DNA from: an uncultured Rickettsiales bacterium
Lineage (GTDB): Bacteria; Pseudomonadota; Alphaproteobacteria; Rickettsiales; JALZUV01
Length of the DNA stretch: 64,000 nt
Reading direction: 5' to 3'
Assembly (NCBI GenBank): GCA_964654855.1
Contig: CAZZJS010000002.1
Location: 15,285-79,284, forward strand
Shown here: piece after piece, positions 1 through 64,000 of the stretch
Layout of the letters: each line of letters opens with the position of its first letter
Position numbering within the stretch: the first letter of the stretch is position 1
Program-made: the position numbers and the translations under genes
The notes under the pieces: generated by a model
Told to the model about the DNA's origin: nothing
The model's input: only the letters and a program-made list of their open reading frames with translations
Database searches by the model: none

Positions 1-459
1 ATTGAGCATTTCGTGGAGCATTACGCACAAAAAAACAATTCTGCGACTCCTACCCTTACCGATGAAGCGACAGATTATCTATTACAATATGAATGGCCAG
101 GAAATGTCCGTGAACTAGAAACAGCAATTCAGCGCGCAGTGATTCTTGATACAGATGGCTCAATTAGCGTGAGTGCCTTCACTCACTTTCTTTCCAATAC
201 CGCCTATATGGGGCAACCCGACCTTAATATTACGGGAGAAATAAATGGACATGTTGGTCTCCGCAATCAACAAGGGCAATTCAAGCCACTAAAGGCAATG
301 GAATGGGAAATTATGGAGCAAGTCCTCAATGCTTATCAAGGTAATGTCGTGGCAGCTTCAAAAGCATTAGGTATTGGGAAATCAACTCTTTATCGCCGTA
401 TTGATGAAGAAAAAGAAGGTGACACTCTTACAGAACCTGTCGAAGATACTGGAACTTGA
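1..459 (+). CDS. sigma54-dependent enhancer-binding protein, C-terminal part (end of AAA+ domain + Fis-type HTH); 5' truncated by window edge; SypG-like by context
   Basis: Frame open from base 1; YEWPGNVRELETAIQRA motif and C-terminal AASKALGIGKSTLYRRI HTH. Confidence 0.9.
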   Translation: MEHFVEHYAQKNNSATPTLTDEATDYLLQYEWPGNVRELETAIQRAVILDTDGSISVSAFTHFLSNTAYMGQPDLNITGEINGHVGLRNQQGQFKPLKAMEWEIMEQVLNAYQGNVVAASKALGIGKSTLYRRIDEEKEGDTLTEPVEDTGT

Positions 460-1331
460 GCTTGGCTGCGAGGTTTGGATACACAATCCTCGATTGCCTG
501 CTTCAATTTAACCGCCTGAAACGGCTTACTTAAGTAATGGTTCACTCCTAATATCTCTGATTCATATTGATCTTCTTTTCGCTGACTTCCACTGAGCATA
601 ATAATCGCCGCATGCGCATCTACTTGCCGGAGCCATCGGGCAACCTCGCACCCAGACATATCAGGTAACCCAATATCAAGAATACACAAATCTGGCTGTT
701 GGTTCAAAAACTCATACACTGCAGATTGCGCGTTGAACGCTCGAATTAAATGATAATCTCGACCTACAATGCTACGTAACAGGCTATGAATATGTGGTTC
801 ATCATCAATCACCAAGATCGTGGGTATTTGAGAGTTTTTTGTAAATTTCTCTGTATAATAGTCATCACTCACTTCGGCACTGACGGGAGGAAGAGAAAGT
901 TTTTTTGTCGCAGGATCGCGCAAATCTGCTTGCATCATTTGCTGTAAATAAGGCAAAGCCTGATCAATGGTTCCATACTGAATTGCAGAATCATCTACTG
1001 GTACAACTTCGCCTATTTCTTCAGTATATCCATAAAAATTGGAAAGATTTTCAACAACACCTTCCACATCCAAAATATTATCGCTACAGAGTAAAATAAT
1101 AGTATGCGTTTCTTCAATGAAACAATGCCAGAGTATATCACTCGTTCTCTCGATCACATTAAACATCTGCGGCAAACTATTCTCACTAATCGCACGATGA
1201 CGCTCTTTCGAAACACCTAAAGCCTCAATATTTACCATAATAACGTGCCACTTGGCTTCGCCTTCATATGAAATATCAGTTAATTTACTCTTCAAAGACT
1301 GATAGTTACTCTCTCGTATTATCGTTTCCAT
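390..1331 (-). CDS. Response regulator with unrecognised N-terminal domain and C-terminal REC domain
   Basis: ILVIDDEP...DLCILDIGLPDMSG...LSG...YLSKPF; 3' end overlaps the convergent activator gene by about 70 bp. Confidence 0.8.
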   Translation of the reverse strand: METIIRESNYQSLKSKLTDISYEGEAKWHVIMVNIEALGVSKERHRAISENSLPQMFNVIERTSDILWHCFIEETHTIILLCSDNILDVEGVVENLSNFYGYTEEIGEVVPVDDSAIQYGTIDQALPYLQQMMQADLRDPATKKLSLPPVSAEVSDDYYTEKFTKNSQIPTILVIDDEPHIHSLLRSIVGRDYHLIRAFNAQSAVYEFLNQQPDLCILDIGLPDMSGCEVARWLRQVDAHAAIIMLSGSQRKEDQYESEILGVNHYLSKPFQAVKLKQAIEDCVSKPRSQAQVPVSSTGSVRVSPSFSSSIRR

Positions 1332-1346
1332 ATCTCTTTATTCTCC

Positions 1347-2807
1347 TTAAATATAAAACCATTCACCAGCCAGCATTAGACACATAATGGCTAAAAATGT
1401 TCCTGCGGTACTACGTATGGTTTGTATTTTGCTGATAGGTAAGATATCTGCCATTTTATTAACAGAGCGGCGCCCCAGCGAATGGTAGCTAATATCAGTC
1501 TCTTCCATTTTCTTAGGGTCATAAATATTGCGTAAATCTAACATGAGAGCACTACGCATCAGCACTCCTATTTTTGATAAATCTAAATTTGTAAATTCAG
1601 ACCACTCTGTCGCGATAATTACCATATCTGCATTCTGAACGGCATGATAGGCATCAGCGGCATAATGAACGGTTTCAGGCAATTGCACCTTCGCATCTTC
1701 CATTGCCAATGGATCATAGACTACAAGATCAGCACTTTCCTTCACAAGCGCTCGAATTAATTCAAGCGCTGGGCTATCACGCATATCATCGGTACCAGCT
1801 TTAAACGCAAGCCCTAAGACTGCAATACGTTTACCCGAAACGCCATCCGTTAGCTCGCGAATGCGCTTCATAATACGCCCATGACGTGCTTCATTACTCA
1901 CCATCACACTATGCATAACACTCATAGGGGCATTAAAATGATTACCTATATGGACAAGAGCTTTTGAATCTTTTGGAAAACAAGAACCACCGAACCCAGG
2001 CCCAGGATTTAGAAACTGCGTGCCAATACGGCTATCGTAACCAATGCCACGTTTAATATCGTCCATATTACCACCGAGCTTCTCAGACAAATCAGCCAAC
2101 TCATTGGCAAAACAAACCTTCGTTGCTAACAGTCCATTCGCGGCATATTTAATAAGTTCTGCACTAACTGTATCGGTTTCAACCAACGCAATACCATTAC
2201 TAGTCAAAGGGCGATATAATCGATTCATTATATCACTCGCTTGTTGGCTATTGCTGCCGACAACGATGCGCTCAGCTTGCATGAAATCTTTAATCGCTGA
2301 ACCTTCACGTAAAAATTCAGGATTTGAAATAACATCTACTTCAACATCCCAATCTACATCAAGGCCAGCCCTTTCACGAGCAGCGTATATTTTGCGTTCA
2401 ACCAACGAAGCAGTGTTTGGAGGAACAGTCGATTTATTGACTATTACCGTATAACCTTCCAAATGTTTTGACACTTCTTCAGCAGCTTGAATCACATACG
2501 TTAGATCTGCTTTACCGTCCTCACGGGATGGGGTACCTACACATAAAAATACAATATCGGCCTCAGACACCGATTGCCCGAAATGATTAGAAAACTGCAA
2601 CTTACCTAGCTCAATATTGCGCTGTAATATCTCTTCTAGCCCTTCTTCATAAATGGTTGGAATTCCCTGCTTTAGTTGTGTAATTTTTTGCTTATCAGTA
2701 TCAATACAGGTAACGCGATGGCCTATTTCTGCCAAACAACAACCCGTCACAAGCCCTACATAACCTGTGCCAATAACGGTAATCTTGAGTGAAGGTGTTT
2801 TCATCAT
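1347..2807 (-). CDS. ugd: UDP-glucose 6-dehydrogenase
   Basis: GTGYVG Rossmann motif, SNPEFLREG, KYAANG, catalytic GFGGSCFPKD, LGLAFKAGTDDMRDSP. Confidence 0.95.
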   Translation of the reverse strand: MMKTPSLKITVIGTGYVGLVTGCCLAEIGHRVTCIDTDKQKITQLKQGIPTIYEEGLEEILQRNIELGKLQFSNHFGQSVSEADIVFLCVGTPSREDGKADLTYVIQAAEEVSKHLEGYTVIVNKSTVPPNTASLVERKIYAARERAGLDVDWDVEVDVISNPEFLREGSAIKDFMQAERIVVGSNSQQASDIMNRLYRPLTSNGIALVETDTVSAELIKYAANGLLATKVCFANELADLSEKLGGNMDDIKRGIGYDSRIGTQFLNPGPGFGGSCFPKDSKALVHIGNHFNAPMSVMHSVMVSNEARHGRIMKRIRELTDGVSGKRIAVLGLAFKAGTDDMRDSPALELIRALVKESADLVVYDPLAMEDAKVQLPETVHYAADAYHAVQNADMVIIATEWSEFTNLDLSKIGVLMRSALMLDLRNIYDPKKMEETDISYHSLGRRSVNKMADILPISKIQTIRSTAGTFLAIMCLMLAGEWFYI

Positions 2808-2842
2808 CTAACTCTTTCTTAAATTAATGTTATTTAAGAAGT

Positions 2843-2858
2843 AGCAAAGGCAATGCCA
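2843..2858 (-). promoter_or_regulatory. sigma54 -24/-12 promoter for ugd
   Basis: Minus strand TGGCAT-TGCCT-TTGCT (GG-N10-GC), about 35 bp upstream of the start codon. Confidence 0.75.
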
Positions 2859-2931
2859 GCACATAACTCACTGTATTATAATTCTTTTTATATTTGGAAT
2901 TCAAAAAACTTTCCCAATCTGAATAAAAACC

Positions 2932-2946
2932 TTCCGAAATTGGGAG
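2932..2946. promoter_or_regulatory. Candidate activator-binding palindrome between two divergent sigma54 promoters
   Basis: TTCCG-AAATT-GGGAG; half-site TTCCCAATCT at 2911. Confidence 0.5.
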
Positions 2947-3068
2947 CTTTTGGGACTTCTCATCCAAGCTTGTTCAAAGCACCTTCCGATAGAACAAAAC
3001 ACTTAAGCTAATGTTTTATATAACCATATGGACAACACTCCACGCCTAAAAAATCGATAAGTTCGAGC

Positions 3069-3084
3069 TGGTACGGTTACTGCT
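3069..3084 (+). promoter_or_regulatory. sigma54 -24/-12 promoter for the REC-exosortase-GT operon
   Basis: TGGTAC-GGTTA-CTGCT (GG-N10-GC), 31 bp upstream of ATG 3116. Confidence 0.6.
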
Positions 3085-3115
3085 TAGCTATAGAGACATA
3101 CATAAAGGATAGATT

Positions 3116-3535
3116 ATGGAACTATATGCAAGAACAGATACCTCCTCCCATTCAGGATTAAAAATACTGATCGCAGAAGATGACATGACACATTTCATGC
3201 ACCTCTCCTCACTATTGCGAAAACGTGGGTATTACGTAAAAGTCGTAAATAATGGAAAGGATGCTTTGCACATGCTGCAAACAGAACCTTTTCATGCATT
3301 TTTTCTAGATTTGATGTTGCCTAAAGTCGATGGATTCGAAGTCATTGAAAAGTTACAAGAAACTCCTGAGTTACAAAAAACTCCTGTAATCATTACCTCA
3401 GCGCATATCATGCGTAACTTTATGCACCGGTTCCCTCAAGACAGTGTGAAAGGCTTTTTACCAAAACCTATCGATCCTTCTGTGCTAGATGGAGCATTGA
3501 GAAAAGTAGAGGGTCATGCACCTATCTCATCATAA
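3116..3535 (+). CDS. Single-domain response regulator (REC)
   Basis: KILIAEDD...FFLDLMLPKVDG...ITSA...LPKP. Confidence 0.9.
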   Translation: MELYARTDTSSHSGLKILIAEDDMTHFMHLSSLLRKRGYYVKVVNNGKDALHMLQTEPFHAFFLDLMLPKVDGFEVIEKLQETPELQKTPVIITSAHIMRNFMHRFPQDSVKGFLPKPIDPSVLDGALRKVEGHAPISS

Positions 3536-4367
3536 ACTGCTCGCATGGATCGCATTGATTGGCTGCTTAAATGGGCTTAGTCGATCTATACTCGTTTCAA
3601 TATCAGAGCATGGTATAGTCAATGCGGTTATATCTGGGTTCCATCTCAATTTATTTGTCGTGATTGCCATTATCGCTGCATTGCGCCTGATAATAGGCGC
3701 AAAAGATAGCCACCCCCTCACGCTTACCGATAAGCATATAATCTCATTATTTTTCATTATATTAATGATTCCCAGCGCTATGACTAGCTGGTCTACTCTG
3801 GCTTGTTTCTCACTTTGGTGTATCTGGAAATATCGTCATAACCCGCGGGTATGTGCTGGCTTTTCTATCCTATTGGCCGTTGGAATACGTGAGCCAGTAG
3901 TGATGATATTGTTAAAAAGTCTGGCACCCGTGGTGCTAACTTTAGATGCAGTATTCGCACAAACATTTGCTGACTTTATGGGATTGTCTTCTCAACGCCA
4001 TGATAACCTAATTACTACAGAGCAAGGTCGATCAATTCTTATTCTCGCAGGGTGTTCTTCAGTCAGCAACCTTTCCCTAATTTGGTTAGGGTGGCTGGTC
4101 GTAGCACGCAACCTATCTTATCAATGGCAAAAACGTGATGCACTCGCACTTACAACACTCACCCTGATGGTACTAATACTTAACTGGCTTCGCCTAGCAG
4201 TGCTAACTCTCTCTCAAGAAGCGTATCACTGGCTCCATGGTGAGACCGGCCTCATAGTATATCAAACCATATTACTCATTCTGATGTTTCTAATTATTCG
4301 GAGGATCTATGCAAAAGAGATTATGGATTATTATCATCCTGCTCGCCAGCATCACGCTGTGGGGTAA
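3516..4367 (+). CDS. Exosortase/archaeosortase-family membrane transpeptidase
   Basis: About 8 hydrophobic segments with Cys (ILAGCSSVSNL), Arg (LNWLRLAVL) and His (YHWLHGETG) in the exosortase order. Confidence 0.75.
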   Translation: MHLSHHKLLAWIALIGCLNGLSRSILVSISEHGIVNAVISGFHLNLFVVIAIIAALRLIIGAKDSHPLTLTDKHIISLFFIILMIPSAMTSWSTLACFSLWCIWKYRHNPRVCAGFSILLAVGIREPVVMILLKSLAPVVLTLDAVFAQTFADFMGLSSQRHDNLITTEQGRSILILAGCSSVSNLSLIWLGWLVVARNLSYQWQKRDALALTTLTLMVLILNWLRLAVLTLSQEAYHWLHGETGLIVYQTILLILMFLIIRRIYAKEIMDYYHPARQHHAVG

Positions 4368-4791
4368 GGTCATGCGTTATCATACGCCTCTTCACAACAT
4401 AGAAGAGCATGTAAACATACAGTTAGAAAACACCATGAAAGAGCAAGGTTTCGAGCTTCTGGCACACCAAACCCTCACTTCAAGCGGTGTATTCTCTGCC
4501 TATCATTACACACACCAAAACTGTATTGGAGAGCTTACGATTACTCCTCTTTTCAAAAGCGCAGAAGCCGTCAGCATGGTTCAAAAGGACAGCCAAAAAC
4601 CAGTTTTCTATTATCGCCATTATCAAGGCGAAGCATTTCCGAACTGGTATTATCTCTGGCGCGAAGGAATTGCCCCATTACGACGCATGGCAGAGCTAGA
4701 AACCATTACCTTTCCCGCTGTTCTAGCGATATATGATCCATCAAATTGCGTGCAAGATGCATCCCTTTCGTTTGAGGAGTTCTGGCAATGA
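4309..4791 (+). CDS. Exosortase-adjacent protein with one N-terminal TM/signal segment (EpsI-like position)
   Basis: Hydrophobic LWIIIILLASITLWG followed by a soluble domain; overlaps exosortase 3' end; ATGA overlap with next gene. Confidence 0.55.
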   Translation: MQKRLWIIIILLASITLWGKVMRYHTPLHNIEEHVNIQLENTMKEQGFELLAHQTLTSSGVFSAYHYTHQNCIGELTITPLFKSAEAVSMVQKDSQKPVFYYRHYQGEAFPNWYYLWREGIAPLRRMAELETITFPAVLAIYDPSNCVQDASLSFEEFWQ

Positions 4792-5828
4792 GTCATTTCC
4801 TAAATAAAAAACAAGAAATTTGGCTAACAGTCGATTCCCGTCACTTTGGTGGAATTGAAACACATCTTTACCAACTAGCCACTGGATTGGTCAAAACAGG
4901 CTATCACCCACGTATTGTCTTCTTACGCGATTACGGCAAACACCCTTTAAGAAAGGCATTGCAAAAAGCCGAAATTCCCATCACTACTCTCACCCACCCT
5001 TTACGAGGATGGAAAGAAGCAATCTCACATTATAAACCTGCTTTGATTCATACACATGGTTATAAAGCAGGAATATTAGGCCGCCTCGCCGCTTATCGAA
5101 ATAATATTGCCTGTGTGTCTACCTATCATAGCGGAGATGCCAATAATGGTCGCTTAAAATGCTATCGCTGGTTCGATGAGCACACCGCTTCGCTCGCACA
5201 AAAGGTGATTGCCATAAGCGAGAATGTGGCTGCACGACTCCCCTCTCATGCGGCTATTATCCCTAACTTTGTGCCTGTTCCTTCAGATATCACTGAGCAT
5301 ACCGGTAAGCACATTGCCTTTGTTGGTCGACTTTCACACGAAAAAGGGCCTGACTATTTTGTAGAACTCGCAAAATCACTCCCCCAACACCTCTTTACCG
5401 TATATGGCGATGGCCCCATGCGCGAAACATTAGATGTTGTAGAAAATTTGAATTTTATTGGACAAGTCGATTCAATGGAACCTCACTGGCAAAAGATTGA
5501 TTTGCTTATTATGCCTTCTCGCCGCGAAGGTTTACCACTCGCAGCCTTAGAATCCATGGCACATAGAATCCCCGTAATCGCAAGCGCCGTAGGTGGTCTC
5601 CCCTCTCTTATACAAGATAAAGAAAACGGATTTTTGGTAGAAACCGGTAACCTCGCAGAATTGAGTAAGATTGCCTCTCATTGGTACCAGTTAGATGAGG
5701 TCACTCGCCAAACCATATGCCAAAAAGCGCAACAAACAGTTCGCGAGCAATACTCACCAGAAGTCATTTTACCGCAAATTATTCAACAATATGAGGAAGC
5801 TTATGCGCATCGGCACCCTACTCGGTAG
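4788..5828 (+). CDS. GT4 glycosyltransferase (SypH-like)
   Basis: GGIETH, HTHGYKA, FVGRLSHEKG, PSRREGLPLAALESMA. Confidence 0.9.
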   Translation: MSHFLNKKQEIWLTVDSRHFGGIETHLYQLATGLVKTGYHPRIVFLRDYGKHPLRKALQKAEIPITTLTHPLRGWKEAISHYKPALIHTHGYKAGILGRLAAYRNNIACVSTYHSGDANNGRLKCYRWFDEHTASLAQKVIAISENVAARLPSHAAIIPNFVPVPSDITEHTGKHIAFVGRLSHEKGPDYFVELAKSLPQHLFTVYGDGPMRETLDVVENLNFIGQVDSMEPHWQKIDLLIMPSRREGLPLAALESMAHRIPVIASAVGGLPSLIQDKENGFLVETGNLAELSKIASHWYQLDEVTRQTICQKAQQTVREQYSPEVILPQIIQQYEEAYAHRHPTR

Positions 5829-6963
5829 TTTCCCTGTTTTATCTGAAAGTTTTATTCGTAATGAAATTCATGCATTGCGTAAAACCGGCCTACCCGTTGA
5901 TATCGTTGCGATGGTTAAGGAGGAGAGCACACAGCTTTCCAAACAAGAACAGGAATTGGTAAAGACTGCCACCTATTTGCAAGATCTACCACCCCCATCG
6001 TGGAGTAAGGTATTAAAATTCCTACCCAATATCCTATCAATCATCCCATTTTTGTGGGCACAGAAAGAATTATCACCAGCATCCTTGCTTTATCACGGTA
6101 TCAGAATAGCCCTTAAAGGCTATGAGCTAGGATGGACACATATCCATACGCATTTTGCTTGGGGGCATGCTTCTTACGCGATTGTAGCCGCAAAGTTATT
6201 AAACATTCCCGTTACCTTAACGTGCCATGGATCGGATGTGTATGCCACACCACAAGACTTGCAGGCCAAGTTAGATCATAGTGATTCGATCATTGCCGTA
6301 TGCGATGAAATGCGAGAAACTCTTGCCGCACAAACGCACACTCCTATACAGATAATTGCTTGCGGAGTGGATACAGACGAATTTACTCCACTAAAAACGA
6401 AGAAATCGAATGGTCGATTATTATTCGTCGGACGCTTAATCGATTGCAAAGGCGTGGACGATTTACTGCATGCAATGACTGCATTACCCACCAAACACCG
6501 ATTACCTCTAGATATTATCGGTGATGGCCCTTTGCGCGCTGAACTTGAACAACTCAGCAAAGAATTAGAATTAGACGAGTCAGTTTCTTTCTTAGGCGCA
6601 AAACCAGCCAACTGGTTGAAAAAGAATGGCCCGCATTATCATGCATTTGTCTCTGCATTTCGAGAAGGAGAAGACGGTGCTAAGGATACTGGTCCCATCG
6701 TAATCAAGGAAGCAATGGCAATGGGTTTGCCCATTATAAGCACTGAATTTATGGGAATTCCAGAGATGGTTGACCCCACTTGTGGCACCCTTATTCCTCC
6801 TAAAAATCGCGAAGCATTGCAGCAAGCTCTCTTCCAGCTTTGGGAAAAACCAGAGAGCAAACGACTCAGAATGGGAGAAAATGGCCGAAAGAAGTTAATC
6901 GATAATTTCTCGATTAACAAGCAAATACACGATCTTAGGTCGTTATGGAGTGATCTGGCATAA
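5803..6963 (+). CDS. GT4 glycosyltransferase (SypI/J-like)
   Basis: FPVLSESFIRNEI, HIHTHF, FVGRLIDCKG, DTGPIVIKEAMAMG; start chosen at the ATG after a GAGG SD. Confidence 0.9.
   Translation: MRIGTLLGSFPVLSESFIRNEIHALRKTGLPVDIVAMVKEESTQLSKQEQELVKTATYLQDLPPPSWSKVLKFLPNILSIIPFLWAQKELSPASLLYHGIRIALKGYELGWTHIHTHFAWGHASYAIVAAKLLNIPVTLTCHGSDVYATPQDLQAKLDHSDSIIAVCDEMRETLAAQTHTPIQIIACGVDTDEFTPLKTKKSNGRLLFVGRLIDCKGVDDLLHAMTALPTKHRLPLDIIGDGPLRAELEQLSKELELDESVSFLGAKPANWLKKNGPHYHAFVSAFREGEDGAKDTGPIVIKEAMAMGLPIISTEFMGIPEMVDPTCGTLIPPKNREALQQALFQLWEKPESKRLRMGENGRKKLIDNFSINKQIHDLRSLWSDLA
6832..6846. promoter_or_regulatory. Candidate activator-binding palindrome
   Basis: TTCCA-GCTTT-GGGAA, about 110 bp upstream of the sigma54 site at 6956. 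Confidence 0.45.
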
Positions 6964-6971
6964 GTCATGCT
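6956..6971 (+). promoter_or_regulatory. sigma54 -24/-12 promoter for flippase-ligase-DUF1194
   Basis: TGGCAT-AAGTC-ATGCT (GG-N10-GC) spanning the GT stop codon, 47 bp before ATG 7019. Confidence 0.6.
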
Positions 6972-7018
6972 CCCAACAATTAGCAAGAATTAATTACTAA
7001 TTTTAATAAGGAACATGC

Positions 7019-8323
7019 ATGCGTCACTTTTTTCGCTCTTTAAACCATGCCCTCTGCTACGCGTTGGCGATTGCATTAGGCAAAGGTGTGTCGCTTTTGA
7101 TGCTACCCATTATCACCCATGCATTACCCGTTGCTGATTATGGACGATTAGAGCTAATGGTCGCCATTGCGGATATGGGGGGAGTTTTGCTTGGATTTAG
7201 CCTCGTCGATGCGCTATTTCGTTTCTCGGGCAGTGCTAAAACTCTAAAGCGCTCCAAAAAGCAAGCCGCCTCTATTTTTGGATTATGTTTAGTTTTGGCA
7301 CTTGTTGCGCTTTTATTCGGACAGCTATTAATACCAGCCTTACTACTTATCTTACCTGAATCCGTTATCGAAAGTGAGTTACGCATTCTGCTAGCCACCT
7401 TGTCGTTAACGGCTTTAATACAGGTACCGCTAGCCTGGTTACGCATGCAAGATCATGTGTACCGCTATTGTTTCTTATTTGGCGGGAAGGCACTACTCCA
7501 AGCTGGGCTAATCTGGACAGCACTGCATGCAGGTTATGGTGTTGTAGGTATCTTACTAGCAGGGTTAATGGTCGATCTTCTGCTTTGCGCCATTTTGTGC
7601 GCACAACAATATAGTCAAACTTCTGTGCGCTTTCACTGGTTAGAGACAAAATGTATTCTACCTTATAGCCTGCCTTTAATTCTGGGCGCGTTAGCTTGTT
7701 GTCTGCTCGGCAGTTTTGATCGTTTCTTTTTAGCCCCAATCGTAGGGGAAACGGCCTTGGCTCATTATGCATTAGCCGGTAAATTTGCTTTGATGGTCGC
7801 GCTACTCGCTGAACCTTTTAACATGTGGTGGTTTCCTCGTCGTTTTCGTCTCCTACAAGAACAAGATGGTGCATTACACAGCGCACGCAATGTGATGCTG
7901 GGAGTCGGCTATATTACTATCGCAGCAGCCATGGTTTCTGCGTTAGCTCCTTGTTTAATCACATGGCTAACTCCTGAAACTTATCACTCAGCTACCAAAT
8001 GGGTAGCGCCCTTATGCGGGATCGCGGCCTTACATGCGATCACTAACTTAATGAATATTGGAGTTTATGCAGGACGCACCGGCTGGCTCCCTAGCTTCAT
8101 CAACTTAAGCAGCGCAACTATCGCACTCATCGGATACCTACTACTTATCCCAATACACGGTGTCGGCGGTGCTATTGGTGCCACTTATCTGGCATTCGGA
8201 GTACGATTCGGTCTCTTTTTCTTCCTCAGTCAACAGCGTGTACCCATTCCTTATTTACGAGGTCTCGCCTCATTATGGAGCGATATAGGATTCAAAAGGA
8301 GGCTGTCTTATGAGCTTTCCTAA
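7019..8323 (+). CDS. Wzx-type polysaccharide flippase (SypK-like)
   Basis: Many TM segments; LLMLPIITHALPVADYG; DRFFLAPIVG..ALAHYALA. Confidence 0.85.
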   Translation: MRHFFRSLNHALCYALAIALGKGVSLLMLPIITHALPVADYGRLELMVAIADMGGVLLGFSLVDALFRFSGSAKTLKRSKKQAASIFGLCLVLALVALLFGQLLIPALLLILPESVIESELRILLATLSLTALIQVPLAWLRMQDHVYRYCFLFGGKALLQAGLIWTALHAGYGVVGILLAGLMVDLLLCAILCAQQYSQTSVRFHWLETKCILPYSLPLILGALACCLLGSFDRFFLAPIVGETALAHYALAGKFALMVALLAEPFNMWWFPRRFRLLQEQDGALHSARNVMLGVGYITIAAAMVSALAPCLITWLTPETYHSATKWVAPLCGIAALHAITNLMNIGVYAGRTGWLPSFINLSSATIALIGYLLLIPIHGVGGAIGATYLAFGVRFGLFFFLSQQRVPIPYLRGLASLWSDIGFKRRLSYELS

Positions 8324-9746
8324 TACGGCCAGCATCGCAATGAATGCACACACACCCGCTTCTCCTGCTATACTAACTGGATTGATGTGGCTGTGGTGTC
8401 TTGTGGGTATGGGAGTGCTCTATACCACAAGGGAGCCTCTCTTTTTACTGGTAATGATGATTCTACCACTCAGTGCCATCATGGGACTAAAACTCCCTTT
8501 CTTACTAGCAATGGGCTTTGTGCTATTCTCTTTCTTCCGAATACATGAAGCGTTCCCCTTTTTGATGCCGCTTCATATTCCCAAGCTCCTTTCCTTAGGA
8601 GCAATCGCAAGCTTTAGTTTGCTGTTATTACAGAAGCGTATCAAACTATTCTGGACTACTGAACTCACCTGCTTCGCCCTCTTTTTCTTCTATTGTAGCA
8701 TCAGTATTCTTTTAGCCGAAAACCGTGGATTGGCCTTTGCTTATTGGAGTGGCATTTACGCAAAAATTGCACTCATGGTATTCATCATTACCTACCTTAC
8801 GCGAACGCCACGCCAACTTCGCTGGATTAGCCGACTCATTGTGCTGACAGGTATGACAATTGCTATCGTTGCCATCAAAAACAAATTGCAAGGTATTGGA
8901 CTAGTCGAAGGCACACGCGTAACCATCAGCCGTGATTTAGGTAGCATCTTAGGCGATCCTAATGATCTAGCACTCACTCTACTCTTCCCATTCAGCTTTG
9001 CTATTACCATGGCCATGCGCTGGGGAGTACGGTGGGTAGACCGCTTCGTCGGCATTTTGGGAACAGGCATCATCTTGCTCGCCATTATTTATACGCAGAG
9101 CCGAGGCGGACTGCTTGGGATTGCTACCGTTATATTCACCCTAACCTGGTTTAGAGTACGTTCAAAAACCTTACTTATCGCCGGTGCTTTTTGCGCTGTT
9201 CTAGTATTATTTACATTAGCCGGTATTGCGGATCGCGCATCTGGCGGAACCCATGAAGAAGGACTAGATGAATCCGCCAGTATTCGTTTACATGCATGGA
9301 TGGCAGCTTTCAAAATGGCACTCTATAACCCGTTGACCGGTGTTGGGCTCGACAACTTTTATGCAAATTTCTTTTTCTATTCCGATTTCTGGGACAATAA
9401 AAACCACGCCGTACACTCCACTTGGTTTGGCGTAATGGCCGAAACAGGTTTTGTAGGATTCGGTTTATTTATCGCAATGATTTGGCAGTTATTGCGTACT
9501 GCTCGTAAATTGCATACGGCAACCTTGCATGCTGTACGAGCCGATGGAAAAGCCATTAGCCTTTCCATCACTTCTGAAGCGTTATTGGCAGGTATTCTTT
9601 CGTTCATTGTTTCTGGAACGTTCCTTACTCAGGGCTTTACCTGGCCAATATACATTCTGCTCGCACTAACCGTTGCGACCGTTCATATCCATCAGCAAAC
9701 GCTGAAAGATTCACACAGAAACCAATTAAACAGGAGATTATTATGA
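8310..9746 (+). CDS. O-antigen ligase/Wzy-type polymerase (SypL-like)
   Basis: LGDPNDLA, YTQSRGGLLG, SASIRLHAW, PLTGVGLDNF, HAVHSTW. Confidence 0.9.
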   Translation: MSFPNTASIAMNAHTPASPAILTGLMWLWCLVGMGVLYTTREPLFLLVMMILPLSAIMGLKLPFLLAMGFVLFSFFRIHEAFPFLMPLHIPKLLSLGAIASFSLLLLQKRIKLFWTTELTCFALFFFYCSISILLAENRGLAFAYWSGIYAKIALMVFIITYLTRTPRQLRWISRLIVLTGMTIAIVAIKNKLQGIGLVEGTRVTISRDLGSILGDPNDLALTLLFPFSFAITMAMRWGVRWVDRFVGILGTGIILLAIIYTQSRGGLLGIATVIFTLTWFRVRSKTLLIAGAFCAVLVLFTLAGIADRASGGTHEEGLDESASIRLHAWMAAFKMALYNPLTGVGLDNFYANFFFYSDFWDNKNHAVHSTWFGVMAETGFVGFGLFIAMIWQLLRTARKLHTATLHAVRADGKAISLSITSEALLAGILSFIVSGTFLTQGFTWPIYILLALTVATVHIHQQTLKDSHRNQLNRRLL

Positions 9747-10627
9747 TTTGTTTTTTCAAAAAACTGGTTGTTCCTGCCTTCATGGCAAGCACAACCTTAT
9801 TATACAGCACGCAAGCTTCGGCTCAGGATGTTGATGTAGAGCTTCAGCTTTTAATCGATGTATCTGGCAGTGTTAGCACCAGTGAGTATAATCTGATGAT
9901 GGATGGCTACGCTAACGCCTTCCGTAACGATTCAGTTCAGGACATTATCCTGAATAATTCTGGCGAAAATTTCGGAAGTATTGCTGTCCAAACGGTGATG
10001 TGGTCTAGCCAAAACCTACAGAGTACCATGACCGATTGGACCCTTCTCAATAGTATCGACAGTATTAATAATTACGCCTCTACCCTAGGCAGTATGGATC
10101 GTGCTTTTGGCGGCGCCACTTATCTGGCAGAAGGTCTTGATTACGGTGCCAATCTATTTTCGGATAATGGCTTTAACGGTACACGTAGCGTGATCGACAT
10201 TTCCGGCGACGGATATGGTTATGATTATCTGTATAAAGATTATTCTTTCTTCACAGGCGGAGATACTGCAACCCAGCGTGATGACGTGCTGGCCTCTGGT
10301 ATCACTACCATTAATGGGATTACGTTGGAAGGCACCTATGCTCAGTCTGGCGACCAAACCCTCACAGAATGGTATTCAACTAATGTAACAGGTGGTGATA
10401 ATGCTTTTGTCATCGCTGCAAATGGATTTGGTGACTTCGAGCGTGCTTTGGTCACCAAATTAAGCGCCGAGATTGAAGGTGGCTACATTCCGATCGAAGC
10501 CACTCCGGCCAATCCGATTGATACCGCACCCGCTCCCATTCTGGGAACTGGTCTTCCCATTTTGTTGCTTCTGCTACTATATAATAAATTTTTATTTATA
10601 AAAAACAGACAGTTAAGTGTGGCATAG
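9743..10627 (+). CDS. Secreted DUF1194 (vWA-fold) protein with PEP-CTERM-like C-terminal sorting signal
   Basis: Signal peptide ending ASA-QD; DVELQLLIDVSGSVS; VIDISGDG; TINGI; C-terminus APAPILGTGLP-ILLLLLLY-NKFLFIKNR. Confidence 0.8.
   Translation: MICFFKKLVVPAFMASTTLLYSTQASAQDVDVELQLLIDVSGSVSTSEYNLMMDGYANAFRNDSVQDIILNNSGENFGSIAVQTVMWSSQNLQSTMTDWTLLNSIDSINNYASTLGSMDRAFGGATYLAEGLDYGANLFSDNGFNGTRSVIDISGDGYGYDYLYKDYSFFTGGDTATQRDDVLASGITTINGITLEGTYAQSGDQTLTEWYSTNVTGGDNAFVIAANGFGDFERALVTKLSAEIEGGYIPIEATPANPIDTAPAPILGTGLPILLLLLLYNKFLFIKNRQLSVA
10533..10547. promoter_or_regulatory. Candidate activator-binding palindrome inside the sorting-signal codons
   Basis: CTCCC-ATTCT-GGGAA about 73 bp upstream of the sigma54 site at 10620; half-site TTCCCATTTT 21 bp further on. 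Confidence 0.45.
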
Positions 10628-10635
10628 GGATTGCT
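10620..10635 (+). promoter_or_regulatory. sigma54 -24/-12 promoter for the acetyltransferase (sypM-like) operon
   Basis: TGGCAT-AGGGA-TTGCT, near-consensus. Confidence 0.75.
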
Positions 10636-10734
10636 CCTCTTTTGTTAGACATAATGACAAAAGAGGAGTTTAGCCATGTGTGGCATTACCAACAAAACCG
10701 ATGCTCTCGAATTAGTGAAAGTTGGAGTAAGAAC

Positions 10735-11430
10735 ATGACCGTTTACGCATTAAAACAATGGGTCAAAAATGGTGATCATCCAGTCGCAAGACAAATAAAA
10801 CGCGTCGCACGAAGCGGCATGCCGCAAATCACATTCTTACATCGCAACCTGTATCGCCTGCACATAGGGTTACGCAACTTATGGGCCGAAACTACACGAA
10901 TTTTCTATTACACTCCTTTACTGCAAGCACGGTTAGTTTTTCCTTGTAAGCAGCTTTATCTTTATAGTGGCTTACCTTTTATCACTGGCTCGCTAGAAAT
11001 CACCTTAGGTGATAATTGTCGTATCTCAGGAAAAACAACTTTCAGCGGCCGCCCGGCAAGCGGCACACCTTCTTTAGTCGTGGGTAATAATTGCGATATT
11101 GGTTGGCAAAATACTATCGCCGTCGGCACTAAGGTAGAATTAAAAAACAATGTACGTTTAAGCGGCAATGTTTTCTTAGCGGGCTATCCCGGACATCCAT
11201 TAGATCAACAAGATCGCGCAGCCGGATACCCCTGCACACAAGAACAAATCGGCGATATTATTTTAGAAGACGATGTATGGCTAGCAACCGGCGTTACCGT
11301 CTTAGCGGGTGTCACAGTTGGTAAAGGCAGCATCATCGGCGCAAGCAGCGTCGTCACCAAAGACATTCCAGCTGGTGTCGTAGCAGCTGGCGTTCCAGCT
11401 CGTATCGTAAAGGAGCTAAACCATGACTGA
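10735..11430 (+). CDS. Hexapeptide-repeat sugar O-acetyltransferase (SypM-like)
   Basis: GHPLD, DIILEDDVWLATGVTVLAGVTVGKGSIIGASSVVTKDIPAG..AAGVPARIVK; start at the ATG after a GGAG SD. Confidence 0.9.
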   Translation: MTVYALKQWVKNGDHPVARQIKRVARSGMPQITFLHRNLYRLHIGLRNLWAETTRIFYYTPLLQARLVFPCKQLYLYSGLPFITGSLEITLGDNCRISGKTTFSGRPASGTPSLVVGNNCDIGWQNTIAVGTKVELKNNVRLSGNVFLAGYPGHPLDQQDRAAGYPCTQEQIGDIILEDDVWLATGVTVLAGVTVGKGSIIGASSVVTKDIPAGVVAAGVPARIVKELNHD

Positions 11431-12544
11431 TATTATTGTTTTCGGCGAAGATTACGGCGTACACCCGAGTTCTACTCAGCATTTAATGAATCGCTTAGCA
11501 GCAAATCATCGCATTATCTGGTTGAACTCTATCGGTTTACGTGCACCAAAACTTACATTGAACGATATGATGCGAATTATTCGTAAAGCCACAACGATAT
11601 TAACCGCGCGTCTTGCTCGAACAGATTCCGCACAGAATCAAACTAAAGCTCCTTTTCCAGTCTTACAGCCTATTGCCTTACCTTTCCCAGACTCTTCATT
11701 GGCACGTAAGGTCAATCAATGGCTGCTTAAACGCCAAATGCAAAAACTCATCAAGCGTTACGACTTACAACACCCTACCTTATGGACATCCCTTCCCTCT
11801 GCTGTGGATGCGGTCTGCCCAGAAATGAAACGCACCCTCTATTACTGTGGTGATGACTTCTCAGCGCTGGATGGGGTTGACCATAAGGCTGTTGAAGCGA
11901 TGGAAACAGAGCTAATTGATCAAGCTGATTTAGTTATTTCAGCCAGCAAATCTCTCCATCAACGCATGCCGCAAGAAAAACGCCTATTTCTCCCACATGG
12001 CGTTGATATTACACTATTTACCCGTAGGTTAGCCTGCCCACCAGAACTACAAAAAACGCGTAAACGTGCTTGCTTTTATGGCTCCATTGCTTCTTGGGTC
12101 AAGCTAGATTGGATTGCGTATGCGGCGCGTATGTTACCTGAATGGGAATTCATTTTAATCGGCAATATTAAAGCAGATGTTTCATCACTAAAGACAGAAC
12201 AAAACATCATCTTTACTGGTGCAATGGCTCATGATGAATTGGTACGCTATGCCAACCATTGCGATGTCTTGCTTATGCCATTTGCAGATAATGGACAGAT
12301 TCGCCACTGCAATCCGCTCAAACTTTATGAGTATTTGGCCATCGGAAAGCCGATTGTCACCACACAATTTCCAGCGATTGAACCATATCAGTCATTGCTT
12401 CACATCGCCGATTCAGCTGAGAGCTTTGTCTCTTGTCTGCTGGAAGCAGAAAAAGAAGGCAATCGACGCCTTCGCCAACGACAACAATCCGTACGCTGGG
12501 AAGATTGGAACCAACGTGCACAACAACTGGAGGAATGGCTATGA
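11423..12544 (+). CDS. Glycosyltransferase family 1/4 (SypN-like)
   Basis: GEDYGVHPSSTQHL, YYCGDDF, CNPLKLYEYLAIGKPIV. Confidence 0.85.
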   Translation: MTDIIVFGEDYGVHPSSTQHLMNRLAANHRIIWLNSIGLRAPKLTLNDMMRIIRKATTILTARLARTDSAQNQTKAPFPVLQPIALPFPDSSLARKVNQWLLKRQMQKLIKRYDLQHPTLWTSLPSAVDAVCPEMKRTLYYCGDDFSALDGVDHKAVEAMETELIDQADLVISASKSLHQRMPQEKRLFLPHGVDITLFTRRLACPPELQKTRKRACFYGSIASWVKLDWIAYAARMLPEWEFILIGNIKADVSSLKTEQNIIFTGAMAHDELVRYANHCDVLLMPFADNGQIRHCNPLKLYEYLAIGKPIVTTQFPAIEPYQSLLHIADSAESFVSCLLEAEKEGNRRLRQRQQSVRWEDWNQRAQQLEEWL

Positions 12545-12888
12545 TGAACCGCACCCCCCTTACACTCTTACTTATAATGCTTGGTCTAAGTGCCTGCGCG
12601 CCGCAAACCATTCATGATCTAATTCCCGCACATCAACTTAATATGATGCAAGTTGAGTCTTACATACAACCAGAAGGTGGTTTTTTACTCAAACCCGATC
12701 TGGCTGAGCCAAAACAACCAGCAGCGGAAGTTGTGGCACCGGCAATACCTCAGACTCACCCAGCGTGGGCTCCCGCAGCTCATCCAGCGCCCAATAGCAT
12801 AACCTCACCTTCTGAAGCGATTTCGGTTTCTAGCATGTTGCAACAAACACTTGATTACGCCCAAGACAACAAAGGAAATTCAAAATGA
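12541..12888 (+). CDS. Small Pro/Ala-rich lipoprotein
   Basis: Lipobox LSAC after hydrophobic LTLLLIMLG; ATGA overlaps on both sides. Confidence 0.65.
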   Translation: MMNRTPLTLLLIMLGLSACAPQTIHDLIPAHQLNMMQVESYIQPEGGFLLKPDLAEPKQPAAEVVAPAIPQTHPAWAPAAHPAPNSITSPSEAISVSSMLQQTLDYAQDNKGNSK

Positions 12889-14495
12889 CGCACCATACTA
12901 TCGTGATTGAACGTATCATTTATCGAGTACTCGAAATTGCATGGCGATTCCGAAAAACGATTATCCGCCCTATTCTAGTGATGCCAGTGTTAGCACTCGT
13001 TATTGGATTAGCGATCCCTAAAACGTACCAACTGCAAACAACTATCCTTTTTCAGGAACCTTCAAAAATCAACCCTTTCATGGAAGATATTTCAATTGGC
13101 ACCAGTTTAAAAGAACGTATGAAATCGCTCAATGCACTGTTACATAGCCACCACATGTTGGCAGGTGTACTGACCGACCTAAAGATTATTAATAAAGATA
13201 CCGATCCTAGAGAAGTAGCACAACATGTTGACCGCATTTCAGGCACCTTAAAAGCTGAATTAGCTGGAGACGATTTAGTCACTATTAGTGTGAGAAACCA
13301 CAATCCTACTCAAATGAATGCCACACTAGAAAGAGTCTCACGCCGCTTTATTGAGAAGGTGCTTACCCCAGCCTGGACCTCTCTCACTAACTCTGAGAAA
13401 TTTCTAAAAGAAGAACTCACCAAAAGCCATAAAAGCCTGACCGAAGCAGAAAACGCCTTAGCCGAATTCAAATCAAAACACTCTCAGGAATTACCAATGC
13501 TGCACTCCTCTAACGTGGCAAGATTGGCAAAAATTCAGAGCGACCTAGCAGATAAACGTAGCACACTATCAGGAGCAGAAGGTGCGGCAAAATCACTTGA
13601 AGGGCGGCTCGTGCAAACCAATCCTGTGATTGGCCGGTTAGAAGAAAAAATTATTCACTATAGCAGTGACTTAGCGCTCTTACGTTCTCGTTATACAAAC
13701 GCACATAGCAAAGTAAAAGCGGCTAAACGCACACTGAATCGCCTGCAAGAAGAACGAAATCGTTTATTAGAAACCGATATTTCACAATTGGATCAGGCTG
13801 TGCAAACCGCTAGCACTAACCATATATGGAATATAACCGTCGACGATAATAAAACCCAACCATTACTCGTTTCACAGATGGAACAAATGGATCTAGCTCG
13901 CACACGCATCACCAGTCTGACCGAAGAAATTACAGTACTTGAACAGGCGGAAGCAGAATTACAAGAGAAAGTGCATAACTTTGGATCAGTTGAACGGCAG
14001 TTATTAGAATTAGAACGAAAAACGACCGTACATCGCGAGCTACATGCCAATATGCTACGCCGTAGCGAAATGGCTCGTGTTACAGGCGATTTAAGCAAAT
14101 TTGAAGTACCTTCACGTGTCAAAATTCTTGACCGCCCTTTCAAACCACCTGTGCGTATCACTCCACCATTATTAATCTTTGTCATTGTCGGAGCCATCGG
14201 TGGGTTAATGATCGGCTGCGCACTAGCGGCAATTCTCAACGCAACAGACACCACCATTCGCTATCCCCATCAACTGGCTAATTTTGCAGGTGCCCCCGTA
14301 CTGATGAATTTAGGACCACAGACTTCTATCCAGCTTTTTGACCCAGATGAGCCAATTGATAACCCTAGTCGTTTTAAAACATATGCAAATACCTTCAAGC
14401 ATCAAACAGTCAAAGCAGCAAGAATCTCTACCCACAAATTCTCACAATCCAGAAAAGGAGCCTTCTCATGGATCAAAAAGCACCTAAACCGCTAA
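12885..14495 (+). CDS. Polysaccharide co-polymerase / chain-length determinant (Wzc/GumC N-terminal type, SypO-like)
   Basis: N-terminal TM + PKTY..QTTILFQEP, long coiled coil with RYTNAHSKV, ILDRPFKP + C-terminal TM; no kinase domain. Confidence 0.85.
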   Translation: MTHHTIVIERIIYRVLEIAWRFRKTIIRPILVMPVLALVIGLAIPKTYQLQTTILFQEPSKINPFMEDISIGTSLKERMKSLNALLHSHHMLAGVLTDLKIINKDTDPREVAQHVDRISGTLKAELAGDDLVTISVRNHNPTQMNATLERVSRRFIEKVLTPAWTSLTNSEKFLKEELTKSHKSLTEAENALAEFKSKHSQELPMLHSSNVARLAKIQSDLADKRSTLSGAEGAAKSLEGRLVQTNPVIGRLEEKIIHYSSDLALLRSRYTNAHSKVKAAKRTLNRLQEERNRLLETDISQLDQAVQTASTNHIWNITVDDNKTQPLLVSQMEQMDLARTRITSLTEEITVLEQAEAELQEKVHNFGSVERQLLELERKTTVHRELHANMLRRSEMARVTGDLSKFEVPSRVKILDRPFKPPVRITPPLLIFVIVGAIGGLMIGCALAAILNATDTTIRYPHQLANFAGAPVLMNLGPQTSIQLFDPDEPIDNPSRFKTYANTFKHQTVKAARISTHKFSQSRKGAFSWIKKHLNR

Positions 14496-15577
14496 CCGTA
14501 CAAATTGTACAACATTTACGCCCAGGAGGAATTGAGATGTTGGCGTTAGAGTTCCTGCGCCATCAATCGGATAACTCATCTACACATCTTATTAGTTTAG
14601 AGGGAACAGCAGAAGAAACCTTTCAGCAATGGTCAAAACTGAAAGATTATGCAGATCAAATTACCTTCTTGAATAAACCACAAGGAATTCATATTCCTAC
14701 TTTATTCAAGCTTACAAAACTTTTCAGAGAATGGAATGCGAACAGCATCCATACCCACCACATTGGCCCGCTGCTTTACGCAGGCATGGCTGCCCGCCTC
14801 GCAGGCTGTCAGAACCTTATTCATACCGAACATGATAGTTGGCATTTGCAACAAGAATCTGAGCGTAAATTGCAAGGAACCCTACTACGTTTACTCAGAC
14901 CAAAACTAGTAGCAGATAGCCAACATGTTGCTCGGGAACTGGATCGATTTTATCCATTTTCACAAAGCGAAGTAATCTTAAATGGCATTGATACAACCCG
15001 CTTTATACCAGGAGACAAACTAAACGCACGCAAAGCTCTGGCATTACCCAAAAACGCCAAACTAATTGGCTGTGCTGCACGATTAGAAACCGTAAAAAAT
15101 CATAGCCTTATTTTTCAAGCTCTGCGAAAGTTACCTAAAGAATACCATCTAGCACTTGCGGGCTCGGGCTCTTTAGAAGAACCACTAAAACATCAAGCAA
15201 CTATACTCGACATTACTGAACGGGTTCATTTTCTAGGACATGTCGATGATATTGTCTCTTTCTATCAATCACTTGATGCTTTTTGCCTTCCCTCCTTGAA
15301 AGAAGGCTTACCACTATCACTTTTAGAGGCACAAGCGGTTGACGTTCCTGTAATAGCAAGCGATGTAGGAAGTTGCCGAGAGGCATTGGCGCCGCAAAAA
15401 AGCCAACTTTTTCCTTCTAATAACCTGCCCGCTCTTCTTGAATCGGTAGAAGGTATATTTAAAGCTGATGCTTCACCCCAAACACGCAGCTTTGTTCTTG
15501 AGCAATTCAGCCTAAATAAGATGATCGAAAGCTATCAATCTCTTTGCGTAACAACAATGAGAGGAATATCATCATGA
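14468..15577 (+). CDS. GT4 glycosyltransferase (SypP-like)
   Basis: VQHLRPGGIE, HTHHIGPLLYAG, HTEHD, NGID, PSLKEGLPLSLLEAQA. Confidence 0.9.
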   Translation: MDQKAPKPLTVQIVQHLRPGGIEMLALEFLRHQSDNSSTHLISLEGTAEETFQQWSKLKDYADQITFLNKPQGIHIPTLFKLTKLFREWNANSIHTHHIGPLLYAGMAARLAGCQNLIHTEHDSWHLQQESERKLQGTLLRLLRPKLVADSQHVARELDRFYPFSQSEVILNGIDTTRFIPGDKLNARKALALPKNAKLIGCAARLETVKNHSLIFQALRKLPKEYHLALAGSGSLEEPLKHQATILDITERVHFLGHVDDIVSFYQSLDAFCLPSLKEGLPLSLLEAQAVDVPVIASDVGSCREALAPQKSQLFPSNNLPALLESVEGIFKADASPQTRSFVLEQFSLNKMIESYQSLCVTTMRGISS

Positions 15578-16752
15578 TCGTACCCATAAGTTTAATCGCT
15601 GGAATAATTGCTGTTATATGCGCCTTGTTGATCGTTTATCACCACGCGATCTGGCCTGTATTTTTGATGCTTCTAGCACGTATAAAGGCAGATGAAACAC
15701 AGCAACCAACGCCCAAGATCATTCCATCTGAGCTTCCCTCAATTTGCGTCATTATTCCCGTATATAATGAGGTTAAATTTATCGCTGATAAGCTATGGAA
15801 TTGCGCTATGCTGGATTATCCGCCCGAAAAACTAAGAATCCGGCTGATTTTTGATGGATGCACCGACCAAACAACCGTAATTGCACGTGAAACACTGAAA
15901 AATCCTATTTTTCGTCATTTACCAATATTTTTAGAGATCGAACAAGAAAACCACGGAAAACAGGCTATTCTTACCCAAGCTATTGAATCTTCTAATGAAG
16001 AAATTATCGTGCTTTCTGATTGTTCTTCTATGCTTTCTATGGATAGCCTAAAGCGTATTATCACTAGATTTAGGGATGAAACATTAGGCGTCGTATGCGC
16101 TAGCTACGAGCTTTTATACTCTGGATCAGCAGGCGAACAACAATATTGGAAATACCAGAAGAAAATTAAGACTGCTGAGAGCAAGTTAGGAAGTGTTTTA
16201 GGCGCTCACGGCGCTTGTTACGCATTTCGTCGTACATTATACCACCCATTACCCGCTAATACGATCAATGATGACTTTGTGCTACCTATGCAGATCGTCA
16301 AACAAGGCTATCGAGCCATTTATGATCAAGAAATCATCGCATTAGAGTTAGAAAAAGCCGACGAAGAGTTTGATTTCCATCGCCGTATTCGCATTGGAGC
16401 CGGAAATATGCAGCAATGCCAATTACTTATGGAAATGATACATCCACGTTATGGCATGACAGCACTTTCTTTTTTCTCTGGCAAAGTATTACGCACAGCG
16501 ATGCCTTATGTGATGCTTAGTGCGTTTATATTGAGCGGAGTCGCCTCACTAGAAATAAATGAATTCTTGCTACTCTTTGTTCCTCAACTCTTTGTTTATG
16601 CACTAGTTATAGTGAGTATTAAGCTCAATATCACTCAAGGAAAGCTAGCAAGCTTACGTTATCTAGTGTTAGGGCACCTTGCCGGCTTAATAGGCTCTTT
16701 ACGCTATTTTTTCACCCCTAAACAACTTAAATGGCAGGAGATTTCCTCATGA
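15574..16752 (+). CDS. GT2 glycosyltransferase (SypQ-like)
   Basis: IIPVYNE, DGCTD, LSDCS, GAHGACYAFR, INDDF, RRIRIGAGNMQQ. Confidence 0.9.
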   Translation: MIVPISLIAGIIAVICALLIVYHHAIWPVFLMLLARIKADETQQPTPKIIPSELPSICVIIPVYNEVKFIADKLWNCAMLDYPPEKLRIRLIFDGCTDQTTVIARETLKNPIFRHLPIFLEIEQENHGKQAILTQAIESSNEEIIVLSDCSSMLSMDSLKRIITRFRDETLGVVCASYELLYSGSAGEQQYWKYQKKIKTAESKLGSVLGAHGACYAFRRTLYHPLPANTINDDFVLPMQIVKQGYRAIYDQEIIALELEKADEEFDFHRRIRIGAGNMQQCQLLMEMIHPRYGMTALSFFSGKVLRTAMPYVMLSAFILSGVASLEINEFLLLFVPQLFVYALVIVSIKLNITQGKLASLRYLVLGHLAGLIGSLRYFFTPKQLKWQEISS

Positions 16753-17393
16753 CCACCTCTAACGATCCTTATCTTTCTTTTTCAACAACTTGCATTAAGC
16801 GCACTTTAGATATTACATGCTCTCTCATTGGCGGATTAATACTTCTTCCCCTCCTCCCTCTTATTGCTCTAGCCGTTAAATTAGATTCCCCAGGGCCCAT
16901 ATTTTTTAAGCAATTACGCATTGGTGAGCAATATCACAATCACACACGACTATTCATGATGGTGAAATTTCGTACGATGATCGTAGATGCAGAGGAGTCC
17001 GGAGCCAAATGGGCTTCCCAAAATGATCCTCGTATTACCAAAGTGGGAAATTTTCTACGTAAAACACGCCTGGATGAGTTACCTCAATTACTCAATGTAC
17101 TAAAAGGTGATATGTCTTTAGTTGGCCCTCGCCCAGAGCGCCCAGGCTTCTATCATACGCTTGAAAATGCCATCCCACTTTATGCTGATCGCACCTATGG
17201 TTTAAAACCGGGCATAACCGGATTTGCTCAGGTTTTACAAGGGTATGACGAGACAATCGAAGATGTAAGAAGCAAAGTTGGATACGACCATGCCTATGCA
17301 TTAATGTTACAAAATGCATGGACAGCTCTTTGCGCTGATATCAAAATTTTATGGATGACAATTAGCGTCGTTATCCATGGTCGGGGACAGTAA
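16749..17393 (+). CDS. Polyprenyl-phosphate sugar transferase (SypR-like priming glycosyltransferase)
   Basis: KRTLDI, DSPGPIFFKQLRIG, KFRTM, DPRITKVGNFLRKTRLDELPQL, SLVGPRPERP. Confidence 0.93.
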   Translation: MTTSNDPYLSFSTTCIKRTLDITCSLIGGLILLPLLPLIALAVKLDSPGPIFFKQLRIGEQYHNHTRLFMMVKFRTMIVDAEESGAKWASQNDPRITKVGNFLRKTRLDELPQLLNVLKGDMSLVGPRPERPGFYHTLENAIPLYADRTYGLKPGITGFAQVLQGYDETIEDVRSKVGYDHAYALMLQNAWTALCADIKILWMTISVVIHGRGQ

Positions 17394-17402
17394 AATGTAA
17401 AC

Positions 17403-17418
17403 TGGCACACCCGTTGCT
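17403..17418 (+). promoter_or_regulatory. sigma54 -24/-12 promoter for the STAS (sypA-like) operon
   Basis: TGGCAC-ACCCG-TTGCT, full consensus, 42 bp upstream of ATG 17461. Confidence 0.85.
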
Positions 17419-17460
17419 CCTATTCAGATACGTTAAGACGAATTAATAAAGGAGCAAATC

Positions 17461-17784
17461 ATGCCACATAGTATCGAACAACAAGACCAACAAACGGTTC
17501 TTACCCTTTCCGGCAGTTTAGACTCAGAAGAAACTCTCACTCTTAAACCCATTATAGACCAGTTTATCGAAACTGAATCTACCCACCTAACCGTAGAGAT
17601 GACAGAAGTCCATTTTCTGGATTCTTCTGGCATCGGCATACTGGTCTATGCCTTCAAACGTTTACGCAGTGACGAACGAGAAATCACCTTACGTAATGTG
17701 CAAGGACAACCTTCAGACCTAATGCGTATGCTTCGTATCGATAAAGCGATTACAATGGAAAGCTCTACAGGAGAAGCAGCATGA
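17461..17784 (+). CDS. STAS-domain anti-sigma-factor antagonist (SypA-like)
   Basis: VHFLDSSGIG phospho-serine motif, 107 aa. Confidence 0.9.
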   Translation: MPHSIEQQDQQTVLTLSGSLDSEETLTLKPIIDQFIETESTHLTVEMTEVHFLDSSGIGILVYAFKRLRSDEREITLRNVQGQPSDLMRMLRIDKAITMESSTGEAA

Positions 17785-18224
17785 AACCGACTCTCCTAAT
17801 TTCTGTAATCGCGCTACTAGCCGGATGCAGCAGCTTCCCCCCTTATGGAACAGGTGGTTTTGCTGAGCATCAACGCTACACACATGAAAATGCTTATCCG
17901 AAAGCATTTACTCACTTTATCGGCAATTCACGCCAACGTGGCTGGCAGCATTATAATCTCAGAGCTATCAACTGCATCGATCATCGTCTAGCAGAGTTAC
18001 GCCAGCATGGCATCAATGAGCATTACCCCGCACAGCTCTGGTTAATTGAACAACAGCGTAATCGTACCTTGCGTCTTTTTGCAGGTGGCTTGGGCTGGGA
18101 TGCCGAACGTGAAGTTCAAGAGCTTTACCAAATGATGGAAGATTTGCAGGAGCGTCTAATTGATCAAAACCAGATCAAAATGGACTTCTACCAACATCCG
18201 GAGAAAACCCAATGCGATATTTAA
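17781..18224 (+). CDS. Lipoprotein in the sypB position; no OmpA domain seen
   Basis: Lipobox LLAGC followed by SSFPPYGTGGFAEH; translationally coupled to both neighbours. Confidence 0.65.
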   Translation: MKPTLLISVIALLAGCSSFPPYGTGGFAEHQRYTHENAYPKAFTHFIGNSRQRGWQHYNLRAINCIDHRLAELRQHGINEHYPAQLWLIEQQRNRTLRLFAGGLGWDAEREVQELYQMMEDLQERLIDQNQIKMDFYQHPEKTQCDI

Positions 18225-20440
18225 CACTCCTCTTCTCTCTGTTTCTCATCAACCTTATGCTAACGAACCCTGCCTTGGCACAAGAAGAAGTTACTCTCTA
18301 CAATGAGGTGCATACCGTAGTTAACCAAACTTCAGATTCTGTAGCATCGACTGAAACACAAATTACTATTTCACAAGAAGAAGCCACCGAACCACCCGAA
18401 TTTACGATTCAAGTCGGGGATATTCTCTATATTTCATTACCGGGTGAAGAAGGCTTCAATGAGCTCTTCCAAGTCAATCGCGATGGTAAAGTTTTGTTAC
18501 CCGAAATCGGCGAAGTTTCATTGGAAAGCCAAAGCATGACCGATGCGACTGTCTTCTTACGAGAGAAGCTAGGAACCATGTTTCGTGACTTAGACCAACT
18601 CTCACTCCAACTCAAAAAACGTGAATTAATCGTAACCGTATTAGGTTATGTTAAAAAGCCCGGCACCGTGACACTTCCCTTAGAAGGGAACTTACAAACA
18701 GCGATCGCAGAAGCGGGTGGCCTAAAGCCCGGCGCTCAGCTAGATCGTGTACAATTACAACGCGAGGGAGAAACTACCAAAATTAACTATAAAGCCTATC
18801 TCGACTCAGGCGATGGTCGTTTGTTAAAACCGCTCACTTCGCGCGATGTCATTTTCGTACCTGTTTCTCCTCTATTGGGTAATGTGCAGATTGAATTTGA
18901 TGCTCGCACATTGATGGAACAAGGCGATGCTTCTGAAGAAGGCGAAGCCATTCAAATTATGGGCGAAGTACATAATCCCGGCACTTTTGCTTTTAAAGAA
19001 GGTGCCAGTGCTTTTGATATGCTGATGCGTGCTGGCGGCGTAACTCGCTATGCCGGTTCAGAGCAAATTCGCATTATCCATCAAGGAGCTCCAAAGCCCT
19101 TCAACCTGAAACGTTATATGGATACAGCAAATCGCAAATTTATGCCTGATATCGCCCCCGGAGATATCATCTTTGTACCGCAAAAAGAAAAGGGGATTAA
19201 AACCGGTAACCGTACAGTCTACGTCATGGGGGAAGTACACAAACCTGGTGCTTTTGAGATTCAGGGCGATATTGGGTTCTTCCACATCCTTTCCAACGCA
19301 GGAGGGCCTACTCGCTTTGCCGATACACGAAAGTTACAGATAATTCGCGCAGATAATCAAGTAGAGGCCTTTGATCTCTTCGCTTTCACCCAAAGCCCAA
19401 AAACCATCAAAGTACCACAAATTACCGCTGGGGATGCAGTACTGATCCCTGAAAAATCTCGTTCTAATGAAAATAGTTGGCTCAAAACTGCGCCACAGAA
19501 AGCTATACAGATTTTAGGCGCCGTCAATAAACCTGGCCGTTATGAATGGTCGAGCGAAATGAGTTTATTTGACCTGATCGGTCATGCAGGTGGCCCTAAA
19601 TTACAAGCCGACTTAGCACATCTTGAAATTGTCATTCCACAAGAAGATGGGGCTTCTAAATCGATGCGCTTTGACGCAGAAAGTGCGATTAAAAACGGAT
19701 ACCAGCCAGATGAGCTACCGAAGTTAGTAGGCGGGTCAGTCGTGATGGTACCTGAGCTTCCAAATGATCCATCCGACAATAAATCACAATGGATTCGTCA
19801 GGCACCCGAATCTTCGATCTATGTGTTCGGACAAGTAAATTCTCCAGGTCGTTATGCCTTCAACCCAGACTTTAGCTTACTGGATATCTTATCTGCTGCA
19901 AATGGCCCTTCTGGCGCGGCAGACATGCGCAATATTCGTGTTAATCAACGTAAACGTAATGGAAAGAATAAAGTCACCACCGTCAATATGACCCTTTATT
20001 TCCAAACTGGTGATGAAAGCTTGCTACCAGATTTACACACAGAAGATGTGATCTACGTACCTGAACGTAATCCAAACTGGTTAGATCTCTCTAAAGAAGA
20101 CAGCATTCGCGTGATGGGAGAAATTCGTAAACCTGGCCGCTACCGTTTTGAAGATGGCATGACCATTCTCGATTTACTCGCAGAAGCAGGTGGCCCTACC
20201 GGAGCAGCCTATCAACAAAAGATCATTGTCGTAAACTTCTCAGAATCAAAAGATCAAGCGCGCATGTTCAACTTAGTTGATTTTGCCAAAAACGGAGATT
20301 TCAGCAAGCTCCCCCTCCTTAAAACAGGTGACACCATTTATGTACCCAATATTGCACAAAGTGAGTGGAAGAAATTTATGGGCGGAGTAAGCGATGTTGT
20401 GCAGTTACTCTCTATCCCAGCCTTATTAGGAGGACTCTAA
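18212..20440 (+). CDS. Polysaccharide export protein with multiple SLBB domains (SypC-like)
   Basis: Signal peptide; IQVGDILYISLPGE...VNRDGKVLLPEIG; repeated V.GEV..PG.Y / AGGP SLBB units. Confidence 0.9.
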   Translation: MRYLTLLFSLFLINLMLTNPALAQEEVTLYNEVHTVVNQTSDSVASTETQITISQEEATEPPEFTIQVGDILYISLPGEEGFNELFQVNRDGKVLLPEIGEVSLESQSMTDATVFLREKLGTMFRDLDQLSLQLKKRELIVTVLGYVKKPGTVTLPLEGNLQTAIAEAGGLKPGAQLDRVQLQREGETTKINYKAYLDSGDGRLLKPLTSRDVIFVPVSPLLGNVQIEFDARTLMEQGDASEEGEAIQIMGEVHNPGTFAFKEGASAFDMLMRAGGVTRYAGSEQIRIIHQGAPKPFNLKRYMDTANRKFMPDIAPGDIIFVPQKEKGIKTGNRTVYVMGEVHKPGAFEIQGDIGFFHILSNAGGPTRFADTRKLQIIRADNQVEAFDLFAFTQSPKTIKVPQITAGDAVLIPEKSRSNENSWLKTAPQKAIQILGAVNKPGRYEWSSEMSLFDLIGHAGGPKLQADLAHLEIVIPQEDGASKSMRFDAESAIKNGYQPDELPKLVGGSVVMVPELPNDPSDNKSQWIRQAPESSIYVFGQVNSPGRYAFNPDFSLLDILSAANGPSGAADMRNIRVNQRKRNGKNKVTTVNMTLYFQTGDESLLPDLHTEDVIYVPERNPNWLDLSKEDSIRVMGEIRKPGRYRFEDGMTILDLLAEAGGPTGAAYQQKIIVVNFSESKDQARMFNLVDFAKNGDFSKLPLLKTGDTIYVPNIAQSEWKKFMGGVSDVVQLLSIPALLGGL

Positions 20441-20441
20441 A

Positions 20442-21197
20442 ATGACAGCCTATCAAATTCAATCTTCCAACACTCCGAACAACCCTGATAACATTACAAT
20501 CCCTGTTCATTACGTAGATATTGACCCACTCTTTAATGCCAGCATTGCACGCGGAGTGCGCAGCCTTTGCATAACCTCAAGTATGGCAAGAGAAGGAGTT
20601 TCAACCGTTGCATACTCTATTGCCAAACGCAGTGCAGCCAGCGGCAAAAAAACTCTGCTGGTAGATGCGAATTTAAATAACCCATGTGTAGGAGATAGAT
20701 TAGGCATTACTCAAAAAGATTGGGACGGAGAATTGAGTACTCTAACAGACGCACTTCATCACTTTGAAGGCATTAATTTGTCAATTCTAACAGGACTAAA
20801 TCGCCCTATTGCACCTTTAAACCTACGCGATCCCAATGGCATTAAAGAGTGGATAGAAAATCTGCTAGCGCAATTTGATATTATCATATTCGATTGCGCC
20901 CCCATAGGAGTTCCGTGCAACCAAGGAATTCCTAGCGATATCATAGCAACAAACTGTGACGGCTGTGTGTTGGTCGCGCAAGCAACACACACACCGCAAG
21001 AGCAACTATTACAGGCAATCTCTCACCTTCAAAATGTACAAGTTCCCTTATTGGGCTGTGTACTTAATCGCCAACATTATCCAGGGCTTTCAACGGAGAT
21101 GAAGAACGCCCTTCTATCAACTAAAACCCCTAAATTTATGGAGACATTATGGACACGGTTTATCATCAAACTACAGCATATCGAAACAATGCTGTAA
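20442..21197 (+). CDS. CpsD/CapB-like P-loop protein (SypD-like)
   Basis: ITSSMAREGVSTVA (degenerate Walker A), LLVDANL, IIIFDCAP, DGCVLVA, LGCVLNR. Confidence 0.8.
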   Translation: MTAYQIQSSNTPNNPDNITIPVHYVDIDPLFNASIARGVRSLCITSSMAREGVSTVAYSIAKRSAASGKKTLLVDANLNNPCVGDRLGITQKDWDGELSTLTDALHHFEGINLSILTGLNRPIAPLNLRDPNGIKEWIENLLAQFDIIIFDCAPIGVPCNQGIPSDIIATNCDGCVLVAQATHTPQEQLLQAISHLQNVQVPLLGCVLNRQHYPGLSTEMKNALLSTKTPKFMETLWTRFIIKLQHIETML

Positions 21198-22207
21198 TTA
21201 CCTCATTACGTACAACATTTTCTTATTTCGTAAGGCAAATTATGCATCTAACAAAAATGACTTTTTGGGGATTATTACTTATTAACGCCAGTTTATGCGT
21301 TATCTCCATTTTTGGTGATTTATTCTGGATCTCTGATGTATTGCATAATTTTGCTTTACACCTATTAGCCGGTTTTATTGTACTTTCAGTGACAGGTTTA
21401 TTGATAAAACAGCGAAAACTAGCAGCCATGGCGCTACTATTTATGATTCTACAAACTCTTCATATATCCCCACAACTACCAGAACTTTTACCCTTTTCAT
21501 CTCAACAAAACTGTGTCGAATGTAGCGGTGAAGAAATTAGCATTTTTCAATACAACTTACTCTTTTCAAACCCCAATATTCCCAAACTAGTAGAAGTAAT
21601 GCTTTCAAGGTTAGAACACGATGTCCTCGTATTCCAAGAAGTAACTGGCGCACACCAAGAAACGCTCGCACCGCTTGAATTTGCCTACCCCTTTGTCTAT
21701 CAGCAAAAAGACATTCGAGTATTTAGTCGGCTTCCTCTCGAAAAAGTAAGTTATAGCAAACATAATGCGTTTCTGGAGCTGATTGGACAAACCTCGCGTG
21801 CTCAAACGCCGTTCCATCTATTTGCAATTCACAGTACAGCACCCATTAATGCCCAAGCATGGAAAAAACGTAACCAACTGCTTATTGGTGCTGCTAAACA
21901 AATTGCGAAAGCTCCTATGCAACATAAGATACTCGTCGGCGATATGAACATAACTTCATATTCAAAATGGTTTCAGAAACTCATTAACTTGTCTGGCCTG
22001 CAAAACAACCAGAACCAACCGTTAATGAAGCCTAGTTGGTCACCTTTGGATAATCAGCCAATCTGGGCAAGTTTGAGAATTGACCATTTACTTACCAGTC
22101 CCTCAGTACAGGTACTAGAGCAACATATCGGCAATGACTTTGGCTCTGACCATCTACCAATTATCACACGGCTACAATTAACTAATGACGGATTATCAAC
22201 GCGGTAA
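21149..22207 (+). CDS. Membrane-anchored endonuclease/exonuclease/phosphatase family protein
   Basis: N-terminal TMs; QYNLL, VFQEV, LVGDMN, IDHLL, GSDHLPI; true start may be ATG 21242. Confidence 0.85.
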   Translation: MDTVYHQTTAYRNNAVITSLRTTFSYFVRQIMHLTKMTFWGLLLINASLCVISIFGDLFWISDVLHNFALHLLAGFIVLSVTGLLIKQRKLAAMALLFMILQTLHISPQLPELLPFSSQQNCVECSGEEISIFQYNLLFSNPNIPKLVEVMLSRLEHDVLVFQEVTGAHQETLAPLEFAYPFVYQQKDIRVFSRLPLEKVSYSKHNAFLELIGQTSRAQTPFHLFAIHSTAPINAQAWKKRNQLLIGAAKQIAKAPMQHKILVGDMNITSYSKWFQKLINLSGLQNNQNQPLMKPSWSPLDNQPIWASLRIDHLLTSPSVQVLEQHIGNDFGSDHLPIITRLQLTNDGLSTR

Positions 22208-23714
22208 CATCATCATATAGCACTTCACCAAAGTGCTGCGTATATCCGCTCCATAAATTGTCAGTCGATAATGAAGAGGTAGAGTTCTTTAACCATTTAT
22301 CAAATTGCTGCTGGGCTTGTGGGTCTCGGTTACCTTCCGTTAAACCATCGCTATACAATAAAACAGCCTGATTCTTAGATAATGTTAGCGAGTAAGACTC
22401 ATAAACTGTTCCCGCAAGCAACCCTGGCAACGCCCCCTCTATTGGCATCAGCTTTGCTCCCCCTTTGTCTAATAATATCGGAGGAGGATGCCCAGCACTG
22501 GCGATGGAAATAACCTCTTTGCGCAAAGAAACAATCTGACATGTAATGAAATTACCCGCCAGATACGGGTCAGCATCAATCATATCACTTAACCGTGCCA
22601 TCAGCACTTCTGGTGGTTCAACCGAGTCCATATGCTTGAGCAAACCATACAGATATCCCCCATATAAATGAGCGAAATACTTAGCTTTCGTGCCATGCCC
22701 CGTCACATCCGCGAGAAGAAGCAATTCATCCTGCGAACGTTTAAAATGCAGCACCATATCGCCGCCACCTGCACTGGCTTCCTTAAAGAGAAGTTCCGCT
22801 TCATACCCAGCAACATTAGAAGGGCAATGTGGAATCATCCTATCCGTTGCCTCAGCATCCAACTTTTCACCAATAGAATGAGTCAATTGCTGATTGCGTT
22901 GTAAAACGCGATGTACCGTATTGAGCAACTTCTCCTTCTCGATCGGCTTAGGCAAATAATCATCAACCCCCAAATCATAAGCTTGCTGTTCAATTGTGCT
23001 ATTCTCATTCGCAGTTAGAAAAACAAAGGGAATTGCTCGCAGAGCCGTATCTTGTTCTATTTGTTGACGCAGGGTAATACCATCCACATCTGGCAAACCA
23101 ATATCGCAAAGCACTAGATCAATCGATTGTGATTGCAAGATACCTTTAGCTTCTTGAGCATTGTAAGCCAGTAGAACATTATATTCTTCACCAAACATTT
23201 TGCGAATAAGCAAAGCCATAGGCTGCACATCTTCTACCACCAAGATCGTAGAAACAGAAGTTGAGCCAAATTCAGCAGCCAAGTTTTCTAGCGTGAAAGA
23301 CAAGATATTTTTCTCATCTTTGCGCTCATATTTCACCTTCGGAAAATGCTCACGTAGTAAATATAACCCCATACCTCCCGTATCGAGCTTTTCAACATCT
23401 AGCGTATCAGATAGTTGCTTTAGTTTTTGTTCAAATTCAGAGAAATAAGATCCATCATCTACGACACTAAAGGCCAGCATTCCCTGCGCTTCATCATGTT
23501 CTGCACGAATCAAAATATTATCTGCAACGTGTGAAGCATGCTCTACCAGATTCGTTATCCATTCTGAAAGCACTAACTGTACCGTCTGAATATCTTTATC
23601 AGTTAAATACTCGTTTAAGGCTTCTGCCAAATCATCCCGCAAAGGTCTGATTGCCGAAATCTCTGGGCGACATTCCTGATTAAAAATAGGAGTCATAATA
23701 GATAAAGTTTGCAT
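22182..23714 (-). CDS. RsbW-like kinase + REC + PP2C (SpoIIE) phosphatase (SypE-like)
   Basis: SEWITNLVEHA..VVDDG..GGMGLYL; ILVVED..DLVLCDIGLP..KP; GGDMV..LADVTGHG..YSDGLTE..DDVT. Confidence 0.88.
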   Translation of the reverse strand: MQTLSIMTPIFNQECRPEISAIRPLRDDLAEALNEYLTDKDIQTVQLVLSEWITNLVEHASHVADNILIRAEHDEAQGMLAFSVVDDGSYFSEFEQKLKQLSDTLDVEKLDTGGMGLYLLREHFPKVKYERKDEKNILSFTLENLAAEFGSTSVSTILVVEDVQPMALLIRKMFGEEYNVLLAYNAQEAKGILQSQSIDLVLCDIGLPDVDGITLRQQIEQDTALRAIPFVFLTANENSTIEQQAYDLGVDDYLPKPIEKEKLLNTVHRVLQRNQQLTHSIGEKLDAEATDRMIPHCPSNVAGYEAELLFKEASAGGGDMVLHFKRSQDELLLLADVTGHGTKAKYFAHLYGGYLYGLLKHMDSVEPPEVLMARLSDMIDADPYLAGNFITCQIVSLRKEVISIASAGHPPPILLDKGGAKLMPIEGALPGLLAGTVYESYSLTLSKNQAVLLYSDGLTEGNRDPQAQQQFDKWLKNSTSSLSTDNLWSGYTQHFGEVLYDDVTALIIRH

Positions 23715-23757
23715 TTTCTCTCAATCATCGCTGCTATGATGCTATGGTTAGTTATCT

Positions 23758-25035
23758 ATGAAAAGAATTCTACTCATTTCCTACTATTTCCCTCCGCAGA
23801 CGAGTGTTGGAACCTTTCGTTTAAAGCGCTTTGTTGATCATATGAAACAATGTGGTTTGGATGTTACCATCCTGACCGTCAAAAATCCCGATAAACAATT
23901 TCATCCTTATTCAGGAGAAATGCCTCAAGAAGATAAATACCTAGGTGCCCCCGTTCATAGGGTGGCAGAATGGCCTGTGCGCTGGGTATGGCAATGGCCA
24001 ACACGTGCAGCAAAATTTTTGAGTAAATTGCTACCCATGCCCTTTCAAGAGCATTCCTTTGCCTCTCGTTTTTGGCATATCGATATGGAGTGGGGATGGA
24101 TTCAACCCGCTTATCGCAAAGCACGAGAATTGCTTAAAGCAGAACCGTTAGATGCAATCGTGATTAGTTGTCCGCCCTTTAGCTCTGCACATATTGGCGC
24201 TAAATTAAAAAAGCATCATAATATCCCACTCATATTAGATTTTCGTGATGGCTGGGTTGCTTCCTCTCCTTACCTACATCAAGTGGCGAAAAAAGATGGG
24301 CCGATAGAACAAAAACTACTCACTCAAACGGATCACTTAATCGTGACCTCCAAAAGCGATCAAGAATGTTATCAAGCACTCTTGGGTAAAGATAAGGTAT
24401 CGTTAATCTATAATGGTTATGACACTCCTTTTATTCTCTCTCAAAACGAAACCCCTGAAACAGCTCCCAAGGATGATACATTAAAACTCCTATATCTCGG
24501 CGCATGGGGAGTATTTGGACGTTCGCCAGAAAGGTTATTAAGGGCTCTAAAAGCAGCAAATATCCCTTGGCACCTAACCTCTATCGGCAGCACCAATGAA
24601 ATAGTAGAAAAATCTGCCCAGAAATTAGGGGTAATGGGTTCTATCAAATTAATAAGCAATCAACCTAAAGAAGCTTTGATACCGTGGATTGCAGAATCAG
24701 ACGCCCTATTTGTTATTAAAGGAGCACCTCCGCAAGGTGGCCGCGATACGCATATTGCGGCCAAAATATACGATTATCTCGCAACAGGAAAAGCAGTGCT
24801 AGGGCAATTACCCGAAGGCGATAGTAAAGACATGCTAGAAGAATACTGCCACCAGCCATTTATTGCACCACCCGAGGATCATGAGCAGCTTATTCAGCAA
24901 ATCCAAGCAATGCACAAAGCAAAGATCGAAAATAGGTTGGTGCTCAAACCCAATGATAAATTCTTGAAAGAATTTAGCGGCGAAGAACTTACACGCAAAT
25001 TTGTAGAAACTATTCTCAAAACAAACACAATATAA
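23758..25035 (+). CDS. GT4 glycosyltransferase
   Basis: SYYFPP, VISCPPFSS, DFRDGW, YNGYD, AKIYDYLATGKAVL. Confidence 0.85.
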   Translation: MKRILLISYYFPPQTSVGTFRLKRFVDHMKQCGLDVTILTVKNPDKQFHPYSGEMPQEDKYLGAPVHRVAEWPVRWVWQWPTRAAKFLSKLLPMPFQEHSFASRFWHIDMEWGWIQPAYRKARELLKAEPLDAIVISCPPFSSAHIGAKLKKHHNIPLILDFRDGWVASSPYLHQVAKKDGPIEQKLLTQTDHLIVTSKSDQECYQALLGKDKVSLIYNGYDTPFILSQNETPETAPKDDTLKLLYLGAWGVFGRSPERLLRALKAANIPWHLTSIGSTNEIVEKSAQKLGVMGSIKLISNQPKEALIPWIAESDALFVIKGAPPQGGRDTHIAAKIYDYLATGKAVLGQLPEGDSKDMLEEYCHQPFIAPPEDHEQLIQQIQAMHKAKIENRLVLKPNDKFLKEFSGEELTRKFVETILKTNTI

Positions 25036-25041
25036 CCCCCA

Positions 25042-25085
25042 TTCCCATTTGGAGAGCCAAAGAGGTAAACTTCCCTAAATGGGAA
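25042..25085. promoter_or_regulatory. Tandem candidate activator-binding palindromes
   Basis: TTCCC-ATTTG-GAGAG (25042) and TTCCC-TAAAT-GGGAA (25071) upstream of the sigma54 site. Confidence 0.55.
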
Positions 25086-25136
25086 TAACTCAATCAAAAT
25101 ACAAAATTAAAGAACTGTTATATATAAATAATTTAA

Positions 25137-25152
25137 TGGCACCCTGCTTGCT
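25137..25152 (+). promoter_or_regulatory. sigma54 -24/-12 promoter for the hybrid kinase
   Basis: TGGCAC-CCTGC-TTGCT, full consensus, 36 bp upstream of ATG 25189. Confidence 0.85.
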
Positions 25153-25188
25153 ACGATACACATTAAGAGTGAAAAGGAGCCACCTAAG

Positions 25189-27093
25189 ATGCTAATAGAT
25201 TATCAATCTGATGAAAAGAAGCCAATACCGCGCTTATTCATCCTCTTCATTGGGCTATTCAGCTTACTTTTCATAGCCATTTCAGCGATCGTTATCATCC
25301 CAAAACTAGATATATTTTCTTCTAACTTATCTGTAAATGGCTATGAACTAAATCTAGACAAAAACAGCAACGTAGAAGCACCTTCTAAAGTTTCCCGAGC
25401 ACCAGCAGAGAAAACCCCAGAATGCTTATACACCCTCATATCTCAGTTAGCGGCTGGCGCTTTTATTCTAACGGTATTCTTAGGATGGTTGGGGTATCGC
25501 ATAATCGTTACCCCCTATAAAGCACTCGAAAAAGCACATAATAAATTACTAATTTTGCAAGAAGCAGTGGAGCATATGAGCGATATTTTCATTGTTACCA
25601 AGGCCGATGATTTGGATAAAAACTTAGAGATTGTTTATGTTAACCCAGCCGCAACACAAATAAGTGGCTATTCAGCAGAAGAATTGATTGGCCAAACTCC
25701 TCGCATTTTTCAAGGCGATCAAACCGATCGTGTTGCTCTAGACCGAATACGTGCAGCATTAGAAAAAGGCAATAGTATTTCAGAAGAAATTATCAATCAT
25801 ACGAAAAAAGGAGAACCTTACTGGGTTCAAATCAATATTACCCCTATCCGTAACCGCCACGGCAAAATTATTTATTATGCAGCATTAGAAAGTGATATTT
25901 CCGAGAGAAAGCGACAGGAAGAAGCATTGCAAGAAGCAAAATCTGTTGCAGAAACCGCAAACCAAACAAAAACAGAATTTTTAGCAAGTATGAGCCACGA
26001 ACTTCGCACTCCAATGAACGGCGTACTCACTTCGGTTGAATTACTTTTAGATGAACCACTCGACGAAGAGCAGCATGGTATTGTTGACGTAATTCATCGT
26101 TCTGGAAAACACTTACTAACTATCCTCAATAACATTTTAGATATATCGAAAGTCGAATCTGGTGAAATAGAGTTAGAATCGCATCCCGTTCGTCTACAAC
26201 ACTTAGCAAATGAACTCGAACAGCTTTTCAGACCTGTCGCTGAAAATAAATCTATCGCTCTATCAGTTGAAGTTGCCTCTGAACTGCCTGCTTTTGTCAT
26301 GGGAGACTCAACACGTATCGCACAAGTTTTAGGCAACCTAACAGGTAATTCACTAAAATTCACACCCGAAGGAGGAGAGGTATCTATCACCATTTCCGCT
26401 GATCAAGCCTCCCCAAACCTTATTCACTTCACAGTTGAGGATACAGGCATCGGCATTGCTGAAGATAAGTTAGAAACAATATTTGATAAATTCTCACAAG
26501 CGGATGCCGCAACGACTCGTCAATATGGAGGAACAGGACTTGGTTTAGCAATTTCGAAAGAACTCGTCGAATTAATGAAGGGTCACATTCATGCCAAAAG
26601 CACTCTAGGCAAAGGCTCTTGTTTCACTTTCTCGTTACCGATGAATCCAATTCGGAAAAGTCAACTTTCTGTGAACACCAAAATACCATCAAACCCACTC
26701 CCTATTCCAGAAGACGTTCATATTCTTTTGGTAGAAGATTACCCCATTAATACACAGCTCATTCAGAAACAATTAAACAAAATTGGAATCAAAAAAATTC
26801 ACTGCGCTGAGGATGGCCTTGAAGCATTAAAAATGCTCTCTAAGAACCCAGACATTTACGATCTCATTTTATTAGATTGCCAAATGCCAAATCTAAATGG
26901 TTATGAAACAGCAGTACAAATAAGAGAGAGTGAGAAACATAGTGGCTCTCACATCCCTATAATCGCTATGACTGCCAATGCAATGGTTGGAGATAAAGAA
27001 AAATGCTTTTATGCTGGAATGGACGACTATTTAAGCAAACCCTTAAAACAAAACGACCTACACAAAAAACTAGGATATTGGTTAAGCTGTTAA
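25189..27093 (+). CDS. Membrane hybrid sensor histidine kinase (2 TM-PAS-HisKA-HATPase-REC)
   Basis: PAS (YVNPAATQISGYSAEELIG..KKGEPYW), ASMSHELRTPMNG, NSLKFT, DTGIGI, QYGGTGLGL, DLILLDCQMP. Confidence 0.93.
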   Translation: MLIDYQSDEKKPIPRLFILFIGLFSLLFIAISAIVIIPKLDIFSSNLSVNGYELNLDKNSNVEAPSKVSRAPAEKTPECLYTLISQLAAGAFILTVFLGWLGYRIIVTPYKALEKAHNKLLILQEAVEHMSDIFIVTKADDLDKNLEIVYVNPAATQISGYSAEELIGQTPRIFQGDQTDRVALDRIRAALEKGNSISEEIINHTKKGEPYWVQINITPIRNRHGKIIYYAALESDISERKRQEEALQEAKSVAETANQTKTEFLASMSHELRTPMNGVLTSVELLLDEPLDEEQHGIVDVIHRSGKHLLTILNNILDISKVESGEIELESHPVRLQHLANELEQLFRPVAENKSIALSVEVASELPAFVMGDSTRIAQVLGNLTGNSLKFTPEGGEVSITISADQASPNLIHFTVEDTGIGIAEDKLETIFDKFSQADAATTRQYGGTGLGLAISKELVELMKGHIHAKSTLGKGSCFTFSLPMNPIRKSQLSVNTKIPSNPLPIPEDVHILLVEDYPINTQLIQKQLNKIGIKKIHCAEDGLEALKMLSKNPDIYDLILLDCQMPNLNGYETAVQIRESEKHSGSHIPIIAMTANAMVGDKEKCFYAGMDDYLSKPLKQNDLHKKLGYWLSC

Positions 27094-27219
27094 TAGGCAG
27101 TGCTAGAACTATTGTAATATAACTAGTATTTAAAATGCCTTTTTTTACTCCATGTTATGAAAACATATAGAGTCCAGAATTTCATAATATCGATTATGGA
27201 AAATTGGAGTTAACGCTTA

Positions 27220-27882
27220 TTAAGCAGCAGACTTCTTCAAGAAAACACGATAAGCGGTTGCCTGTATCTCCAATTTTTGAGAGGCTACAGTTTCAGCAAA
27301 CCCCTTAAAAACACGAACTTTAGGCTGCTTAGAAAGAACATTCATGACCCGGTAGATTTGGAATTGCTTAGGATGCTTCTGGCAGGCATCCCACTCATTT
27401 GCTGAGAGATAGAAACCAAGTAGGCTACTGCCCTGCGTTGACTTCACTTCAATAAATATCTTCTCTCCCTCTTCTGTGAAAGAAGTAATATCCCACCCAA
27501 CAAACTCATTTTCAAAGCAATGCGCCCGGATCTGATCCGCTAAATCCTCTCGCCCTGCATTAATCAAGCGCTCTCTTTCAGATTTGAGGACATATTGCTC
27601 ACCATGAGTGCCAATTGCAGTCTTTGAGAGATCACCCTCTTGTTTCGGTTTCTTCTTGCTCAGCTCCTGCTTGATGTCATGCTCAGTGACATGCTCATAA
27701 ACTATGCTGATTTTTTGTTCTGGCTTTTGATGAACAATAATATCTTCAATGCTTGGAAAAAGAGGGTCCAGTACCATAGACTGATAAAATTCGACAATTT
27801 CGATTAAGTCCTTTTTGAAGCGCTCTTCATTTAGCGAAACCTTGAGATTACGCTTCCTCGCTCCCGACATCATCGAATCCAT
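27220..27882 (-). pseudogene. DUF3883 (NOV C-terminal, PD-(D/E)XK-like) domain protein, probably 5' truncated
   Basis: GEQYVLKSERERL..GWDITSF..IFIEVKST..FYLSANEW; its 5' end runs into a recombinase relic on the other strand. Confidence 0.7.
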
Positions 27883-27982
27883 TTTGAATGGAACTAATCC
27901 AACGCATTGGACCTATAAAAAACTCATCCGTGTTAAAGCTACAAATTGGGATGATCAGCGCCAACAACTTGGCAGCGCCTAA
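27842..27982 (+). pseudogene. 3' relic of a large serine recombinase (alphaproteobacterial island type)
   Basis: Translates LRLRFLAPDIIESILNGTNPTHWTYKKLIRVKATNWDDQRQQLGSA*, matching the remembered LRLAFLAPDIVEAIL.G.QP...W.EQR..LG terminus; not in the ORF track. Confidence 0.7.
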
Positions 27983-28071
27983 CTCTCCAACTCCTGCTCG
28001 TAAATCGCCAACAGAGAATATTGGCCTAATTGGCTCTGATTTTCTCCATTTTATCATTCTCTGGCAGGAGT

Positions 28072-28180
28072 TGTGGGGATAGTAGGCGCCGCAAGCGGCG
28101 CACACGCGGCGGCTCTGGTGAGCGACTCTTTGAATGTGTTGGAAACTAAGGAAACAGTGGCGAGACAGCCCGCCTAACAT
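28072..28180 (+). repeat. About 110-bp imperfect direct repeat, copy 1, with att-like core TGGCG-AGACAG (28158-28168)
   Basis: Aligns with 33790-33900; core resembles the tRNA-Ser 3' end TGGCGGAGAGACAG at 40112. Confidence 0.85.
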
Positions 28181-28231
28181 ACATCCATAATCGTTAATAG
28201 AAGCTAAATACCACATACCAATATCAAACAA

Positions 28232-28251
28232 TACTCATATATCTACTCATA
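28232..28251 (+). promoter_or_regulatory. Candidate integrase arm-type sites
   Basis: TACTCATA-n4-TACTCATA, same 12-bp period and similar distance from the core as the repeat at 33952. Confidence 0.45.
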
Positions 28252-28363
28252 AAAGCACTGGCTCTTAGTGCATTTTAATGGAATATATTGGATTCCAATC
28301 AGATAAAACCCTGTGCCCTCTTAACGCTTAGGGTTAGCGTGGTGCGGTGGGGTAAATTTAGGC

Positions 28364-28425
28364 AAAAGAAAACCCGCTCATCTGCACTCCTTATTAGGAG
28401 TGACCGGATAAACGGGGTTCTTTTT
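28364..28425 (-). terminator. Long stem-loop / intrinsic terminator downstream of the cargo gene
   Basis: Minus strand AAAAGAACCCCGTTTATC..CACTCC-TAATAA-GGAGTG..GATGAGCGGGTTTTCTTTT with G-U pairs and a U tract. Confidence 0.7.
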
Positions 28426-28436
28426 GGCAGTTTCTC

Positions 28437-28961
28437 TTACTTCACGTATAGTTTCCACTTGTAAGGAGTTTCCCTTTTTGCTTTGAGGTCTCTGACGTCT
28501 TTGTCAGTTACTTCTACAACTTGGAATATTAGCTCCCATTGCGTACAATACACTTCGTCGTTTAACGAAAGGCTGTTATCGGTGAAAAATTCTTCGTCAG
28601 GGAAATAAGCAATTAATACTCCTGCCATCAGCATTCCTTGAGCTGGGTATTTGCTTAAGTAGCTAATATGGAGAGCATTTGCAATTTCCTTTGCTTTCTT
28701 GTCTTGCTTCTCCTTTTCGAGGGCTTTTTCCTTTGCAATTTCCTTTGCTTTCTTGTCTTGCTTCTCCTTTTCGAGAGCTTTTTCCTTTGCAATTTCCTTT
28801 GCCTTGAGTGCTCGTTTTTGATTTCTCTTCAACAGAGTAATGATTAGCATAACTAGCATATATATTGCTAGAACCGCGAAACTAGCTTTAGGACGGTCGT
28901 TTCCAAGCAACATTAGGCTTAAGAGTGCAGTAAAAATTCCAAAAAAATTTACTTTTTTCAT
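28437..28961 (-). CDS. Hypothetical membrane protein with 18-aa tandem repeat
   Basis: Two N-terminal hydrophobic segments; (KAKEIAKEKALEKEKQDK)x2.3. Confidence 0.7.
   Translation of the reverse strand: MKKVNFFGIFTALLSLMLLGNDRPKASFAVLAIYMLVMLIITLLKRNQKRALKAKEIAKEKALEKEKQDKKAKEIAKEKALEKEKQDKKAKEIANALHISYLSKYPAQGMLMAGVLIAYFPDEEFFTDNSLSLNDEVYCTQWELIFQVVEVTDKDVRDLKAKRETPYKWKLYVK
28680..28802. repeat. 54-bp tandem repeat, about 2.3 copies
   Basis: TGCAATTTCCTTTGC recurs at 28680, 28734 and 28788. Confidence 0.95.
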
Positions 28962-29059
28962 AACTGGTTGTTTAAATAATTAGAAATAAATGTTCTTTTT
29001 ACATCTTCCCCGGCAGGTGAATAACGATAAACAGTCATGTATGAAATACAGGAAAACTC

Positions 29060-29183
29060 TAAAAATAGAGAAAAGAACCCTTGAATTATAACTGAAGCGA
29101 CTTCAAATAGCATGTTACAGTTCTGTTAAGATTTCTTCCAACAAACAGTAATCACGAAGTCATCTTCTAGCAGCAGGTCATCA
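29060..29183 (-). repeat. About 125-bp block A, inverted copy of 32616-32740
   Basis: Both copies read TGATGACC..GATGACTT..TTACTGTTTGTTGGA..TTAACAGAACTGTAACATG.TATTTGA..CTTCAGTTATAAT..GGTTCTTTTC. Confidence 0.9.
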
Positions 29184-29320
29184 GGGTGCTCTACATTGAA
29201 TCTAACTCTTGCCTCCTCCACACTTTCACCCACCTCACAGAACACAACCCTCACCCGCTCATGTGATGGGGTGATAGATTGCTCCAATTTATCCATACGG
29301 CGCTCTAATGGCTTGCTCAT
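29126..29320 (-). CDS. Small hypothetical protein of a phage-satellite-like module
   Basis: ATGA-coupled to the upstream ORF; its 3' end is conserved in the inverted copy at 32616. Confidence 0.6.
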   Translation of the reverse strand: MSKPLERRMDKLEQSITPSHERVRVVFCEVGESVEEARVRFNVEHPDDLLLEDDFVITVCWKKS

Positions 29321-29517
29321 GCCTGACTTCTTTCTCGTTCCTCTAATATAGCTGCTACTTCATCTTGCGTGTAAGAGCGCGTGATTATGTGAGGCACTTC
29401 TTCGACGGGAATACCTGAAGTCTCTGCCCAAAACTTCCTCATTTGCTCTCCCAACTCGATTTCTCTTCCGCGCGCAGATTCTAGCTGCTCTAACCGCTTT
29501 GATAGTTGCTTGCTCAT
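29317..29517 (-). CDS. Small hypothetical protein of a phage-satellite-like module
   Basis: ATGA overlaps on both sides; MSKQLSKRLEQLE coiled-coil start. Confidence 0.55.
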   Translation of the reverse strand: MSKQLSKRLEQLESARGREIELGEQMRKFWAETSGIPVEEVPHIITRSYTQDEVAAILEERERSQA

Positions 29518-30020
29518 AACTGCTTTCCTTCCAATGCTTCTATGCGTTTTTCTAGCTCACAGGCTTCTAATGAGCGCCTATGTAGCTCTAATAATGCTGC
29601 AACTGATTGTGCTTCATTTGGAGTTAGCTCTCCTTGTGACACCGCATCAATCAATGCAGCAATAGCGGTGGGCAAATCCTCCGCTGACTCAATGGCAGGA
29701 AGCCGGAATGATACGGGTGCATCTTTACGCGGTGGAAGGTCACCTGATTTACCTGCTCCTGGATAACAAAAACCCATTGGAAGAATGGCAATCTTTTGAA
29801 GATCATAAAAAACATTCTTATCAATGCCCATCCACTCGCGCAGACGATCTCCGCTAGGGTCATCAAATGGAATACCCGTTTTATGCACCTTACTGCCCGG
29901 TGCTTGGCCTGCGATTAGAATTTTGGCATTAGGGTGAATTTGCACGACGGGGCGTGCCCCCAAAGGCAAATGAGGTTCGCAGATGGTGCAGCTTTTTACT
30001 TCGTCTATGAGGTTCTGCAC
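29514..30020 (-). pseudogene. In-frame chimera: N-terminal half of a uracil-DNA glycosylase family protein + C-terminal half of a DUF5681-type protein
   Basis: CTIC..LPLGARPV..GQAPG..GIPFDDPSGDRLREWMG..PMGFCYPG..GDLPPR joined to KDAPVSFRLPAI..AVSQGELTPNEA..LEKRIEALE. Confidence 0.8.
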
Positions 30021-30044
30021 AAGGTTTAGGTTTGTTACCAGCTT

Positions 30045-31412
30045 CTACGGGCATCCTTTTCGCGTAATTTCACGCATAGTGACAAATTCTTCTGAGATCG
30101 TAGGATGTACACCAACGGTTCGATCAAATTCATGCTTTGTAGCTCCTGCCCGTAAAGCCACGCCTAGCATTTGAATAATTTCCCCTGCATCAGGCCCTAC
30201 CATATGTGCGCCAACCACTTTGTCGCTGCTTACATCTACAATGAGCTTCATTAGTATTTTTTCATTCATATCATCGGAGAGCCGGTATTTTGTGGGACCG
30301 AAGCTCGTCATATAAATATCAATATCGGAATATTGAGCACATGCTTCTTCTTCGGTTAGCCCAACTGTTCCAATTTGAGGCTGACAAAATACTGCCGTCG
30401 GCACGATAAAGTCGGAAATATTACGTTTTTTATTGCCGAAATGCGTATCAGCAAAAGCGCGGCCTTCATTAATGGCTACGGGGGTTAGATTGTGGTGCTT
30501 ATTGGTAGCGTCACCTACGGCATAGATATTTTCAACTGATGTTTGCTGCCACTCATCTACATCAATTTGGCCTCGTTCATCTAATTTAACCTTTGTGTTT
30601 TCTATCCCTAATTCGTCAAACATCGGAACTCGTCCTGTTGCAAACATGACTTGATCTACAGGCCAGTCCTTATTGTGATCGCACTTAAGAGTTAAACTGC
30701 TATCAGCATTTTTACTTACCGCAACGGGATTGGTGGTGGAGACTATCGTAATGCCTTTTTTCTCAAGCTCTGCTCTAACATGTTCTCGCACATCACGATC
30801 AAACCCATTAAGAACACGGTTTCTACGCACCATGAGTGTCGTTTCAACACCGAGACTGTGAAAGATACTAGCAAATTCAATGGCAATATAACCACCGCCA
30901 ACCACAATGATTTTTTCTGGTAGTGCATCTAGATGGAAAGCTTCATCGGAGGTAATCGCATGTTCTTTACCTTCAATATCAGGAACAAAAGGCTTACCAC
31001 CAACGGCAATAATAAATTTATCTGCTGTTATGTGCGTATCGCCGATGGCAACGGTGTGATTATCAATAAATCGTGCAAAGCCAGTATGGATATCCACCCC
31101 CGCTTTACCCAGCATTGTGTCATAGATACCGTTAAGGCGCTTGATCTCTTTAAAGGTATTCTCTTTCAAGGCTTCCCAATTAAACTTGGGCTTTTCAAAC
31201 TCCCAACCAAAGCTACGTGAAGTTGTAAATTCATCCGCACACATGGAAGCATACATATACCATTTTTTAGGCATACAGCCACGATTGACGCAGGTGCCAC
31301 CAAATTTATCACCTTCTGCAATACCTACTTTTGCACCAAGTGCCGCTGATGAGCGAGCAGCGGCTACACCACCTGAGCCGCCTCCAATAACGAATAGATC
31401 ATAATGGGTCAT
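30045..31412 (-). CDS. gor: Glutathione-disulfide reductase
   Basis: GGGSGG, GGTCVNRGCMPKK, VGGGYIAIEFA, PTAVF, VGVHPTISEEFVTM. Confidence 0.93.
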   Translation of the reverse strand: MTHYDLFVIGGGSGGVAAARSSAALGAKVGIAEGDKFGGTCVNRGCMPKKWYMYASMCADEFTTSRSFGWEFEKPKFNWEALKENTFKEIKRLNGIYDTMLGKAGVDIHTGFARFIDNHTVAIGDTHITADKFIIAVGGKPFVPDIEGKEHAITSDEAFHLDALPEKIIVVGGGYIAIEFASIFHSLGVETTLMVRRNRVLNGFDRDVREHVRAELEKKGITIVSTTNPVAVSKNADSSLTLKCDHNKDWPVDQVMFATGRVPMFDELGIENTKVKLDERGQIDVDEWQQTSVENIYAVGDATNKHHNLTPVAINEGRAFADTHFGNKKRNISDFIVPTAVFCQPQIGTVGLTEEEACAQYSDIDIYMTSFGPTKYRLSDDMNEKILMKLIVDVSSDKVVGAHMVGPDAGEIIQMLGVALRAGATKHEFDRTVGVHPTISEEFVTMREITRKGCP

Positions 31413-31849
31413 GTTTTTTCCTGTTTCTGAGCTTGTTTGATAAGTTCTTTTGTTTTCTCGCAGTTTAAAATCAGTTTTGAAGCGATGATAGATTCTTTTA
31501 CCAGATGATAAGCTCCCAAAATAACACTGATAATACCAATACCTGTGATTATTTTCGCCATATTTTGCTACAATAAAGCATCCCCCTCAGACACAAATCC
31601 AGTCACGCTTCCGATAAGTGCAGAGATTGCCAGTAATCCGATAGAAATGTAGAAAGCAACAAGCGCCTTGTGAAAGTGATAAGTACGCTTAACTAGTTTT
31701 TCGATATCCATCGCATGGATACGGTTCTGCGTTCTAACAATTTCGCGAATCAGAGAACTTACGTGAAACAAACGGGTAGCCGTTGATAAAACCAACATTG
31801 CTACACCGGGAATAAAGGTGAAAGGTATAATCCAACTACCAAATTCCAT
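31409..31849 (-). pseudogene. DUF2721-like membrane protein interrupted by one in-frame TAG (31568-31570)
   Basis: Frame continues after the TAG as QNMAKIITGIGIISVILGAYHLVKES... to a TGA that overlaps the gor ATG. Confidence 0.7.
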
Positions 31850-31888
31850 CTTATTTCATCCTTTTAATATTCTAACTTTAGCTAAAAG

Positions 31889-32326
31889 TTACGCTATAAC
31901 TGTTTCAACGCTGGCGCCACTTTTTAGAAGTTTTTGGATAGGGCATTTCTCTGCCATTTCTTTTAACGCCTCGCGCTCTTCATCGCTGGCATTACCTTCA
32001 ATAATAATTTCACGTGTAATGACAAGTTCATCATCTTCACGCTTCTGGCTAACGGCGACGTGCAAATTGTTTATTTCAAGACCTTTGACTTCAATGGCGA
32101 GACGCAATACCTGGATAGTACTTCTAGCAAGACTGACAAGTAGCAATTCAATTGGAGATAGCATTGTCGGTGCATCTTCAATTTCATCGTGCCCAACAGT
32201 ATAAAGAGATACGCGGTTTGTTGAAACCGTGATGTTATCTACTTCATTTAAGTCAGCACTCGCCAAAACGTTCCCTGAGCTCAACTCTTTTGGATCAATT
32301 GTAATGGTGTGGTGATGGTCGCTCAT
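31889..32326 (-). CDS. OsmC-family protein (first conserved Cys replaced by Ser)
   Basis: SPIELLLVSLARST, ITREIIIEG, AEKCPIQKLL. Confidence 0.8.
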   Translation of the reverse strand: MSDHHHTITIDPKELSSGNVLASADLNEVDNITVSTNRVSLYTVGHDEIEDAPTMLSPIELLLVSLARSTIQVLRLAIEVKGLEINNLHVAVSQKREDDELVITREIIIEGNASDEEREALKEMAEKCPIQKLLKSGASVETVIA

Positions 32327-32408
32327 AGTTCTACTTCCTTTATCATTCATTTAAAGAAAGGAAGCCTAGAGAGTTCCAGAAGCGTGAAGCCTTGCCTGCA
32401 CCTCGAGC

Positions 32409-32435
32409 TATCCATATCCATATCCATATCCATAT
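32409..32435. repeat. (TATCCA)4 simple sequence repeat
   Basis: tatccatatccatatccatatccatat upstream of the OsmC gene. Confidence 0.9.
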
Positions 32436-32615
32436 ATTAGATAGTATAAACTGTAATGGTGAGCAAAAAGTTAATAAATACACCACCAACTCCCCTTCCG
32501 AAAGCGGCAATAGAGAATATCGTCACGATCTGCAGGGAAACTCTCCGAATTCGTATTCTCTTATAGCACTCAAGGCTTTCGGAGAAGAATGCGGTTTAAT
32601 CTGACAACACCAAAG

Positions 32616-32740
32616 TGATGACCCACTGCTTGAGGATGACTTTATACTTACTGTTTGTTGGAGGAAAAACTTAACAGAACTGTAACATGTTATTTGAGGG
32701 GACTTCAGTTATAATCTGAAGGTTCTTTTCACTATCTTTA
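32616..32740 (+). repeat. Block A copy 2 (inverted relative to 29060-29183), with relic ORF end DDPLLEDDFILTVCWRK
   Basis: Direct alignment to the reverse complement of 29060-29183. Confidence 0.9.
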
Positions 32741-32857
32741 ATTTATTAAAGAAAGCTGTTTTCATCGCACTTGCGCTGTCGATTTATTCGTTTATTGCAA
32801 CTGCAATGATGTAAATAAGAACTACTAAAACATTTTTCAATAATCTTCTAAAAAACA

Positions 32858-33388
32858 ATGTTTATGAAAAACTTATTGTTCTTTGCGCTAATTCTTATGC
32901 TAACTTCATGCAGCAATTCTTTGAGAGTGACTCAAGAAACACCTCTCGAGATACTACCTTTAGAAAATGATAAATTTGAACAATCTCCAAAAGAGGTGTT
33001 CAATATTAACTTCATCTTCGTCGATGATAATCATGATGAAAGTGAGGAAGCTCTTTTAGGACACACCTATCAAGCTAAAGTAGAGAAATATGCTGGTTTA
33101 ACCGTCTGGCACGTAGGAGAAGGTCCTGTGTGGGGAAGCACTACATGGGTTCAAGATGACTCTGGTCGCTTGGGAAAAATCCTTGCACCAAATAGTTGGA
33201 GCACTTTTTTGGAAATTGCCAAAATGACATCACTACGGGAGGCGTTAGACTTAGTTTCTAAAATGAGCTTTCTTGATGGACATTTGATGCAAATGGACTT
33301 TTCAGGAAAGTATCTTAAATTAGGAATGGTCGGTGGCAGTCCTCACTTTGATTATTTCAAGGTGACGGAGGTTGCTAAAGGAAATTAG
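32858..33388 (+). CDS. Hypothetical lipoprotein
   Basis: MKNLLFFALILMLTSC lipobox; lies between blocks A and B. Confidence 0.7.
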   Translation: MFMKNLLFFALILMLTSCSNSLRVTQETPLEILPLENDKFEQSPKEVFNINFIFVDDNHDESEEALLGHTYQAKVEKYAGLTVWHVGEGPVWGSTTWVQDDSGRLGKILAPNSWSTFLEIAKMTSLREALDLVSKMSFLDGHLMQMDFSGKYLKLGMVGGSPHFDYFKVTEVAKGN

Positions 33389-33413
33389 CCTAAGCCCTAA
33401 GCTCTGCGCTTAG

Positions 33414-33490
33414 AAAAAGAAACCTTGCAAATTGCTTACGCTTTTGTGGGGTTTTCTTTTGTCTGAATTTAACCCAGCCGCATCACGCTA
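33414..33490 (+). repeat. Block B copy 2: terminator-like hairpin plus conserved tail, inverted relative to 28335-28425
   Basis: AAAAAGAAACC..GGGTTTTCTTTTGTCTGAATTTAACCCAGCCGCATCACGCTA vs AAAAAGAACCC..GGGTTTTCTTTTGCCTAAATTTACCCCACCGCACCACGCTA. Confidence 0.85.
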
Positions 33491-33506
33491 TTCACATAGT
33501 TCTCCT

Positions 33507-33791
33507 TCATTCAGTATTGCCTAATAGCTTAGAACTCTGCTTAAGCGCATAGGCAATAATGTAATCGGTAACATTGTGACTTACCGCATCTTCAATAAAT
33601 TGCTTCTTAATCTTAAATGGCCGACCTCCGAGCAGTAACTCTACCTCTCCGGTTTCTTTGATAGCGTCAAGAGAGCCACCAAATTGTTTGAGTACATTGG
33701 TGCTATCGAATGGTGCACCAATCGTTACTACCGCTTTTACATGCTCAATCTGTGCAGCAACTACTAACGTTGCTGCACCACCAAGACTATG
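33507..33791 (-). pseudogene. Internal fragment of an alpha/beta hydrolase (type usually fused to OsmC)
   Basis: HSLGGAATL..KAVVTIGAP..LLLGGRPFKIKKQFIED; truncated at the G-H-S-L-G-G elbow by the repeat. Confidence 0.75.
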
Positions 33792-33900
33792 TGGGTATGG
33801 TGAATGCCGCAAGCGGCGCACACGCCGCGGCTCTGGCGGGACGCTCTCTAAAGGTGTTGGAAACTAAGGAAACAGTGGCGGGAGACAGCCCGCCTAACAT
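33790..33900 (+). repeat. About 110-bp imperfect direct repeat, copy 2, with att-like core TGGCGGGAGACAG (33876-33888)
   Basis: Aligns with 28072-28180; GGCGGG-AGACAG-CCCGCC dyad. Confidence 0.85.
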
Positions 33901-34067
33901 TAACTACAAGCAATTGATAAATAATTATATTTATATCATTATCTTAGATAATACCCGCATATATACCCTGATTAACCTTGGTTGATATTGGATTTTAGTA
34001 GACTAGGCAGCTATTATTTAGATTCTGTTCAAGAGGATAGTTCAGGAACAAGAATCAAGGAATTCAA

Positions 34068-34784
34068 ATGCAAAAAACTTTAACGATACTCATCATCGCC
34101 ATACTCTTAACAGCCTGCAACGCGCAAAAAATGAAAATACGGAAAATCGAAAGAAGTTGCAACGAAACACACAGCAACTCAACTATGGAAGCCACACGCT
34201 GCGCCATAGATAAAATCAAATCAACAATGGTTCTAAACGAATCACAGTATGCGTTTTATGATTCGGCAGATGAAGCTCTACAGCTGGTCGAATCAGGAAA
34301 AATATCATTTAGCGAACTTGAAATTAAAACTAAAGAAATAGCTCAAATTAAATTATTAGAATTAAAAAGAGAACAAGACCTAGAACAAGCCAAAATCTCA
34401 GCTTATAAACTACAAGAAACAGTCTCTAAAAATGACGCAAAATGCAAAAGTTATGGCTTAAAAACAGGAACAGAAAGTTACGCCAACTGCCGCATACGAC
34501 TTGAACAAGTGAATAAAAGCAAAGTACCTGTTAAAACAAAGAGCCTCTCTGAGAGATTAAATGATTTTTCGAATGCTTTAGACGAAGATAAGAACTTTCA
34601 AAAAACTCGCCTAGAAGCAAAAGGGATATACCCTAATTCTCAAAATAACACACAGTGTGGCTTCAAATCCATTCCACCTTTTGGTTGCAAAGCTGATAGC
34701 GCTATTTGTATGTGTGGAAATAAAAGCAATCGCCTAGGCGTTAATTCATTAAATCAATGTGAATGGGTTTATACAAATTGTTAA
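34068..34784 (+). CDS. Hypothetical lipoprotein (cargo), Cys-rich C-terminus
   Basis: MQKTLTILIIAILLTAC lipobox; CGFKSIPPFGC..ICMC..CEWV. Confidence 0.7.
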   Translation: MQKTLTILIIAILLTACNAQKMKIRKIERSCNETHSNSTMEATRCAIDKIKSTMVLNESQYAFYDSADEALQLVESGKISFSELEIKTKEIAQIKLLELKREQDLEQAKISAYKLQETVSKNDAKCKSYGLKTGTESYANCRIRLEQVNKSKVPVKTKSLSERLNDFSNALDEDKNFQKTRLEAKGIYPNSQNNTQCGFKSIPPFGCKADSAICMCGNKSNRLGVNSLNQCEWVYTNC

Positions 34785-36297
34785 ATCGACCTATTCAGAA
34801 TGTTTCCACTATTATACAACAACCTCTAGCTCAAAGGAAAATAGATTGCCAACTATAGAAGAAATAAAAATAACAGACGGCTCTGGTTTCTTTACTAAGA
34901 AAAACTTTGAGTGGACAGGAATCAAACCATTTTCAATCATCACTGGAATTAACGGTAGTGGTAAAACAAAACTACTTGAGTACATAGATGGTTCAAGCGT
35001 ACTAACTGAAAATCATCTAATTAGGTACATTGAAACTAACTATAAGCCTCCTCTTGAAAAACATGCAAATGAGCTAGAAAGCAAGTACACTTATAAATTC
35101 AATCAAATAGGAGACATCTACGAGGTTCTCCAAAAAGCAGACACCTCTACTCGCGAAAGCTGGAGCAACAATAAGAGTGCAATCAAGAAAAATGTAATTA
35201 AGCACATTGATTACATGATTCTCGATGGCATTATTAAGCAACGTATCAAGTTCAACCAAGATAGCACCAAACAAAGAGAGGAGCTGGATAGGGTAGATAA
35301 ATATCAAGAGCTTTACGACATGAGCGTTTTACTACCATCTGACCCAACAAAAGACCAACCTTGGGATAGAATTGACAGGATATTGAATAATTTTGAAATC
35401 AAAGTTAGGATTGACCGCAGCAACTTAAACGCGCAATTAAGATTTTTAAGATTAAACACCGAAGAAAAAACAGAGATAGGTGTAGAACTAAACGAACTAT
35501 CATCAGGTGAGAAGGTAGCGTTTTCACTAGCTTTATGGACATGGGGAAATGCCGAAGGACAAAAAACTGAAGTTCTCTTAGTTGATGAGTTTGATGCACA
35601 CCTTAACCCATCTATTTCTCAGAAATTTATTCAAATTATTAAAACGTATTTTGTCGAAATGGGAGTTCAAGTAATAATGACTACCCATAACCCATCAACC
35701 GTCAGCTTTGCGAAGGAATTAGGGGCAAGTATCATTTGGATGGAAGATGGCAGAGTTAGCCCTAAAATGGACTATGAAAATATCATACACACTTTATCCA
35801 ATGGCCTAATAGATATTTATAATCTTCTGGATGAAACTCAATTATTGATAGGAAACAGAGAAAAAACAGTTATCTACACAGAAGGAAAGACTGATAAGAA
35901 ACATATTGAAAGTGCAATCAAAGCACTCAACTTTGAAGAAAAATTTGAGAATTATTTTGTATTTGCCTGCACCTCTGCCTCAACTGTTCCGTTTTTCATT
36001 AGTCTGCCTACAGGACAATCTAAACGAATAGCATTACTTGACAGCGATAAAGCAGGAAAAAGCGCCGAGACTGAAATCAACAAACGCAATACGAAAAAGA
36101 TAGAAGAAGGTAAATATAAAATTACTTTTGTTTCTGATGAGGAGAACAAAGTTATTGAAGACCTATTTAGTTTAGAAATTCGTAACGATGGAGCAGAAAA
36201 CAAAAGTAATTTTGCAGATTATATGGCTCGACCTGAAAACCTAACAAAAGCTAACTTTTTAGGTTTCAAACCTCTATTGGAAAAAATTTTAAGCTAA
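34759..36297 (+). CDS. ABC-type (AAA_15/21) ATPase + TOPRIM-like domain (OLD-family-like nuclease)
   Basis: Walker A GINGSGKT, LSSGEK, Walker B LLVDEFDAHLNP, MTTHNP; IYTEGKTD and LLDSD TOPRIM motifs. Confidence 0.8.
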   Translation: MNGFIQIVKSTYSECFHYYTTTSSSKENRLPTIEEIKITDGSGFFTKKNFEWTGIKPFSIITGINGSGKTKLLEYIDGSSVLTENHLIRYIETNYKPPLEKHANELESKYTYKFNQIGDIYEVLQKADTSTRESWSNNKSAIKKNVIKHIDYMILDGIIKQRIKFNQDSTKQREELDRVDKYQELYDMSVLLPSDPTKDQPWDRIDRILNNFEIKVRIDRSNLNAQLRFLRLNTEEKTEIGVELNELSSGEKVAFSLALWTWGNAEGQKTEVLLVDEFDAHLNPSISQKFIQIIKTYFVEMGVQVIMTTHNPSTVSFAKELGASIIWMEDGRVSPKMDYENIIHTLSNGLIDIYNLLDETQLLIGNREKTVIYTEGKTDKKHIESAIKALNFEEKFENYFVFACTSASTVPFFISLPTGQSKRIALLDSDKAGKSAETEINKRNTKKIEEGKYKITFVSDEENKVIEDLFSLEIRNDGAENKSNFADYMARPENLTKANFLGFKPLLEKILS

Positions 36298-36472
36298 TAC
36301 GCTTCTTGTTTTTTATCACTTCAAGTCTTTGTATTTCTATTTTTGGAGTTAAGCTGTTTTTCTTATTCTTATCTTCAGTCATGATGCTTCTCCCTTTCTT
36401 CGTTAGAGCATCTATTAAAATGGTAGGGGCATGGTATATTATATGTGTCCCTGTAGTCTGACCGTGAAACAT
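36266..36472 (-). CDS. Small hypothetical protein (start uncertain)
   Basis: Short ORF following the HTH gene on the element's core strand. Confidence 0.3.
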   Translation of the reverse strand: MFHGQTTGTHIIYHAPTILIDALTKKGRSIMTEDKNKKNSLTPKIEIQRLEVIKNKKRISLKFFPIEV

Positions 36473-36484
36473 TGTGAAACATCT

Positions 36485-36952
36485 CTACAGTCCCTCTGGC
36501 GATACAATCTGAGCCTCCATAAAGGCCTTCCTGTCCTTCAGGCGGGACTCCACGTCCTTCACGTTATGACGCGTGATTTTTTCAAGCCGTGGTCGTGAAT
36601 GCTTCCAATCATTTGTCGCGGGTTGACCATTATACGGCTCACAGGTGAGGATATATTCGCTGGCCTGACCGCTTTCAAAAGTCCCCACCTTGCGGCGCTT
36701 AACATGCGAGTAATACTCAAGCTCTAATAAAGCTCTATTTGCCGTATCTTTACTACATTTAGCAACCTTACCTGCCTCTCGACAAGAAAGACTTATCTGG
36801 CCATTATTATGGCCGTTATAGCGCCGCCTTAATTCAATCAAAATAAGCTGTGCATTACTGCTCAATTCTAACCATGAAGGATGCTTCAAGAAATAATACG
36901 TCAACTTAACGTATTGCTCGCCGCCGCCCCTAGTTTTCTTTCTTCGTGCCAT
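36485..36952 (-). CDS. Helix-turn-helix protein, possible replication-initiator type
   Basis: WLELSSNAQLILIEL..YNGHNNGQISLSCREAGKVAKCSKDTANRALLELE. Confidence 0.65.
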   Translation of the reverse strand: MARRKKTRGGGEQYVKLTYYFLKHPSWLELSSNAQLILIELRRRYNGHNNGQISLSCREAGKVAKCSKDTANRALLELEYYSHVKRRKVGTFESGQASEYILTCEPYNGQPATNDWKHSRPRLEKITRHNVKDVESRLKDRKAFMEAQIVSPEGL

Positions 36953-37005
36953 ATCTTTTTATCGACGAGGAGAGTAGCAAGCGCCACCCTCCATCGCCTC
37001 TCCAT

Positions 37006-37308
37006 TTACGCTGTTATCAATTCCAAAACTTCTATTTCACACCCCAGTACATACCGTGCATGACTTACGCCATCATGTGGTTCTCGAAGTATCTCAATAG
37101 GGACGCCATAATCATGGCGCAGAATATGGACACAAGTTCTCAGTCCGTATGCAGAACTGAGCATCTCTGGCGCGCTAATACCTTTTGCACCTTTCTCGAC
37201 CAACGCCGCTATTGTTTGCGCGACGCGGCCATTAGCCATACGTATAGTTTTTTCACCATCTTTCGTGATACGGAAGGTGATGTAGCAATTACTTAGCTTT
37301 TCAAACAT
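37006..37308 (-). CDS. Small winged-helix-like protein
   Basis: TIAALVEKGAKGISAPEM..LRTCVHILRH.YGVPIE..HARYVL. Confidence 0.55.
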   Translation of the reverse strand: MFEKLSNCYITFRITKDGEKTIRMANGRVAQTIAALVEKGAKGISAPEMLSSAYGLRTCVHILRHDYGVPIEILREPHDGVSHARYVLGCEIEVLELITA

Positions 37309-37588
37309 CGCGCCCTCCCTCTAAACCACTAGCATTAGCAATAGCTGACGCCATTGAAAGGGACACATTGTAACGCTTGGCTATATGCCCATAACGCTGC
37401 TTCATGGTTTTGTGAATTCGCTGCTTTTCGCTATATTCGAAAAGCGGAAGTGAGTTTTGGATATAGCTATCCTGTTTCCCATATGATAAGATCATTGAGT
37501 AATCTCCATTTTTATAATTTCGTTTAAGAGTGCTGATTTGAGGGTGGATTACGCTGGTCGTACCCAGCGCCACCCTGCTAATCACCAA
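37301..37588 (-). CDS. Hypothetical protein of the element core
   Basis: Co-oriented with AlpA; ends with GGAGGG SD overlapping the next start. Confidence 0.5.
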   Translation of the reverse strand: MVISRVALGTTSVIHPQISTLKRNYKNGDYSMILSYGKQDSYIQNSLPLFEYSEKQRIHKTMKQRYGHIAKRYNVSLSMASAIANASGLEGGRDV

Positions 37589-37609
37589 TAGTCATCTTCG
37601 GCTAGAGCT

Positions 37610-37828
37610 TCATAAAACTTCATATCGCGTCTCCTCGATACGAGAAGAAATCCAATCATCAATTTCTGATTCTATCCAACCAACAGCTCGTTTACCTATG
37701 CTAATCGGCTTTGGAAATTCGCCGCGCTTTATATCTGCATAAATACTTGAGCGTGAACGACCTGTTCGACTTATAACCTTTTTCAAGCGTAAAATTCTAG
37801 TTTCAACCATATCAAACCTTTCTGTCAT
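37610..37828 (-). CDS. AlpA-family excisionase/regulator
   Basis: ILRLKKVISRTGRSRSSIYADIKRGEFPKPISIGKRAVGWIESEIDDWI. Confidence 0.92.
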   Translation of the reverse strand: MTERFDMVETRILRLKKVISRTGRSRSSIYADIKRGEFPKPISIGKRAVGWIESEIDDWISSRIEETRYEVL

Positions 37829-37917
37829 TTATAGGCAGATTATAGCAGGTATAGGAATCTAATATATTGTTTTTTATAAACTTTATTTCCTTCCAGTTGA
37901 AAGGAAATATCGTATCA

Positions 37918-38733
37918 TTAACTCCATGCTTTGTTATCTTGGGAGTTCAAGTAGGTCTGAAGGGTTTTTTCTTTCTGCTTAATTCTTAATGCTGCACACA
38001 AAATTTTTATAAATTCGGCTGAGTTACCATTCAGTTTACAATAGTGGTCACTAATCGGATTAGTAGATACTGAGGTTTTTGGTATTTCACCTGTGAACCA
38101 ATAATAGGCATTTGCCGCCGCCCAAACATATTCTGACGCTCTATCATCCCTTTTATTTCTTTGCTTTGGGGGAGTTTTATACTCACTACTATCCACCATT
38201 TTCTCAATTGAGGTTATAGTACGCTCAAGAATCTCAACATCTATATGCGTCAACTGAAAAGGATTCTCATAAAAACCGAAAATTTCATAATCGTATATGG
38301 TATCAGCACTACTTATCTTTTTCTTCATCTCTGGTGATTTCAAATAGCTAGTTTCCAAGCCTTCATTTTTTCTAATTTCTACTACTGAGTTATGTATCAT
38401 TTTCCGAAGAAGAGAATTAGATTCATCCTTAGCATCATAGATATTATCGAGTGTTGATAAAGCATCTCTCATTTTTTCAGCAGCTTTTAATACTGGCCTT
38501 ATTGCATTCAAAACTTCATCTTTAGATAGTTTCCTAGGGTAGGAATAACTAGCCTCACTAAACGCTGCTGTTAAAATTTCCAGCAACTCGCCAGCCCTAC
38601 TAATATCTTGCTTTCCAGCTATGCAAAGTTTTTGGAGCAACTTTTGATTCAGCGATTCAACTATCATACGCCCTACAAGAAAGTCAGGTTTGGATAGCAA
38701 ATTATCAGGTCGAGTAGGTAAGCATCTAGGCAT
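37918..38733 (-). CDS. Hypothetical protein between integrase and AlpA
   Basis: 271-aa ORF overlapping the integrase stop. Confidence 0.6.
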   Translation of the reverse strand: MPRCLPTRPDNLLSKPDFLVGRMIVESLNQKLLQKLCIAGKQDISRAGELLEILTAAFSEASYSYPRKLSKDEVLNAIRPVLKAAEKMRDALSTLDNIYDAKDESNSLLRKMIHNSVVEIRKNEGLETSYLKSPEMKKKISSADTIYDYEIFGFYENPFQLTHIDVEILERTITSIEKMVDSSEYKTPPKQRNKRDDRASEYVWAAANAYYWFTGEIPKTSVSTNPISDHYCKLNGNSAEFIKILCAALRIKQKEKTLQTYLNSQDNKAWS

Positions 38734-39949
38734 TTAAGACTACACCTTCAATCGAGAAAATCTTTTCATTCGTACCATTACTTAACAAGTCCAACCAATC
38801 AGCATATTCTTGCATCATTTTGATACGCTCTAAGCGATACTTAGCGCGGTTATATGCACCTCGAACCTTATCTCTCTCAGCATGAGCCAATTGGTATTCA
38901 ATAACATCAGGCCTACAGCCTTTTTCATTAAGTATGGTGCTTGCCAATGTACGAAAACCATGCCCCGTCATGCGCCCTTGATAACCCATACGGCGCAAAC
39001 CCATTAAGACAGCACCATTACTGATATGCTTTGATTTGCTTGCAGCACTAAAGAAAATGAAATCTCTATTTCCTGTTTTTTCTTGCATCTCCCTCAACAA
39101 GTCTAGTGCTTGGCGGGACAATGGTACTAAATGAGGGCGGCGCATCTTCATACGTTCTTTCGGGATATTCCATTCTTCTTTTTGCCAATCGATTTCTTCC
39201 CACCGCGCACCAATAAGCTCATTGGTACGAACGAAGGTCAGCATCAACAGTTTTGTGGCATAATAGGTGAAATCACGCCTTCGAGATTCAATCTTCTCAA
39301 TCAACTCTGGCAATTCATCGATTGGAATACAGGGATGGTGTTTCTCTTCTCGCGTTGGCAATACATCACGCAAGTCACTGGCAGGATTATGAAGGCATAG
39401 ACCACGCTGGGCAGCATAGCGAAAAACTTGTCCCATCACTTGCTTCATACGTTTCGCTGTTTCAATCGTACCATGCTCGCCAATCGCTTCCACCACCGCA
39501 ACAACATCAGGTATAGTAATATCTTCAATTGGCAATGCTCCAACCCTAGGAAAGATATGCTGTTCCATACGAGCTAGTGTTTGCTTTGCGTACTTCGCAT
39601 TTAGGTTTGGGCTTTTTACTTCGAGCCATCGCCGCGCGATAACCTCAAAGCTATTCTCTCCCTTTATAGTATTACGGAGTTTCTCTGCTTTCTTTTCGCG
39701 TGCAGGGTTTTTACCTTCATCCAGTAAAGCACGAGCTTCCAACATTTTCTTACGAGCCTCACTCAGCGAAACTTGTGGGTATTTCCCTAAAGCAAGCACC
39801 TGCTCTTTGCCGTTAAACCGATAACGATAGCGCCATAACTTACTGCCAGTCTTAGCAACCTCAAGCAACAAACCATTACCATCAGCCAACTTGTAGGCTT
39901 TGTCTTTAGCTTTAGCACCTCTGATTGCTACGTCAGTAAGTTTGCTCAT
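38726..39949 (-). CDS. P4-like tyrosine integrase with Arm-DNA-binding domain
   Basis: KAYKLADGNGL..GSKLWRYRY; LTFVRTNEL; MTGHGFRTLAST; IEYQLAH; GAYNRA. Confidence 0.95.
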   Translation of the reverse strand: MSKLTDVAIRGAKAKDKAYKLADGNGLLLEVAKTGSKLWRYRYRFNGKEQVLALGKYPQVSLSEARKKMLEARALLDEGKNPAREKKAEKLRNTIKGENSFEVIARRWLEVKSPNLNAKYAKQTLARMEQHIFPRVGALPIEDITIPDVVAVVEAIGEHGTIETAKRMKQVMGQVFRYAAQRGLCLHNPASDLRDVLPTREEKHHPCIPIDELPELIEKIESRRRDFTYYATKLLMLTFVRTNELIGARWEEIDWQKEEWNIPKERMKMRRPHLVPLSRQALDLLREMQEKTGNRDFIFFSAASKSKHISNGAVLMGLRRMGYQGRMTGHGFRTLASTILNEKGCRPDVIEYQLAHAERDKVRGAYNRAKYRLERIKMMQEYADWLDLLSNGTNEKIFSIEGVVLNA

Positions 39950-40111
39950 TTATCCAATCTCCTAAAAAATCTCTAATTATACCCGCAAATATACCCGCTT
40001 TTTATTTAGCTGGTATAGCACTTCGCTGGAACTCAAGGGAACCAAAACCAACCAAACACTTATATAACATAAGGTTTTTTGGACTTTATTGGAAGCTATA
40101 AGGAAGAGAAA

Positions 40112-40201
40112 TGGCGGAGAGACAGGGATTCGAACCCTGGAAGGAGTTGCCCCCTTGCTGGTTTTCAAGACCAGTGCATTCAACCGCTCTGCCATCTCTC
40201 C
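40112..40201 (-). tRNA. tRNA-Ser(TGA) with encoded CCA
   Basis: GGAGAGA acceptor stem, anticodon arm CTGGT-CTTGAAA-ACCAG, long variable arm, GGTTCGAATCC, GCCA end. Confidence 0.97.
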
Positions 40202-40254
40202 GCGCTGGTGACTAGTTAGCAGGGTCTACTTAACCCGACAAGCCTAAAATTGCG

Positions 40255-40470
40255 CTAGCTTTTCTTCAGGAACTCGGTACGTAGCACAATGGTAGACTTT
40301 CCAATACGGCATTCGACTTCGTCTTCATCATTGGTGAGGCGAATTTTGTTTACTTTCGTGCCACGTTTTAGGTTCAAGGAGGAGCCTTTTACTTTTAAAT
40401 CACGAATGAGGGTGACGGCATCGCCATCGTTTAATGTGTTACCGTTACTGTCTTTCACTTCTTCGCTCAT
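40255..40470 (-). CDS. phnA: PhnA/YjdM C-terminal-domain protein
   Basis: VKDSNGNTLNDGDAVTLIRDLKVKG..LKRGTKV..IRL..LRTEFLKK. Confidence 0.85.
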   Translation of the reverse strand: MSEEVKDSNGNTLNDGDAVTLIRDLKVKGSSLNLKRGTKVNKIRLTNDEDEVECRIGKSTIVLRTEFLKKS

Positions 40471-40480
40471 GATAATTCCT

Positions 40481-41521
40481 TTAGGGTGCCGGATTCGGGT
40501 TCTGATTATGGACATGCTCAATCTCTGCCAAACAATCATCTGAAAGAGTTATATTAATCGACTCAATATTCTCTTTAAGCTGATCCATCGTCGTAGCGCC
40601 AATGATATTGCTCGTCACAAATGGGCGGCTATTTACATAAGCTAGCGCCATTTGCGCGGGGGTGAGGCTATGCTTCTCAGCAATCTTGCAATATTCTAAT
40701 GTCGCTGCACGTGCACGCGGGTTGAGATAACGCTGAAAATGGCTGAATAGCGTGAGGCGCCCCTCTGCTGGCCATTTTTCATCGTCATTATATTTTCCTG
40801 TTAGCATACCGAATGCGAGGGGCGAATAGGCAAGCAAACCCATTTCCTCACGGATCGAGATTTCAGCACATCCCACTTCATAAGTACGATTTAACAAACT
40901 ATAGGGGTTCTGAACGGACATCATGCGCGGCAAGCCTTTTTCACGCGCCAAGCGCAAGCACTCGCTCATCCCCCACGGGGTTTCATTAGACAAGCCAACA
41001 TAGCGAACCTTACCCGCCTTTACCAACTCATCCAGTGTTTCGAGTGATTCTTCTAGCGCAATCGCATCTTCATTCGCTTTATGTTCATAACCTAACTGTC
41101 CAAAGAAGTTGGTGGAGCGATCCGGCCAATGCAGCTGGTAGAGATCAATATAGTCAGTCTTCAAACGTGTAAGGCTACCTTCTACGGCTTCTAATATATG
41201 CTTTCGATTGAGGCGAGATTCTTCTCCGCGAAACCATTCCATGCCGGAGCGTCCCGTCACTTTCGTCGCTAAAATCACTTGGTCACGATTCTTGCGTTCC
41301 GCAAACCAATTTCCGATGATTGTTTCAGTCGAACCTTGCGTTTCAGCCATGGGAGGAACGGAGTAAAGCTCAGCCGTATCGAAAAAGTTAACACCTTGGC
41401 TTAAAGCATAGTCCATCTGCTCAAACCCTTCTTCTTGGGTGTTTTGCTGCCCCCAAGTCATTGTTCCTAAACAAACTTTACTTACATCAAGATCTGTATT
41501 TCCGATTTTTTTAGTTTCCAT
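40481..41521 (-). CDS. tas: NADP(H)-dependent aldo-keto reductase (Tas family)
   Basis: CLGTMTWGQQN, FDTAELY, DLYQLHWPDR, GLSNETPWG, LLAYSPLAFG. Confidence 0.9.
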   Translation of the reverse strand: METKKIGNTDLDVSKVCLGTMTWGQQNTQEEGFEQMDYALSQGVNFFDTAELYSVPPMAETQGSTETIIGNWFAERKNRDQVILATKVTGRSGMEWFRGEESRLNRKHILEAVEGSLTRLKTDYIDLYQLHWPDRSTNFFGQLGYEHKANEDAIALEESLETLDELVKAGKVRYVGLSNETPWGMSECLRLAREKGLPRMMSVQNPYSLLNRTYEVGCAEISIREEMGLLAYSPLAFGMLTGKYNDDEKWPAEGRLTLFSHFQRYLNPRARAATLEYCKIAEKHSLTPAQMALAYVNSRPFVTSNIIGATTMDQLKENIESINITLSDDCLAEIEHVHNQNPNPAP

Positions 41522-41672
41522 ATTAGATATTAATTCCCTAATAATATTTCATATTTGTGACAGAAGAGTAAATTTTTGCAAAAAATCGCCTCACTGTAAA
41601 AAAACTGTAACAGTTGGCTGCTATATTATGCGCAAGTTAGAGAACAAACAGTACAAAAACAAGGGTAACGAG

Positions 41673-42452
41673 ATGCCAACATATTCGGACAATAAAGATC
41701 ATCCTCTCACGGTCGCATGGGACTCACGTGAAGGAAAACGTCGCTTGTTCGAATCGCGCTTCAACAAAGATTTCTTTGAGCTTGCCCATCGTTTTCAACC
41801 TCAAATCAAACCCACCTATTGTGGTGTTGCTAGTGCGGTAACCGTACTGAATGCATTACGCCTTAAAACCGGCCTACGCATCGACTCTGGACTCGAAGTA
41901 CAAGCACCAGAATGTCATGGCGGCGATACAATGCATTATAATAGCTACTCACAGCTTACCTTCATGAATGAGCGTACCGAACTCGTTAAACCACGCGAAT
42001 GGGTAGAAGGCGTGACCGTTGAATGTGAATCAACCGGTGATATTATTTTTGAGCCTGGATTGAATCTCGATCAACTCGCTCGCAAATTGAAATTATACTT
42101 GCTGGATGTTCGCACTAAACATGCTGATATCACACAAGAACCTAAAACCAGTAAAGACAATCCAGTAAGTCGCTTCCGTCATGATTTGATGGCTTACCTA
42201 AACGATAAAAGCACTTTCTTAATTGTGAATTATTGCGGTAAAACAATTGAAAAGAATATCGATACAGATGGACACTTCTCTCCCATCGCCGCTTATCATA
42301 AAGAGACCGATAGCTGCTTAGTGATGGATGTGGCAGGCCATAAACACCCATGGTTCTGGGTTTCTTTACGCGACCTTTACCATGCAATGGCGACAAAAGA
42401 TGGCAAAGATACGCGCGGTTATGTGCTAGTATCAGATAAGCTAAGACACTAG
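41673..42452 (+). CDS. Phytochelatin synthase family protein
   Basis: Q..PTYCGVASAVTVLNAL, GHFSPIAAY, LVMDVA, PWFWV (Cys-His-Asp triad); start moved to ATG 41673. Confidence 0.88.
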   Translation: MPTYSDNKDHPLTVAWDSREGKRRLFESRFNKDFFELAHRFQPQIKPTYCGVASAVTVLNALRLKTGLRIDSGLEVQAPECHGGDTMHYNSYSQLTFMNERTELVKPREWVEGVTVECESTGDIIFEPGLNLDQLARKLKLYLLDVRTKHADITQEPKTSKDNPVSRFRHDLMAYLNDKSTFLIVNYCGKTIEKNIDTDGHFSPIAAYHKETDSCLVMDVAGHKHPWFWVSLRDLYHAMATKDGKDTRGYVLVSDKLRH

Positions 42453-42463
42453 AATTAGAAACA

Positions 42464-42835
42464 TTAGCGCGCTAACGCGTCATCCGCTAACAAGCCACCT
42501 AAATTCTCACCCCCTAAAATATGGATATGAAAATGCGCCACCGTTTGGTTCGCATCCGCTCCATGATTGGTAATAAGGCGATAACCTGAATCTGCTAGCC
42601 CTTCTTGCTCCGCCACTTTGCGAACAGAGGCAAAAAATTGCCCGACAAATTGAACATCTTGCTCGGCAAAATCATCAAAAGATGTCACCTCACGTTTGGG
42701 GATTACCAAAATATGTGACGGCGCAGCCGGCGCAATATCGCGAAAAGCCAATGCAAATTCATCTTCATAAAGCTTCTCGCACGGAATCTCTTCTCGCAGA
42801 ATTTTCGCAAAGATATTTTCTTTATCGTAAGTCAT
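42464..42835 (-). CDS. hinT: HIT-family nucleotide-binding protein
   Basis: NIFAKIL, DIAPAAPSHILVIPK, QTVAHFHIHILGG. Confidence 0.9.
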   Translation of the reverse strand: MTYDKENIFAKILREEIPCEKLYEDEFALAFRDIAPAAPSHILVIPKREVTSFDDFAEQDVQFVGQFFASVRKVAEQEGLADSGYRLITNHGADANQTVAHFHIHILGGENLGGLLADDALAR

Positions 42836-43425
42836 TAGATAATTTTGCAGAATTTATCGAAATCAGGGCGCGGGCTGCGCGGAAAGAGAGAAGACTCCAA
42901 CCCGTAACCAATATTGCAAAGGAAGTTCGATTTAATCTTTGTACCGGCAAAGAATAGCTCATCGACCATAGCATTATCGAAACCTGAAAGCGCACCCGTA
43001 TCTAACCCCAATGCGCGCGCAGCGAGGATGAAATATCCGCCCTGCATGCTTGAGTTACGAAAAGCGCTATCTTCAATCAACTTCTCGTTCCCAACAAACC
43101 AACTCTTCGCATCCGCATGCGGGAACAACTCTGGCAAATGCTCGTAAAATTTCATATCCATTCCCAGAATCGCACAAGCAGGTGCTGTTTGAACTTTATC
43201 AACATTACCTTCTGCAATGGCAGGCATCAGCTTTGCTTTGGCTTCATCTGATTTCACATAAATAACACGCAAAGGCTGCATATTCGCCGAAGTCGGTCCC
43301 ATTTTCGTCAGGTCATAAAGTTGAGTCAGCAACTCATCCGATACGTCTTTATCTTCCCAACCATTATAGGTGCGCCCGTCGTTAAATAATCGATCCAGCG
43401 CTTCTTGGTTTAATGCATGACTCAT
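42835..43425 (-). CDS. Nitroreductase family, malonic semialdehyde reductase (RutE-like)
   Basis: LFNDGRTYNGW, GPTSAN.QP, FRNSSMQGGYFILAARALGLDTG. Confidence 0.88.
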   Translation of the reverse strand: MSHALNQEALDRLFNDGRTYNGWEDKDVSDELLTQLYDLTKMGPTSANMQPLRVIYVKSDEAKAKLMPAIAEGNVDKVQTAPACAILGMDMKFYEHLPELFPHADAKSWFVGNEKLIEDSAFRNSSMQGGYFILAARALGLDTGALSGFDNAMVDELFFAGTKIKSNFLCNIGYGLESSLFPRSPRPDFDKFCKII

Positions 43426-43754
43426 TTCTTTTTCTTTCCTCGGTTTTTCTTTTCTTCGATGCCAGAGATACCTTCACGCTTTTGCAGCTCTTTCATTAAC
43501 TGCTTTGGCGTAATTTTCATATCCGTCCATAACACGCATAAATGGTATAATAGATCTGCCGTCTCACTAATAGTTTCTTTTTTGCTATCTTGCACCGCCG
43601 CCAGCGAAACTTCGACCGCTTCTTCGCCGACTTTTTTACAAATATGCTCGCGGCCTTTATTCATTAGTTTGGCCGTATAAGATTTATCCGGCGATTGCTT
43701 GCGGCGCTTTTTGATGGTTTTCATCAGCACATCTAAGGTTTCAAATTCGCTCAT
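43422..43754 (-). CDS. hisE: Phosphoribosyl-ATP diphosphatase
   Basis: [30 protein letters not shown]. Confidence 0.95.
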
Positions 43755-44512
43755 GCGACACTCCTAATTGCTACACCCGCATCATGCATGGCTTGCTTTG
43801 CTTGAGCAATAGACACTTCACCGAAATGGAAAATTGAAGCCGCCAATACCGCCGAAGCATGACCTTCCGTTACACCTTCTATCAAGTGCGAAACTTCACC
43901 TACCCCACCAGACGCGATAATCGGCACCGAAACCGCATCCGCAATGGCACGCGTCATTGGAATATCAAAGCCGATTTTGGTGCCATCACGATCCATCGAA
44001 GTTACCAGTAGTTCACCCGCGCCGTATTCCACCATTTTCTTTGCCCACTGCACCGCATCAATGCCCGTCGCATTGCGACCGCCATGGGTAAAAATCTCAA
44101 AGCGATCACCCACCGTTTTCGCATCAATCGCGACCACGATACATTGGCTGCCAAATTTCTGAGACGCTTCGCGGACAAATTCAGGATTCTTCACCGCCGT
44201 CGTATTGATACTCACCTTATCGGCACCTGCCATCAGCAGCTTGCGAATATCTTCTAACGTGCGCACTCCACCGCCCACGGTAAAGGGCAAAAAGCAACTC
44301 GCCGCCACTTGTTCTACCATCTCATAGAGCGTGCCACGATTCTCCACGCTCGCACCGATATCGAGGAAGCAAAGCTCATCCGCCCCCTCCACATCATAGC
44401 GCTTAGCCTGCTCCACAGGATCCCCCGCATCGCGTAAACCAACAAAGTTAATTCCCTTCACCACACGACCGTCTTTCACGTCGAGGCAAGGAATAAGACG
44501 AGTTTTCAACAT
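43751..44512 (-). CDS. hisF: Imidazole glycerol phosphate synthase subunit HisF
   Basis: [32 protein letters not shown]. Confidence 0.97.
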
Positions 44513-44517
44513 AGAGT

Positions 44518-45240
44518 TTAATCTTCTAAAGTTGCACGGGCTTTGGCCACATCCATGCCTTCATAAAGTGCGCGGCCAACAATGGCGCCAGCAATGCCTT
44601 GCTTCTTTTCAGCGCGGACTTTCTTTAGGTCATCTAGCGAGGATACTCCGCCGGAAACGATCACAGGAATATCAACCGCATCAGCAAGCTTTAAGGTCGC
44701 GCTAAGGTCTGGCCCCTGCATCATACCATCGCGCTCCACCGCCGTATGGATAATTGCAGCCACGCCGCAATCCGCGAAACGTTTGGCTAGCTCAATCGCA
44801 TTCACGCCGCTATCCGTCGCCCAGCCTTCAGTGGCCACATTCTCGCCTTTCGTATCAATCCCCACCGCAATACGGCCAGGGAATTCCTTACAGGCTTCTT
44901 CTACTAGCTTCGGATTCTTCACCGCTGCTGTCCCTAAAATCACGCGGTTAATACCGGTCATCAGCCAAGTGGAAATACAATCCATCGTACGGATACCGCC
45001 GCCTAATTGGATATTACTATCGACGCTTGCACGAATATTAGCAACGGTACGACGGTTAATCGGCTCGCCGGCAAAAGCGCCGTTCAAATCCACCAAATGC
45101 AGCCAATCACAGCCTGCATCTGCAAAGGCTCTAGCCGGAGTAGTTGGGTCTTCATCAAATACGGTCGAATCTTCCATCCGCCCCTGTTTGAGGCGCACGC
45201 ACTGGCCATCTTTTAAATCAATCGCAGGATAAAGATGCAT
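44518..45240 (-). CDS. hisA: ProFAR isomerase
   Basis: [35 protein letters not shown]. Confidence 0.97.
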
Positions 45241-45759
45241 CTAACGCTCCAACGTTTTCGCATAGAAAGAACCCGCAACCATGCGGCCATTGATCATTTC
45301 GTAATAAGGCATCTCTCCCCATTTGGAGTAGCCATGAGATTCGTAAATTTCGATTGCGCGCTTTTGGCTTTCGCGTACTTCCAGCGTCAGAGCACGGAAG
45401 CCATGGCGTTTTGCTTCCGCTTCTGCATCGCGTAAAAGCTGTACGGCCATCCCATGACCACGCGCCCAAGGAGCTACAAAATGGTTCGTAATACGCGCAC
45501 GAAAGGCTTGTGATTGCTTACTCGCAGGAGGCTTCACTAACTGAATCGCACCAGCAATGGTGCCATCCAAACGGCCCACGAACAACTCACGCCCCGGCAC
45601 TACCAACACACCGCGCCAGTAAGATTCCAGCACTTCACGCGCGGGAGCCGTATTCCAATTAAAGCCAATTCCATCGCGAATGGCTTCTTCCGTCGCTTCG
45701 CAAAGCGAGGCTTTATCCGCACGTTTTAGTTCGGTCAGTTTCTCAGTTCTAAGAGGCAT
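45241..45759 (-). CDS. GNAT family N-acetyltransferase
   Basis: HFVAPWARGHGMA..LTLEVRESQKRAI..Y; start at MPLRTE. Confidence 0.85.
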   Translation of the reverse strand: MPLRTEKLTELKRADKASLCEATEEAIRDGIGFNWNTAPAREVLESYWRGVLVVPGRELFVGRLDGTIAGAIQLVKPPASKQSQAFRARITNHFVAPWARGHGMAVQLLRDAEAEAKRHGFRALTLEVRESQKRAIEIYESHGYSKWGEMPYYEMINGRMVAGSFYAKTLER

Positions 45760-46387
45760 GAGGCTGTTGTAGGAAGTTTTCCAAAATACGCAAGCCCGTC
45801 TTTTGGCTCTTTTCGGGATGGAACTGCGTCGCGAATAGATTATCGCGCGCAATGGCCGCCACAATATCGCCACCATAATCGATAGTTACTGCCACTATAT
45901 CCTCGGTAGGCACACAATGATAACTATGCACAAAATAAGCGTGATCGCCTTGCTCGATACCATCTAATAACGGATGTTCGGCGGAAAGCTTCAACTCATT
46001 CCATCCCATATGCGGAATTTTGAGCGATTTATCCTCTGGCTCCAACGCGAGGACTTCGCCCTTGAACCAACCAAGACCTTCATGTACGCCATACTCAACT
46101 CCTCGCTCAAAAAGCATTTGCATGCCTACGCAAATTCCTAAAAATGGCGTATCCCCCTGCAGCACCTTTGCTTCCAGCGCTTCGCGCATGCCAAGCAGAG
46201 CATTCAAACCGTTCATGCAATCGGCAAAAGCCCCTACACCAGGTAAAATTACATGAGTTGCTTTATCAAGCTGCGCCGCATCAGAACATAAAAATACCTC
46301 GGTATCTTCATCTACCACATGGCGAACCGCTTTCTCCACCGAATAGAGATTACCGGAGCCAACATCAATAATAGCAACGCGTTTCAT
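45749..46387 (-). CDS. hisH: Imidazole glycerol phosphate synthase subunit HisH
   Basis: LPGVGAF, GICVGMQ, PHMGWN, QFHPEKS. Confidence 0.97.
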   Translation of the reverse strand: MKRVAIIDVGSGNLYSVEKAVRHVVDEDTEVFLCSDAAQLDKATHVILPGVGAFADCMNGLNALLGMREALEAKVLQGDTPFLGICVGMQMLFERGVEYGVHEGLGWFKGEVLALEPEDKSLKIPHMGWNELKLSAEHPLLDGIEQGDHAYFVHSYHCVPTEDIVAVTIDYGGDIVAAIARDNLFATQFHPEKSQKTGLRILENFLQQPHAS

Positions 46388-46788
46388 TAATTCTGTGCGG
46401 AAAGCCAGTTGGAATAGAAACGACGTTTCGCCGCTAACTCTGACTCACCCGATACCACATCAGAAAGAATATACCCTTTGGCACGCAACTGTTTACCGCG
46501 CCAATGATTACCATCAAAACTGACTAAGATCCGCACTGCAAATTCAATAATAGCAGAGCTAATCAACCCAATACCAAGCTGCACCCCTGCGCCAACAAAA
46601 GTTCCCCAGATGGCTAACACCACCGCACCATGAACCCACAGCCCATGATAGAGGCACCAAAAACCATGAAACACAAATGCCCAGAGAGAGAAATGCTCAT
46701 CGACAAATTCTGCCGTTTCATGCGGCACATCATCATCGGGCTTGATATAAACCGCGTAAAGTTTCGTTGATTGGCCGAATAAAGACAT
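46387..46788 (-). CDS. DUF2628-type membrane protein
   Basis: FSLWAFVF..W..YHGLW; position between hisB and hisH as in many Alphaproteobacteria. Confidence 0.75.
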   Translation of the reverse strand: MSLFGQSTKLYAVYIKPDDDVPHETAEFVDEHFSLWAFVFHGFWCLYHGLWVHGAVVLAIWGTFVGAGVQLGIGLISSAIIEFAVRILVSFDGNHWRGKQLRAKGYILSDVVSGESELAAKRRFYSNWLSAQN

Positions 46789-47384
46789 TACCCCTCCAAC
46801 GTGCCCTTGGTAGAAGGTACGGAATCTAGCGCGCGAGGGTCTACCTCCACCGCTTCACGCAAAGCACGGGCGAGAGCTTTAAAACAGCTTTCAATAATAT
46901 GGTGGTTATTCGTGCCGTAGCGGTTTTCAACATGCAAGGTTGCACCCAGTGCAAAAGCAAAAGCTTGGAACCATTCTTTGAAAAGCTCCGTATCCATTTC
47001 GCCCACTTTATCGCGGTCAAATTCAACATTCCACACAAGGTAAGGGCGGCCTGAAATATCAATCGCACATTCAGTTTTCGTTTCATCCATCGGGATAATT
47101 CGCTGGCCGTAACGCTTAATACCACGACGCTCGCCAAGTGCTTTTTTCACCGCCGTACCAATAGCGATACCGCTATCTTCGGTCGTATGATGACCATCAA
47201 TATGCAAATCGCCATCCGCCTTCACGGTCATATCAATCAGGCTATGCTTAGAAAGCTGCTCAAGCATATGATCGAGAAAACCAATGCCGGTGCTAATATC
47301 ATATTTACCCGTCCCATCGAGGCTTACCTCAGCAGAGATTTGAGTTTCGGTCGTATTACGTTCGATTTTTGCGCTACGTGTCAT
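46788..47384 (-). CDS. hisB: Imidazoleglycerol-phosphate dehydratase
   Basis: [28 protein letters not shown]. Confidence 0.97.
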
Positions 47385-47416
47385 CCCACTCTTTTACGGC
47401 AAAATTCTTTAGGGTT

Positions 47417-48223
47417 CTAGCGTAAAAATGCTTTCACCTTTTCAACCTGCCATGGGCGATCAAATTCGACATGGCCATGCGCATCCACAATCTCCAACTT
47501 TTTAGGATCATTCGCAGCTTCATAGAGCGCCTTGCCGTGGTGTGACGGCACGATGCGATCCACTTCATTATGGAAGATAATTAGCGGTGCCTTCACTTGA
47601 TCAATCTTAGCAAGATTATCATAGCGGTCCTTCACCAAATATTTCACCGGCATATACCAATGGATTTCCTGCGCTCGTTTCCAGAGCGAGGTAAACGGTG
47701 CCTCCAAAATGACGGCTTGTGAATCTATTTCTGTCGCCATTTGCACAGCCACTCCTGTGCCAATCGACTCCCCATAAAGGATGATGTCTGATTCTGCCAA
47801 ACCCTGCTCTTTCAGATACTCAATCGCGGTACGAGCATCCGTATAGAAGCCTTCCTCACTTGGGATTTCGGTCGAGACACCATAACCACGCCACTCCAAT
47901 GCCAACACGCCATAACCCGCTGCATGAAACGCATTATAAACCGGCGATCGATAGGAAATATTTCCTGCATTGCCATGCATATGCAAAATAGTTGGCATAC
48001 CTTCGGCTGCTGGCATCTCCCACGCAACCAGCCGCGCATTATCTGCTGTGATAAGCGTCCGCACCTCCGCTTCCACGTTATAAGCCACTGGCGCTAGCAA
48101 TGTTTTATCGGGAAAATACATGAGTTTTCGCTGAAACACATACATAAGCGTCATGACCACGCAGTAAATGATAATCGCTTTTAAAATCATCTTTTTCAGC
48201 TTCTCTTTCATTGCACTATGCAT
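47417..48223 (-). CDS. Alpha/beta hydrolase (ABHD13/BEM46-like), membrane anchored
   Basis: HGNAGNI, WRGYG, YGESIGTGVA, LEAPFTS. Confidence 0.88.
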   Translation of the reverse strand: MHSAMKEKLKKMILKAIIIYCVVMTLMYVFQRKLMYFPDKTLLAPVAYNVEAEVRTLITADNARLVAWEMPAAEGMPTILHMHGNAGNISYRSPVYNAFHAAGYGVLALEWRGYGVSTEIPSEEGFYTDARTAIEYLKEQGLAESDIILYGESIGTGVAVQMATEIDSQAVILEAPFTSLWKRAQEIHWYMPVKYLVKDRYDNLAKIDQVKAPLIIFHNEVDRIVPSHHGKALYEAANDPKKLEIVDAHGHVEFDRPWQVEKVKAFLR

Positions 48224-48255
48224 GACAGTCCGCTAGCGTGATGGCAACTTAAATT

Positions 48256-48759
48256 ATGTTAATTATTACGTTCATTCTCATCACTCTGATGCTCGCCGTT
48301 TTCTGGTTTGATGCATCGCGCTTTATTATTCCCAATTGGTTAGTGCTTTGCGTGCTAGCACTTTACCCGTCCTACCTCTTCCTAAGCCCCATACCGGTTG
48401 ATTGGGTAGGTGCATTAGGTGTAGCTGTTATCGCCTTTGCTATCGGTCTCGCTTTATTTGCTGGGAATATTATGGGCGGCGGCGATGTGAAACTTCTCGC
48501 AGCATGCTGCCTATGGGTCGGCATGCCTCCTATTTTAGAATATGTTATTCATACGACGCTGATTGGTGGGATACTCTCCATCGCACTCCTCGTAGGACGC
48601 CCCGTCATGGGCTATCTCTGGCTAAAAACTATCAAGAGCGACACCATGCCACGCCTCTTTGAAAAAGGCGCTCCCATCCCCTACGGATTAGCCATTGCCG
48701 GAGGCATGCTAATTCTGATAGCACAGAATAAAATAACAGGATTAGGATTACCGCTATGA
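48256..48759 (+). CDS. cpaA: A24 prepilin peptidase (CpaA-like)
   Basis: D..RFIIPNW, MGGGDVKLLAA, IPYGLAIA. Confidence 0.85.
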   Translation: MLIITFILITLMLAVFWFDASRFIIPNWLVLCVLALYPSYLFLSPIPVDWVGALGVAVIAFAIGLALFAGNIMGGGDVKLLAACCLWVGMPPILEYVIHTTLIGGILSIALLVGRPVMGYLWLKTIKSDTMPRLFEKGAPIPYGLAIAGGMLILIAQNKITGLGLPL

Positions 48760-50180
48760 CGCTTCTAAACTCAACCAACCCGGCTACGGGTGAAGTAATC
48801 TGGGAAAAAGAATCAAACACTCCAGCAGATGTGGATGCGGCAGTTGCCGCAGCACGTGCCTCCTTCCCTGCTTGGGCGAAACGCCCTCTGGCTGAACGCG
48901 TTGAGATTCTGGAACGCTACCGCGACCTGCTCACTGAAAATAAAGCTGCTATGGCTGAAGCAATCGCAATGGAAACCGGAAAACCTTTATGGGATGCTAC
49001 AGGCGAAGCAGGTGCTATGATTGGTAAAGTCGCAATCTCACTCAAAGCCTATCACGAGCGCACCGGTGAAAATTCATTTGATATGGGCGCAGGTATGACC
49101 GGCCATCTCACCCACCGCCCGCATGGCGTAATGGCAGTGTTTGGACCTTATAATTTCCCTGGTCACCTGCCCAATGGGCACATCATTCCAGCGCTCATCG
49201 CGGGTAACACCATCGTGTTTAAGCCCAGCAATATGACACCTATGGTCGGCGAAAAAATGGTCGAGCTCATGCATGAAGCGGGCATTCCCAAAGATGTCGT
49301 AATTTATGTACAAGGCCAGCGCGATGTCGGAGAGGCTCTATCAAACCATAAAGGCATTGATGGTTTACTCTTCACCGGCTCCACCCATGTCGGCACCATC
49401 CTGAATAAACAACTAGCCGGCGAGCCAGAAAAAATCATCGCGCTGGAGATGGGTGGCAATAACCCGCTTATCATTTGGGATGCAGAATCGCCAGAAGCGG
49501 CAGCTTATCATACGATACTATCCGCCTTTATCTCCACCGGCCAGCGCTGTACTTGTGCCCGTCGTTTAATCCTGCCTAAAGGCGCTGAGGGCGATGCGGT
49601 ATTAGAAGCACTCATTCCCCTCGCACAGAATTTAAAAGTCGGCGCTTATAATGAATCCGAAGAGCCTTTCATGGGCCCTCTTATTCGTCAAAAAGAAGCC
49701 GAAGATATTATCGCGGCACAAGCGGAGTTAGAGAAAGTCGGCGGCAAGCCATTGCTAAAGTCTACTATGCCACGCGAAGGTCTCCCCTTCATCACGCCAG
49801 GTATTATGGATGTGACCAACATCAATAACCGCGAAGATATCGAATTCTTTGGCCCATTCCTACAAGTGATCCGCGTGGCTGATTTTGACGATGCCATTGC
49901 CGAAGCTAACAACACTAGTTACGGTCTCAGCAGCGCTATCTTCACAAAGGATAAAACTCTTTATGAGCGCGCCTTGCTAGAAGTTCGTGCTGGCCTCATC
50001 AACTGGAACCGTCAAACCACCGGAGCCTCTGGCGCGATGCCATTTGGCGGTATCGGCGTCAGCGGAAACCACCGCCCAGCGGCTTATTATGCCTCTGATT
50101 ATTGCGCTTATCCGGTTGCCTCCGTTGAGAGCGAAGTGCTTGATGTGCCGGAAACTCCAGCAGCAGGCATTAAGCTGTAA
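48756..50180 (+). CDS. astD: Succinylglutamate-semialdehyde dehydrogenase
   Basis: FGPYNFPGHLPNGH, LEMGGNNP, GQRCTCARR, GNHRPAAYYASDYCAYP. Confidence 0.95.
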   Translation: MTLLNSTNPATGEVIWEKESNTPADVDAAVAAARASFPAWAKRPLAERVEILERYRDLLTENKAAMAEAIAMETGKPLWDATGEAGAMIGKVAISLKAYHERTGENSFDMGAGMTGHLTHRPHGVMAVFGPYNFPGHLPNGHIIPALIAGNTIVFKPSNMTPMVGEKMVELMHEAGIPKDVVIYVQGQRDVGEALSNHKGIDGLLFTGSTHVGTILNKQLAGEPEKIIALEMGGNNPLIIWDAESPEAAAYHTILSAFISTGQRCTCARRLILPKGAEGDAVLEALIPLAQNLKVGAYNESEEPFMGPLIRQKEAEDIIAAQAELEKVGGKPLLKSTMPREGLPFITPGIMDVTNINNREDIEFFGPFLQVIRVADFDDAIAEANNTSYGLSSAIFTKDKTLYERALLEVRAGLINWNRQTTGASGAMPFGGIGVSGNHRPAAYYASDYCAYPVASVESEVLDVPETPAAGIKL

Positions 50181-51469
50181 TGAGCACCATTGAAGTCAAT
50201 TTTGATGGCCTTGTGGGGCCTACCCATAACTATGCGGGTTTAAGCTTTGGTAATCTGGCGAGTGAAACAAATTTGGGCGACACCTCACGCCCGAAAGCTG
50301 CTGCGCTACAGGGATTGGCAAAGATGAAATTCGTGAATGGCTTGGGTTTAACGCAAGGCTTACTTCCGCCGTTGAAACGCCCATTCCTCACGCTTCCACG
50401 CCAAATGGGATTCACCGGATCAGACGAAGAAGTGTTGCGTGATGTAATACAGACTATGCCGCAACTACTGCCGCAGATTTATTCCGCTAGTAATATGTGG
50501 GTCGCTAATGCGGCAACCGTTTCACCGAGCGCGGATTGTGCGAATGGAAAAGTAAACTTTACTGCGGCCAATCTCGTCACTCATATGCATCGTTCAATTG
50601 AAGCAGAAGAAACAAGTACAAACCTACGTTCAATCTTTGCCAATGAAAAGTATTTTAATCACCATGCTCCACTGCCACCTCACGGTAAACTGGGCGATGA
50701 AGGCGCAGCGAATATCATGCGTTTTACCACGCAACATGGTGAAGCAGGTTTAGAGGTTTTGGTATATGGCGAGAACACCAAACGCTATCCCGCTCGCCAA
50801 ACGCAGATAGCGTCTGAGACCGTATTACGTCGCCATGGCGCAACGAATGCGATGACCGTTCAGCAATCGTCTTTCGCCATTGATGAAGGTGTTTTTCATA
50901 ATGATGTGATCGCCGTCGCTAATGAAAATGTGCTACTCTATCACGAGCATGCGTTTGAAGAAGGCGAAGCCGCGGTTGATAAAATGGAAGCTGCTTTTGG
51001 CAGCCCCATCATTCGCCTAAAAGTAATGGATGTCGATGTATCGGTGAAAGACGCTGTAAAAACCTATCTGTTCAATTCGCAGCTTATTACGCTGCCCGAT
51101 GGCTCCATGGCTGTCATCGCACCGACGGAATCGGAAGAACATATGGCCGTCGCCGCCACGTTCCAACGTTTTGTTGAGGCCAATGACAACCCAGTGCAAG
51201 CCGTGCATTATTTGAACCTACGCGAGAGTATGAAAAATGGTGGTGGCCCTGCCTGCCTGCGCCTTCGCGTTGCACTTAACGAAGCAGAGCTTGCCGCCAT
51301 GCATCAAGATGTCATCTTCACTGATAGCCTGCATGAACGCCTCGGCAATTGGGTTGAAACGCATTATCGCGACAGCCTTTCACCAAATGAATTAGGCGAC
51401 ATCAACCTCATGCATGAATCCTTTAAAGCACATGAAGAGTTGAATAAATTACTGGAACTCCCTACATAA
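50180..51469 (+). CDS. astB: N-succinylarginine dihydrolase
   Basis: EVNFDGLVGPTHNYAGLSFGN, SASNMWVANAAT, FHNDVIAV, NGGGPACLRLRV. Confidence 0.97.
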   Translation: MSTIEVNFDGLVGPTHNYAGLSFGNLASETNLGDTSRPKAAALQGLAKMKFVNGLGLTQGLLPPLKRPFLTLPRQMGFTGSDEEVLRDVIQTMPQLLPQIYSASNMWVANAATVSPSADCANGKVNFTAANLVTHMHRSIEAEETSTNLRSIFANEKYFNHHAPLPPHGKLGDEGAANIMRFTTQHGEAGLEVLVYGENTKRYPARQTQIASETVLRRHGATNAMTVQQSSFAIDEGVFHNDVIAVANENVLLYHEHAFEEGEAAVDKMEAAFGSPIIRLKVMDVDVSVKDAVKTYLFNSQLITLPDGSMAVIAPTESEEHMAVAATFQRFVEANDNPVQAVHYLNLRESMKNGGGPACLRLRVALNEAELAAMHQDVIFTDSLHERLGNWVETHYRDSLSPNELGDINLMHESFKAHEELNKLLELPT

Positions 51470-51474
51470 ACATT

Positions 51475-52206
51475 ATGGAACTCGTATTACAAAGCGCCAT
51501 TAAGGCGATTGATGATTTTAAAGCCCCCGGCATGGTGAAGCTATTTTTCATCTGTTTAGGACTCACGGCACTAGCAGCTGCCTTCGTGATTATGGTAGGC
51601 GTTGGTGTAGTACAATCATGGCTTGGCCCATGGATTCCAAGCGGCGAGATGCTCGGGTTTGAATGGCTCGGCTGGATTGCTGACTTCTTATTTTGGGGAC
51701 TCTCAGTAGCGGCTTTTGTCGTACCCGCTTTCCTCGTATTCTGGTCATTGATGATCTTTATCGCTAGCTTCTTCGACGAGCATATTGCGGAGAAAATTGA
51801 AACTCACCGCTATCCTAAAATGGCTCTCGGCACGAACCAGCCTTTCTGGCAGGAATTCCGTCAGGATATTTTATTCGTTTTGAAAACGGTATTTTTGAAT
51901 CTTTTACTCATCGTGATTCCACCCTTCTGGCCTTTCTGGCCAATCCTGTTCCCTGCGCTGAATGCGTACCTTCTAGGCACCTACTTCTTCATGATGGCCG
52001 GTGGCCGTCATGTAGGAAAAAAGGAAGCAAAGAAACTCGCCAAACAACATCGCTGGAAAGTGATGGGTGCTGGCTTGCTGATTGTCATTGCTTCGGGAAT
52101 TCCGTTTTTGAACTTATTGGTACCCTTCTGGGGCGTGGCGATGATGGTGCATCTGTATCATCTCGTTGATAACCCACCCGTAGTAGAGCAACTGCCTGAA
52201 GCCTAA
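51475..52206 (+). CDS. EI24/CysZ-like membrane protein
   Basis: Multiple TMs; FF.EHIAEKIE..YP; IPFLNLLVPFWGVA. Confidence 0.75.
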   Translation: MELVLQSAIKAIDDFKAPGMVKLFFICLGLTALAAAFVIMVGVGVVQSWLGPWIPSGEMLGFEWLGWIADFLFWGLSVAAFVVPAFLVFWSLMIFIASFFDEHIAEKIETHRYPKMALGTNQPFWQEFRQDILFVLKTVFLNLLLIVIPPFWPFWPILFPALNAYLLGTYFFMMAGGRHVGKKEAKKLAKQHRWKVMGAGLLIVIASGIPFLNLLVPFWGVAMMVHLYHLVDNPPVVEQLPEA

Positions 52207-52763
52207 ATCTTCTTCGCGAAGATCATACGGCTGATACCATATTTGCGTTCATCTAGGATGAGCAAACCTTCGGGGATTTCAACAGGTTCTTTCCAACTTT
52301 GCTCTAGCACAATGGCAGTATTTTCATCAACCCACCCCCCTGCAAGAGCAGTCTCAAGCGAGGCCACCCCCATGCCTGTTTCATAAGGCGGGTCTAAAAA
52401 CAGAAGATCATACGGTTGATTAGCCGGCGGTAATTGCGTGGAATCGGTACGCAAGATTTTGCAATTATCCGTCTCATCAAATTGATCAAGATTAAACTCC
52501 ACCGCTTCCAATGAGGTACGATTTTTATCAACAAACGTAATATGCTCTGCCCCTCGCGAGAGAGCTTCCAGCCCCATCGCACCGGAGCCACAAAAAATAT
52601 CCGCAACACGCCCTTGCAGCACGCCACGTTCACCATATTCACCATGAGTGAGGATATTAAAGATTGCTTCACGCGTGCGCGCACCAGTTGGGCGCACTTC
52701 TTTCCCCGCGGGCGCCTCGATACGTCGGTTCTTATGTTTTCCTGAAATGATACGCATCGCCAT
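52203..52763 (-). CDS. rsmD: 16S rRNA (G966-N2)-methyltransferase
   Basis: MRIISG, RPT..REAIFN, DIFCGSGAMGLEALSRGA, FLDPPY. Confidence 0.93.
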   Translation of the reverse strand: MAMRIISGKHKNRRIEAPAGKEVRPTGARTREAIFNILTHGEYGERGVLQGRVADIFCGSGAMGLEALSRGAEHITFVDKNRTSLEAVEFNLDQFDETDNCKILRTDSTQLPPANQPYDLLFLDPPYETGMGVASLETALAGGWVDENTAIVLEQSWKEPVEIPEGLLILDERKYGISRMIFAKKI

Positions 52764-52802
52764 GCTTAAATCATAAAGCGGTAACGAGACGAGGCAACAA
52801 AC

Positions 52803-53492
52803 TTAACCTTTGTTGAGAGATAAAGTAGGTTTCTTCAATTTACCTGAGGCTAAATCACCCAATTCATACTTTCCGTATGCTACACGAATGAGCCGGCTTA
52901 CCGGATGGTCGAAATGCTCAAAAATACGACGAATCTCACGATTCTTCCCCTCCGTTAGCGTCACAACAAGCCAGCTATTACTGCCTTTTTTCTCTACCAC
53001 TGTTTTGAGAGGACGATATTTAGTGCCCGCAATTTTAACCCCCTTAGCCAAGCGCGCCAACGTATCCTTACTTGGGCAGCCACGCACACGCACACGATAT
53101 CTACGCTCTAACCCTGTCGAAGGAAGCTCCAACTCACGCTTCAATTCACCATTATTGGTCATAAGCAACAGACCTTCAGAGTTTAAATCTAAACGGCCTA
53201 CGGGATGGAGTTGCTGTGCATCTTTAGGAAGGTGATCATAAATCACCGCACGCCCCTGCGGATCGCTGCGAGTTGTCATTACGCCTTTGGGTTTATGGAA
53301 TAGCCATATCGCGGCTTTTTCGGGTTTGGGGATGGGTTTATCATCTACCTCAATGAGAGAACCTTCAGAAACATTAATGGCCGGGCTATCAATCACCTGG
53401 CCATCAATTTTTACTTTACCTTGTTCAATCCAACGCTCTGCTTCACGACGTGACGCTAATCCGCTGGCGGCGATCGCCTTGGCTATACGCAT
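52803..53492 (-). CDS. S4-domain pseudouridine synthase (RluB/RsuA family)
   Basis: SRREAERWI, HKPKG, VGRLDLNSEGLLL, EGKNREIRR. Confidence 0.9.
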   Translation of the reverse strand: MRIAKAIAASGLASRREAERWIEQGKVKIDGQVIDSPAINVSEGSLIEVDDKPIPKPEKAAIWLFHKPKGVMTTRSDPQGRAVIYDHLPKDAQQLHPVGRLDLNSEGLLLMTNNGELKRELELPSTGLERRYRVRVRGCPSKDTLARLAKGVKIAGTKYRPLKTVVEKKGSNSWLVVTLTEGKNREIRRIFEHFDHPVSRLIRVAYGKYELGDLASGKLKKPTLSLNKG

Positions 53493-53502
53493 AATACTCT
53501 TT

Positions 53503-54756
53503 CTATTGAAGGATACGAATACGCGCCGTTGTGCGTCCGATCAATGAAAATACTTGATCCAAGTCATTACCGGTTGTGGCTTGCAAACTTTGCGCAGGAT
53601 CGCTTGCGCAAAAATCCATTACGGCAAGATTTTGACCACTATTAGCGCCATTACCAAAACGGACCGTCCAAATAGAAGGATCGTTTGTTGGCGGAAACAA
53701 AACCTCCACTGATGAAGCGGGACTACGAATTTGGTGTTCAAACGGGCTACCATTTGGAAGAGTTCCCACTAGATTTCTCATTGCGTAACATTCCATACCC
53801 GCCATACCATGAGGCCCTGAGCCTAAATTATTTGGTGCAGTATTACCATCATACCCCGGAGGTTGTGGGTTCATATAAGTAGCACCTTGGTTTAACTGAC
53901 CATCCGTCATAAAGATAATAATGCTCTGACGATCCTGCGTATCAGGCGTAGCATTATCAATTAACCGTTCTTTGGCATCACGCAAGCCACATCCACCACA
54001 GGTCGTTCCACTCGGACTCAACATTGGGTTTAGTTGAGCAATGATACTAGCCTTGTCATCGTTCAAATCATGCGTATCTGCATACGTACCTCGATAGTTT
54101 GTCAAACTTACACGATAGTTGGAAATACCATTTGCACCAACAGCTTGATTCGCAAATACGATATCGAGGAAATTATTGATAGCAACACCCACTGCTTGCG
54201 CTCTTGTGTTACCTGAACCACTAGAGCTTGCCATTGAACCAGAGGAGTCAATAATGAAATAATAGTCTGCAGGCTCAAAGGCTGCAGCAGCCAATCCAAC
54301 TACACTACCTCCGGCTACATCCACAGTTGAATTCACATTCGTACCCGCACTAAAGAAAGCGGGAACATTAAATCCTCTTGGCAGAACTGATACCGTACCT
54401 GCCGCCGTATCAACCGTATGAGTTACATCAGAGCCATAATCATAGGTAATTCCCAATGTTCCAACAGGTAAATTCGCCATAAAATAAGCTCTGGCCTTAT
54501 CTTCATCGCCACCTTCAACCGCAGAAGCTACCGCTGCAGCATCTGCTGCCCCAGCAATCGCGCTTGAAGCCATGTAAGCACGCCCTAAATCCATCGAAAG
54601 AGCAATGGCTAGGATAAGCACATTAATCATCACCGCAAAGGTGATCATAATGGCTCCACGTTCGTCTTTTACAAAACCTTTGATGCTTTTCTCACTGATT
54701 TTCGACATAGCTACTATCCCTAATATTATATTCTTAATCTTATCATAGTTTAGCAC
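53503..54756 (-). CDS. TadG-like pseudopilin with vWA domain, paralogue 1
   Basis: DERGAIMITFA..TM..AADAAAVA; MIDAS IIDSSGSM; IIFMTDG. Confidence 0.8.
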   Translation of the reverse strand: MLNYDKIKNIILGIVAMSKISEKSIKGFVKDERGAIMITFAVMINVLILAIALSMDLGRAYMASSAIAGAADAAAVASAVEGGDEDKARAYFMANLPVGTLGITYDYGSDVTHTVDTAAGTVSVLPRGFNVPAFFSAGTNVNSTVDVAGGSVVGLAAAAFEPADYYFIIDSSGSMASSSGSGNTRAQAVGVAINNFLDIVFANQAVGANGISNYRVSLTNYRGTYADTHDLNDDKASIIAQLNPMLSPSGTTCGGCGLRDAKERLIDNATPDTQDRQSIIIFMTDGQLNQGATYMNPQPPGYDGNTAPNNLGSGPHGMAGMECYAMRNLVGTLPNGSPFEHQIRSPASSVEVLFPPTNDPSIWTVRFGNGANSGQNLAVMDFCASDPAQSLQATTGNDLDQVFSLIGRTTARIRILQ

Positions 54757-54806
54757 CTAACTATAACAGTTTCATGACAATATAAAATAATCACAACTTT
54801 TCTTAT

Positions 54807-55214
54807 TTAATGAGCATAATACCCTGGGAGAGCCATGTAATAGACTGTTTTATAATGATTAATTGGCATAATATGCTGCGTTCCGGTGTAATAATTAAGA
54901 CTTGTTGCAGTCTCTGGACCAAAAATTCCATCCGCTTTTAAGCCATAATCCCTCTGAAAACGCTGAATAGCTACACGCATTTCAGGGCGCATCTGCCCAT
55001 TTACAAGATAGGTCGGATAATAGCCAATAACCGCCAAACGCTCCTGTACATTCAGAATATTTCCCTCAAGATCGCTATTCGTTACTAAAGGATTCTCTTC
55101 CTCACCTTGATATTTCGCTATATCTTCGACGGTACCATCTGCCCCCGCAAAAGCATTACTCATCAAAAACATTGATGCCAGTACTATCCATACGGTTTTC
55201 TTTGTAGTTTTCAT
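54807..55214 (-). CDS. Secreted peptidoglycan-binding domain protein
   Basis: Signal peptide; VQERLAVIGYY..AIQRFQRDYGLKADGIFGPET. Confidence 0.85.
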   Translation of the reverse strand: MKTTKKTVWIVLASMFLMSNAFAGADGTVEDIAKYQGEEENPLVTNSDLEGNILNVQERLAVIGYYPTYLVNGQMRPEMRVAIQRFQRDYGLKADGIFGPETATSLNYYTGTQHIMPINHYKTVYYMALPGYYAH

Positions 55215-55307
55215 TTCAAACTCCCAAAAAGTTAATTCATTACAGCTATAATATCTAAAATTTACGAACTAAAAGTTAATATATTAAATAATATTTATTA
55301 TAATTAA

Positions 55308-56501
55308 CTACTGTTTGATACGTACCCGCGAAACCTGCTGCGCAATATTCACAAAAATATCTCGCAATTCATCTCCGCTTGTTGGCTGCAAATACTGATT
55401 TGGAGCACTCGCACAATATTCTAAAACATCTTTATTCAAAACACCATTGGCTGACGCGCCAAAACCAATTGTCCAGAAATCAACGTCCGGATCTTGCTTA
55501 ATAAGATTACATTCTGACGCCGCATATCGATGCGCAACACTATTGCCTTGCTGCCCGTTATAATCAGCAGGCCATTGCCACGGACCTGACTTAGGTTGAT
55601 TCAAATCCCCATCGGTCAAAAACACATAGATATTTCGTCGACCAGCCGATGAATTAGCAAGTTCTTGTCTACCAGCATTTAAGGCAACTCCCGCATTGGT
55701 CGAAGTTCCAGGATCAACAATATTAGGGAAATGGCTGACTAATGTTGCCTCATCCCCAGAAAAAGGCTTATCACCGCGCAGCCCTGAATCATAACTTTTT
55801 AAACTCACTCTAAAAGTTGGCAACCCATCTGATCCAACCGGATTACCACCATCAAACACAATATCAAACAGACTCAAAACCCCTGCCTCAAGTGCTTCCC
55901 ACTTAAATACCTGCTGCCCATCCACAATCGTCACTGGGTTATAGCTCGTCACTTTAGATCCGCTAATTCGTGGCAAAAAACCCATCGAACCTGACGCATC
56001 CATAATAATCACAATATCTGCAGGCGGCACTACAGTAGCCGCCGACCCTACAACGGCACTATCACCTACTTTAATGGCTCCACTTGCCCCCGAACCACGA
56101 CTAAAGAAAGCTGGTATATCAAAACCTGTCGTATTGACTGATATATCTTTCGTGACCGGATCAATTGTATGTTGAACATTCTGATCATAATCATAACCAA
56201 TACCTAATGCACCATCAGGTAAGTTTGCCTGAAAATAAGCTTTTGCCTTATCTGCATCCCCCTCTTCAACCGCTGAAGCAATAGCGGCAGCATCTGCCGC
56301 ACCTGAAATAGCACTTTTGGCCATAAACCCGCGCCCCAAATCCATTGAAAGCGCAATCGCTAAAATCAACACATTCAACATCACAGCGAAGGTGATAATG
56401 ATTGAGCCTTTTTCATCTGATAAAATATTGTTCTGATTGCGCATATATCCTACTCTCTTCTGATTGGTAGCATTATCAACATTACCCGCCCTAAAAGACA
56501 T
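55308..56501 (-). CDS. TadG-like pseudopilin with vWA domain, paralogue 2
   Basis: DEKGSIIITFA..AADAAAIA; MIDAS IMDASGSM; VFLTDG. Confidence 0.8.
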   Translation of the reverse strand: MSFRAGNVDNATNQKRVGYMRNQNNILSDEKGSIIITFAVMLNVLILAIALSMDLGRGFMAKSAISGAADAAAIASAVEEGDADKAKAYFQANLPDGALGIGYDYDQNVQHTIDPVTKDISVNTTGFDIPAFFSRGSGASGAIKVGDSAVVGSAATVVPPADIVIIMDASGSMGFLPRISGSKVTSYNPVTIVDGQQVFKWEALEAGVLSLFDIVFDGGNPVGSDGLPTFRVSLKSYDSGLRGDKPFSGDEATLVSHFPNIVDPGTSTNAGVALNAGRQELANSSAGRRNIYVFLTDGDLNQPKSGPWQWPADYNGQQGNSVAHRYAASECNLIKQDPDVDFWTIGFGASANGVLNKDVLEYCASAPNQYLQPTSGDELRDIFVNIAQQVSRVRIKQ

Positions 56502-56532
56502 TTTAATGACAAAAGGTTAAGAAGATACAAAG

Positions 56533-57882
56533 ATGGCAAAACCGATTCTCACTTATGCTTGCAATGCGTGCGGCAATACCACCTCCAAATGGGCAGGCAA
56601 ATGCGAAGTATGCGGTGAGTGGAACTCGATTGATCAAAAGGAAAGCGCAGGAAACACCCCTAAAGGCTTAAGTAAAGGCAAAGGAAAACGCTTAGAACTC
56701 GTCGCATTAGATGGCAAACAAGTGGATACTCCGCGCCAATCAATCGGTATTCATGAATTAGATCGCGTATTAGGCGGCGGTATGGTTTCTGGCTCTGCCG
56801 TACTCATCGGAGGTGATCCGGGTATCGGAAAGTCCACCTTACTCTTACAGGTCGCGGCAAAAGTTGCAGCAAATGGCTTACAATGCTCTTATTTTTCTGG
56901 CGAGGAATCAACTGGGCAAATCCAACTTCGAGCGAAACGCCTTGGGCTAGAGCAAAGCAAAGTTAATCTCGCGACTGCCACTTCCGTGCGCGATATTATT
57001 CATACGTTAGAGAAAGATACACCTAACTTGGTGATCATTGATTCTATCCAAACCATGTATGTTGATAATATTGATGCAGCACCTGGCACGGTCACGCAAG
57101 TTCGTGCCTGCTCTAATGAGTTGATACGCTTTGCTAAACAGAATGATTGCGCTGTCTTTTTAGTCGGGCACGTCACCAAAGAAGGACAAATTGCCGGCCC
57201 ACGCGTGTTGGAGCATATGGTCGATACAGTGCTCTATTTTGAAGGTGAGCGCGGTCATGAATTTCGTATCTTACGCGCAGTAAAGAATCGTTTTGGCGGT
57301 ACGGATGAAATTGGCGTATTCGAAATGCGCGATACAGGCCTCAACGAAGTTGCCAATCCTTCCGCTTTATTCCTTAATGAGCGCGCAACCCCTGTTAGCG
57401 GCACTGCGATTTTTGCTGGAATGGAAGGCTCACGCCCCCTTCTTGTTGAAATTCAGGCACTACTTGCCCCCACACCCATGGCGAATCCAAGACGCGCCGT
57501 CGTTGGCTGGGATAGTGGCCGCCTTGCCATGTTACTTGCTGTGCTAGAAACACGCTGCGGCATCGCATTGCATGATAAAGAAGTTTATTTAAGTGTGGCT
57601 GGTGGGTTACGCGTCAACGAACCTGCCGCTGATCTGGCCGTCGCTGCGGCCATCCTTTCTGCTCTCACAGATATTCCCACCCCCGAAGGAGCCATCTATT
57701 TTGGCGAAGTCGGACTCTCTGGAGAAATCCGTAAAGTCAGCCGAGCCGCAGCGCGCATCAAAGAAGCCGATAAATTAGGTTTTAAACAAGCATTTTTGCC
57801 TAAGTCTGAGCAGAAATCAGGCTTAAAATGCTCACCCCTTTCACATTTATCAGACTTAAATCAATTATTCTCAATCACTTAG
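56533..57882 (+). CDS. radA: DNA repair protein RadA
   Basis: C4 zinc finger, GGDPGIGKSTL, KNRFG, Lon-like C-terminus. Confidence 0.97.
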   Translation: MAKPILTYACNACGNTTSKWAGKCEVCGEWNSIDQKESAGNTPKGLSKGKGKRLELVALDGKQVDTPRQSIGIHELDRVLGGGMVSGSAVLIGGDPGIGKSTLLLQVAAKVAANGLQCSYFSGEESTGQIQLRAKRLGLEQSKVNLATATSVRDIIHTLEKDTPNLVIIDSIQTMYVDNIDAAPGTVTQVRACSNELIRFAKQNDCAVFLVGHVTKEGQIAGPRVLEHMVDTVLYFEGERGHEFRILRAVKNRFGGTDEIGVFEMRDTGLNEVANPSALFLNERATPVSGTAIFAGMEGSRPLLVEIQALLAPTPMANPRRAVVGWDSGRLAMLLAVLETRCGIALHDKEVYLSVAGGLRVNEPAADLAVAAAILSALTDIPTPEGAIYFGEVGLSGEIRKVSRAAARIKEADKLGFKQAFLPKSEQKSGLKCSPLSHLSDLNQLFSIT

Positions 57883-58156
57883 CCTCTTCACAGACGGAAG
57901 CTCACTTCAAATATGCACTGAATTACTATAATTAAATTATAAGTTTTTATAATTTTTCTCTTTATTAGAGAATTATTATAAGGTAAGTATAAGGGGTAGT
58001 TGTCATTTATTACCTCATTCGAAACTACTTAAATGCTTGAGGCATTTTATATTATTACCTCCCTTAAGAGGCTGTTTTCAAACATTATGAATGTAAGAAA
58101 GCAGCCTCTTTCTTTTTGCAGTAGAAATCGTAGCTCAAACTGTCTAAGACAGAGGT

Positions 58157-58834
58157 ATGATTGAAGCTCAATTTAATATGTTCGATGCAGCTGTACTCAT
58201 TGTGATGCTGCTTTCCACAATGCTCGCTTTTTTCCGTGGTTTTGTACGTGAATTTCTATCACTCGGTGCATGGGTAGGAGCTGGAGCAATTACAGTCTAT
58301 TGGTTTGACGATGTAGCTGAATGGTTAAAACCTCATACCACGCAAGATATGGTGGCTTACCTGATTGGTGGCGTTGGAACTTATATCGTCGCACTTCTTA
58401 GCTTCTCTATCATCAACTCCACCATCATTCGTTATGTTAAAAATGCAGAAGAAATCGGCATGTTTGATAATTTCCTCGGCATGATCTTTGGCTTGCTGCG
58501 TGGTGGCTTCATTATTTCATTAGGCTATTTGGTTCTTTCATTGGTGATAGATAATGAAAACCCACCCCTATGGGTAAAACAGGCGATGACTCAACCCTAC
58601 GCACAAAAAGGCGCAGTCATGCTCGCTAACGTTGCTCCGGGTTATTTAGAAGATATCTCAAGCCTAGGTGAGAAGCTTGAAGCACAAAGTAAAACAATGG
58701 GTGAAACGAGCAGCAAAGAAGGTGAAATAAACCTTCTAGAAGCAGGCAGCAATCTGCTAAAAATGGATCAGGATAAAGGCTACTCCGATAATGAGCGTAA
58801 ATTACTTGAGCAGATTATGAAATCTCGCCAATAA
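58157..58834 (+). CDS. cvpA: CvpA family membrane protein
   Basis: FFRGFVREFLSL, DNFLGMIFGLLRG. Confidence 0.88.
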   Translation: MIEAQFNMFDAAVLIVMLLSTMLAFFRGFVREFLSLGAWVGAGAITVYWFDDVAEWLKPHTTQDMVAYLIGGVGTYIVALLSFSIINSTIIRYVKNAEEIGMFDNFLGMIFGLLRGGFIISLGYLVLSLVIDNENPPLWVKQAMTQPYAQKGAVMLANVAPGYLEDISSLGEKLEAQSKTMGETSSKEGEINLLEAGSNLLKMDQDKGYSDNERKLLEQIMKSRQ

Positions 58835-58873
58835 AAAAAACGCTCTGACTTTAATCCCAGCAGAGCGTTTTTT
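58833..58873. terminator. Bidirectional intrinsic terminator between cvpA and gabD
   Basis: A8-CGCTCTG..CAGAGCG-T6. Confidence 0.85.
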
Positions 58874-58894
58874 ATTTTCATCTCCGTTATAGAA

Positions 58895-60394
58895 TTACTG
58901 ATGTAATTCGCCAATCGCGAGATATTTTGTTTCCAAGAACTCTTCCAGACCATAGCTTGAAGATTCACGGCCAATGCCCGATTCTTTATAGCCACCAAAC
59001 GGCGCTGTTACCGAACTCACATGACCAAGATTGGCACCAACCATACCATATTCCAGTGCTTCTGCTACGCGGAAAGTACGCTTCATATCTTGCGTAAAGA
59101 AGTAAGAAGCTAAGCCAAATGGCGTATCATTCGCCATTTCGATTACTTCTTCTTCACTGCTGAATTTGATGAGGATAGCCACTGGGCCGAAAATCTCTTC
59201 CTGGGCAATTTCCATATCATTTGTGATATTTTCCATCACAGTTGGCGCCAAGAAAGGAACACCCATTCCTGCAGGAGAGTCCCCTCCCGTTAAAATGGTC
59301 GCACCGGCTTCCACCGCACGATCAACAAGACCTTTCACACCGTTATAAGCTTTCTCATCCACCAAGCACCCTACTTCCGTTTCCGGATTCATCGGATCAC
59401 CTGTGTTCAAGCTATCAGCAAGCGCAACAACTTTTGCTTTAAACTCATCGTAAATACTCTCATGCACAAAAATACGATTCGCGCAGACACAAGTTTGACC
59501 TGTATTGCGGAATTTTGCGGTGCTTAGGCCTTTAATAGCCGCATCTTGATCTGCATCGTCAAATACGATGAAAGGCGCATTACCTCCCAGCTCTAACGAC
59601 ATTTTCTTCACCGTGTCAGCACATTGCTTATAAAGCAGCTTACCAATCGGCGTTGAGCCTGTGAAGCTTAGCTTACGCACTTTACCATTATCGGTGAGTG
59701 ACTTACCAATTTCAGAAGCTCTACCGGTTACGACATTAAAGATACCGGCTGGAATACCCGCCATTTCTGCACATTTTGCCATCGCGAGTGCGGTTAGCGG
59801 TGTATTTTCCGCTGGCTTTGAGATCGCTGGGCACCCTGCTGCGAGCGCTGGTGCAACTTTACGTGCGATCATCGCTGCTGGAAAATTCCATGGCGTAATC
59901 GCAGCCGAAACACCAACAGGCTCTTTCCATACTGTCTCACGACGGCCTGGCTTGGTCTGCTGTACAGTTTCACCAGCAATGCTTTGCCCTTCAAACGCAT
60001 ACCATTCGATAAAGCTCGCTGCGTAATCTACTTCGCCTTTGGCTTGAGCAATAGGCTTACCCTGTTCTTGCGTCATAATCGTGCCAATATCGTCGCGATT
60101 TTTGACGAGAATATCTGCCCATTTAAGCATAAGCTTCGCACGCTGGCTCGCCAACATACTGCGCCACTGACCCCAAGCTTCATGCGCTTGATCAATCACC
60201 TTTGTGACTTCCTCATACGTCATTTTTGGGACGGTTGCGATAATTTCACCCGTAGCTGGGTTTTCAATTTCACTTACTTCACCTGATACCGCATCTTTCC
60301 ATTCGCCATTTACATAGCACTGCATTTGTAGCATTTGCGGGTCTTTTAATAGATCTCTCAAGTTACATTCCTCTTCTTTCATCAAGGCAGACAT
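58895..60394 (-). CDS. gabD: NAD(P)-dependent succinate-semialdehyde dehydrogenase
   Basis: ITPWNFPAAMIARK, SFTGST, LELGGNAP, GQTCVCANR, EEIFGPVA. Confidence 0.9.
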   Translation of the reverse strand: MSALMKEEECNLRDLLKDPQMLQMQCYVNGEWKDAVSGEVSEIENPATGEIIATVPKMTYEEVTKVIDQAHEAWGQWRSMLASQRAKLMLKWADILVKNRDDIGTIMTQEQGKPIAQAKGEVDYAASFIEWYAFEGQSIAGETVQQTKPGRRETVWKEPVGVSAAITPWNFPAAMIARKVAPALAAGCPAISKPAENTPLTALAMAKCAEMAGIPAGIFNVVTGRASEIGKSLTDNGKVRKLSFTGSTPIGKLLYKQCADTVKKMSLELGGNAPFIVFDDADQDAAIKGLSTAKFRNTGQTCVCANRIFVHESIYDEFKAKVVALADSLNTGDPMNPETEVGCLVDEKAYNGVKGLVDRAVEAGATILTGGDSPAGMGVPFLAPTVMENITNDMEIAQEEIFGPVAILIKFSSEEEVIEMANDTPFGLASYFFTQDMKRTFRVAEALEYGMVGANLGHVSSVTAPFGGYKESGIGRESSSYGLEEFLETKYLAIGELHQ

Positions 60395-60412
60395 ACCTCT
60401 CTCCTCTTACTT

Positions 60413-61168
60413 TTAAACACACTCCACTTTTATCACGACGGGCGAATTAGGACCTCCAAGCTGCAAGGTGTTTTCTCCTTTTTGCAACGGTGCCATATAC
60501 ACCCCTTTACCACGTCCAATTTGTTTTTCATTTACTAGCGTGGTGAAACGGCTCCCAGTATCTCGTAGATGGATACCCCCTTCGTGAACCTCAACCTGAC
60601 AATGTTGAGACGACACTATAGGCGGGCTTTGCCTTGATGCAATATTAATATGATTTTGCTGATGCTTCTTACTCATCCCCTCATCCGCTTGATATCCACC
60701 AATTTTCAACGGCAAACGAGCCACCGGCACCTCTATCGGTTCAAATAATGCAGGCTCGTTTAGCGATGTTACTTTTACATTGCTAATATCAACTTCCAAA
60801 ATCACGCTAGCGGCTTCTGTTTCGCTGACACGTTTATTACTACTACGCAGACGATCCAAGACCATCATGATAATAGGCATAATACGCGGCGGACATTGGC
60901 CGAGCATTTGTTCAAATTCTTCGCGTGAAATTACATCACATACCACGACAGGGGTTAGAGCTCGCGCCGTTGCAGAACGTGGCATTCCTTGTTCAAATAA
61001 TGCTAACTCTCCTAGTACATCTCCCGCAGTAAGTGTTGCAAGACGCACTTCACCATGTTGAGCACGCTTTAAAACTTCCACTTCACCTTCGCGAATCACA
61101 TAAGCTTCATCTGCCTGATCACCTTCACGAAAAATAATCGCCCCTGCTTCAATCGAAAGTTCATTCAT
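60413..61168 (-). CDS. Cyclic-nucleotide-binding domain + FHA domain protein
   Basis: IFREGDQAD..GDVLGELAL..RSATARA; VSSQHCQV..LRDTGSRFTTLVNE. Confidence 0.8.
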   Translation of the reverse strand: MNELSIEAGAIIFREGDQADEAYVIREGEVEVLKRAQHGEVRLATLTAGDVLGELALFEQGMPRSATARALTPVVVCDVISREEFEQMLGQCPPRIMPIIMMVLDRLRSSNKRVSETEAASVILEVDISNVKVTSLNEPALFEPIEVPVARLPLKIGGYQADEGMSKKHQQNHINIASRQSPPIVSSQHCQVEVHEGGIHLRDTGSRFTTLVNEKQIGRGKGVYMAPLQKGENTLQLGGPNSPVVIKVECV

Positions 61169-61178
61169 ACTAGCTCGT

Positions 61179-63002
61179 TCACTCTACCGTCACAGATTTA
61201 GCTAAATTTCGAGGTTGATCCACATCCGTCCCTTTTAACACAGCAGTATAATAGGCTAACATCTGAATCGGAACAGAGTAGATAAATGGAGCAATAAATT
61301 CATCACAATCAGGTATGGCAATCGAATAATGCACCTGATCTGCATTAGCTTTAATAGCCGCTTCATCGCTTATAAGGACAATCTTTCCACCCCGCGCACG
61401 CGCTTCTTGCATATTAGAAAGTGTCTTTTCCTGCCATTTATCATTTGGAGCAATCACAATAATCGGCACGCGCTCATCAATCAAAGCGATTGGCCCATGC
61501 TTCATTTCCCCTGCAGCATAACCTTCCGCATGAATGTACGAGATCTCTTTCAGCTTCAACGCGCCTTCCATCGCCAACGGATAAGAAGTACCACGCCCAA
61601 GGTAGAGCACATCAAATGCCTTCATCAAATTTTGGCATGCAGGGCTTTCAGCAGTTACATGATGCGTTGCCTCACGCATTAAGCTTGGCACTTTTTCTAG
61701 CACATTCCAATAATGCTCCACCTGATCTTTCGAGATTTGACCAATAGTTTCGCCTAGTTCAACCGATAACCCTGCTAAGATAGCAAGCTGCGTTGTAAAT
61801 GCTTTGGTCGAAGCGACTCCAATCTCTGGCCCCGCTTGCGTATGCAGCACTGCATCTGCCTCACGCTCCATCGAACTACCCTGCATATTTACAATGGCAA
61901 GCGTTGGATGCCCCATTTCCTTTACCATGCGAAGCGCCGCTAAAGTATCTGCCGTTTCGCCGGACTGGGAAATAAATAATGCCAGCACACCTTCATTTAA
62001 ACGAGGCGTACGATATCTAAATTCTGAGGCAATATCAATACTGACGGGCAGGCCTGTTAACTCTTCCAGCCAATATTGCCCAACCATTCCAGCATAAAAA
62101 GACGTTCCACACGCAATAATAACAATGCGACGCAAATCCTTCACATCAATATTAATGTCCGGCAGAGTGAAGCTTCCTAGCGTCGGATGGCGCATATGTT
62201 CAAGCGTTTTAGTAATCGCTTCAGGCTGCTCGTGAATCTCTTTTTCCATAAAGTGACGATAGCCACCTTTTGTGCTCGCCTCCGCCGCCACTCCGCTTAA
62301 CACTTCAGGGCGCACCACTTCATTGCCCTGTTTATTAAAAATAGCCATACCCTTTTGCGTTAGCTTTGCCCAGTCCCCCTCTTCTAGGTAAATTACTCGA
62401 TTCGTAAAGAGTGACAGAGCAATCGCATCCGAACCAATGGCCATTTCACCATCACACACACCTACTGCAAGCGGAGAACCCCAACGTGCCGCATATAATG
62501 TATCTGGCTCTGATTGGAACAAGACCCCAACCGCATAAGCCCCCTCTAAACGACCTAGTGCCTCTTTCAATGCGTCTTCCGGCGCCTTGCCTTGCTTTAC
62601 TAAATGAGTCAACAGCTGCGTAATCACTTCTGTATCTGTCTCGCTAACAAAAACCACGCCTGTCGCTTCCAGCTCTTTACGGAGCTCCGAATGGTTTTCA
62701 ATAATACCATTATGCACGACAGCCACTTCGTCTGTCGTATGCGGATGTGCGTTCTCTTTCGTAGGAGCACCATGGGTTGCCCAGCGCGTATGGCCAATCC
62801 CGACCACACCCTCTAACGGCATCTCCTGCAATGCAGCTTCTAGGTTATTAAGCTTACCACTGGCACGAGTGCGATTAATCACCCCTTCATGCAGGGTTGC
62901 AATACCCGCTGAATCATAGCCACGATATTCCAACTTTTTTAACGCTTCTAACAAGCGTAAGGAAACTTCCGATGTTCCAACAATTCCAACAATTCCACAC
63001 AT
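61179..63002 (-). CDS. glmS: Glutamine-fructose-6-phosphate transaminase
   Basis: MCGIVG, LEYRGYDSAG, GHTRWATHG, SQSGETADT, DQPRNLAKSVTVE. Confidence 0.98.
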   Translation of the reverse strand: MCGIVGIVGTSEVSLRLLEALKKLEYRGYDSAGIATLHEGVINRTRASGKLNNLEAALQEMPLEGVVGIGHTRWATHGAPTKENAHPHTTDEVAVVHNGIIENHSELRKELEATGVVFVSETDTEVITQLLTHLVKQGKAPEDALKEALGRLEGAYAVGVLFQSEPDTLYAARWGSPLAVGVCDGEMAIGSDAIALSLFTNRVIYLEEGDWAKLTQKGMAIFNKQGNEVVRPEVLSGVAAEASTKGGYRHFMEKEIHEQPEAITKTLEHMRHPTLGSFTLPDINIDVKDLRRIVIIACGTSFYAGMVGQYWLEELTGLPVSIDIASEFRYRTPRLNEGVLALFISQSGETADTLAALRMVKEMGHPTLAIVNMQGSSMEREADAVLHTQAGPEIGVASTKAFTTQLAILAGLSVELGETIGQISKDQVEHYWNVLEKVPSLMREATHHVTAESPACQNLMKAFDVLYLGRGTSYPLAMEGALKLKEISYIHAEGYAAGEMKHGPIALIDERVPIIVIAPNDKWQEKTLSNMQEARARGGKIVLISDEAAIKANADQVHYSIAIPDCDEFIAPFIYSVPIQMLAYYTAVLKGTDVDQPRNLAKSVTVE

Positions 63003-63252
63003 ACTTTTCTTCTATCTAACTTTGACTTTAAAAGAAAGCCAAGGATAGCTCACACTTTGTAACGATTTCCACCAGATTCTACCTAGATACAAAACTGTGG
63101 CTTTTTGCTAACAATCTGTGACTTTGTTAACACTTTGTTAATATTTGTTGCATTTTAGGAACAAATGTGGATAACTCCCCCTTACCAGAGACAGCAAATG
63201 ATCAAAAATGGTTTATTATACTAGCTTTTGATCGAGATATTTGGAGTATTAA

Positions 63253-63981
63253 ATGTTTGAGCAAGGTATGCAATATCGCGAAACAACTGAATTTCCAGAG
63301 GGAGCTTCTATGGAGCATGTGCTACAAGAAGAAATGATGTTCAGACGCCACCGCCGCTTGCGCGAGGCTGAAGAGCTGACCTATGAATTCACAACAGACC
63401 CCGCATTACTTCATCAATATTATGTTTTGCGGAGCATACTACTTTATCGTGCCGTTGGTTCAGAAATCTCTACAGAAGCCGATAGTTACGATGAACGTAG
63501 CCATATTTTAGTAGCCCGCAAAGGAAACCAAGTGGTTGGCGGCGTAAGACTTATCATTCGCGACCCACGCAAAGGAGACAAACCCCTTTGGCTAGAACGC
63601 GGAGGATTCTCTTTAGCAGATCAACTACCGCAACTTGAACTTGACAAAACACCTTATTGCGACTTTTCGCGACTAGCTATTCTGGAAGAATTTCAACAAA
63701 CAGGAGCCTCACTCCGCATGTATGAGGAACTCTATAAGCTCTCTTCATCTTACGGAGTAAAGTACCATTTCGCCACCGCCACTGCGCCAGCACTTCGTAT
63801 TCAAAAGCGTATGCTGCAAAAAATGGGCCATCATATTTACATACTCCCTCAAGTTTCAGTACCTGAAAGAGACGGTGATTTTGGCAAGATGCGACTCATC
63901 TTAATGACTCCAAAAACGGAAAAACCAGTCACCCCAGAGCTACTCAACACTCAAGAGGATGACACCAAAGAATTAGCATAA
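63253..63981 (+). CDS. N-acyl amino acid synthase / AHL-synthase-fold acyltransferase (FeeM-like GNAT)
   Basis: YYVLR..DSYDERS.ILVA..VGGVRL..LWLE..SRLAI. Confidence 0.6.
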   Translation: MFEQGMQYRETTEFPEGASMEHVLQEEMMFRRHRRLREAEELTYEFTTDPALLHQYYVLRSILLYRAVGSEISTEADSYDERSHILVARKGNQVVGGVRLIIRDPRKGDKPLWLERGGFSLADQLPQLELDKTPYCDFSRLAILEEFQQTGASLRMYEELYKLSSSYGVKYHFATATAPALRIQKRMLQKMGHHIYILPQVSVPERDGDFGKMRLILMTPKTEKPVTPELLNTQEDDTKELA

Positions 63982-64000
63982 CCACCTCTAAACACGCGTC

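What the first reader, a model, noticed from the sequence alone, without database searches (positions are those of the whole stretch)
3516..10627. Exosortase-like gene, partner gene and a candidate substrate with an atypical APAPILGTGLP sorting signal inside a biofilm EPS locus
Seen in sequence: 3516-4367 has the Cys/Arg/His arrangement of exosortases (AGCSS, NWLR, HWLH). It is followed by a single-TM partner gene. A secreted DUF1194/vWA protein in the same locus ends in APAPILGTGLP + ILLLLLLY + basic residues. Established: exosortases process proteins with a Pro-rich motif, a TM helix and a basic tail (PEP-CTERM, VPLPA, VPDSG, VPEID classes) and are often linked to EPS genes. Inference: this is a self-contained sortase-substrate pair with a PxPxxGxGLP signal that anchors a vWA adhesin to the EPS matrix. 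I do not recognise the signal as one of the named classes, although similar VPGPxxGxGLP tails exist in other Alphaproteobacteria.
Basis: partly seen in the sequence, partly recalled or inferred. Interest (0 to 1): 0.85.

Follow-up and report, generated by a model that had tools for sequence, protein, structure and literature searches.

The report
Unnamed exosortase clade with APxP-tailed substrate
A biofilm-polysaccharide gene cluster encodes a very divergent membrane "exosortase", a small helper protein and one secreted vWA-like protein. The vWA-like protein's C-terminal tail (A-P-x-P-x-x-G-x-G, membrane helix, basic end) is found in other genomes only next to this enzyme family, so the three genes look like a previously unnamed protein-sorting system.

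Summary
ORF 3516-4367 carries the exosortase Cys/Asn-x-x-Arg/His-x-x-x-Gly motifs. It is the only exosortase-like gene in a 99%-complete 1.9-Mb genome. It matches no named Xrt/Art subfamily model and sits at the edge of the superfamily signature model (22 bits, cut-off 23).

It belongs to a large unnamed clade: 529 clusters at 50% identity, with N164, C180, N223, R226 and H241 invariant.

The downstream 160-aa single-TM gene is a conserved partner. In some clade members it is fused to the enzyme. It is not EpsI by profile comparison.

The DUF1194 protein (9743-10627) is the only protein in the genome with such a tail. In 6 of 6 genomes with this tail type, the clade is present. In ten genomes whose DUF1194 has a PEP-type, other or no tail, it is absent, and three of those checked have canonical exosortases. 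An eleventh genome, with an APGPGIG tail, also lacks the clade and has a canonical exosortase.

Near other clade members the same A-P-x-P-x-x-G-x-G tail sits on unrelated passengers: DUF4114 proteins and 70-100-aa secreted proteins.

Best reading: a new exosortase subfamily with its own signal variant and accessory protein, embedded in a Syp-like EPS locus. Cleavage and the acceptor are inferred, not shown.

The parts
3516..4367 (+). Exosortase-family membrane protein (283 aa) of an unnamed clade. Putative catalytic residues: C180 (nt 4053-4055), N223/R226 (4182-4193) and H241 (4236-4238). N164 (4005-4007) is also invariant.
   Evidence: TIGR04178 scores 22 bits (cut-off 23) and 25.3 bits, and is the only hit in the genome. 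The family profile finds 529 clusters. hhalign against XrtA gives 91.5%. A KD scan gives 8 hydrophobic segments. A GAGG sits upstream of the ATG.
4309..4791 (+). Partner or accessory protein (160 aa). It has an N-terminal TM helix (residues 4-22) and a periplasmic domain with invariant G60, C72, P80, E86 and P111, plus a second Cys aligned near the C-terminus in 7 of 8 sequences (C147).
   Evidence: Conserved directly downstream of the enzyme in L001, L002, L010, L013, L125, L161, L168 and L169, and more weakly in L102, L105, L107/108, L111, L128 and L130. Fused to the enzyme's C-terminus in P0174, P0177, P0180 and P0214. No Pfam or NCBIfam family hit. hhalign against EpsI gives 0.4%.
9743..10627 (+). 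DUF1194 / vWA-like secreted protein (294 aa), the candidate substrate. Signal peptide at 9743-9823. MIDAS-like DxSxS at 9857-9871.
   Evidence: PF06707 at E 9.4e-49 and VWA_2 weakly. 264 homologues found. Alignment A6.
10526..10624 (+). C-terminal sorting signal. A262-P-A-P265 at 10526-10537, G268-x-G270, a hydrophobic helix of about I266-Y280, and basic residues K282, K287 and R289.
   Evidence: A262, P263, P265 and G268 are invariant in 22 homologues. Logo over 46 tails. It is the only such tail in the genome. No named sorting-domain model hits it.
4788..9746 (+). EPS genes between the enzyme pair and the substrate: GT4 (4788-5828), GT4 (ORF 5695-6963), Wzx-type flippase (7019-8323) and Wzy/O-antigen-ligase-like protein (8310-9746).
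   Evidence: Pfam and NCBIfam hits. The order is conserved in L002 and partly in L010, L125 and L161.
10642..25035 (.). Rest of the Syp-like EPS locus: hexapeptide acetyltransferase, GT, small lipoprotein-like ORF, chain-length determinant (12885-14495), GT4, GT2, Bac_transf (16731-17393), STAS (17461-17784), unknown (17781-18224), Wza-like exporter (18212-20440), ParA-like (20442-21197), EEP family (21149-22207), RsbW-REC-PP2C (22182-23714, minus strand) and GT4 (23758-25035).
   Evidence: The same gene set surrounds the DUF1194 or DUF4114 substrates in L002, L004, L005, L125 and L161.

Best explanation
The three genes form a dedicated protein-sorting module of the exosortase type, inside a Wzx/Wzy-dependent, Syp-like exopolysaccharide locus.

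Proposed mechanism:
1. The DUF1194 (vWA-like, MIDAS-bearing) protein is exported through Sec by its N-terminal signal peptide.
2. It is held in the inner membrane by its C-terminal helix. The basic end stays in the cytoplasm, and the A-P-A-P-x-x-G-x-G motif lies at the periplasmic face.
3. The 8-TM enzyme (3516-4367) recognises that motif. It uses C180, assisted by R226 and H241, to cut off the anchor through a thioacyl intermediate.
4. The enzyme passes the mature protein to an acceptor, so that it ends up outside the cell together with the polysaccharide.
5. The small single-TM partner (4309-4791) acts with the enzyme. It is fused to the enzyme in some relatives and occupies the place that EpsI has in XrtA systems, but it is unrelated to EpsI in sequence.

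Shown here:
- Family relationship and motif conservation.
- One enzyme and one tail in the genome.
- Tight, replicated co-occurrence and co-localisation of this enzyme clade, the partner and the tail, on three unrelated passenger types.

Inferred by analogy with sortase, ArtA and XrtA: cleavage, the thioacyl mechanism, the acceptor and the final location.
For: Family:
- TIGR04178 is the only model that hits the protein.
- The clade has 529 clusters at 50% identity, with N164, C180, N223, R226 and H241 invariant.
- Of 58 members, 35 touch TIGR04178 and 9 touch PF09721. None fits a named subfamily (best E-values 1e-6 to 4e-8).
- hhalign against XrtA gives 91.5% and aligns all three motifs.

One-to-one in this genome:
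- There is a single exosortase-like gene, no PEP-CTERM hit and no rhombosortase.
- There is a single APxP tail.

Co-occurrence:
- The clade is present in all 6 genomes whose DUF1194 carries the SAPAPxAGSG tail: G000, G001, G002 (Kiloniella), G003, G005 and G006. It is absent at E<=1e-3 from 10 genomes whose DUF1194 has a VPEP, VPAP, other or no tail.
- Three of those 10 (G007, G008, G010) were checked and carry canonical 294-532-aa exosortases at 62-75 bits.
- In the five other tail-bearing genomes no other exosortase is detectable.
- In an even sample of 401 genomes of the class, the clade occurs in 11. The APAP-type DUF1194 (>450 bits) occurs in 2, and both are among those 11.

The tail is a transferable module:
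- In 8 of 9 further clade loci, an ORF within 20 kb (5 of them adjacent) ends in [AVM]P[AGSV]P-x-x-G-rich helix-Arg cluster. These are DUF4114-like proteins and ~90-100-aa secreted proteins.
- The control set of 1.13 Mb gave 2 real-looking hits, both VPAP PEP-CTERM proteins of Corallincola, plus 2 spurious hits.
- Four metagenome loci repeat the pattern (L125, L127, L128, L129). In L128 the tail sits on a 70-aa secreted protein.
- In L161 and L168 one locus has both a DUF4114 and a DUF1194 protein with near-identical '(E)VYSAPAPLAG' tails.
- In L013 the enzyme, partner and DUF1194 genes are directly adjacent.

Partner: conserved next to the enzyme and fused to it in four representatives.
Against: - There is no experimental evidence of cleavage for this family. 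The acceptor is unknown for every exosortase.
- The protein scores just below the TIGR04178 cut-off in the protein scan (22 against 23). The Gly of the classical Cys-x-Gly motif is replaced by Ser or Ala.
- The tail regex is not fully specific. One genome (G004) has a DUF1194 with an 'APGPGIG' tail but lacks this clade and has a canonical exosortase. PEP-CTERM tails with VPAP also exist.
- The basic cluster of the window's own tail is weak (K, K, R spread over 8 residues).
- One clade locus (L109, a 10.9-kb contig) showed no tail ORF.
- Many of the 46 tails in the logo come from one protein family and are not independent.
- The partner model is only medium confidence (pLDDT 68) and has no fold match, so its role is a guess.
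Confidence: 0.75

Rival explanations
1. It is just a very divergent XrtA/PEP-CTERM system. The enzyme is a fast-evolving XrtA-type exosortase, and the APAP tail is a degenerate PEP-CTERM with Glu replaced by Ala. On this reading there is no separate class.
For: - The locus has XrtA-flavoured neighbours: TIGR03007 'XrtA system chain length determinant' at 182 bits and TIGR03097 'exosortase A-associated O-ligase' at 134 bits, both below their cut-offs.
- More distant DUF1194 homologues carry true PEP-CTERM tails, some as VPAP.
- hhalign links the clade to XrtA.
- Same-order relatives G153 and G507 have an EpsI domain in a 532-543-aa ORF, as expected of an EpsI-fused, XrtA-type exosortase.
Against: - No XrtA model or any named Xrt subfamily model hits the protein or 58 relatives significantly.
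- TIGR02595 and PF07589 do not detect the tails, although they detect the VPAP control.
- EpsI is replaced by an unrelated partner family.
- The proteins are about 280 aa, against about 500 aa for the EpsI-fused forms.
- The superfamily signature model misses the clade in 4 of 5 genomes.
- The clade is large and internally coherent.
Confidence: 0.12
2. The tail is only a permanent membrane anchor. The DUF1194 protein stays tethered to the inner membrane facing the periplasm. The exosortase-like protein has another role in the EPS pathway, or is an inactive relic.
For: - Cleavage has not been shown.
- The basic cluster of the window's tail is weak.
- Many DUF1194 proteins have no tail at all and are simply periplasmic or secreted (bioRxiv 10.1101/2024.09.26.615229).
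Against: - A plain anchor does not need an invariant A-P-x-P-x-x-G-x-G at the membrane edge.
- The same motif recurs on unrelated passengers only next to this enzyme clade.
- The Cys, Arg and His are invariant over 58 diverse members, which argues for a working active site.
Confidence: 0.08
3. The tail is processed, but by another enzyme such as a rhombosortase, a CPBP/myxosortase-type protease or signal peptidase. The linkage with 3516-4367 would then only reflect shared EPS-locus ancestry.
For: The enzyme, partner and substrates all lie in one conserved Syp-like locus. Part of the co-occurrence could therefore be synteny inherited together rather than functional coupling.
Against: - There is no rhombosortase in the genome, and the tail has no GlyGly or Cys motif.
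- In several clade loci outside Syp-like contexts, small tail-bearing ORFs lie directly upstream of the enzyme (L098, L099, L103, L110, L128).
- The closely related DUF1194 that carries a different tail in G004 lies outside an EPS locus, in a genome that has a canonical exosortase and lacks the clade.
Confidence: 0.05

Closest known systems
XrtA/EpsH exosortase with PEP-CTERM substrates and EpsI (Haft et al. 2006, PMC1569441)
   Same: - A multi-pass membrane protein with a Cys, Asn-x-x-Arg and His-x-x-x-Gly.
- It is encoded in an EPS locus.
- Substrates have an N-terminal signal peptide and a tripartite C-terminal signal: a Pro-containing motif, a TM helix and a basic end.
- An accessory TM protein is encoded downstream or fused.
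- A sigma-54-type response regulator is nearby.
   Different: - No XrtA or other named subfamily model matches.
- C-S-S replaces C-x-G.
- About 280 aa, with no EpsI. The partner is unrelated to EpsI by profile comparison.
- The signal is A-P-[AGV]-P-x-x-G-x-G rather than V-P-E-P and is invisible to TIGR02595/PF07589.
- There are one or two substrates per genome encoded in the same locus, rather than a median of eight scattered ones.
Dedicated exosortase/archaeosortase systems with their own signal classes (from my own knowledge of TIGRFAMs/NCBIfam: XrtD/VPLPA-CTERM, XrtC/VPDSG-CTERM, XrtE/VPEID-CTERM, ArtA/PGF-CTERM)
   Same: One enzyme subfamily is paired with one signal variant, and the substrate is often encoded next to the enzyme.
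   Different: None of these enzyme or signal models reaches significance here. Weak hits to ArtE, ArtD, XrtX, XrtD, XrtN and XrtT occur in a minority of clade members only. VPLPA-type tails occur on other DUF1194 proteins (P0061, P0086), but not on those that accompany this clade.
Vibrio fischeri syp (symbiosis polysaccharide) locus (from my own knowledge)
   Same: STAS protein plus RsbW-REC-PP2C protein (SypA/SypE-like), sigma-54 response regulator, Wza-like exporter, ParA-like protein, Wzx, Wzy-like protein, several GT4/GT2 enzymes, an acetyltransferase and an initiating sugar transferase.
   Different: As far as I know the syp locus has no exosortase, partner or tail-bearing protein. Here these three are inserted into the locus.
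DUF1194 (PF06707), vWA-like proteins
   Same: Full-length match (E 9.4e-49), a MIDAS-like DxSxS and a signal peptide.
   Different: This subfamily (>450 bits to A6) has about 40 extra residues and the APAP tail. Most alphaproteobacterial DUF1194 proteins have no tail. Some are discussed as possible T11SS partners (10.1101/2024.09.26.615229).

Membership tests
Exosortase/archaeosortase superfamily (EpsH; TIGR04178, PF09721) | Invariant Cys at the most conserved motif (Cys-x-Gly) | tested here: met
   C180 is invariant in 58 relatives and aligns with EAC(S/N)G of XrtA. The Gly is replaced by Ser or Ala (GCSS, GCTS, GCAS, GCSA).
Exosortase/archaeosortase superfamily (EpsH; TIGR04178, PF09721) | Asn-x-x-Arg and His-x-x-x-Gly motifs downstream of the Cys | tested here: met
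   N223, R226 and H241 are invariant and G245 is >=90% conserved. They align with the same motifs of XrtA.
Exosortase/archaeosortase superfamily (EpsH; TIGR04178, PF09721) | About eight transmembrane segments | tested here: met
   A Kyte-Doolittle window scan gives 8 hydrophobic segments. This is a crude method and no topology predictor was available.
Exosortase/archaeosortase superfamily (EpsH; TIGR04178, PF09721) | Score above the curated model cut-off | tested here: inconclusive
   TIGR04178 scores 22.0 bits against a cut-off of 23 in the protein scan and 25.3 bits in the six-frame scan. PF09721 gives no hit for the window protein but hits 9 of 58 relatives. hhalign gives 91.5%.
Exosortase/archaeosortase superfamily (EpsH; TIGR04178, PF09721) | Co-occurrence with a cognate C-terminal tripartite signal | tested here: met
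Exosortase/archaeosortase superfamily (EpsH; TIGR04178, PF09721) | Proteolytic or transpeptidase processing of the signal | not testable with these tools
   Needs MS of the mature C-terminus in wild type and in enzyme mutants.
XrtA (exosortase A) system | Match to the XrtA subfamily model, or to any named Xrt model | tested here: not met
   No subfamily model appears at E<=10 for the window protein. Across 58 relatives there are only weak scattered hits.
XrtA (exosortase A) system | EpsI domain fused or adjacent | tested here: not met
   TIGR02914 gives no hit in the genome. Partner against EpsI by hhalign gives 0.4%.
PEP-CTERM sorting domain (TIGR02595, PF07589) | Near-invariant Pro-Glu-Pro and a model score above cut-off | tested here: not met
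   The tail reads A-P-A-P. TIGR02595 gives no hit in the genome or on the tails. PF07589 is absent from the close homologues but present on distant ones.
PEP-CTERM sorting domain (TIGR02595, PF07589) | Tripartite layout at the extreme C-terminus plus an N-terminal signal peptide | tested here: met
   Motif, then a helix of about 15 residues, then K/K/R at the end of a 294-aa protein with signal peptide M1-A27.
EpsI family (TIGR02914, PF11984), for the partner | Sequence or profile similarity to EpsI | tested here: not met
   No hit at E<=10. hhalign gives probability 0.4%. Only the position is EpsI-like: downstream of the enzyme or fused to it.
DUF1194 / vWA clan, for the substrate | Full-length PF06707 match and a MIDAS DxSxS | tested here: met
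   PF06707 at E 9.4e-49 covers model positions 1-204 of 206. D39, S41 and S43 are invariant.

The most novel reading that the evidence does not exclude
This is a distinct, so far unnamed exosortase class with three parts:
- A compact 8-TM enzyme that the standard signature model largely misses.
- Its own accessory protein family, sometimes fused to the enzyme.
- Its own A-P-x-P-x-x-G-x-G sorting signal.

The class would attach one or two specific secreted proteins (vWA-like DUF1194, DUF4114 or short peptides) to a Syp-type polysaccharide or to the cell surface. Small genomes, and the cultured Kiloniella sp. GXU_MW_B19, each encode one detectable enzyme. This genome encodes exactly one substrate. 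In Kiloniella one substrate was seen, but the genome was not scanned for further tails. That makes this a minimal system in which the long-unknown acceptor of exosortase reactions could be identified.
Probability: 0.55. Interest if true: 0.7.

Novelty: new variant of a known kind. Interest (0 to 1): 0.6.

Why it matters
Exosortases are widespread, but what they attach their substrates to is still unknown, and most systems have many substrates.

This clade is numerous, with 529 clusters at 50% identity. Current models barely see it. In 4 of 5 genomes the superfamily signature model misses it, and no sorting-domain model sees the tails. Both the enzymes and their substrates are therefore annotated as hypothetical or plain DUF proteins.

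Naming the clade, its partner and its signal would improve annotation of biofilm loci in marine Alphaproteobacteria and their relatives. It would also assign a cellular destination to a subset of DUF1194 and DUF4114 proteins.

The arrangement seen here (one enzyme, one partner and one or two substrates in one locus, including in a cultured Kiloniella) offers a simple genetic system. It could be used to test cleavage, the role of the accessory protein and the nature of the acceptor.

Tried and rejected
- The search for related loci with the enzyme alignments (A4, A5) failed because no stretch was conserved enough. I used the DUF1194 alignment and whole-genome profile searches instead.
- The word-based homologue search for the enzyme found only 2 close relatives. 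The exhaustive profile search was needed to see the family.
- The partner gave no family hit. Profile comparison with EpsI was negative. The AF2 model has pLDDT 68, and Foldseek against PDB gave nothing below E 0.25. The fold and role of the partner remain unknown.
- No solved structure is related to the enzyme family.
- Rhombosortase as an alternative processing enzyme is absent from the genome.
- A canonical PEP-CTERM reading of the tail was rejected. TIGR02595 gives no hit in the genome, and no sorting-domain model reaches its cut-off on the tails.
- Literature searches for DUF1194 or DUF4114 with exosortase, for syp with exosortase, and for Zetaproteobacteria stalk with vWA found nothing relevant.
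- One look-up failed because the gene start was wrong. It was repeated successfully.
The Pro is not conserved (4 of 46 tails), although GLP recurs on the small-protein substrates.

Full report
**Setting**

The window is C2:15285-79284 of a 1.92-Mb, 17-contig assembly estimated 99% complete, with about 45% G+C. The closest public relative of the locus is a MAG that NCBI labels 'Rickettsiales bacterium' (GCA_029252805.1). Whole-genome searches place the organism in the same class as Kiloniella.

Positions 1-25 kb of the window form one long exopolysaccharide locus, almost all on the + strand. The genes, in order:
- The end of a sigma-54 response regulator.
- Two receiver-domain proteins.
- UDP-glucose dehydrogenase.
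- The three genes of the finding, interleaved with two GT4 enzymes, a Wzx flippase and a Wzy/O-antigen-ligase-like protein.
- An acetyltransferase, more glycosyltransferases, a chain-length determinant and the initiating sugar transferase.
- A STAS protein, a Wza-like exporter and a ParA-like protein.
- An RsbW-REC-PP2C protein on the opposite strand.

This is the gene set of a Syp-type biofilm polysaccharide locus. The comparison with Vibrio fischeri syp is from my own knowledge.

**The observation**

ORF 3516-4367 (283 aa) reads ...ILAGC180SSVSN......LN223WLR226L... and ...YHWLH241GETG245.... Haft et al. 2006 (PMC1569441) define the EpsH/exosortase family by an invariant Cys in Cys-x-Gly, then Asn-x-x-Arg, then His-x-x-x-Gly, on an 8-TM protein. 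Here the Cys, the N-x-x-R and the H-x-x-x-G are present. Only the Gly after the Cys is replaced by Ser. A crude hydropathy scan gives eight hydrophobic segments.

ORF 4309-4791 (160 aa) overlaps the first gene by 59 nt, has a GGAGG before its ATG, and has one N-terminal hydrophobic segment.

ORF 9743-10627 (294 aa) is a full-length DUF1194 (PF06707, E 9.4e-49). It has a Sec-type signal peptide and D39-x-S41-x-S43. It ends DT-A262-P-A-P265-I-L-G268-T-G270-LPILLLLLLY-NKFLFIKNRQLSVA.

**Is the enzyme an exosortase, and of which kind?**

Against all 18,950 NCBIfam models, only the superfamily signature TIGR04178 appears, even at E<=10. It scores 22.0 bits against a cut-off of 23 and 25.3 bits in the six-frame genome scan, where it is the only hit in the genome. 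No named subfamily model (XrtA to XrtY, ArtA to ArtF, CrtA to CrtC) hits. Pfam gives nothing.

The word-based search found only two close relatives. The exhaustive profile search found 529 representative clusters at E<=1e-3 and 191 at <=1e-10, mostly 260-300 aa.

In an alignment of 58 of these, the only invariant columns are N164, C180, N223, R226 and H241. Scanned one by one:
- 35 of 58 touch TIGR04178.
- 12 touch ArtE.
- 9 touch PF09721.
- A few touch XrtX, XrtD, XrtN or XrtT.

All of these hits are weak, with best E-values of 1e-6 to 4e-8.

I compared the clade profile with XrtA N-terminal domains taken from genomes that have EpsI-fused exosortases. The probability is 91.5% (E 8.5e-7) over 141 columns. 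It aligns G-N164 with GN, C180 with EAC(S/N)G, N223/R226 with N-x-x-R and H241 with H-x-x-x-G.

The protein is therefore a real member of the exosortase/archaeosortase superfamily, with an intact putative active site. It belongs to a clade that has no model of its own. In four of five other genomes, TIGR04178 does not even detect the clade member.

**The partner**

The 160-aa gene is conserved directly downstream of the enzyme in these loci:
- The sister MAG (L002) and a metagenome contig (L001), at 64% identity.
- Kiloniella sp. (L010).
- L013, L125, L161, L168 and L169.
- More weakly, L102, L105, L107/108, L111, L128 and L130.

Four representatives of 442-484 aa (P0174, P0177, P0180, P0214) are fusions. 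The enzyme is followed by a TM helix and a domain that aligns with the partner. Invariant residues are G60, C72, P80, E86 and P111, in a motif like H-x-x-C-x-G-S-[LI]-x-x-x-P-[LM]-x-[RK]-[NS]-[AS]-E. A second Cys is aligned near the C-terminus in 7 of the 8 sequences.

This is the position EpsI has in XrtA systems, downstream or fused (PMC1569441). But the partner profile shows no similarity to an EpsI profile (hhalign probability 0.4%). EpsI is absent from this genome, while two same-order genomes carry it inside a 532-543-aa ORF.

An AlphaFold2 model (pLDDT 68) shows a TM helix, a second helix and a small alpha/beta domain. Foldseek found no PDB match. Its biochemical role is open.

**The tail**

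Among 264 DUF1194 homologues, the 30-odd closest (53-75% identity, 280-320 aa) all end in the same kind of tail, while more distant ones vary:
- In 22 aligned close sequences, A262, P263, P265 and G268 are invariant. The typical form is (E)VYS-APAP-LAGSGLLS-LLL...-basic.
- More distant homologues carry true PEP-CTERM tails (PF07589; VPEP, IPEP or VPAP), VPLPA-like tails, or no tail.

No NCBIfam sorting-domain model reaches its cut-off on the window's tail, on P0011 or P0019, or on seven other tails. A VPAP-type control (P0057) scores 25 bits on TIGR02595 against a cut-off of 16.

In the window's own genome TIGR02595 finds nothing. My motif scans of all six frames find this one tail, plus spurious ORFs.

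**Co-occurrence**

Positive side. The clade is present, once, in every genome whose DUF1194 carries the SAPAPxAGSG-type tail:
- The window's genome.
- G001 (L002).
- G002, Kiloniella sp. GXU_MW_B19 / b19.
- G003, G005 and G006.

In L013 the enzyme (1508-2374), partner (2229-2855) and DUF1194 (2970-3839) genes are adjacent. In Kiloniella and in G003 they lie 12-15 kb apart in the same Syp-like locus. In the five other genomes no other exosortase is detectable.

Negative side. Ten genomes whose DUF1194 has a VPEP, VPAP, IPVPG, other or no tail lack the clade at E<=1e-3. The three of them I checked have canonical exosortases of 294-532 aa at 62-75 bits.

Unbiased sample. In 401 genomes drawn evenly from the class, 11 have the clade. 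116 have some DUF1194, but only two have the APAP-type (>450 bits against <=161 bits for all others). Both of those are among the 11.

**The tail moves between passengers**

Around nine further clade members from that sample I fetched up to 40 kb each. In eight of the nine an ORF ends in [AVM]-P-[AGSV]-P, then a Gly/Ala-rich helix, then an Arg cluster. Five of these ORFs lie directly next to the enzyme. The passengers are:
- 90-100-aa secreted proteins: L098 EAPAPLLGVGLP, L099 SVPGPAAAVGL, L103 MPGPIAGAGLP, L107 GAPSPGLAAAG, L110 GAPGPDFGLG.
- 330-360-aa DUF4114-like proteins: L101 AAPVPALGAG, L106 AAPAPGLGAG, L111 TAPAPPLEAA.

The same scan gave only two real-looking hits over 1.13 Mb of control loci, which are DUF1194 loci of genomes without the clade. 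Both hits are VPAP PEP-CTERM proteins of Corallincola.

Four metagenome loci repeat the pattern:
- L125: enzyme, partner, GT4, GT4, DUF4114 with TAPVPEAGSSLL, Wzx, Wzy.
- L127: the fused enzyme-partner followed by DUF4114 with AAPAPKLGSSLL.
- L129: DUF4114 with TAPIPALGSGL.
- L128: a 70-aa protein with GAPATIIGAGLP just upstream.

In L161 (a MAG labelled Zetaproteobacteria) and in L168 (G003), one locus holds both a DUF4114 protein and a DUF1194 protein. Their last 30 residues begin almost identically, VYSAPAPLAG(C/S/G)(G/S).

Over 46 tails the logo is: A 44, P 46, [AGV] 43, P 45, x, x, G 43, x, G 33. Many of these tails come from one protein family, so the independent evidence is the recurrence on three unrelated passenger types.

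**Limits**

- One DUF1194 (P0016, L012, G004) has a related 'GAPGPGIG' tail. It lies outside an EPS locus in a genome that lacks the clade and has a canonical 575-aa exosortase. The short regex is therefore not fully specific, and some APGP tails probably belong to other exosortases.
- One clade locus on a 10.9-kb contig showed no tail ORF.
- Part of the co-occurrence could be shared synteny of the Syp-like locus. However, the small-protein loci are not Syp-like.
- Nothing here shows cleavage, the acceptor or the final location. 'Anchors an adhesin to the EPS matrix' is a reasonable guess, not a result.

**Verdict**

The three genes are best explained as a dedicated exosortase-type sorting module of a clade that has not been named or modelled. 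It has its own accessory protein and its own A-P-x-P-x-x-G-x-G signal variant, and it serves one vWA-like DUF1194 substrate in this genome. Sister loci also have DUF4114 or small-protein substrates.

I found no paper linking DUF1194 or DUF4114 to exosortases. The find is a new variant of a known kind rather than a new kind of system. Its practical value lies in annotation, and in offering a minimal system, with a cultured Kiloniella homologue, for the unsolved biochemistry of exosortases.

Noticed in passing
window 17461-17784 (+) and 22182-23714 (-); also 1-459 (+): A STAS protein and an RsbW-kinase/REC/PP2C protein (SypA/SypE-like partner switch), plus the end of a sigma-54 response regulator, flank the EPS genes. 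The same regulators accompany the DUF1194 locus in Kiloniella (L004) and L005/L161.
   Followed up: partly
window 12433-12888 (+): A small ORF just before the chain-length determinant has no family hit. From the internal Met of MNRTPLTLLLIMLGLSAC it reads as a lipoprotein signal (lipobox LSAC). An unannotated 107-221-aa ORF holds the same position in L002, L004, L005/L006 and L125.
   Followed up: no
window 21149-22207 (+): An endonuclease/exonuclease/phosphatase-family gene (PF03372) sits inside the EPS locus after the ParA-like gene. The same family occurs in the related locus L125 (4959-5954). Its role in polysaccharide production is unclear.
   Followed up: no
genomes G153 and G507 (same order as the window's genome): The nearest sampled relatives lack this clade and the APAP-type DUF1194. 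They carry an EpsI domain inside a 532-543-aa ORF, the size expected of an EpsI-fused XrtA-type exosortase. The sorting system therefore appears to differ between families within one order.
   Followed up: partly
L024 and L083 (Nitrosopumilaceae/Nitrosotenuis MAG contigs): Archaeal DUF1194 homologues end in a different helix-plus-basic tail (for example ...WMVPVLGSVAGLGAYLIKTRSHKEL). This may be a further sorting-signal type on the same passenger domain.
   Followed up: no
window 1347-2807 (-): The UDP-glucose/GDP-mannose dehydrogenase homologue (486 aa) has a hydrophobic C-terminal extension (...STAGTFLAIMCLMLAGEWFYI). The L002 orthologue has a similar length (479 aa).
   Followed up: no
L107 4769-5113 (-) and L110 5334-5690 (+): Two of the small tail-bearing proteins next to clade members share a motif before the tail (EDNFN...ANCNSA[LI][IV]L.C). 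This suggests a small conserved Cys-containing cargo family.
   Followed up: no

Follow-up and report, generated by a model that had tools for sequence, protein, structure and literature searches.

Serine-recombinase and tyrosine-integrase elements probably accumulated at the 3' end of a tRNA-Ser gene in a Rickettsiales genome

The window, by which we mean the whole 64,000-nucleotide stretch of a small, metagenome-derived Rickettsiales genome that was analysed, carries a tRNA-Ser(UGA) gene at 40112-40201 on the minus strand (ARAGORN; Rfam tRNA, 60 bits) that we regard as an integration target. Its right flank is syntenic in a relative used for this comparison, G001, while its left side is variable. 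The last 14 nt of the gene (40112-40125, TGGCGGAGAGACAG) form the att core, and this 3' end recurs, as the original prediction held, at two internal sites: 33876-33888 (TGGCGGGAGACAG) and 28158-28168 (TGGCGAGACAG, which aligns to 40112-40125 with a loss of 3 nt). These matches require a gap of 1-2 nt, such that a search allowing only mismatches returns the tRNA copy alone, and the 1-3 nt indels that separate the internal cores from the tRNA count against reading the locus as a stack of integrated elements. Together with the CCCGCC that follows it, 33876-33888 reads GGCGGG-AGACAG-CCCGCC, an inverted-repeat core of 6-6-6 architecture. The evidence laid out below supports the view that the internal cores are displaced tRNA 3' ends left by two kinds of site-specific elements at tRNA-Ser(UGA). 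All features of the original prediction were found, with slight corrections to their coordinates.

Between the tRNA and the nearer internal core, which is its far-end att site, lies an intact 6.2-kb tyrosine-integrase island (33889-40111, minus strand) that is bounded by core copies and a unique pair of 18-mers and was recovered upon independent re-assembly as one 6286-bp unitig of even depth. It encodes an intact 407-aa P4-type tyrosine integrase (38726-39949, minus strand; Pfam Arm-DNA-bind_3, Phage_int_M and Phage_integrase) whose translation displays the R..HxxR..H..Y motifs and whose closest homologues adjoin tRNA-Ser in 15 of 16 cases, as well as an AlpA-family protein (37610-37828, minus strand; Pfam Phage_AlpA, E 2e-21) that is a candidate regulator or excisionase. 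The cargo (34068-36297, plus strand) comprises a 238-aa ORF overlapping a 512-aa ABC/AAA_21 ATPase, a candidate anti-phage defence pair judging from its matches (Pfam AAA_21, SMC_N and AAA_15; PADLOC AriA, AbiLi and ATPase-Toprim). We recognised neither a primase nor a helicase nor any other replication module in the island. The 18-mer ATACCCGCANATATACCC occurs in the 64 kb only at 33951 and 39979 (0.02 expected), that is at the two island ends, within arm-type repeats on the plus strand that constitute the distal arm (33950-33970, AATACCCGCATATATACCCTG) and the integrase-proximal arm (39978-39998, TATACCCGCAAATATACCCGC). In G002, one of two relatives of the same genus (G002 and G003), an integrase relic is accompanied by a homologous arrangement, ATCTACCCGCAAATCTACCCGC. 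The arm-like direct repeats predicted about 60 bp to the right of each core are indeed present, since the TACTCATA pair (28232, 28244) begins 61 nt from its core, the same offset as the pair at 33950, which in turn has its 18-mer match beside the integrase. By this likeness, 28169-28260 (plus strand; CCCGCCTAACAT, then AATACTCATATATCTACTCATA at offset 61) is the left, distal arm of another tyrosine-type island, being identical to the arm at 33889 in its first 12 nt and in its 61-nt offset.

Both internal cores reside at the right end of a common repeat (28072-28165 and 33790-33883) whose copies are 83% identical without gaps and 88% by BLAST, with 19 identical nt past the core, in agreement with the shared repeat of about 110 bp described earlier. 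Its meaning emerges from the genus relatives. G002 encodes an intact 561-aa large serine recombinase (LSR; Resolvase and Recombinase domains) whose stop codon lies about 175 bp from tRNA-Ser, with DUF2924, DUF5681 and ParB-methylase genes upstream, and the spacer between stop codon and tRNA is the homologue of repeat copy 1 (27983-28157, plus strand; repeat core 28072-28157), which terminates in GTTGGAAACTAAGGAAACAG. Copy 2 (33790-33875, plus strand), whose left edge is cut by a deletion scar, shares 92% identity with the arms that adjoin the tRNA in G002 and G003. In both relatives arm and intact tRNA-Ser are joined directly, with no tyrosine island in between; thus, these sites are empty of the tyrosine island and provide the comparison that the original prediction proposed. 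Because the repeat abuts the intact tRNA at exactly that junction, the likeness between repeat core and tRNA is not due to chance. The serine-recombinase relic proposed to the left of the first core is likewise borne out: 27824-27982 (plus strand) retains the last ~49 codons and the stop codon of an LSR gene, as identified by tblastn with the intact G002 protein, and over 27824-27970 the identity to residues 510-558 of the latter is 63% (E 1e-14 to 4e-17). The same query finds no intact LSR in this genome. At least seven arm copies are present, all in a single orientation and each terminating in TGGCGG, the 6 nt with which the tRNA itself ends, after which comes either the left end of a tyrosine island (a third copy follows the LSR arm at C1:11087) or a module of ~90 nt, module R. 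By these comparisons the repeat is the right arm of the LSR element itself, rather than a flank common to both element types, and the expectation that it follows a serine recombinase gene at tRNA-Ser holds in G002. LSR relics, all C-terminal, precede two arm copies in this genome and several copies have none; that both relics start at about codon 510 is odd for independent deletions and argues against the stack.

Across the order, LSR homologues occur in 90 of 401 genomes, and a convergent tRNA 3' end lies 170-380 bp past the LSR stop codon at 13 of the best 30 loci. Distant homologues keep a like stop-to-tRNA spacing at other tRNAs, and one of them shares the motif GCTGGAAACTA...AGTGGCGG with the repeat. 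We infer that LSR crossover falls inside the terminal 6 nt of the tRNA (TGGCGG), compared with a target of about 13-14 nt for the tyrosine integrase.

The remainder of the locus appears to consist of older, eroded elements. The segment at 1-27823 carries an EPS/biofilm cluster, two-component genes and a NOV_C-like gene (27220-27882) and is assigned to the LSR type on account of its left end, which is a module R following TGGCGG at C2:8494, outside the window, and of its collinearity with G002 contig C49, where the block also starts directly after TGGCGG and module R; G001 lacks it in the vicinity of tRNA-Ser. The segment at 28169-33789 encodes a 174-aa repeat protein, a UDG-like protein, a pyridine-nucleotide disulphide oxidoreductase, an OsmC-like protein, a 176-aa ORF and a truncated hydrolase-like ORF, contains inverted repeats (29060-29183/32616-32740 and 28348-28375/33449-33476) and shows no relic of Int, AlpA, LSR, DUF2924 or module R. 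Since its ends are of two types, a tyrosine-type left end and an LSR arm, and a recombinase relic is absent, which itself speaks against the stack, 28169-33875 may be a fusion of two eroded elements. Erosion, as originally proposed, is evident in the loss of every intact LSR, in the lack of any recombinase relic at 28169-33789 and in the fusion of the second arm to the 5'-truncated hydrolase-like ORF. Module R follows TGGCGG four times in this genome and three times in G002, once after a tyrosine-integrase arm and once after a truncated LSR gene, and five segments here have module R on the left and an LSR arm on the right. Module R is therefore likely the left end of LSR elements. However, a 36.8-kb segment of G002 combines module R on the left with a tyrosine-integrase arm on the right, which counts against the stack and renders the link between module R and LSR statistical (5/6 segments here), not absolute. 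The predicted span of 27842-40201 was right in that a stack is present, but far too small: the arm copies extend past the window, and the stack probably spans at least 77 kb, although the linkage of C1 and C2 is only putative.

We consider it quite probable that two unrelated recombinase systems share the 3' end of tRNA-Ser(UGA) as an integration hotspot, with older elements displaced leftward and eroded. The co-occurrence of serine-recombinase and tyrosine-integrase elements at one tRNA is backed by the empty sites and the intact LSR of the relatives and by the nearness of both recombinase families to tRNAs, and their alternation by the order in the window: LSR relic and arm, tyrosine-type left end, LSR arm, tyrosine island, tRNA. 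In the order of events that we infer, tyrosine islands of P4 type (Int and AlpA) would recombine within the last ~13-14 nt of the tRNA, and LSR elements, with a right end made of LSR gene, ~175-nt arm and TGGCGG and with the ~90-nt module R as left end, within its last 6 nt, so that almost no target duplication would arise and the arm would abut the tRNA. Each newcomer would push earlier elements to the left, where they would later lose their recombinase genes. To the left of any later insertion, whichever its type, there would be the arm of an LSR or of an integrase, giving rise to junctions of the forms arm-TGGCGG-moduleR, arm-TGGCGG(G)AGACAG-CCCGCC... and Int arm-TGGCGG-moduleR. In the newest tyrosine island (33889-40111), an element-borne core would have rebuilt the tRNA, with the displaced copy (33876-88) marking the far end and arm-type sites at both ends. 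A difficulty is that, for canonical LSRs, an occupied (attR-like) site is not a substrate for recombination with attP; tandem LSR insertions thus require relaxed specificity, as in Ccr enzymes.

It is conceivable, if unlikely, that arm-TGGCGG-moduleR is a recombination site between exchangeable, recombinase-less cassettes served in trans by one LSR, akin to an SCC-like or integron-like platform, and that segments lacking an LSR were never autonomous. The five segments with module R and arm indeed lack an LSR gene, one being only ~310 bp long (C2:3087-3397), the two relics start at nearly one codon, as though a conserved unit begins there, and the EPS block ends on the right in different modules here and in G002. 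However, this genome contains no LSR to serve such sites, G002 harbours an autonomous form with LSR and accessory genes beside the arm, and the truncated N-terminal LSR fragment before one G002 junction bespeaks real gene decay. Even less credible is that the repeat belongs natively to the chromosome downstream of tRNA-Ser, for instance as a terminator or regulatory element, spread through segmental duplication or capture by islands, and has nothing to do with serine recombinases. Arm copies without an LSR relic would fit, as would G003, where the arm adjoins the tRNA with ordinary genes (DUF3179, DUF2853, BrkB) and no LSR gene to its left, a finding that also counts against the stack, but the DUF3179 gene is itself accessory (G003 and this genome only), and an intact LSR gene precedes the repeat in G002, as LSR relics do here. 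The tRNA-proximal distant LSR homologues weigh against it too, and no duplication mechanism explains seven oriented copies each stopping exactly at TGGCGG.

Two further explanations can, in our estimation, almost be dismissed. The repeat could be a structured non-coding RNA or belong to another class (attC, a group II intron end or a transposon-associated guide RNA), its likeness to the tRNA being coincidental: it is GC-rich with short hairpins, GGCGGGAGACAGCCCGCC is foldable, and GCCTAAC resembles an integron inverse core. Yet Rfam matched nothing in it at either the gathering or the E<=1 threshold, its consensus structure folds weakly (-10.6 and -7.5 kcal/mol) and shows hardly any compensatory changes, the orientation of the core site does not suit attC, and the likeness is accounted for by the precise junction of repeat and tRNA in relatives. 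Nor is it at all plausible that a metagenome assembler joined unrelated fragments at the repeats. Unitigs do break at each repeat, and the start of contig C1 is a collapsed two-copy region, but in the independent re-assembly of the source run 27000-41000 is tiled at an even 13-14x depth, flanks included, with breaks at repeats only, the repeat copies are just 83-88% identical, and the same architecture is found independently in G002. The contigs contained no excision product, circle junction or empty-site read, which is a point against the stack.

The hotspot that we favour has parallels in several known systems. Dehalococcoides ssrA islands form tandem arrays downstream of one small-RNA gene, marked by copies of its 3' end, and are integrated by a ~540-aa CcrB-like large serine recombinase adjoining the att site, in a module that includes a ParB-domain protein; many arrayed islands lack this module and were read as accreted or fixed (McMurdie et al., 2011, PMC3146451). 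Tandem islands at one small-RNA 3' end, an LSR beside att, a ParB-domain protein and module-less islands are common to both systems. However, the Dehalococcoides target is the tmRNA (ssrA), with a 20-bp direct repeat and a T-loop crossover, rather than only the last 6 nt of a tRNA-Ser, a second small recombinase, DsiA, has no counterpart here, and the interleaved tyrosine-integrase islands set our locus apart. In SCC elements, LSR-mediated insertion targets the 3' end of a single essential gene, which is restored in the process, and when repeated yields composite arrays with short att repeats and recombinase-less pseudo-elements. SCCmec and SCC use Ccr serine recombinases at orfX/rlmH (summarised in PMC3146451). 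The 3'-end insertion with target regeneration and the composite arrays including pseudo-elements recur here, but the SCC target is a protein-coding gene in Firmicutes, Ccr belongs to a different LSR clade, and relaxed site choice, demonstrated for Ccr, is assumed in our case.

In the tycheposons of Prochlorococcus, repeated insertion at island tRNAs, tRNA-Ser(TGA) among them, moves older elements inward and leaves partial tRNAs and fragmented integrases; their recombinases are mostly of the tyrosine type, with a large serine recombinase in 27/937 (Hackl et al., bioRxiv 10.1101/2020.12.28.424599). Repeated integration at a tRNA displaces older elements there as it appears to do here, albeit in a host of a different phylum, and LSR arm and module R ends are not described for tycheposons. 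The intact island bears the Islander signature of P4/CP4-57-type integrase islands in tRNA genes (PMC4383910), namely AlpA, an integrase that has an arm-binding domain and sits beside the rebuilt tRNA, and a fragment of the tRNA 3' end at the opposite boundary, but its displaced fragment is short (13 nt, one indel), and it measures just 6.2 kb, with a candidate defence pair. The recombination module of Wolbachia phage WO consists of a large serine recombinase adjoining a DUF2924 protein (PMC11376236), the same gene pairing as in G002. Against the N-terminal two thirds of the G002 LSR, matches of 43-45% come from single-contig genomes of 1.1-1.5 Mb that belong to one genus of this order, presumably Wolbachia. 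Phage WO prophages are, however, not described as tRNA-integrated in that source (PMC11376236), and the elements here have no phage structural genes in the parts seen. The Paracoccus temperate phage vB_PamS_Pami6 is another alphaproteobacterial serine-recombinase element at a tRNA, with a predicted site in a tRNA-Met gene, although kinship of its recombinase to our LSR clade is only putative; no site was found for 11/15 other serine-recombinase prophages surveyed with it (PMC6536676), which fits a minimal target duplication. Stacking at tRNAs is thus a known process, but one of the enzymes involved here represents a serine-type integrase family that homes to tRNA ends, and this specificity is the less ordinary part of the system.

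The only tRNA gene of the window, a tRNA-Ser(UGA) at 40112-40201 on the minus strand (ARAGORN and Rfam), has a 3' end that reads TGGCGGAGAGACAG on the plus strand (40112-40125). The two internal copies of this end claimed by the original prediction are present, one nearer the tRNA at 33876-33888 (TGGCGGGAGACAG) and one farther from it at 28158-28168 (TGGCGAGACAG); because both carry short deletions relative to the tRNA, an ungapped search returns the tRNA copy alone. Each core closes one copy of a shared repeat of about 110 bp (28072-28165 and 33790-33883; 83% identity ungapped, 88% by BLAST) and is followed by the same 12 nt, CCCGCCTAACAT. The repeat is also found in three genomes of the same genus (G001, G002 and G003), and in G003 and G002 it is fused straight to an intact tRNA-Ser, reading GTTGGAAACTAAGGAAACAG up to the point of fusion and TGGCGGAGAGAC(A/G)GGGATTCGAACC beyond it. 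Since the repeat abuts tRNA-Ser in these two relatives, each core of the window represents a tRNA 3' end that has been displaced along with former neighbours of the tRNA. Empty tRNA-Ser sites of the kind to which the original prediction had looked do exist in relatives, G002 and G003 being empty for all of 28169-40111, and the aldo-keto reductase gene to the right of tRNA-Ser is syntenic in all four genomes.

The segment next to the tRNA carries an intact P4-type integrase of 407 aa (Pfam Arm-DNA-bind_3, Phage_int_M and Phage_integrase), whose translation shows the catalytic R-H-R-Y residues (RTNE..HGFR..LAH..AYNRA motifs) and whose gene starts at 39949, 162 bp from the end of the complete tRNA at 40112. 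The far boundary of the segment is marked at 33876-33888 by a direct 13-nt repeat of the tRNA 3' end with one indel. The 18-mer ATACCCGCANATATACCC occurs exactly twice in the 64 kb, at 33951 and 39979 and in direct orientation (0.02 expected), and this pair at both island ends is predicted to represent arm-type sites. The far-end junction, GGCGGG-AGACAG-CCCGCC, is a 6-6-6 inverted repeat, the expected form of a tyrosine-recombinase core. Among the 16 closest integrase homologues (63-68% identity, from other genomes of the order), 15 lie about 160 bp from a tRNA-Ser gene, with various isoacceptors represented, and more distant homologues adjoin Gln, Pro or Tyr tRNAs. An older left end of the tyrosine type is found at 28169, with the same first 12 nt as the left end of the island and a repeat pair of its own (AATACTCATATATCTACTCATA) at the identical 61-nt offset; given the shared 12 nt and offset but different pair, the two left arms are homologous and their arm sites have diverged. 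Because of the 18-mer pair, the 6-6-6 junction, the tRNA-Ser-linked homologues and the matching left end at 28169, 33889-40111 is treated here as one bounded element. With an integrase, a tRNA and its far copy, putative arm sites and an empty site in relatives, it would, judged from its sequence, be a tRNA-integrated P4-type island. No circle junction or empty-site joint of the island was seen in the contigs of the source run.

Other island genes include an AlpA-family gene and a winged-helix gene. Tycheposons are defined by a replication module (primase, helicase or polymerase) next to the integrase; in a check of the island for such a module, the winged-helix and AlpA genes alone were recognised, and ORFs of 271, 155 and 95 aa had no Pfam hit. 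The cargo at 34068-36297 includes an ABC/AAA_21 ATPase that PADLOC matches to AriA, AbiLi and ATPase-Toprim, and its start overlaps a 238-aa ORF without a family match; the ATPase and this translationally coupled ORF are a candidate two-gene defence system. Elsewhere in the genome, a second P4-type integrase (contig C3:2179-3363, minus strand; 51% identical to that of the island, with one in-frame TAA) adjoins tRNA-Ser(GCU) at C3:3532-3622 and probably marks another decayed island.

The identity of the repeat emerges from G002, where it forms the last part of a spacer of about 175 bp that separates the tRNA from the stop codon of an intact large serine recombinase (LSR) of 561 aa with Resolvase and Recombinase domains (Pfam), preceded by genes for DUF2924, DUF5681 and a ParB/N6_N4-methylase. 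In the window, 27824-27970 codes for the C-terminal 49 residues of an LSR (63% identity, E 1e-14 to 4e-17), and a second LSR relic on the same contig (C2:8164-8313, 84% identity) precedes another copy of the repeat; no intact LSR of this family was found in the genome. On the strength of the G002 spacer and these relics we refer to the repeat as the LSR arm, and since a protein with Resolvase and Recombinase domains is reduced to a 49-codon relic, the window holds relics of LSR elements and no functional member. By eye, a motif CAA(A)CAGAGA(G)AAY recurs about 30-45 nt past the LSR stop codon in arms of LSRs that are 44-59% identical (window 27990-28070, 4185-4270 of locus L021, and the spacers of loci L028 and L031) and may be a conserved cis element of the LSR 3' region. 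The start of a minus-strand gene at 27220-27882, encoding a 220-aa NOV_C/DUF3883-type protein with C-terminal PADLOC matches to PDC-S36, PD-T4-1 and TmtA, overlaps the LSR relic; the gene is a defence candidate that would have entered at the site of LSR gene loss.

The original prediction confined the stack to 27842-40201; its cores and repeat are real, but the stack is larger, with at least seven arm copies in the genome. They lie on the plus strand at C2:3290-3397, C2:8314-8493 and window positions 28072 and 33790, and on the minus strand of contig C1 at 11106-11182, 15381-15408 (partial) and 21318-21386, and all of them end in TGGCGG, the last 6 nt of the tRNA. A further candidate at C1:7784 was discarded, as its match spans merely about 20 nt beside an IS6-like transposase relic; by eye only, a short minus-strand relic at C1:7600-7700 resembles the N-terminus of an IS6-family transposase (..YPLSLRQVEGILHERGIDVCHETIRYW*). 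Two classes of junction follow the arms. In one, (G)AGACAG and then CCCGCC(T/G)AACAT form a tyrosine-island left end (window 28158 and 33876, C1:11087). In the other, at C2:3398, C2:8494 and C1:21320, there follows a second repeat of about 90 nt, module R, with the pattern GGTGCTGYGAGT..AGCAA..TCTCTGAATGA.ATTCCCTGATAACAGC.AAATACAGGGTAATTTCC, which is also found partly at C1:15380 and once alone at C2:3087. Module R does not appear to be a degenerate tRNA, since ARAGORN and Rfam return nothing and no likeness is evident by eye. Three further junctions of TGGCGG with module R are present in G002, preceded respectively by the relic of a P4-type integrase, with an arm (ATCTACCCGCAAATCTACCCGC ...GGTTTTTTGG...) homologous to window 39950-40111, by a truncated LSR gene and by unrelated sequence; given these varied left neighbours, module R was joined at TGGCGG to whatever then lay downstream of the tRNA. 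Five segments of the genome have module R on the left and the LSR arm on the right, and two of the five contain LSR relics. Most simply, the two ends of LSR elements would be module R and the arm, with an LSR crossover that can be placed only as finely as somewhere within TGGCGG. A weak point for the pairing of module R with LSRs is a 36.8-kb segment of G002 with module R on the left and a tyrosine arm on the right. Module R is present in G002 and absent from the 118 kb of G001 examined.

It is conceivable that the 110-bp repeat is simply the native flank of tRNA-Ser, and the arrangement in G003 alone would fit this; however, a native flank accounts neither for the linkage to LSR genes nor for oriented copies that each end exactly at TGGCGG. 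A DUF3179 gene considered as a stable left-flank marker proved to be accessory itself, occurring only in G003 and in this genome (at the start of contig C8). The repeat might instead be a structured RNA, but neither the window nor 63 kb of other copies matched an Rfam family, C2:2900-3700 had no match even at E<=1, and RNAalifold on nine repeat copies, both strands, produced a weak fold with almost no covariation. On the same Rfam result and weak fold, a group II intron end, an IS605- or IS110-type guide RNA and other non-coding RNA were likewise rejected. The pair GCCTAAC/GTTAGGC invited a reading as integron attC, which was rejected because the core-site orientation is wrong, GCCTAAC sitting at the outer end of the conserved block and thus the wrong way for attC (RYYYAAC...GTTRRRY), and because no IntI was found; that the conserved block is fused to the tRNA in relatives also counts against an integron cassette array. 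Finally, an assembly chimera could have created the stacked arrangement, but the source run, an algae metagenome, has an even depth of 13-14x over its Logan contigs, albeit in a re-assembly of the same data, and G002 independently has the same architecture. We favour stacking by two types of recombinase at tRNA-Ser(UGA).

A weak point of this reading is the segment at 28169-33875, in which a tyrosine-type left end is paired with an LSR arm. To the arm is fused a 5'-truncated hydrolase-like ORF (starting ...HSLGG), and the mismatched ends together with this ORF suggest that the segment consists of two fused, eroded elements. No relics of the integrase, AlpA, LSR, DUF2924, DUF5681, ParB-methylase or module R were found within 28169-33789. 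An ORF at 29514-30020 had been considered an LSR-element remnant with half of a DUF5681 domain; it was dismissed, having no BLASTP similarity to the G002 DUF5681 protein and only a UDG match in Pfam. The layout of 28335-33490 is mirror-image, with inverted repeats (28348-28375/33449-33476, 89%; 29060-29183/32616-32740, about 84%) that bracket two unrelated small genes (174 aa, minus strand; 176 aa, plus strand) and a central UDG-like/oxidoreductase/OsmC block; such a layout could mark a slot that is prone to inversion or was duplicated. The 174-aa ORF (28437-28961, minus strand) contains three 54-bp units in tandem (28678-28805; 98-100% identical), where Logan unitigs break.

How far does the variable region extend? 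Rightward of the tRNA, G001 and this genome are collinear; on the left they share a block of only 3.5 kb (C1:17.7-21.2 kb of this genome), and core synteny resumes after about another 58-77 kb. On contig C49 of G002, sequence matching C1:21237->16726 is followed by an LSR fragment, TGGCGG with module R, sequence matching C2:8861->40313 (the EPS cluster that fills window 1-25000), an integrase relic and again TGGCGG with module R. This synteny supports a contig order of C1 (reversed), C2 and tRNA and a hotspot of at least 77 kb. The reads leave the link between C1 and C2 unconfirmed because contig C1 starts with what looks like a collapsed two-copy repeat of about 6 kb (C1:1-5966; Logan unitig depth 24.9x vs 13-14x elsewhere, two predecessor unitigs). 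In G001 (locus L023, 7072-8413), the order from tRNA-Ser outward is an LSR-type arm that has diverged, a mini-segment of 1.3 kb with a single gene, for a Fic/DOC-MerR fusion of 328 aa, and a displaced LSR arm. To all appearances the variable region built up through site-specific integration at a single tRNA; this would account for 55 kb or more on this contig, and probably for at least 77 kb, of a 1.9-Mb genome, including the whole EPS/biofilm cluster and several candidate defence genes. As a side observation, ARAGORN lists 33 tRNAs and no tmRNA in this genome, which is 99% complete; a two-piece alphaproteobacterial tmRNA may have been missed, or the gene may lie within a gap.

The association of these LSRs with tRNA genes is not confined to the genus. 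In three public MAGs labelled Rickettsiales or Alphaproteobacteria, LSR homologues (44-59% identity) converge with a tRNA-Ser(GCU), tRNA-Ser(UGA) or tRNA-Leu(GAG), with 170-209 bp between their stop codon and the tRNA 3' end. LSR homologues are present in 90 of 401 sampled genomes of the order, and 13 of the best 30 loci have a convergent tRNA 3' end 170-380 bp past the stop codon (Ser-UGA in three, Ser-GCU in two, Ala-GGC in three, Ile-GAU in two, and Ala-UGC, Arg-CCU and Gln-UUG), several of the remaining loci being contig-end or partial-length matches. By our estimate, a convergent tRNA end within about 200 bp of a random gene has a chance of well under 1%. Judged by these loci, the LSR gene adjoins its att site, with one type of target reproducible across genomes, and the whole clade seems to be directed to the very 3' end of tRNA genes. 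As stated in 2014, serine integrases were not known to target tRNA genes (PMC4383910). A crossover in the last 6 nt could explain why the sites of serine-recombinase prophages of Alphaproteobacteria are often given as "not identified" (PMC6536676), and such LSRs would provide integrases that target tRNAs and find natural landing sites in many genomes.

A less likely reading is a cassette platform of recombinase-less blocks, served in trans by an LSR. A trait of SCC-like composites is present, with at least seven oriented junctions, directly repeated att sites and five LSR-less segments between module R and arm; tandem LSR insertion requires a relaxed, Ccr-like choice of site, which we assume. 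It is possible, if on balance unlikely, that all of these features belong together: a phage-WO-like clade of LSRs with DUF2924, widespread in the order, would use a fixed arm of about 175-210 nt to integrate into tRNA genes (Ser, Ala, Ile, Arg, Gln, Leu) within their final ~6 nt, leaving a duplication too short for tRNA-fragment finders, and would build SCC-like arrays in which recombinase-less cargo blocks, including the 35-kb biofilm/EPS cluster, are bounded by arm, TGGCGG and module R and are maybe mobilised in trans.

Much of this has precedent. It is standard for islands to line up in tandem at tRNA and tmRNA genes (Islander, PMC4383910), a CcrB-like LSR arranges the ssrA islands of Dehalococcoides in tandem arrays, many members of which lack the module (PMC3146451), and the tycheposons of Prochlorococcus stack at tRNAs including Ser-TGA, a few of them carrying LSRs (bioRxiv 10.1101/2020.12.28.424599). 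LSR with DUF2924 is the recombination module of phage WO (PMC11376236), and one serine-recombinase phage of Paracoccus is predicted to reside in tRNA-Met, most others having no identifiable site (PMC6536676). The stack at tRNA-Ser is a clear new example of a known process, to which it adds an LSR clade apparently specific for the tRNA 3' extremity.
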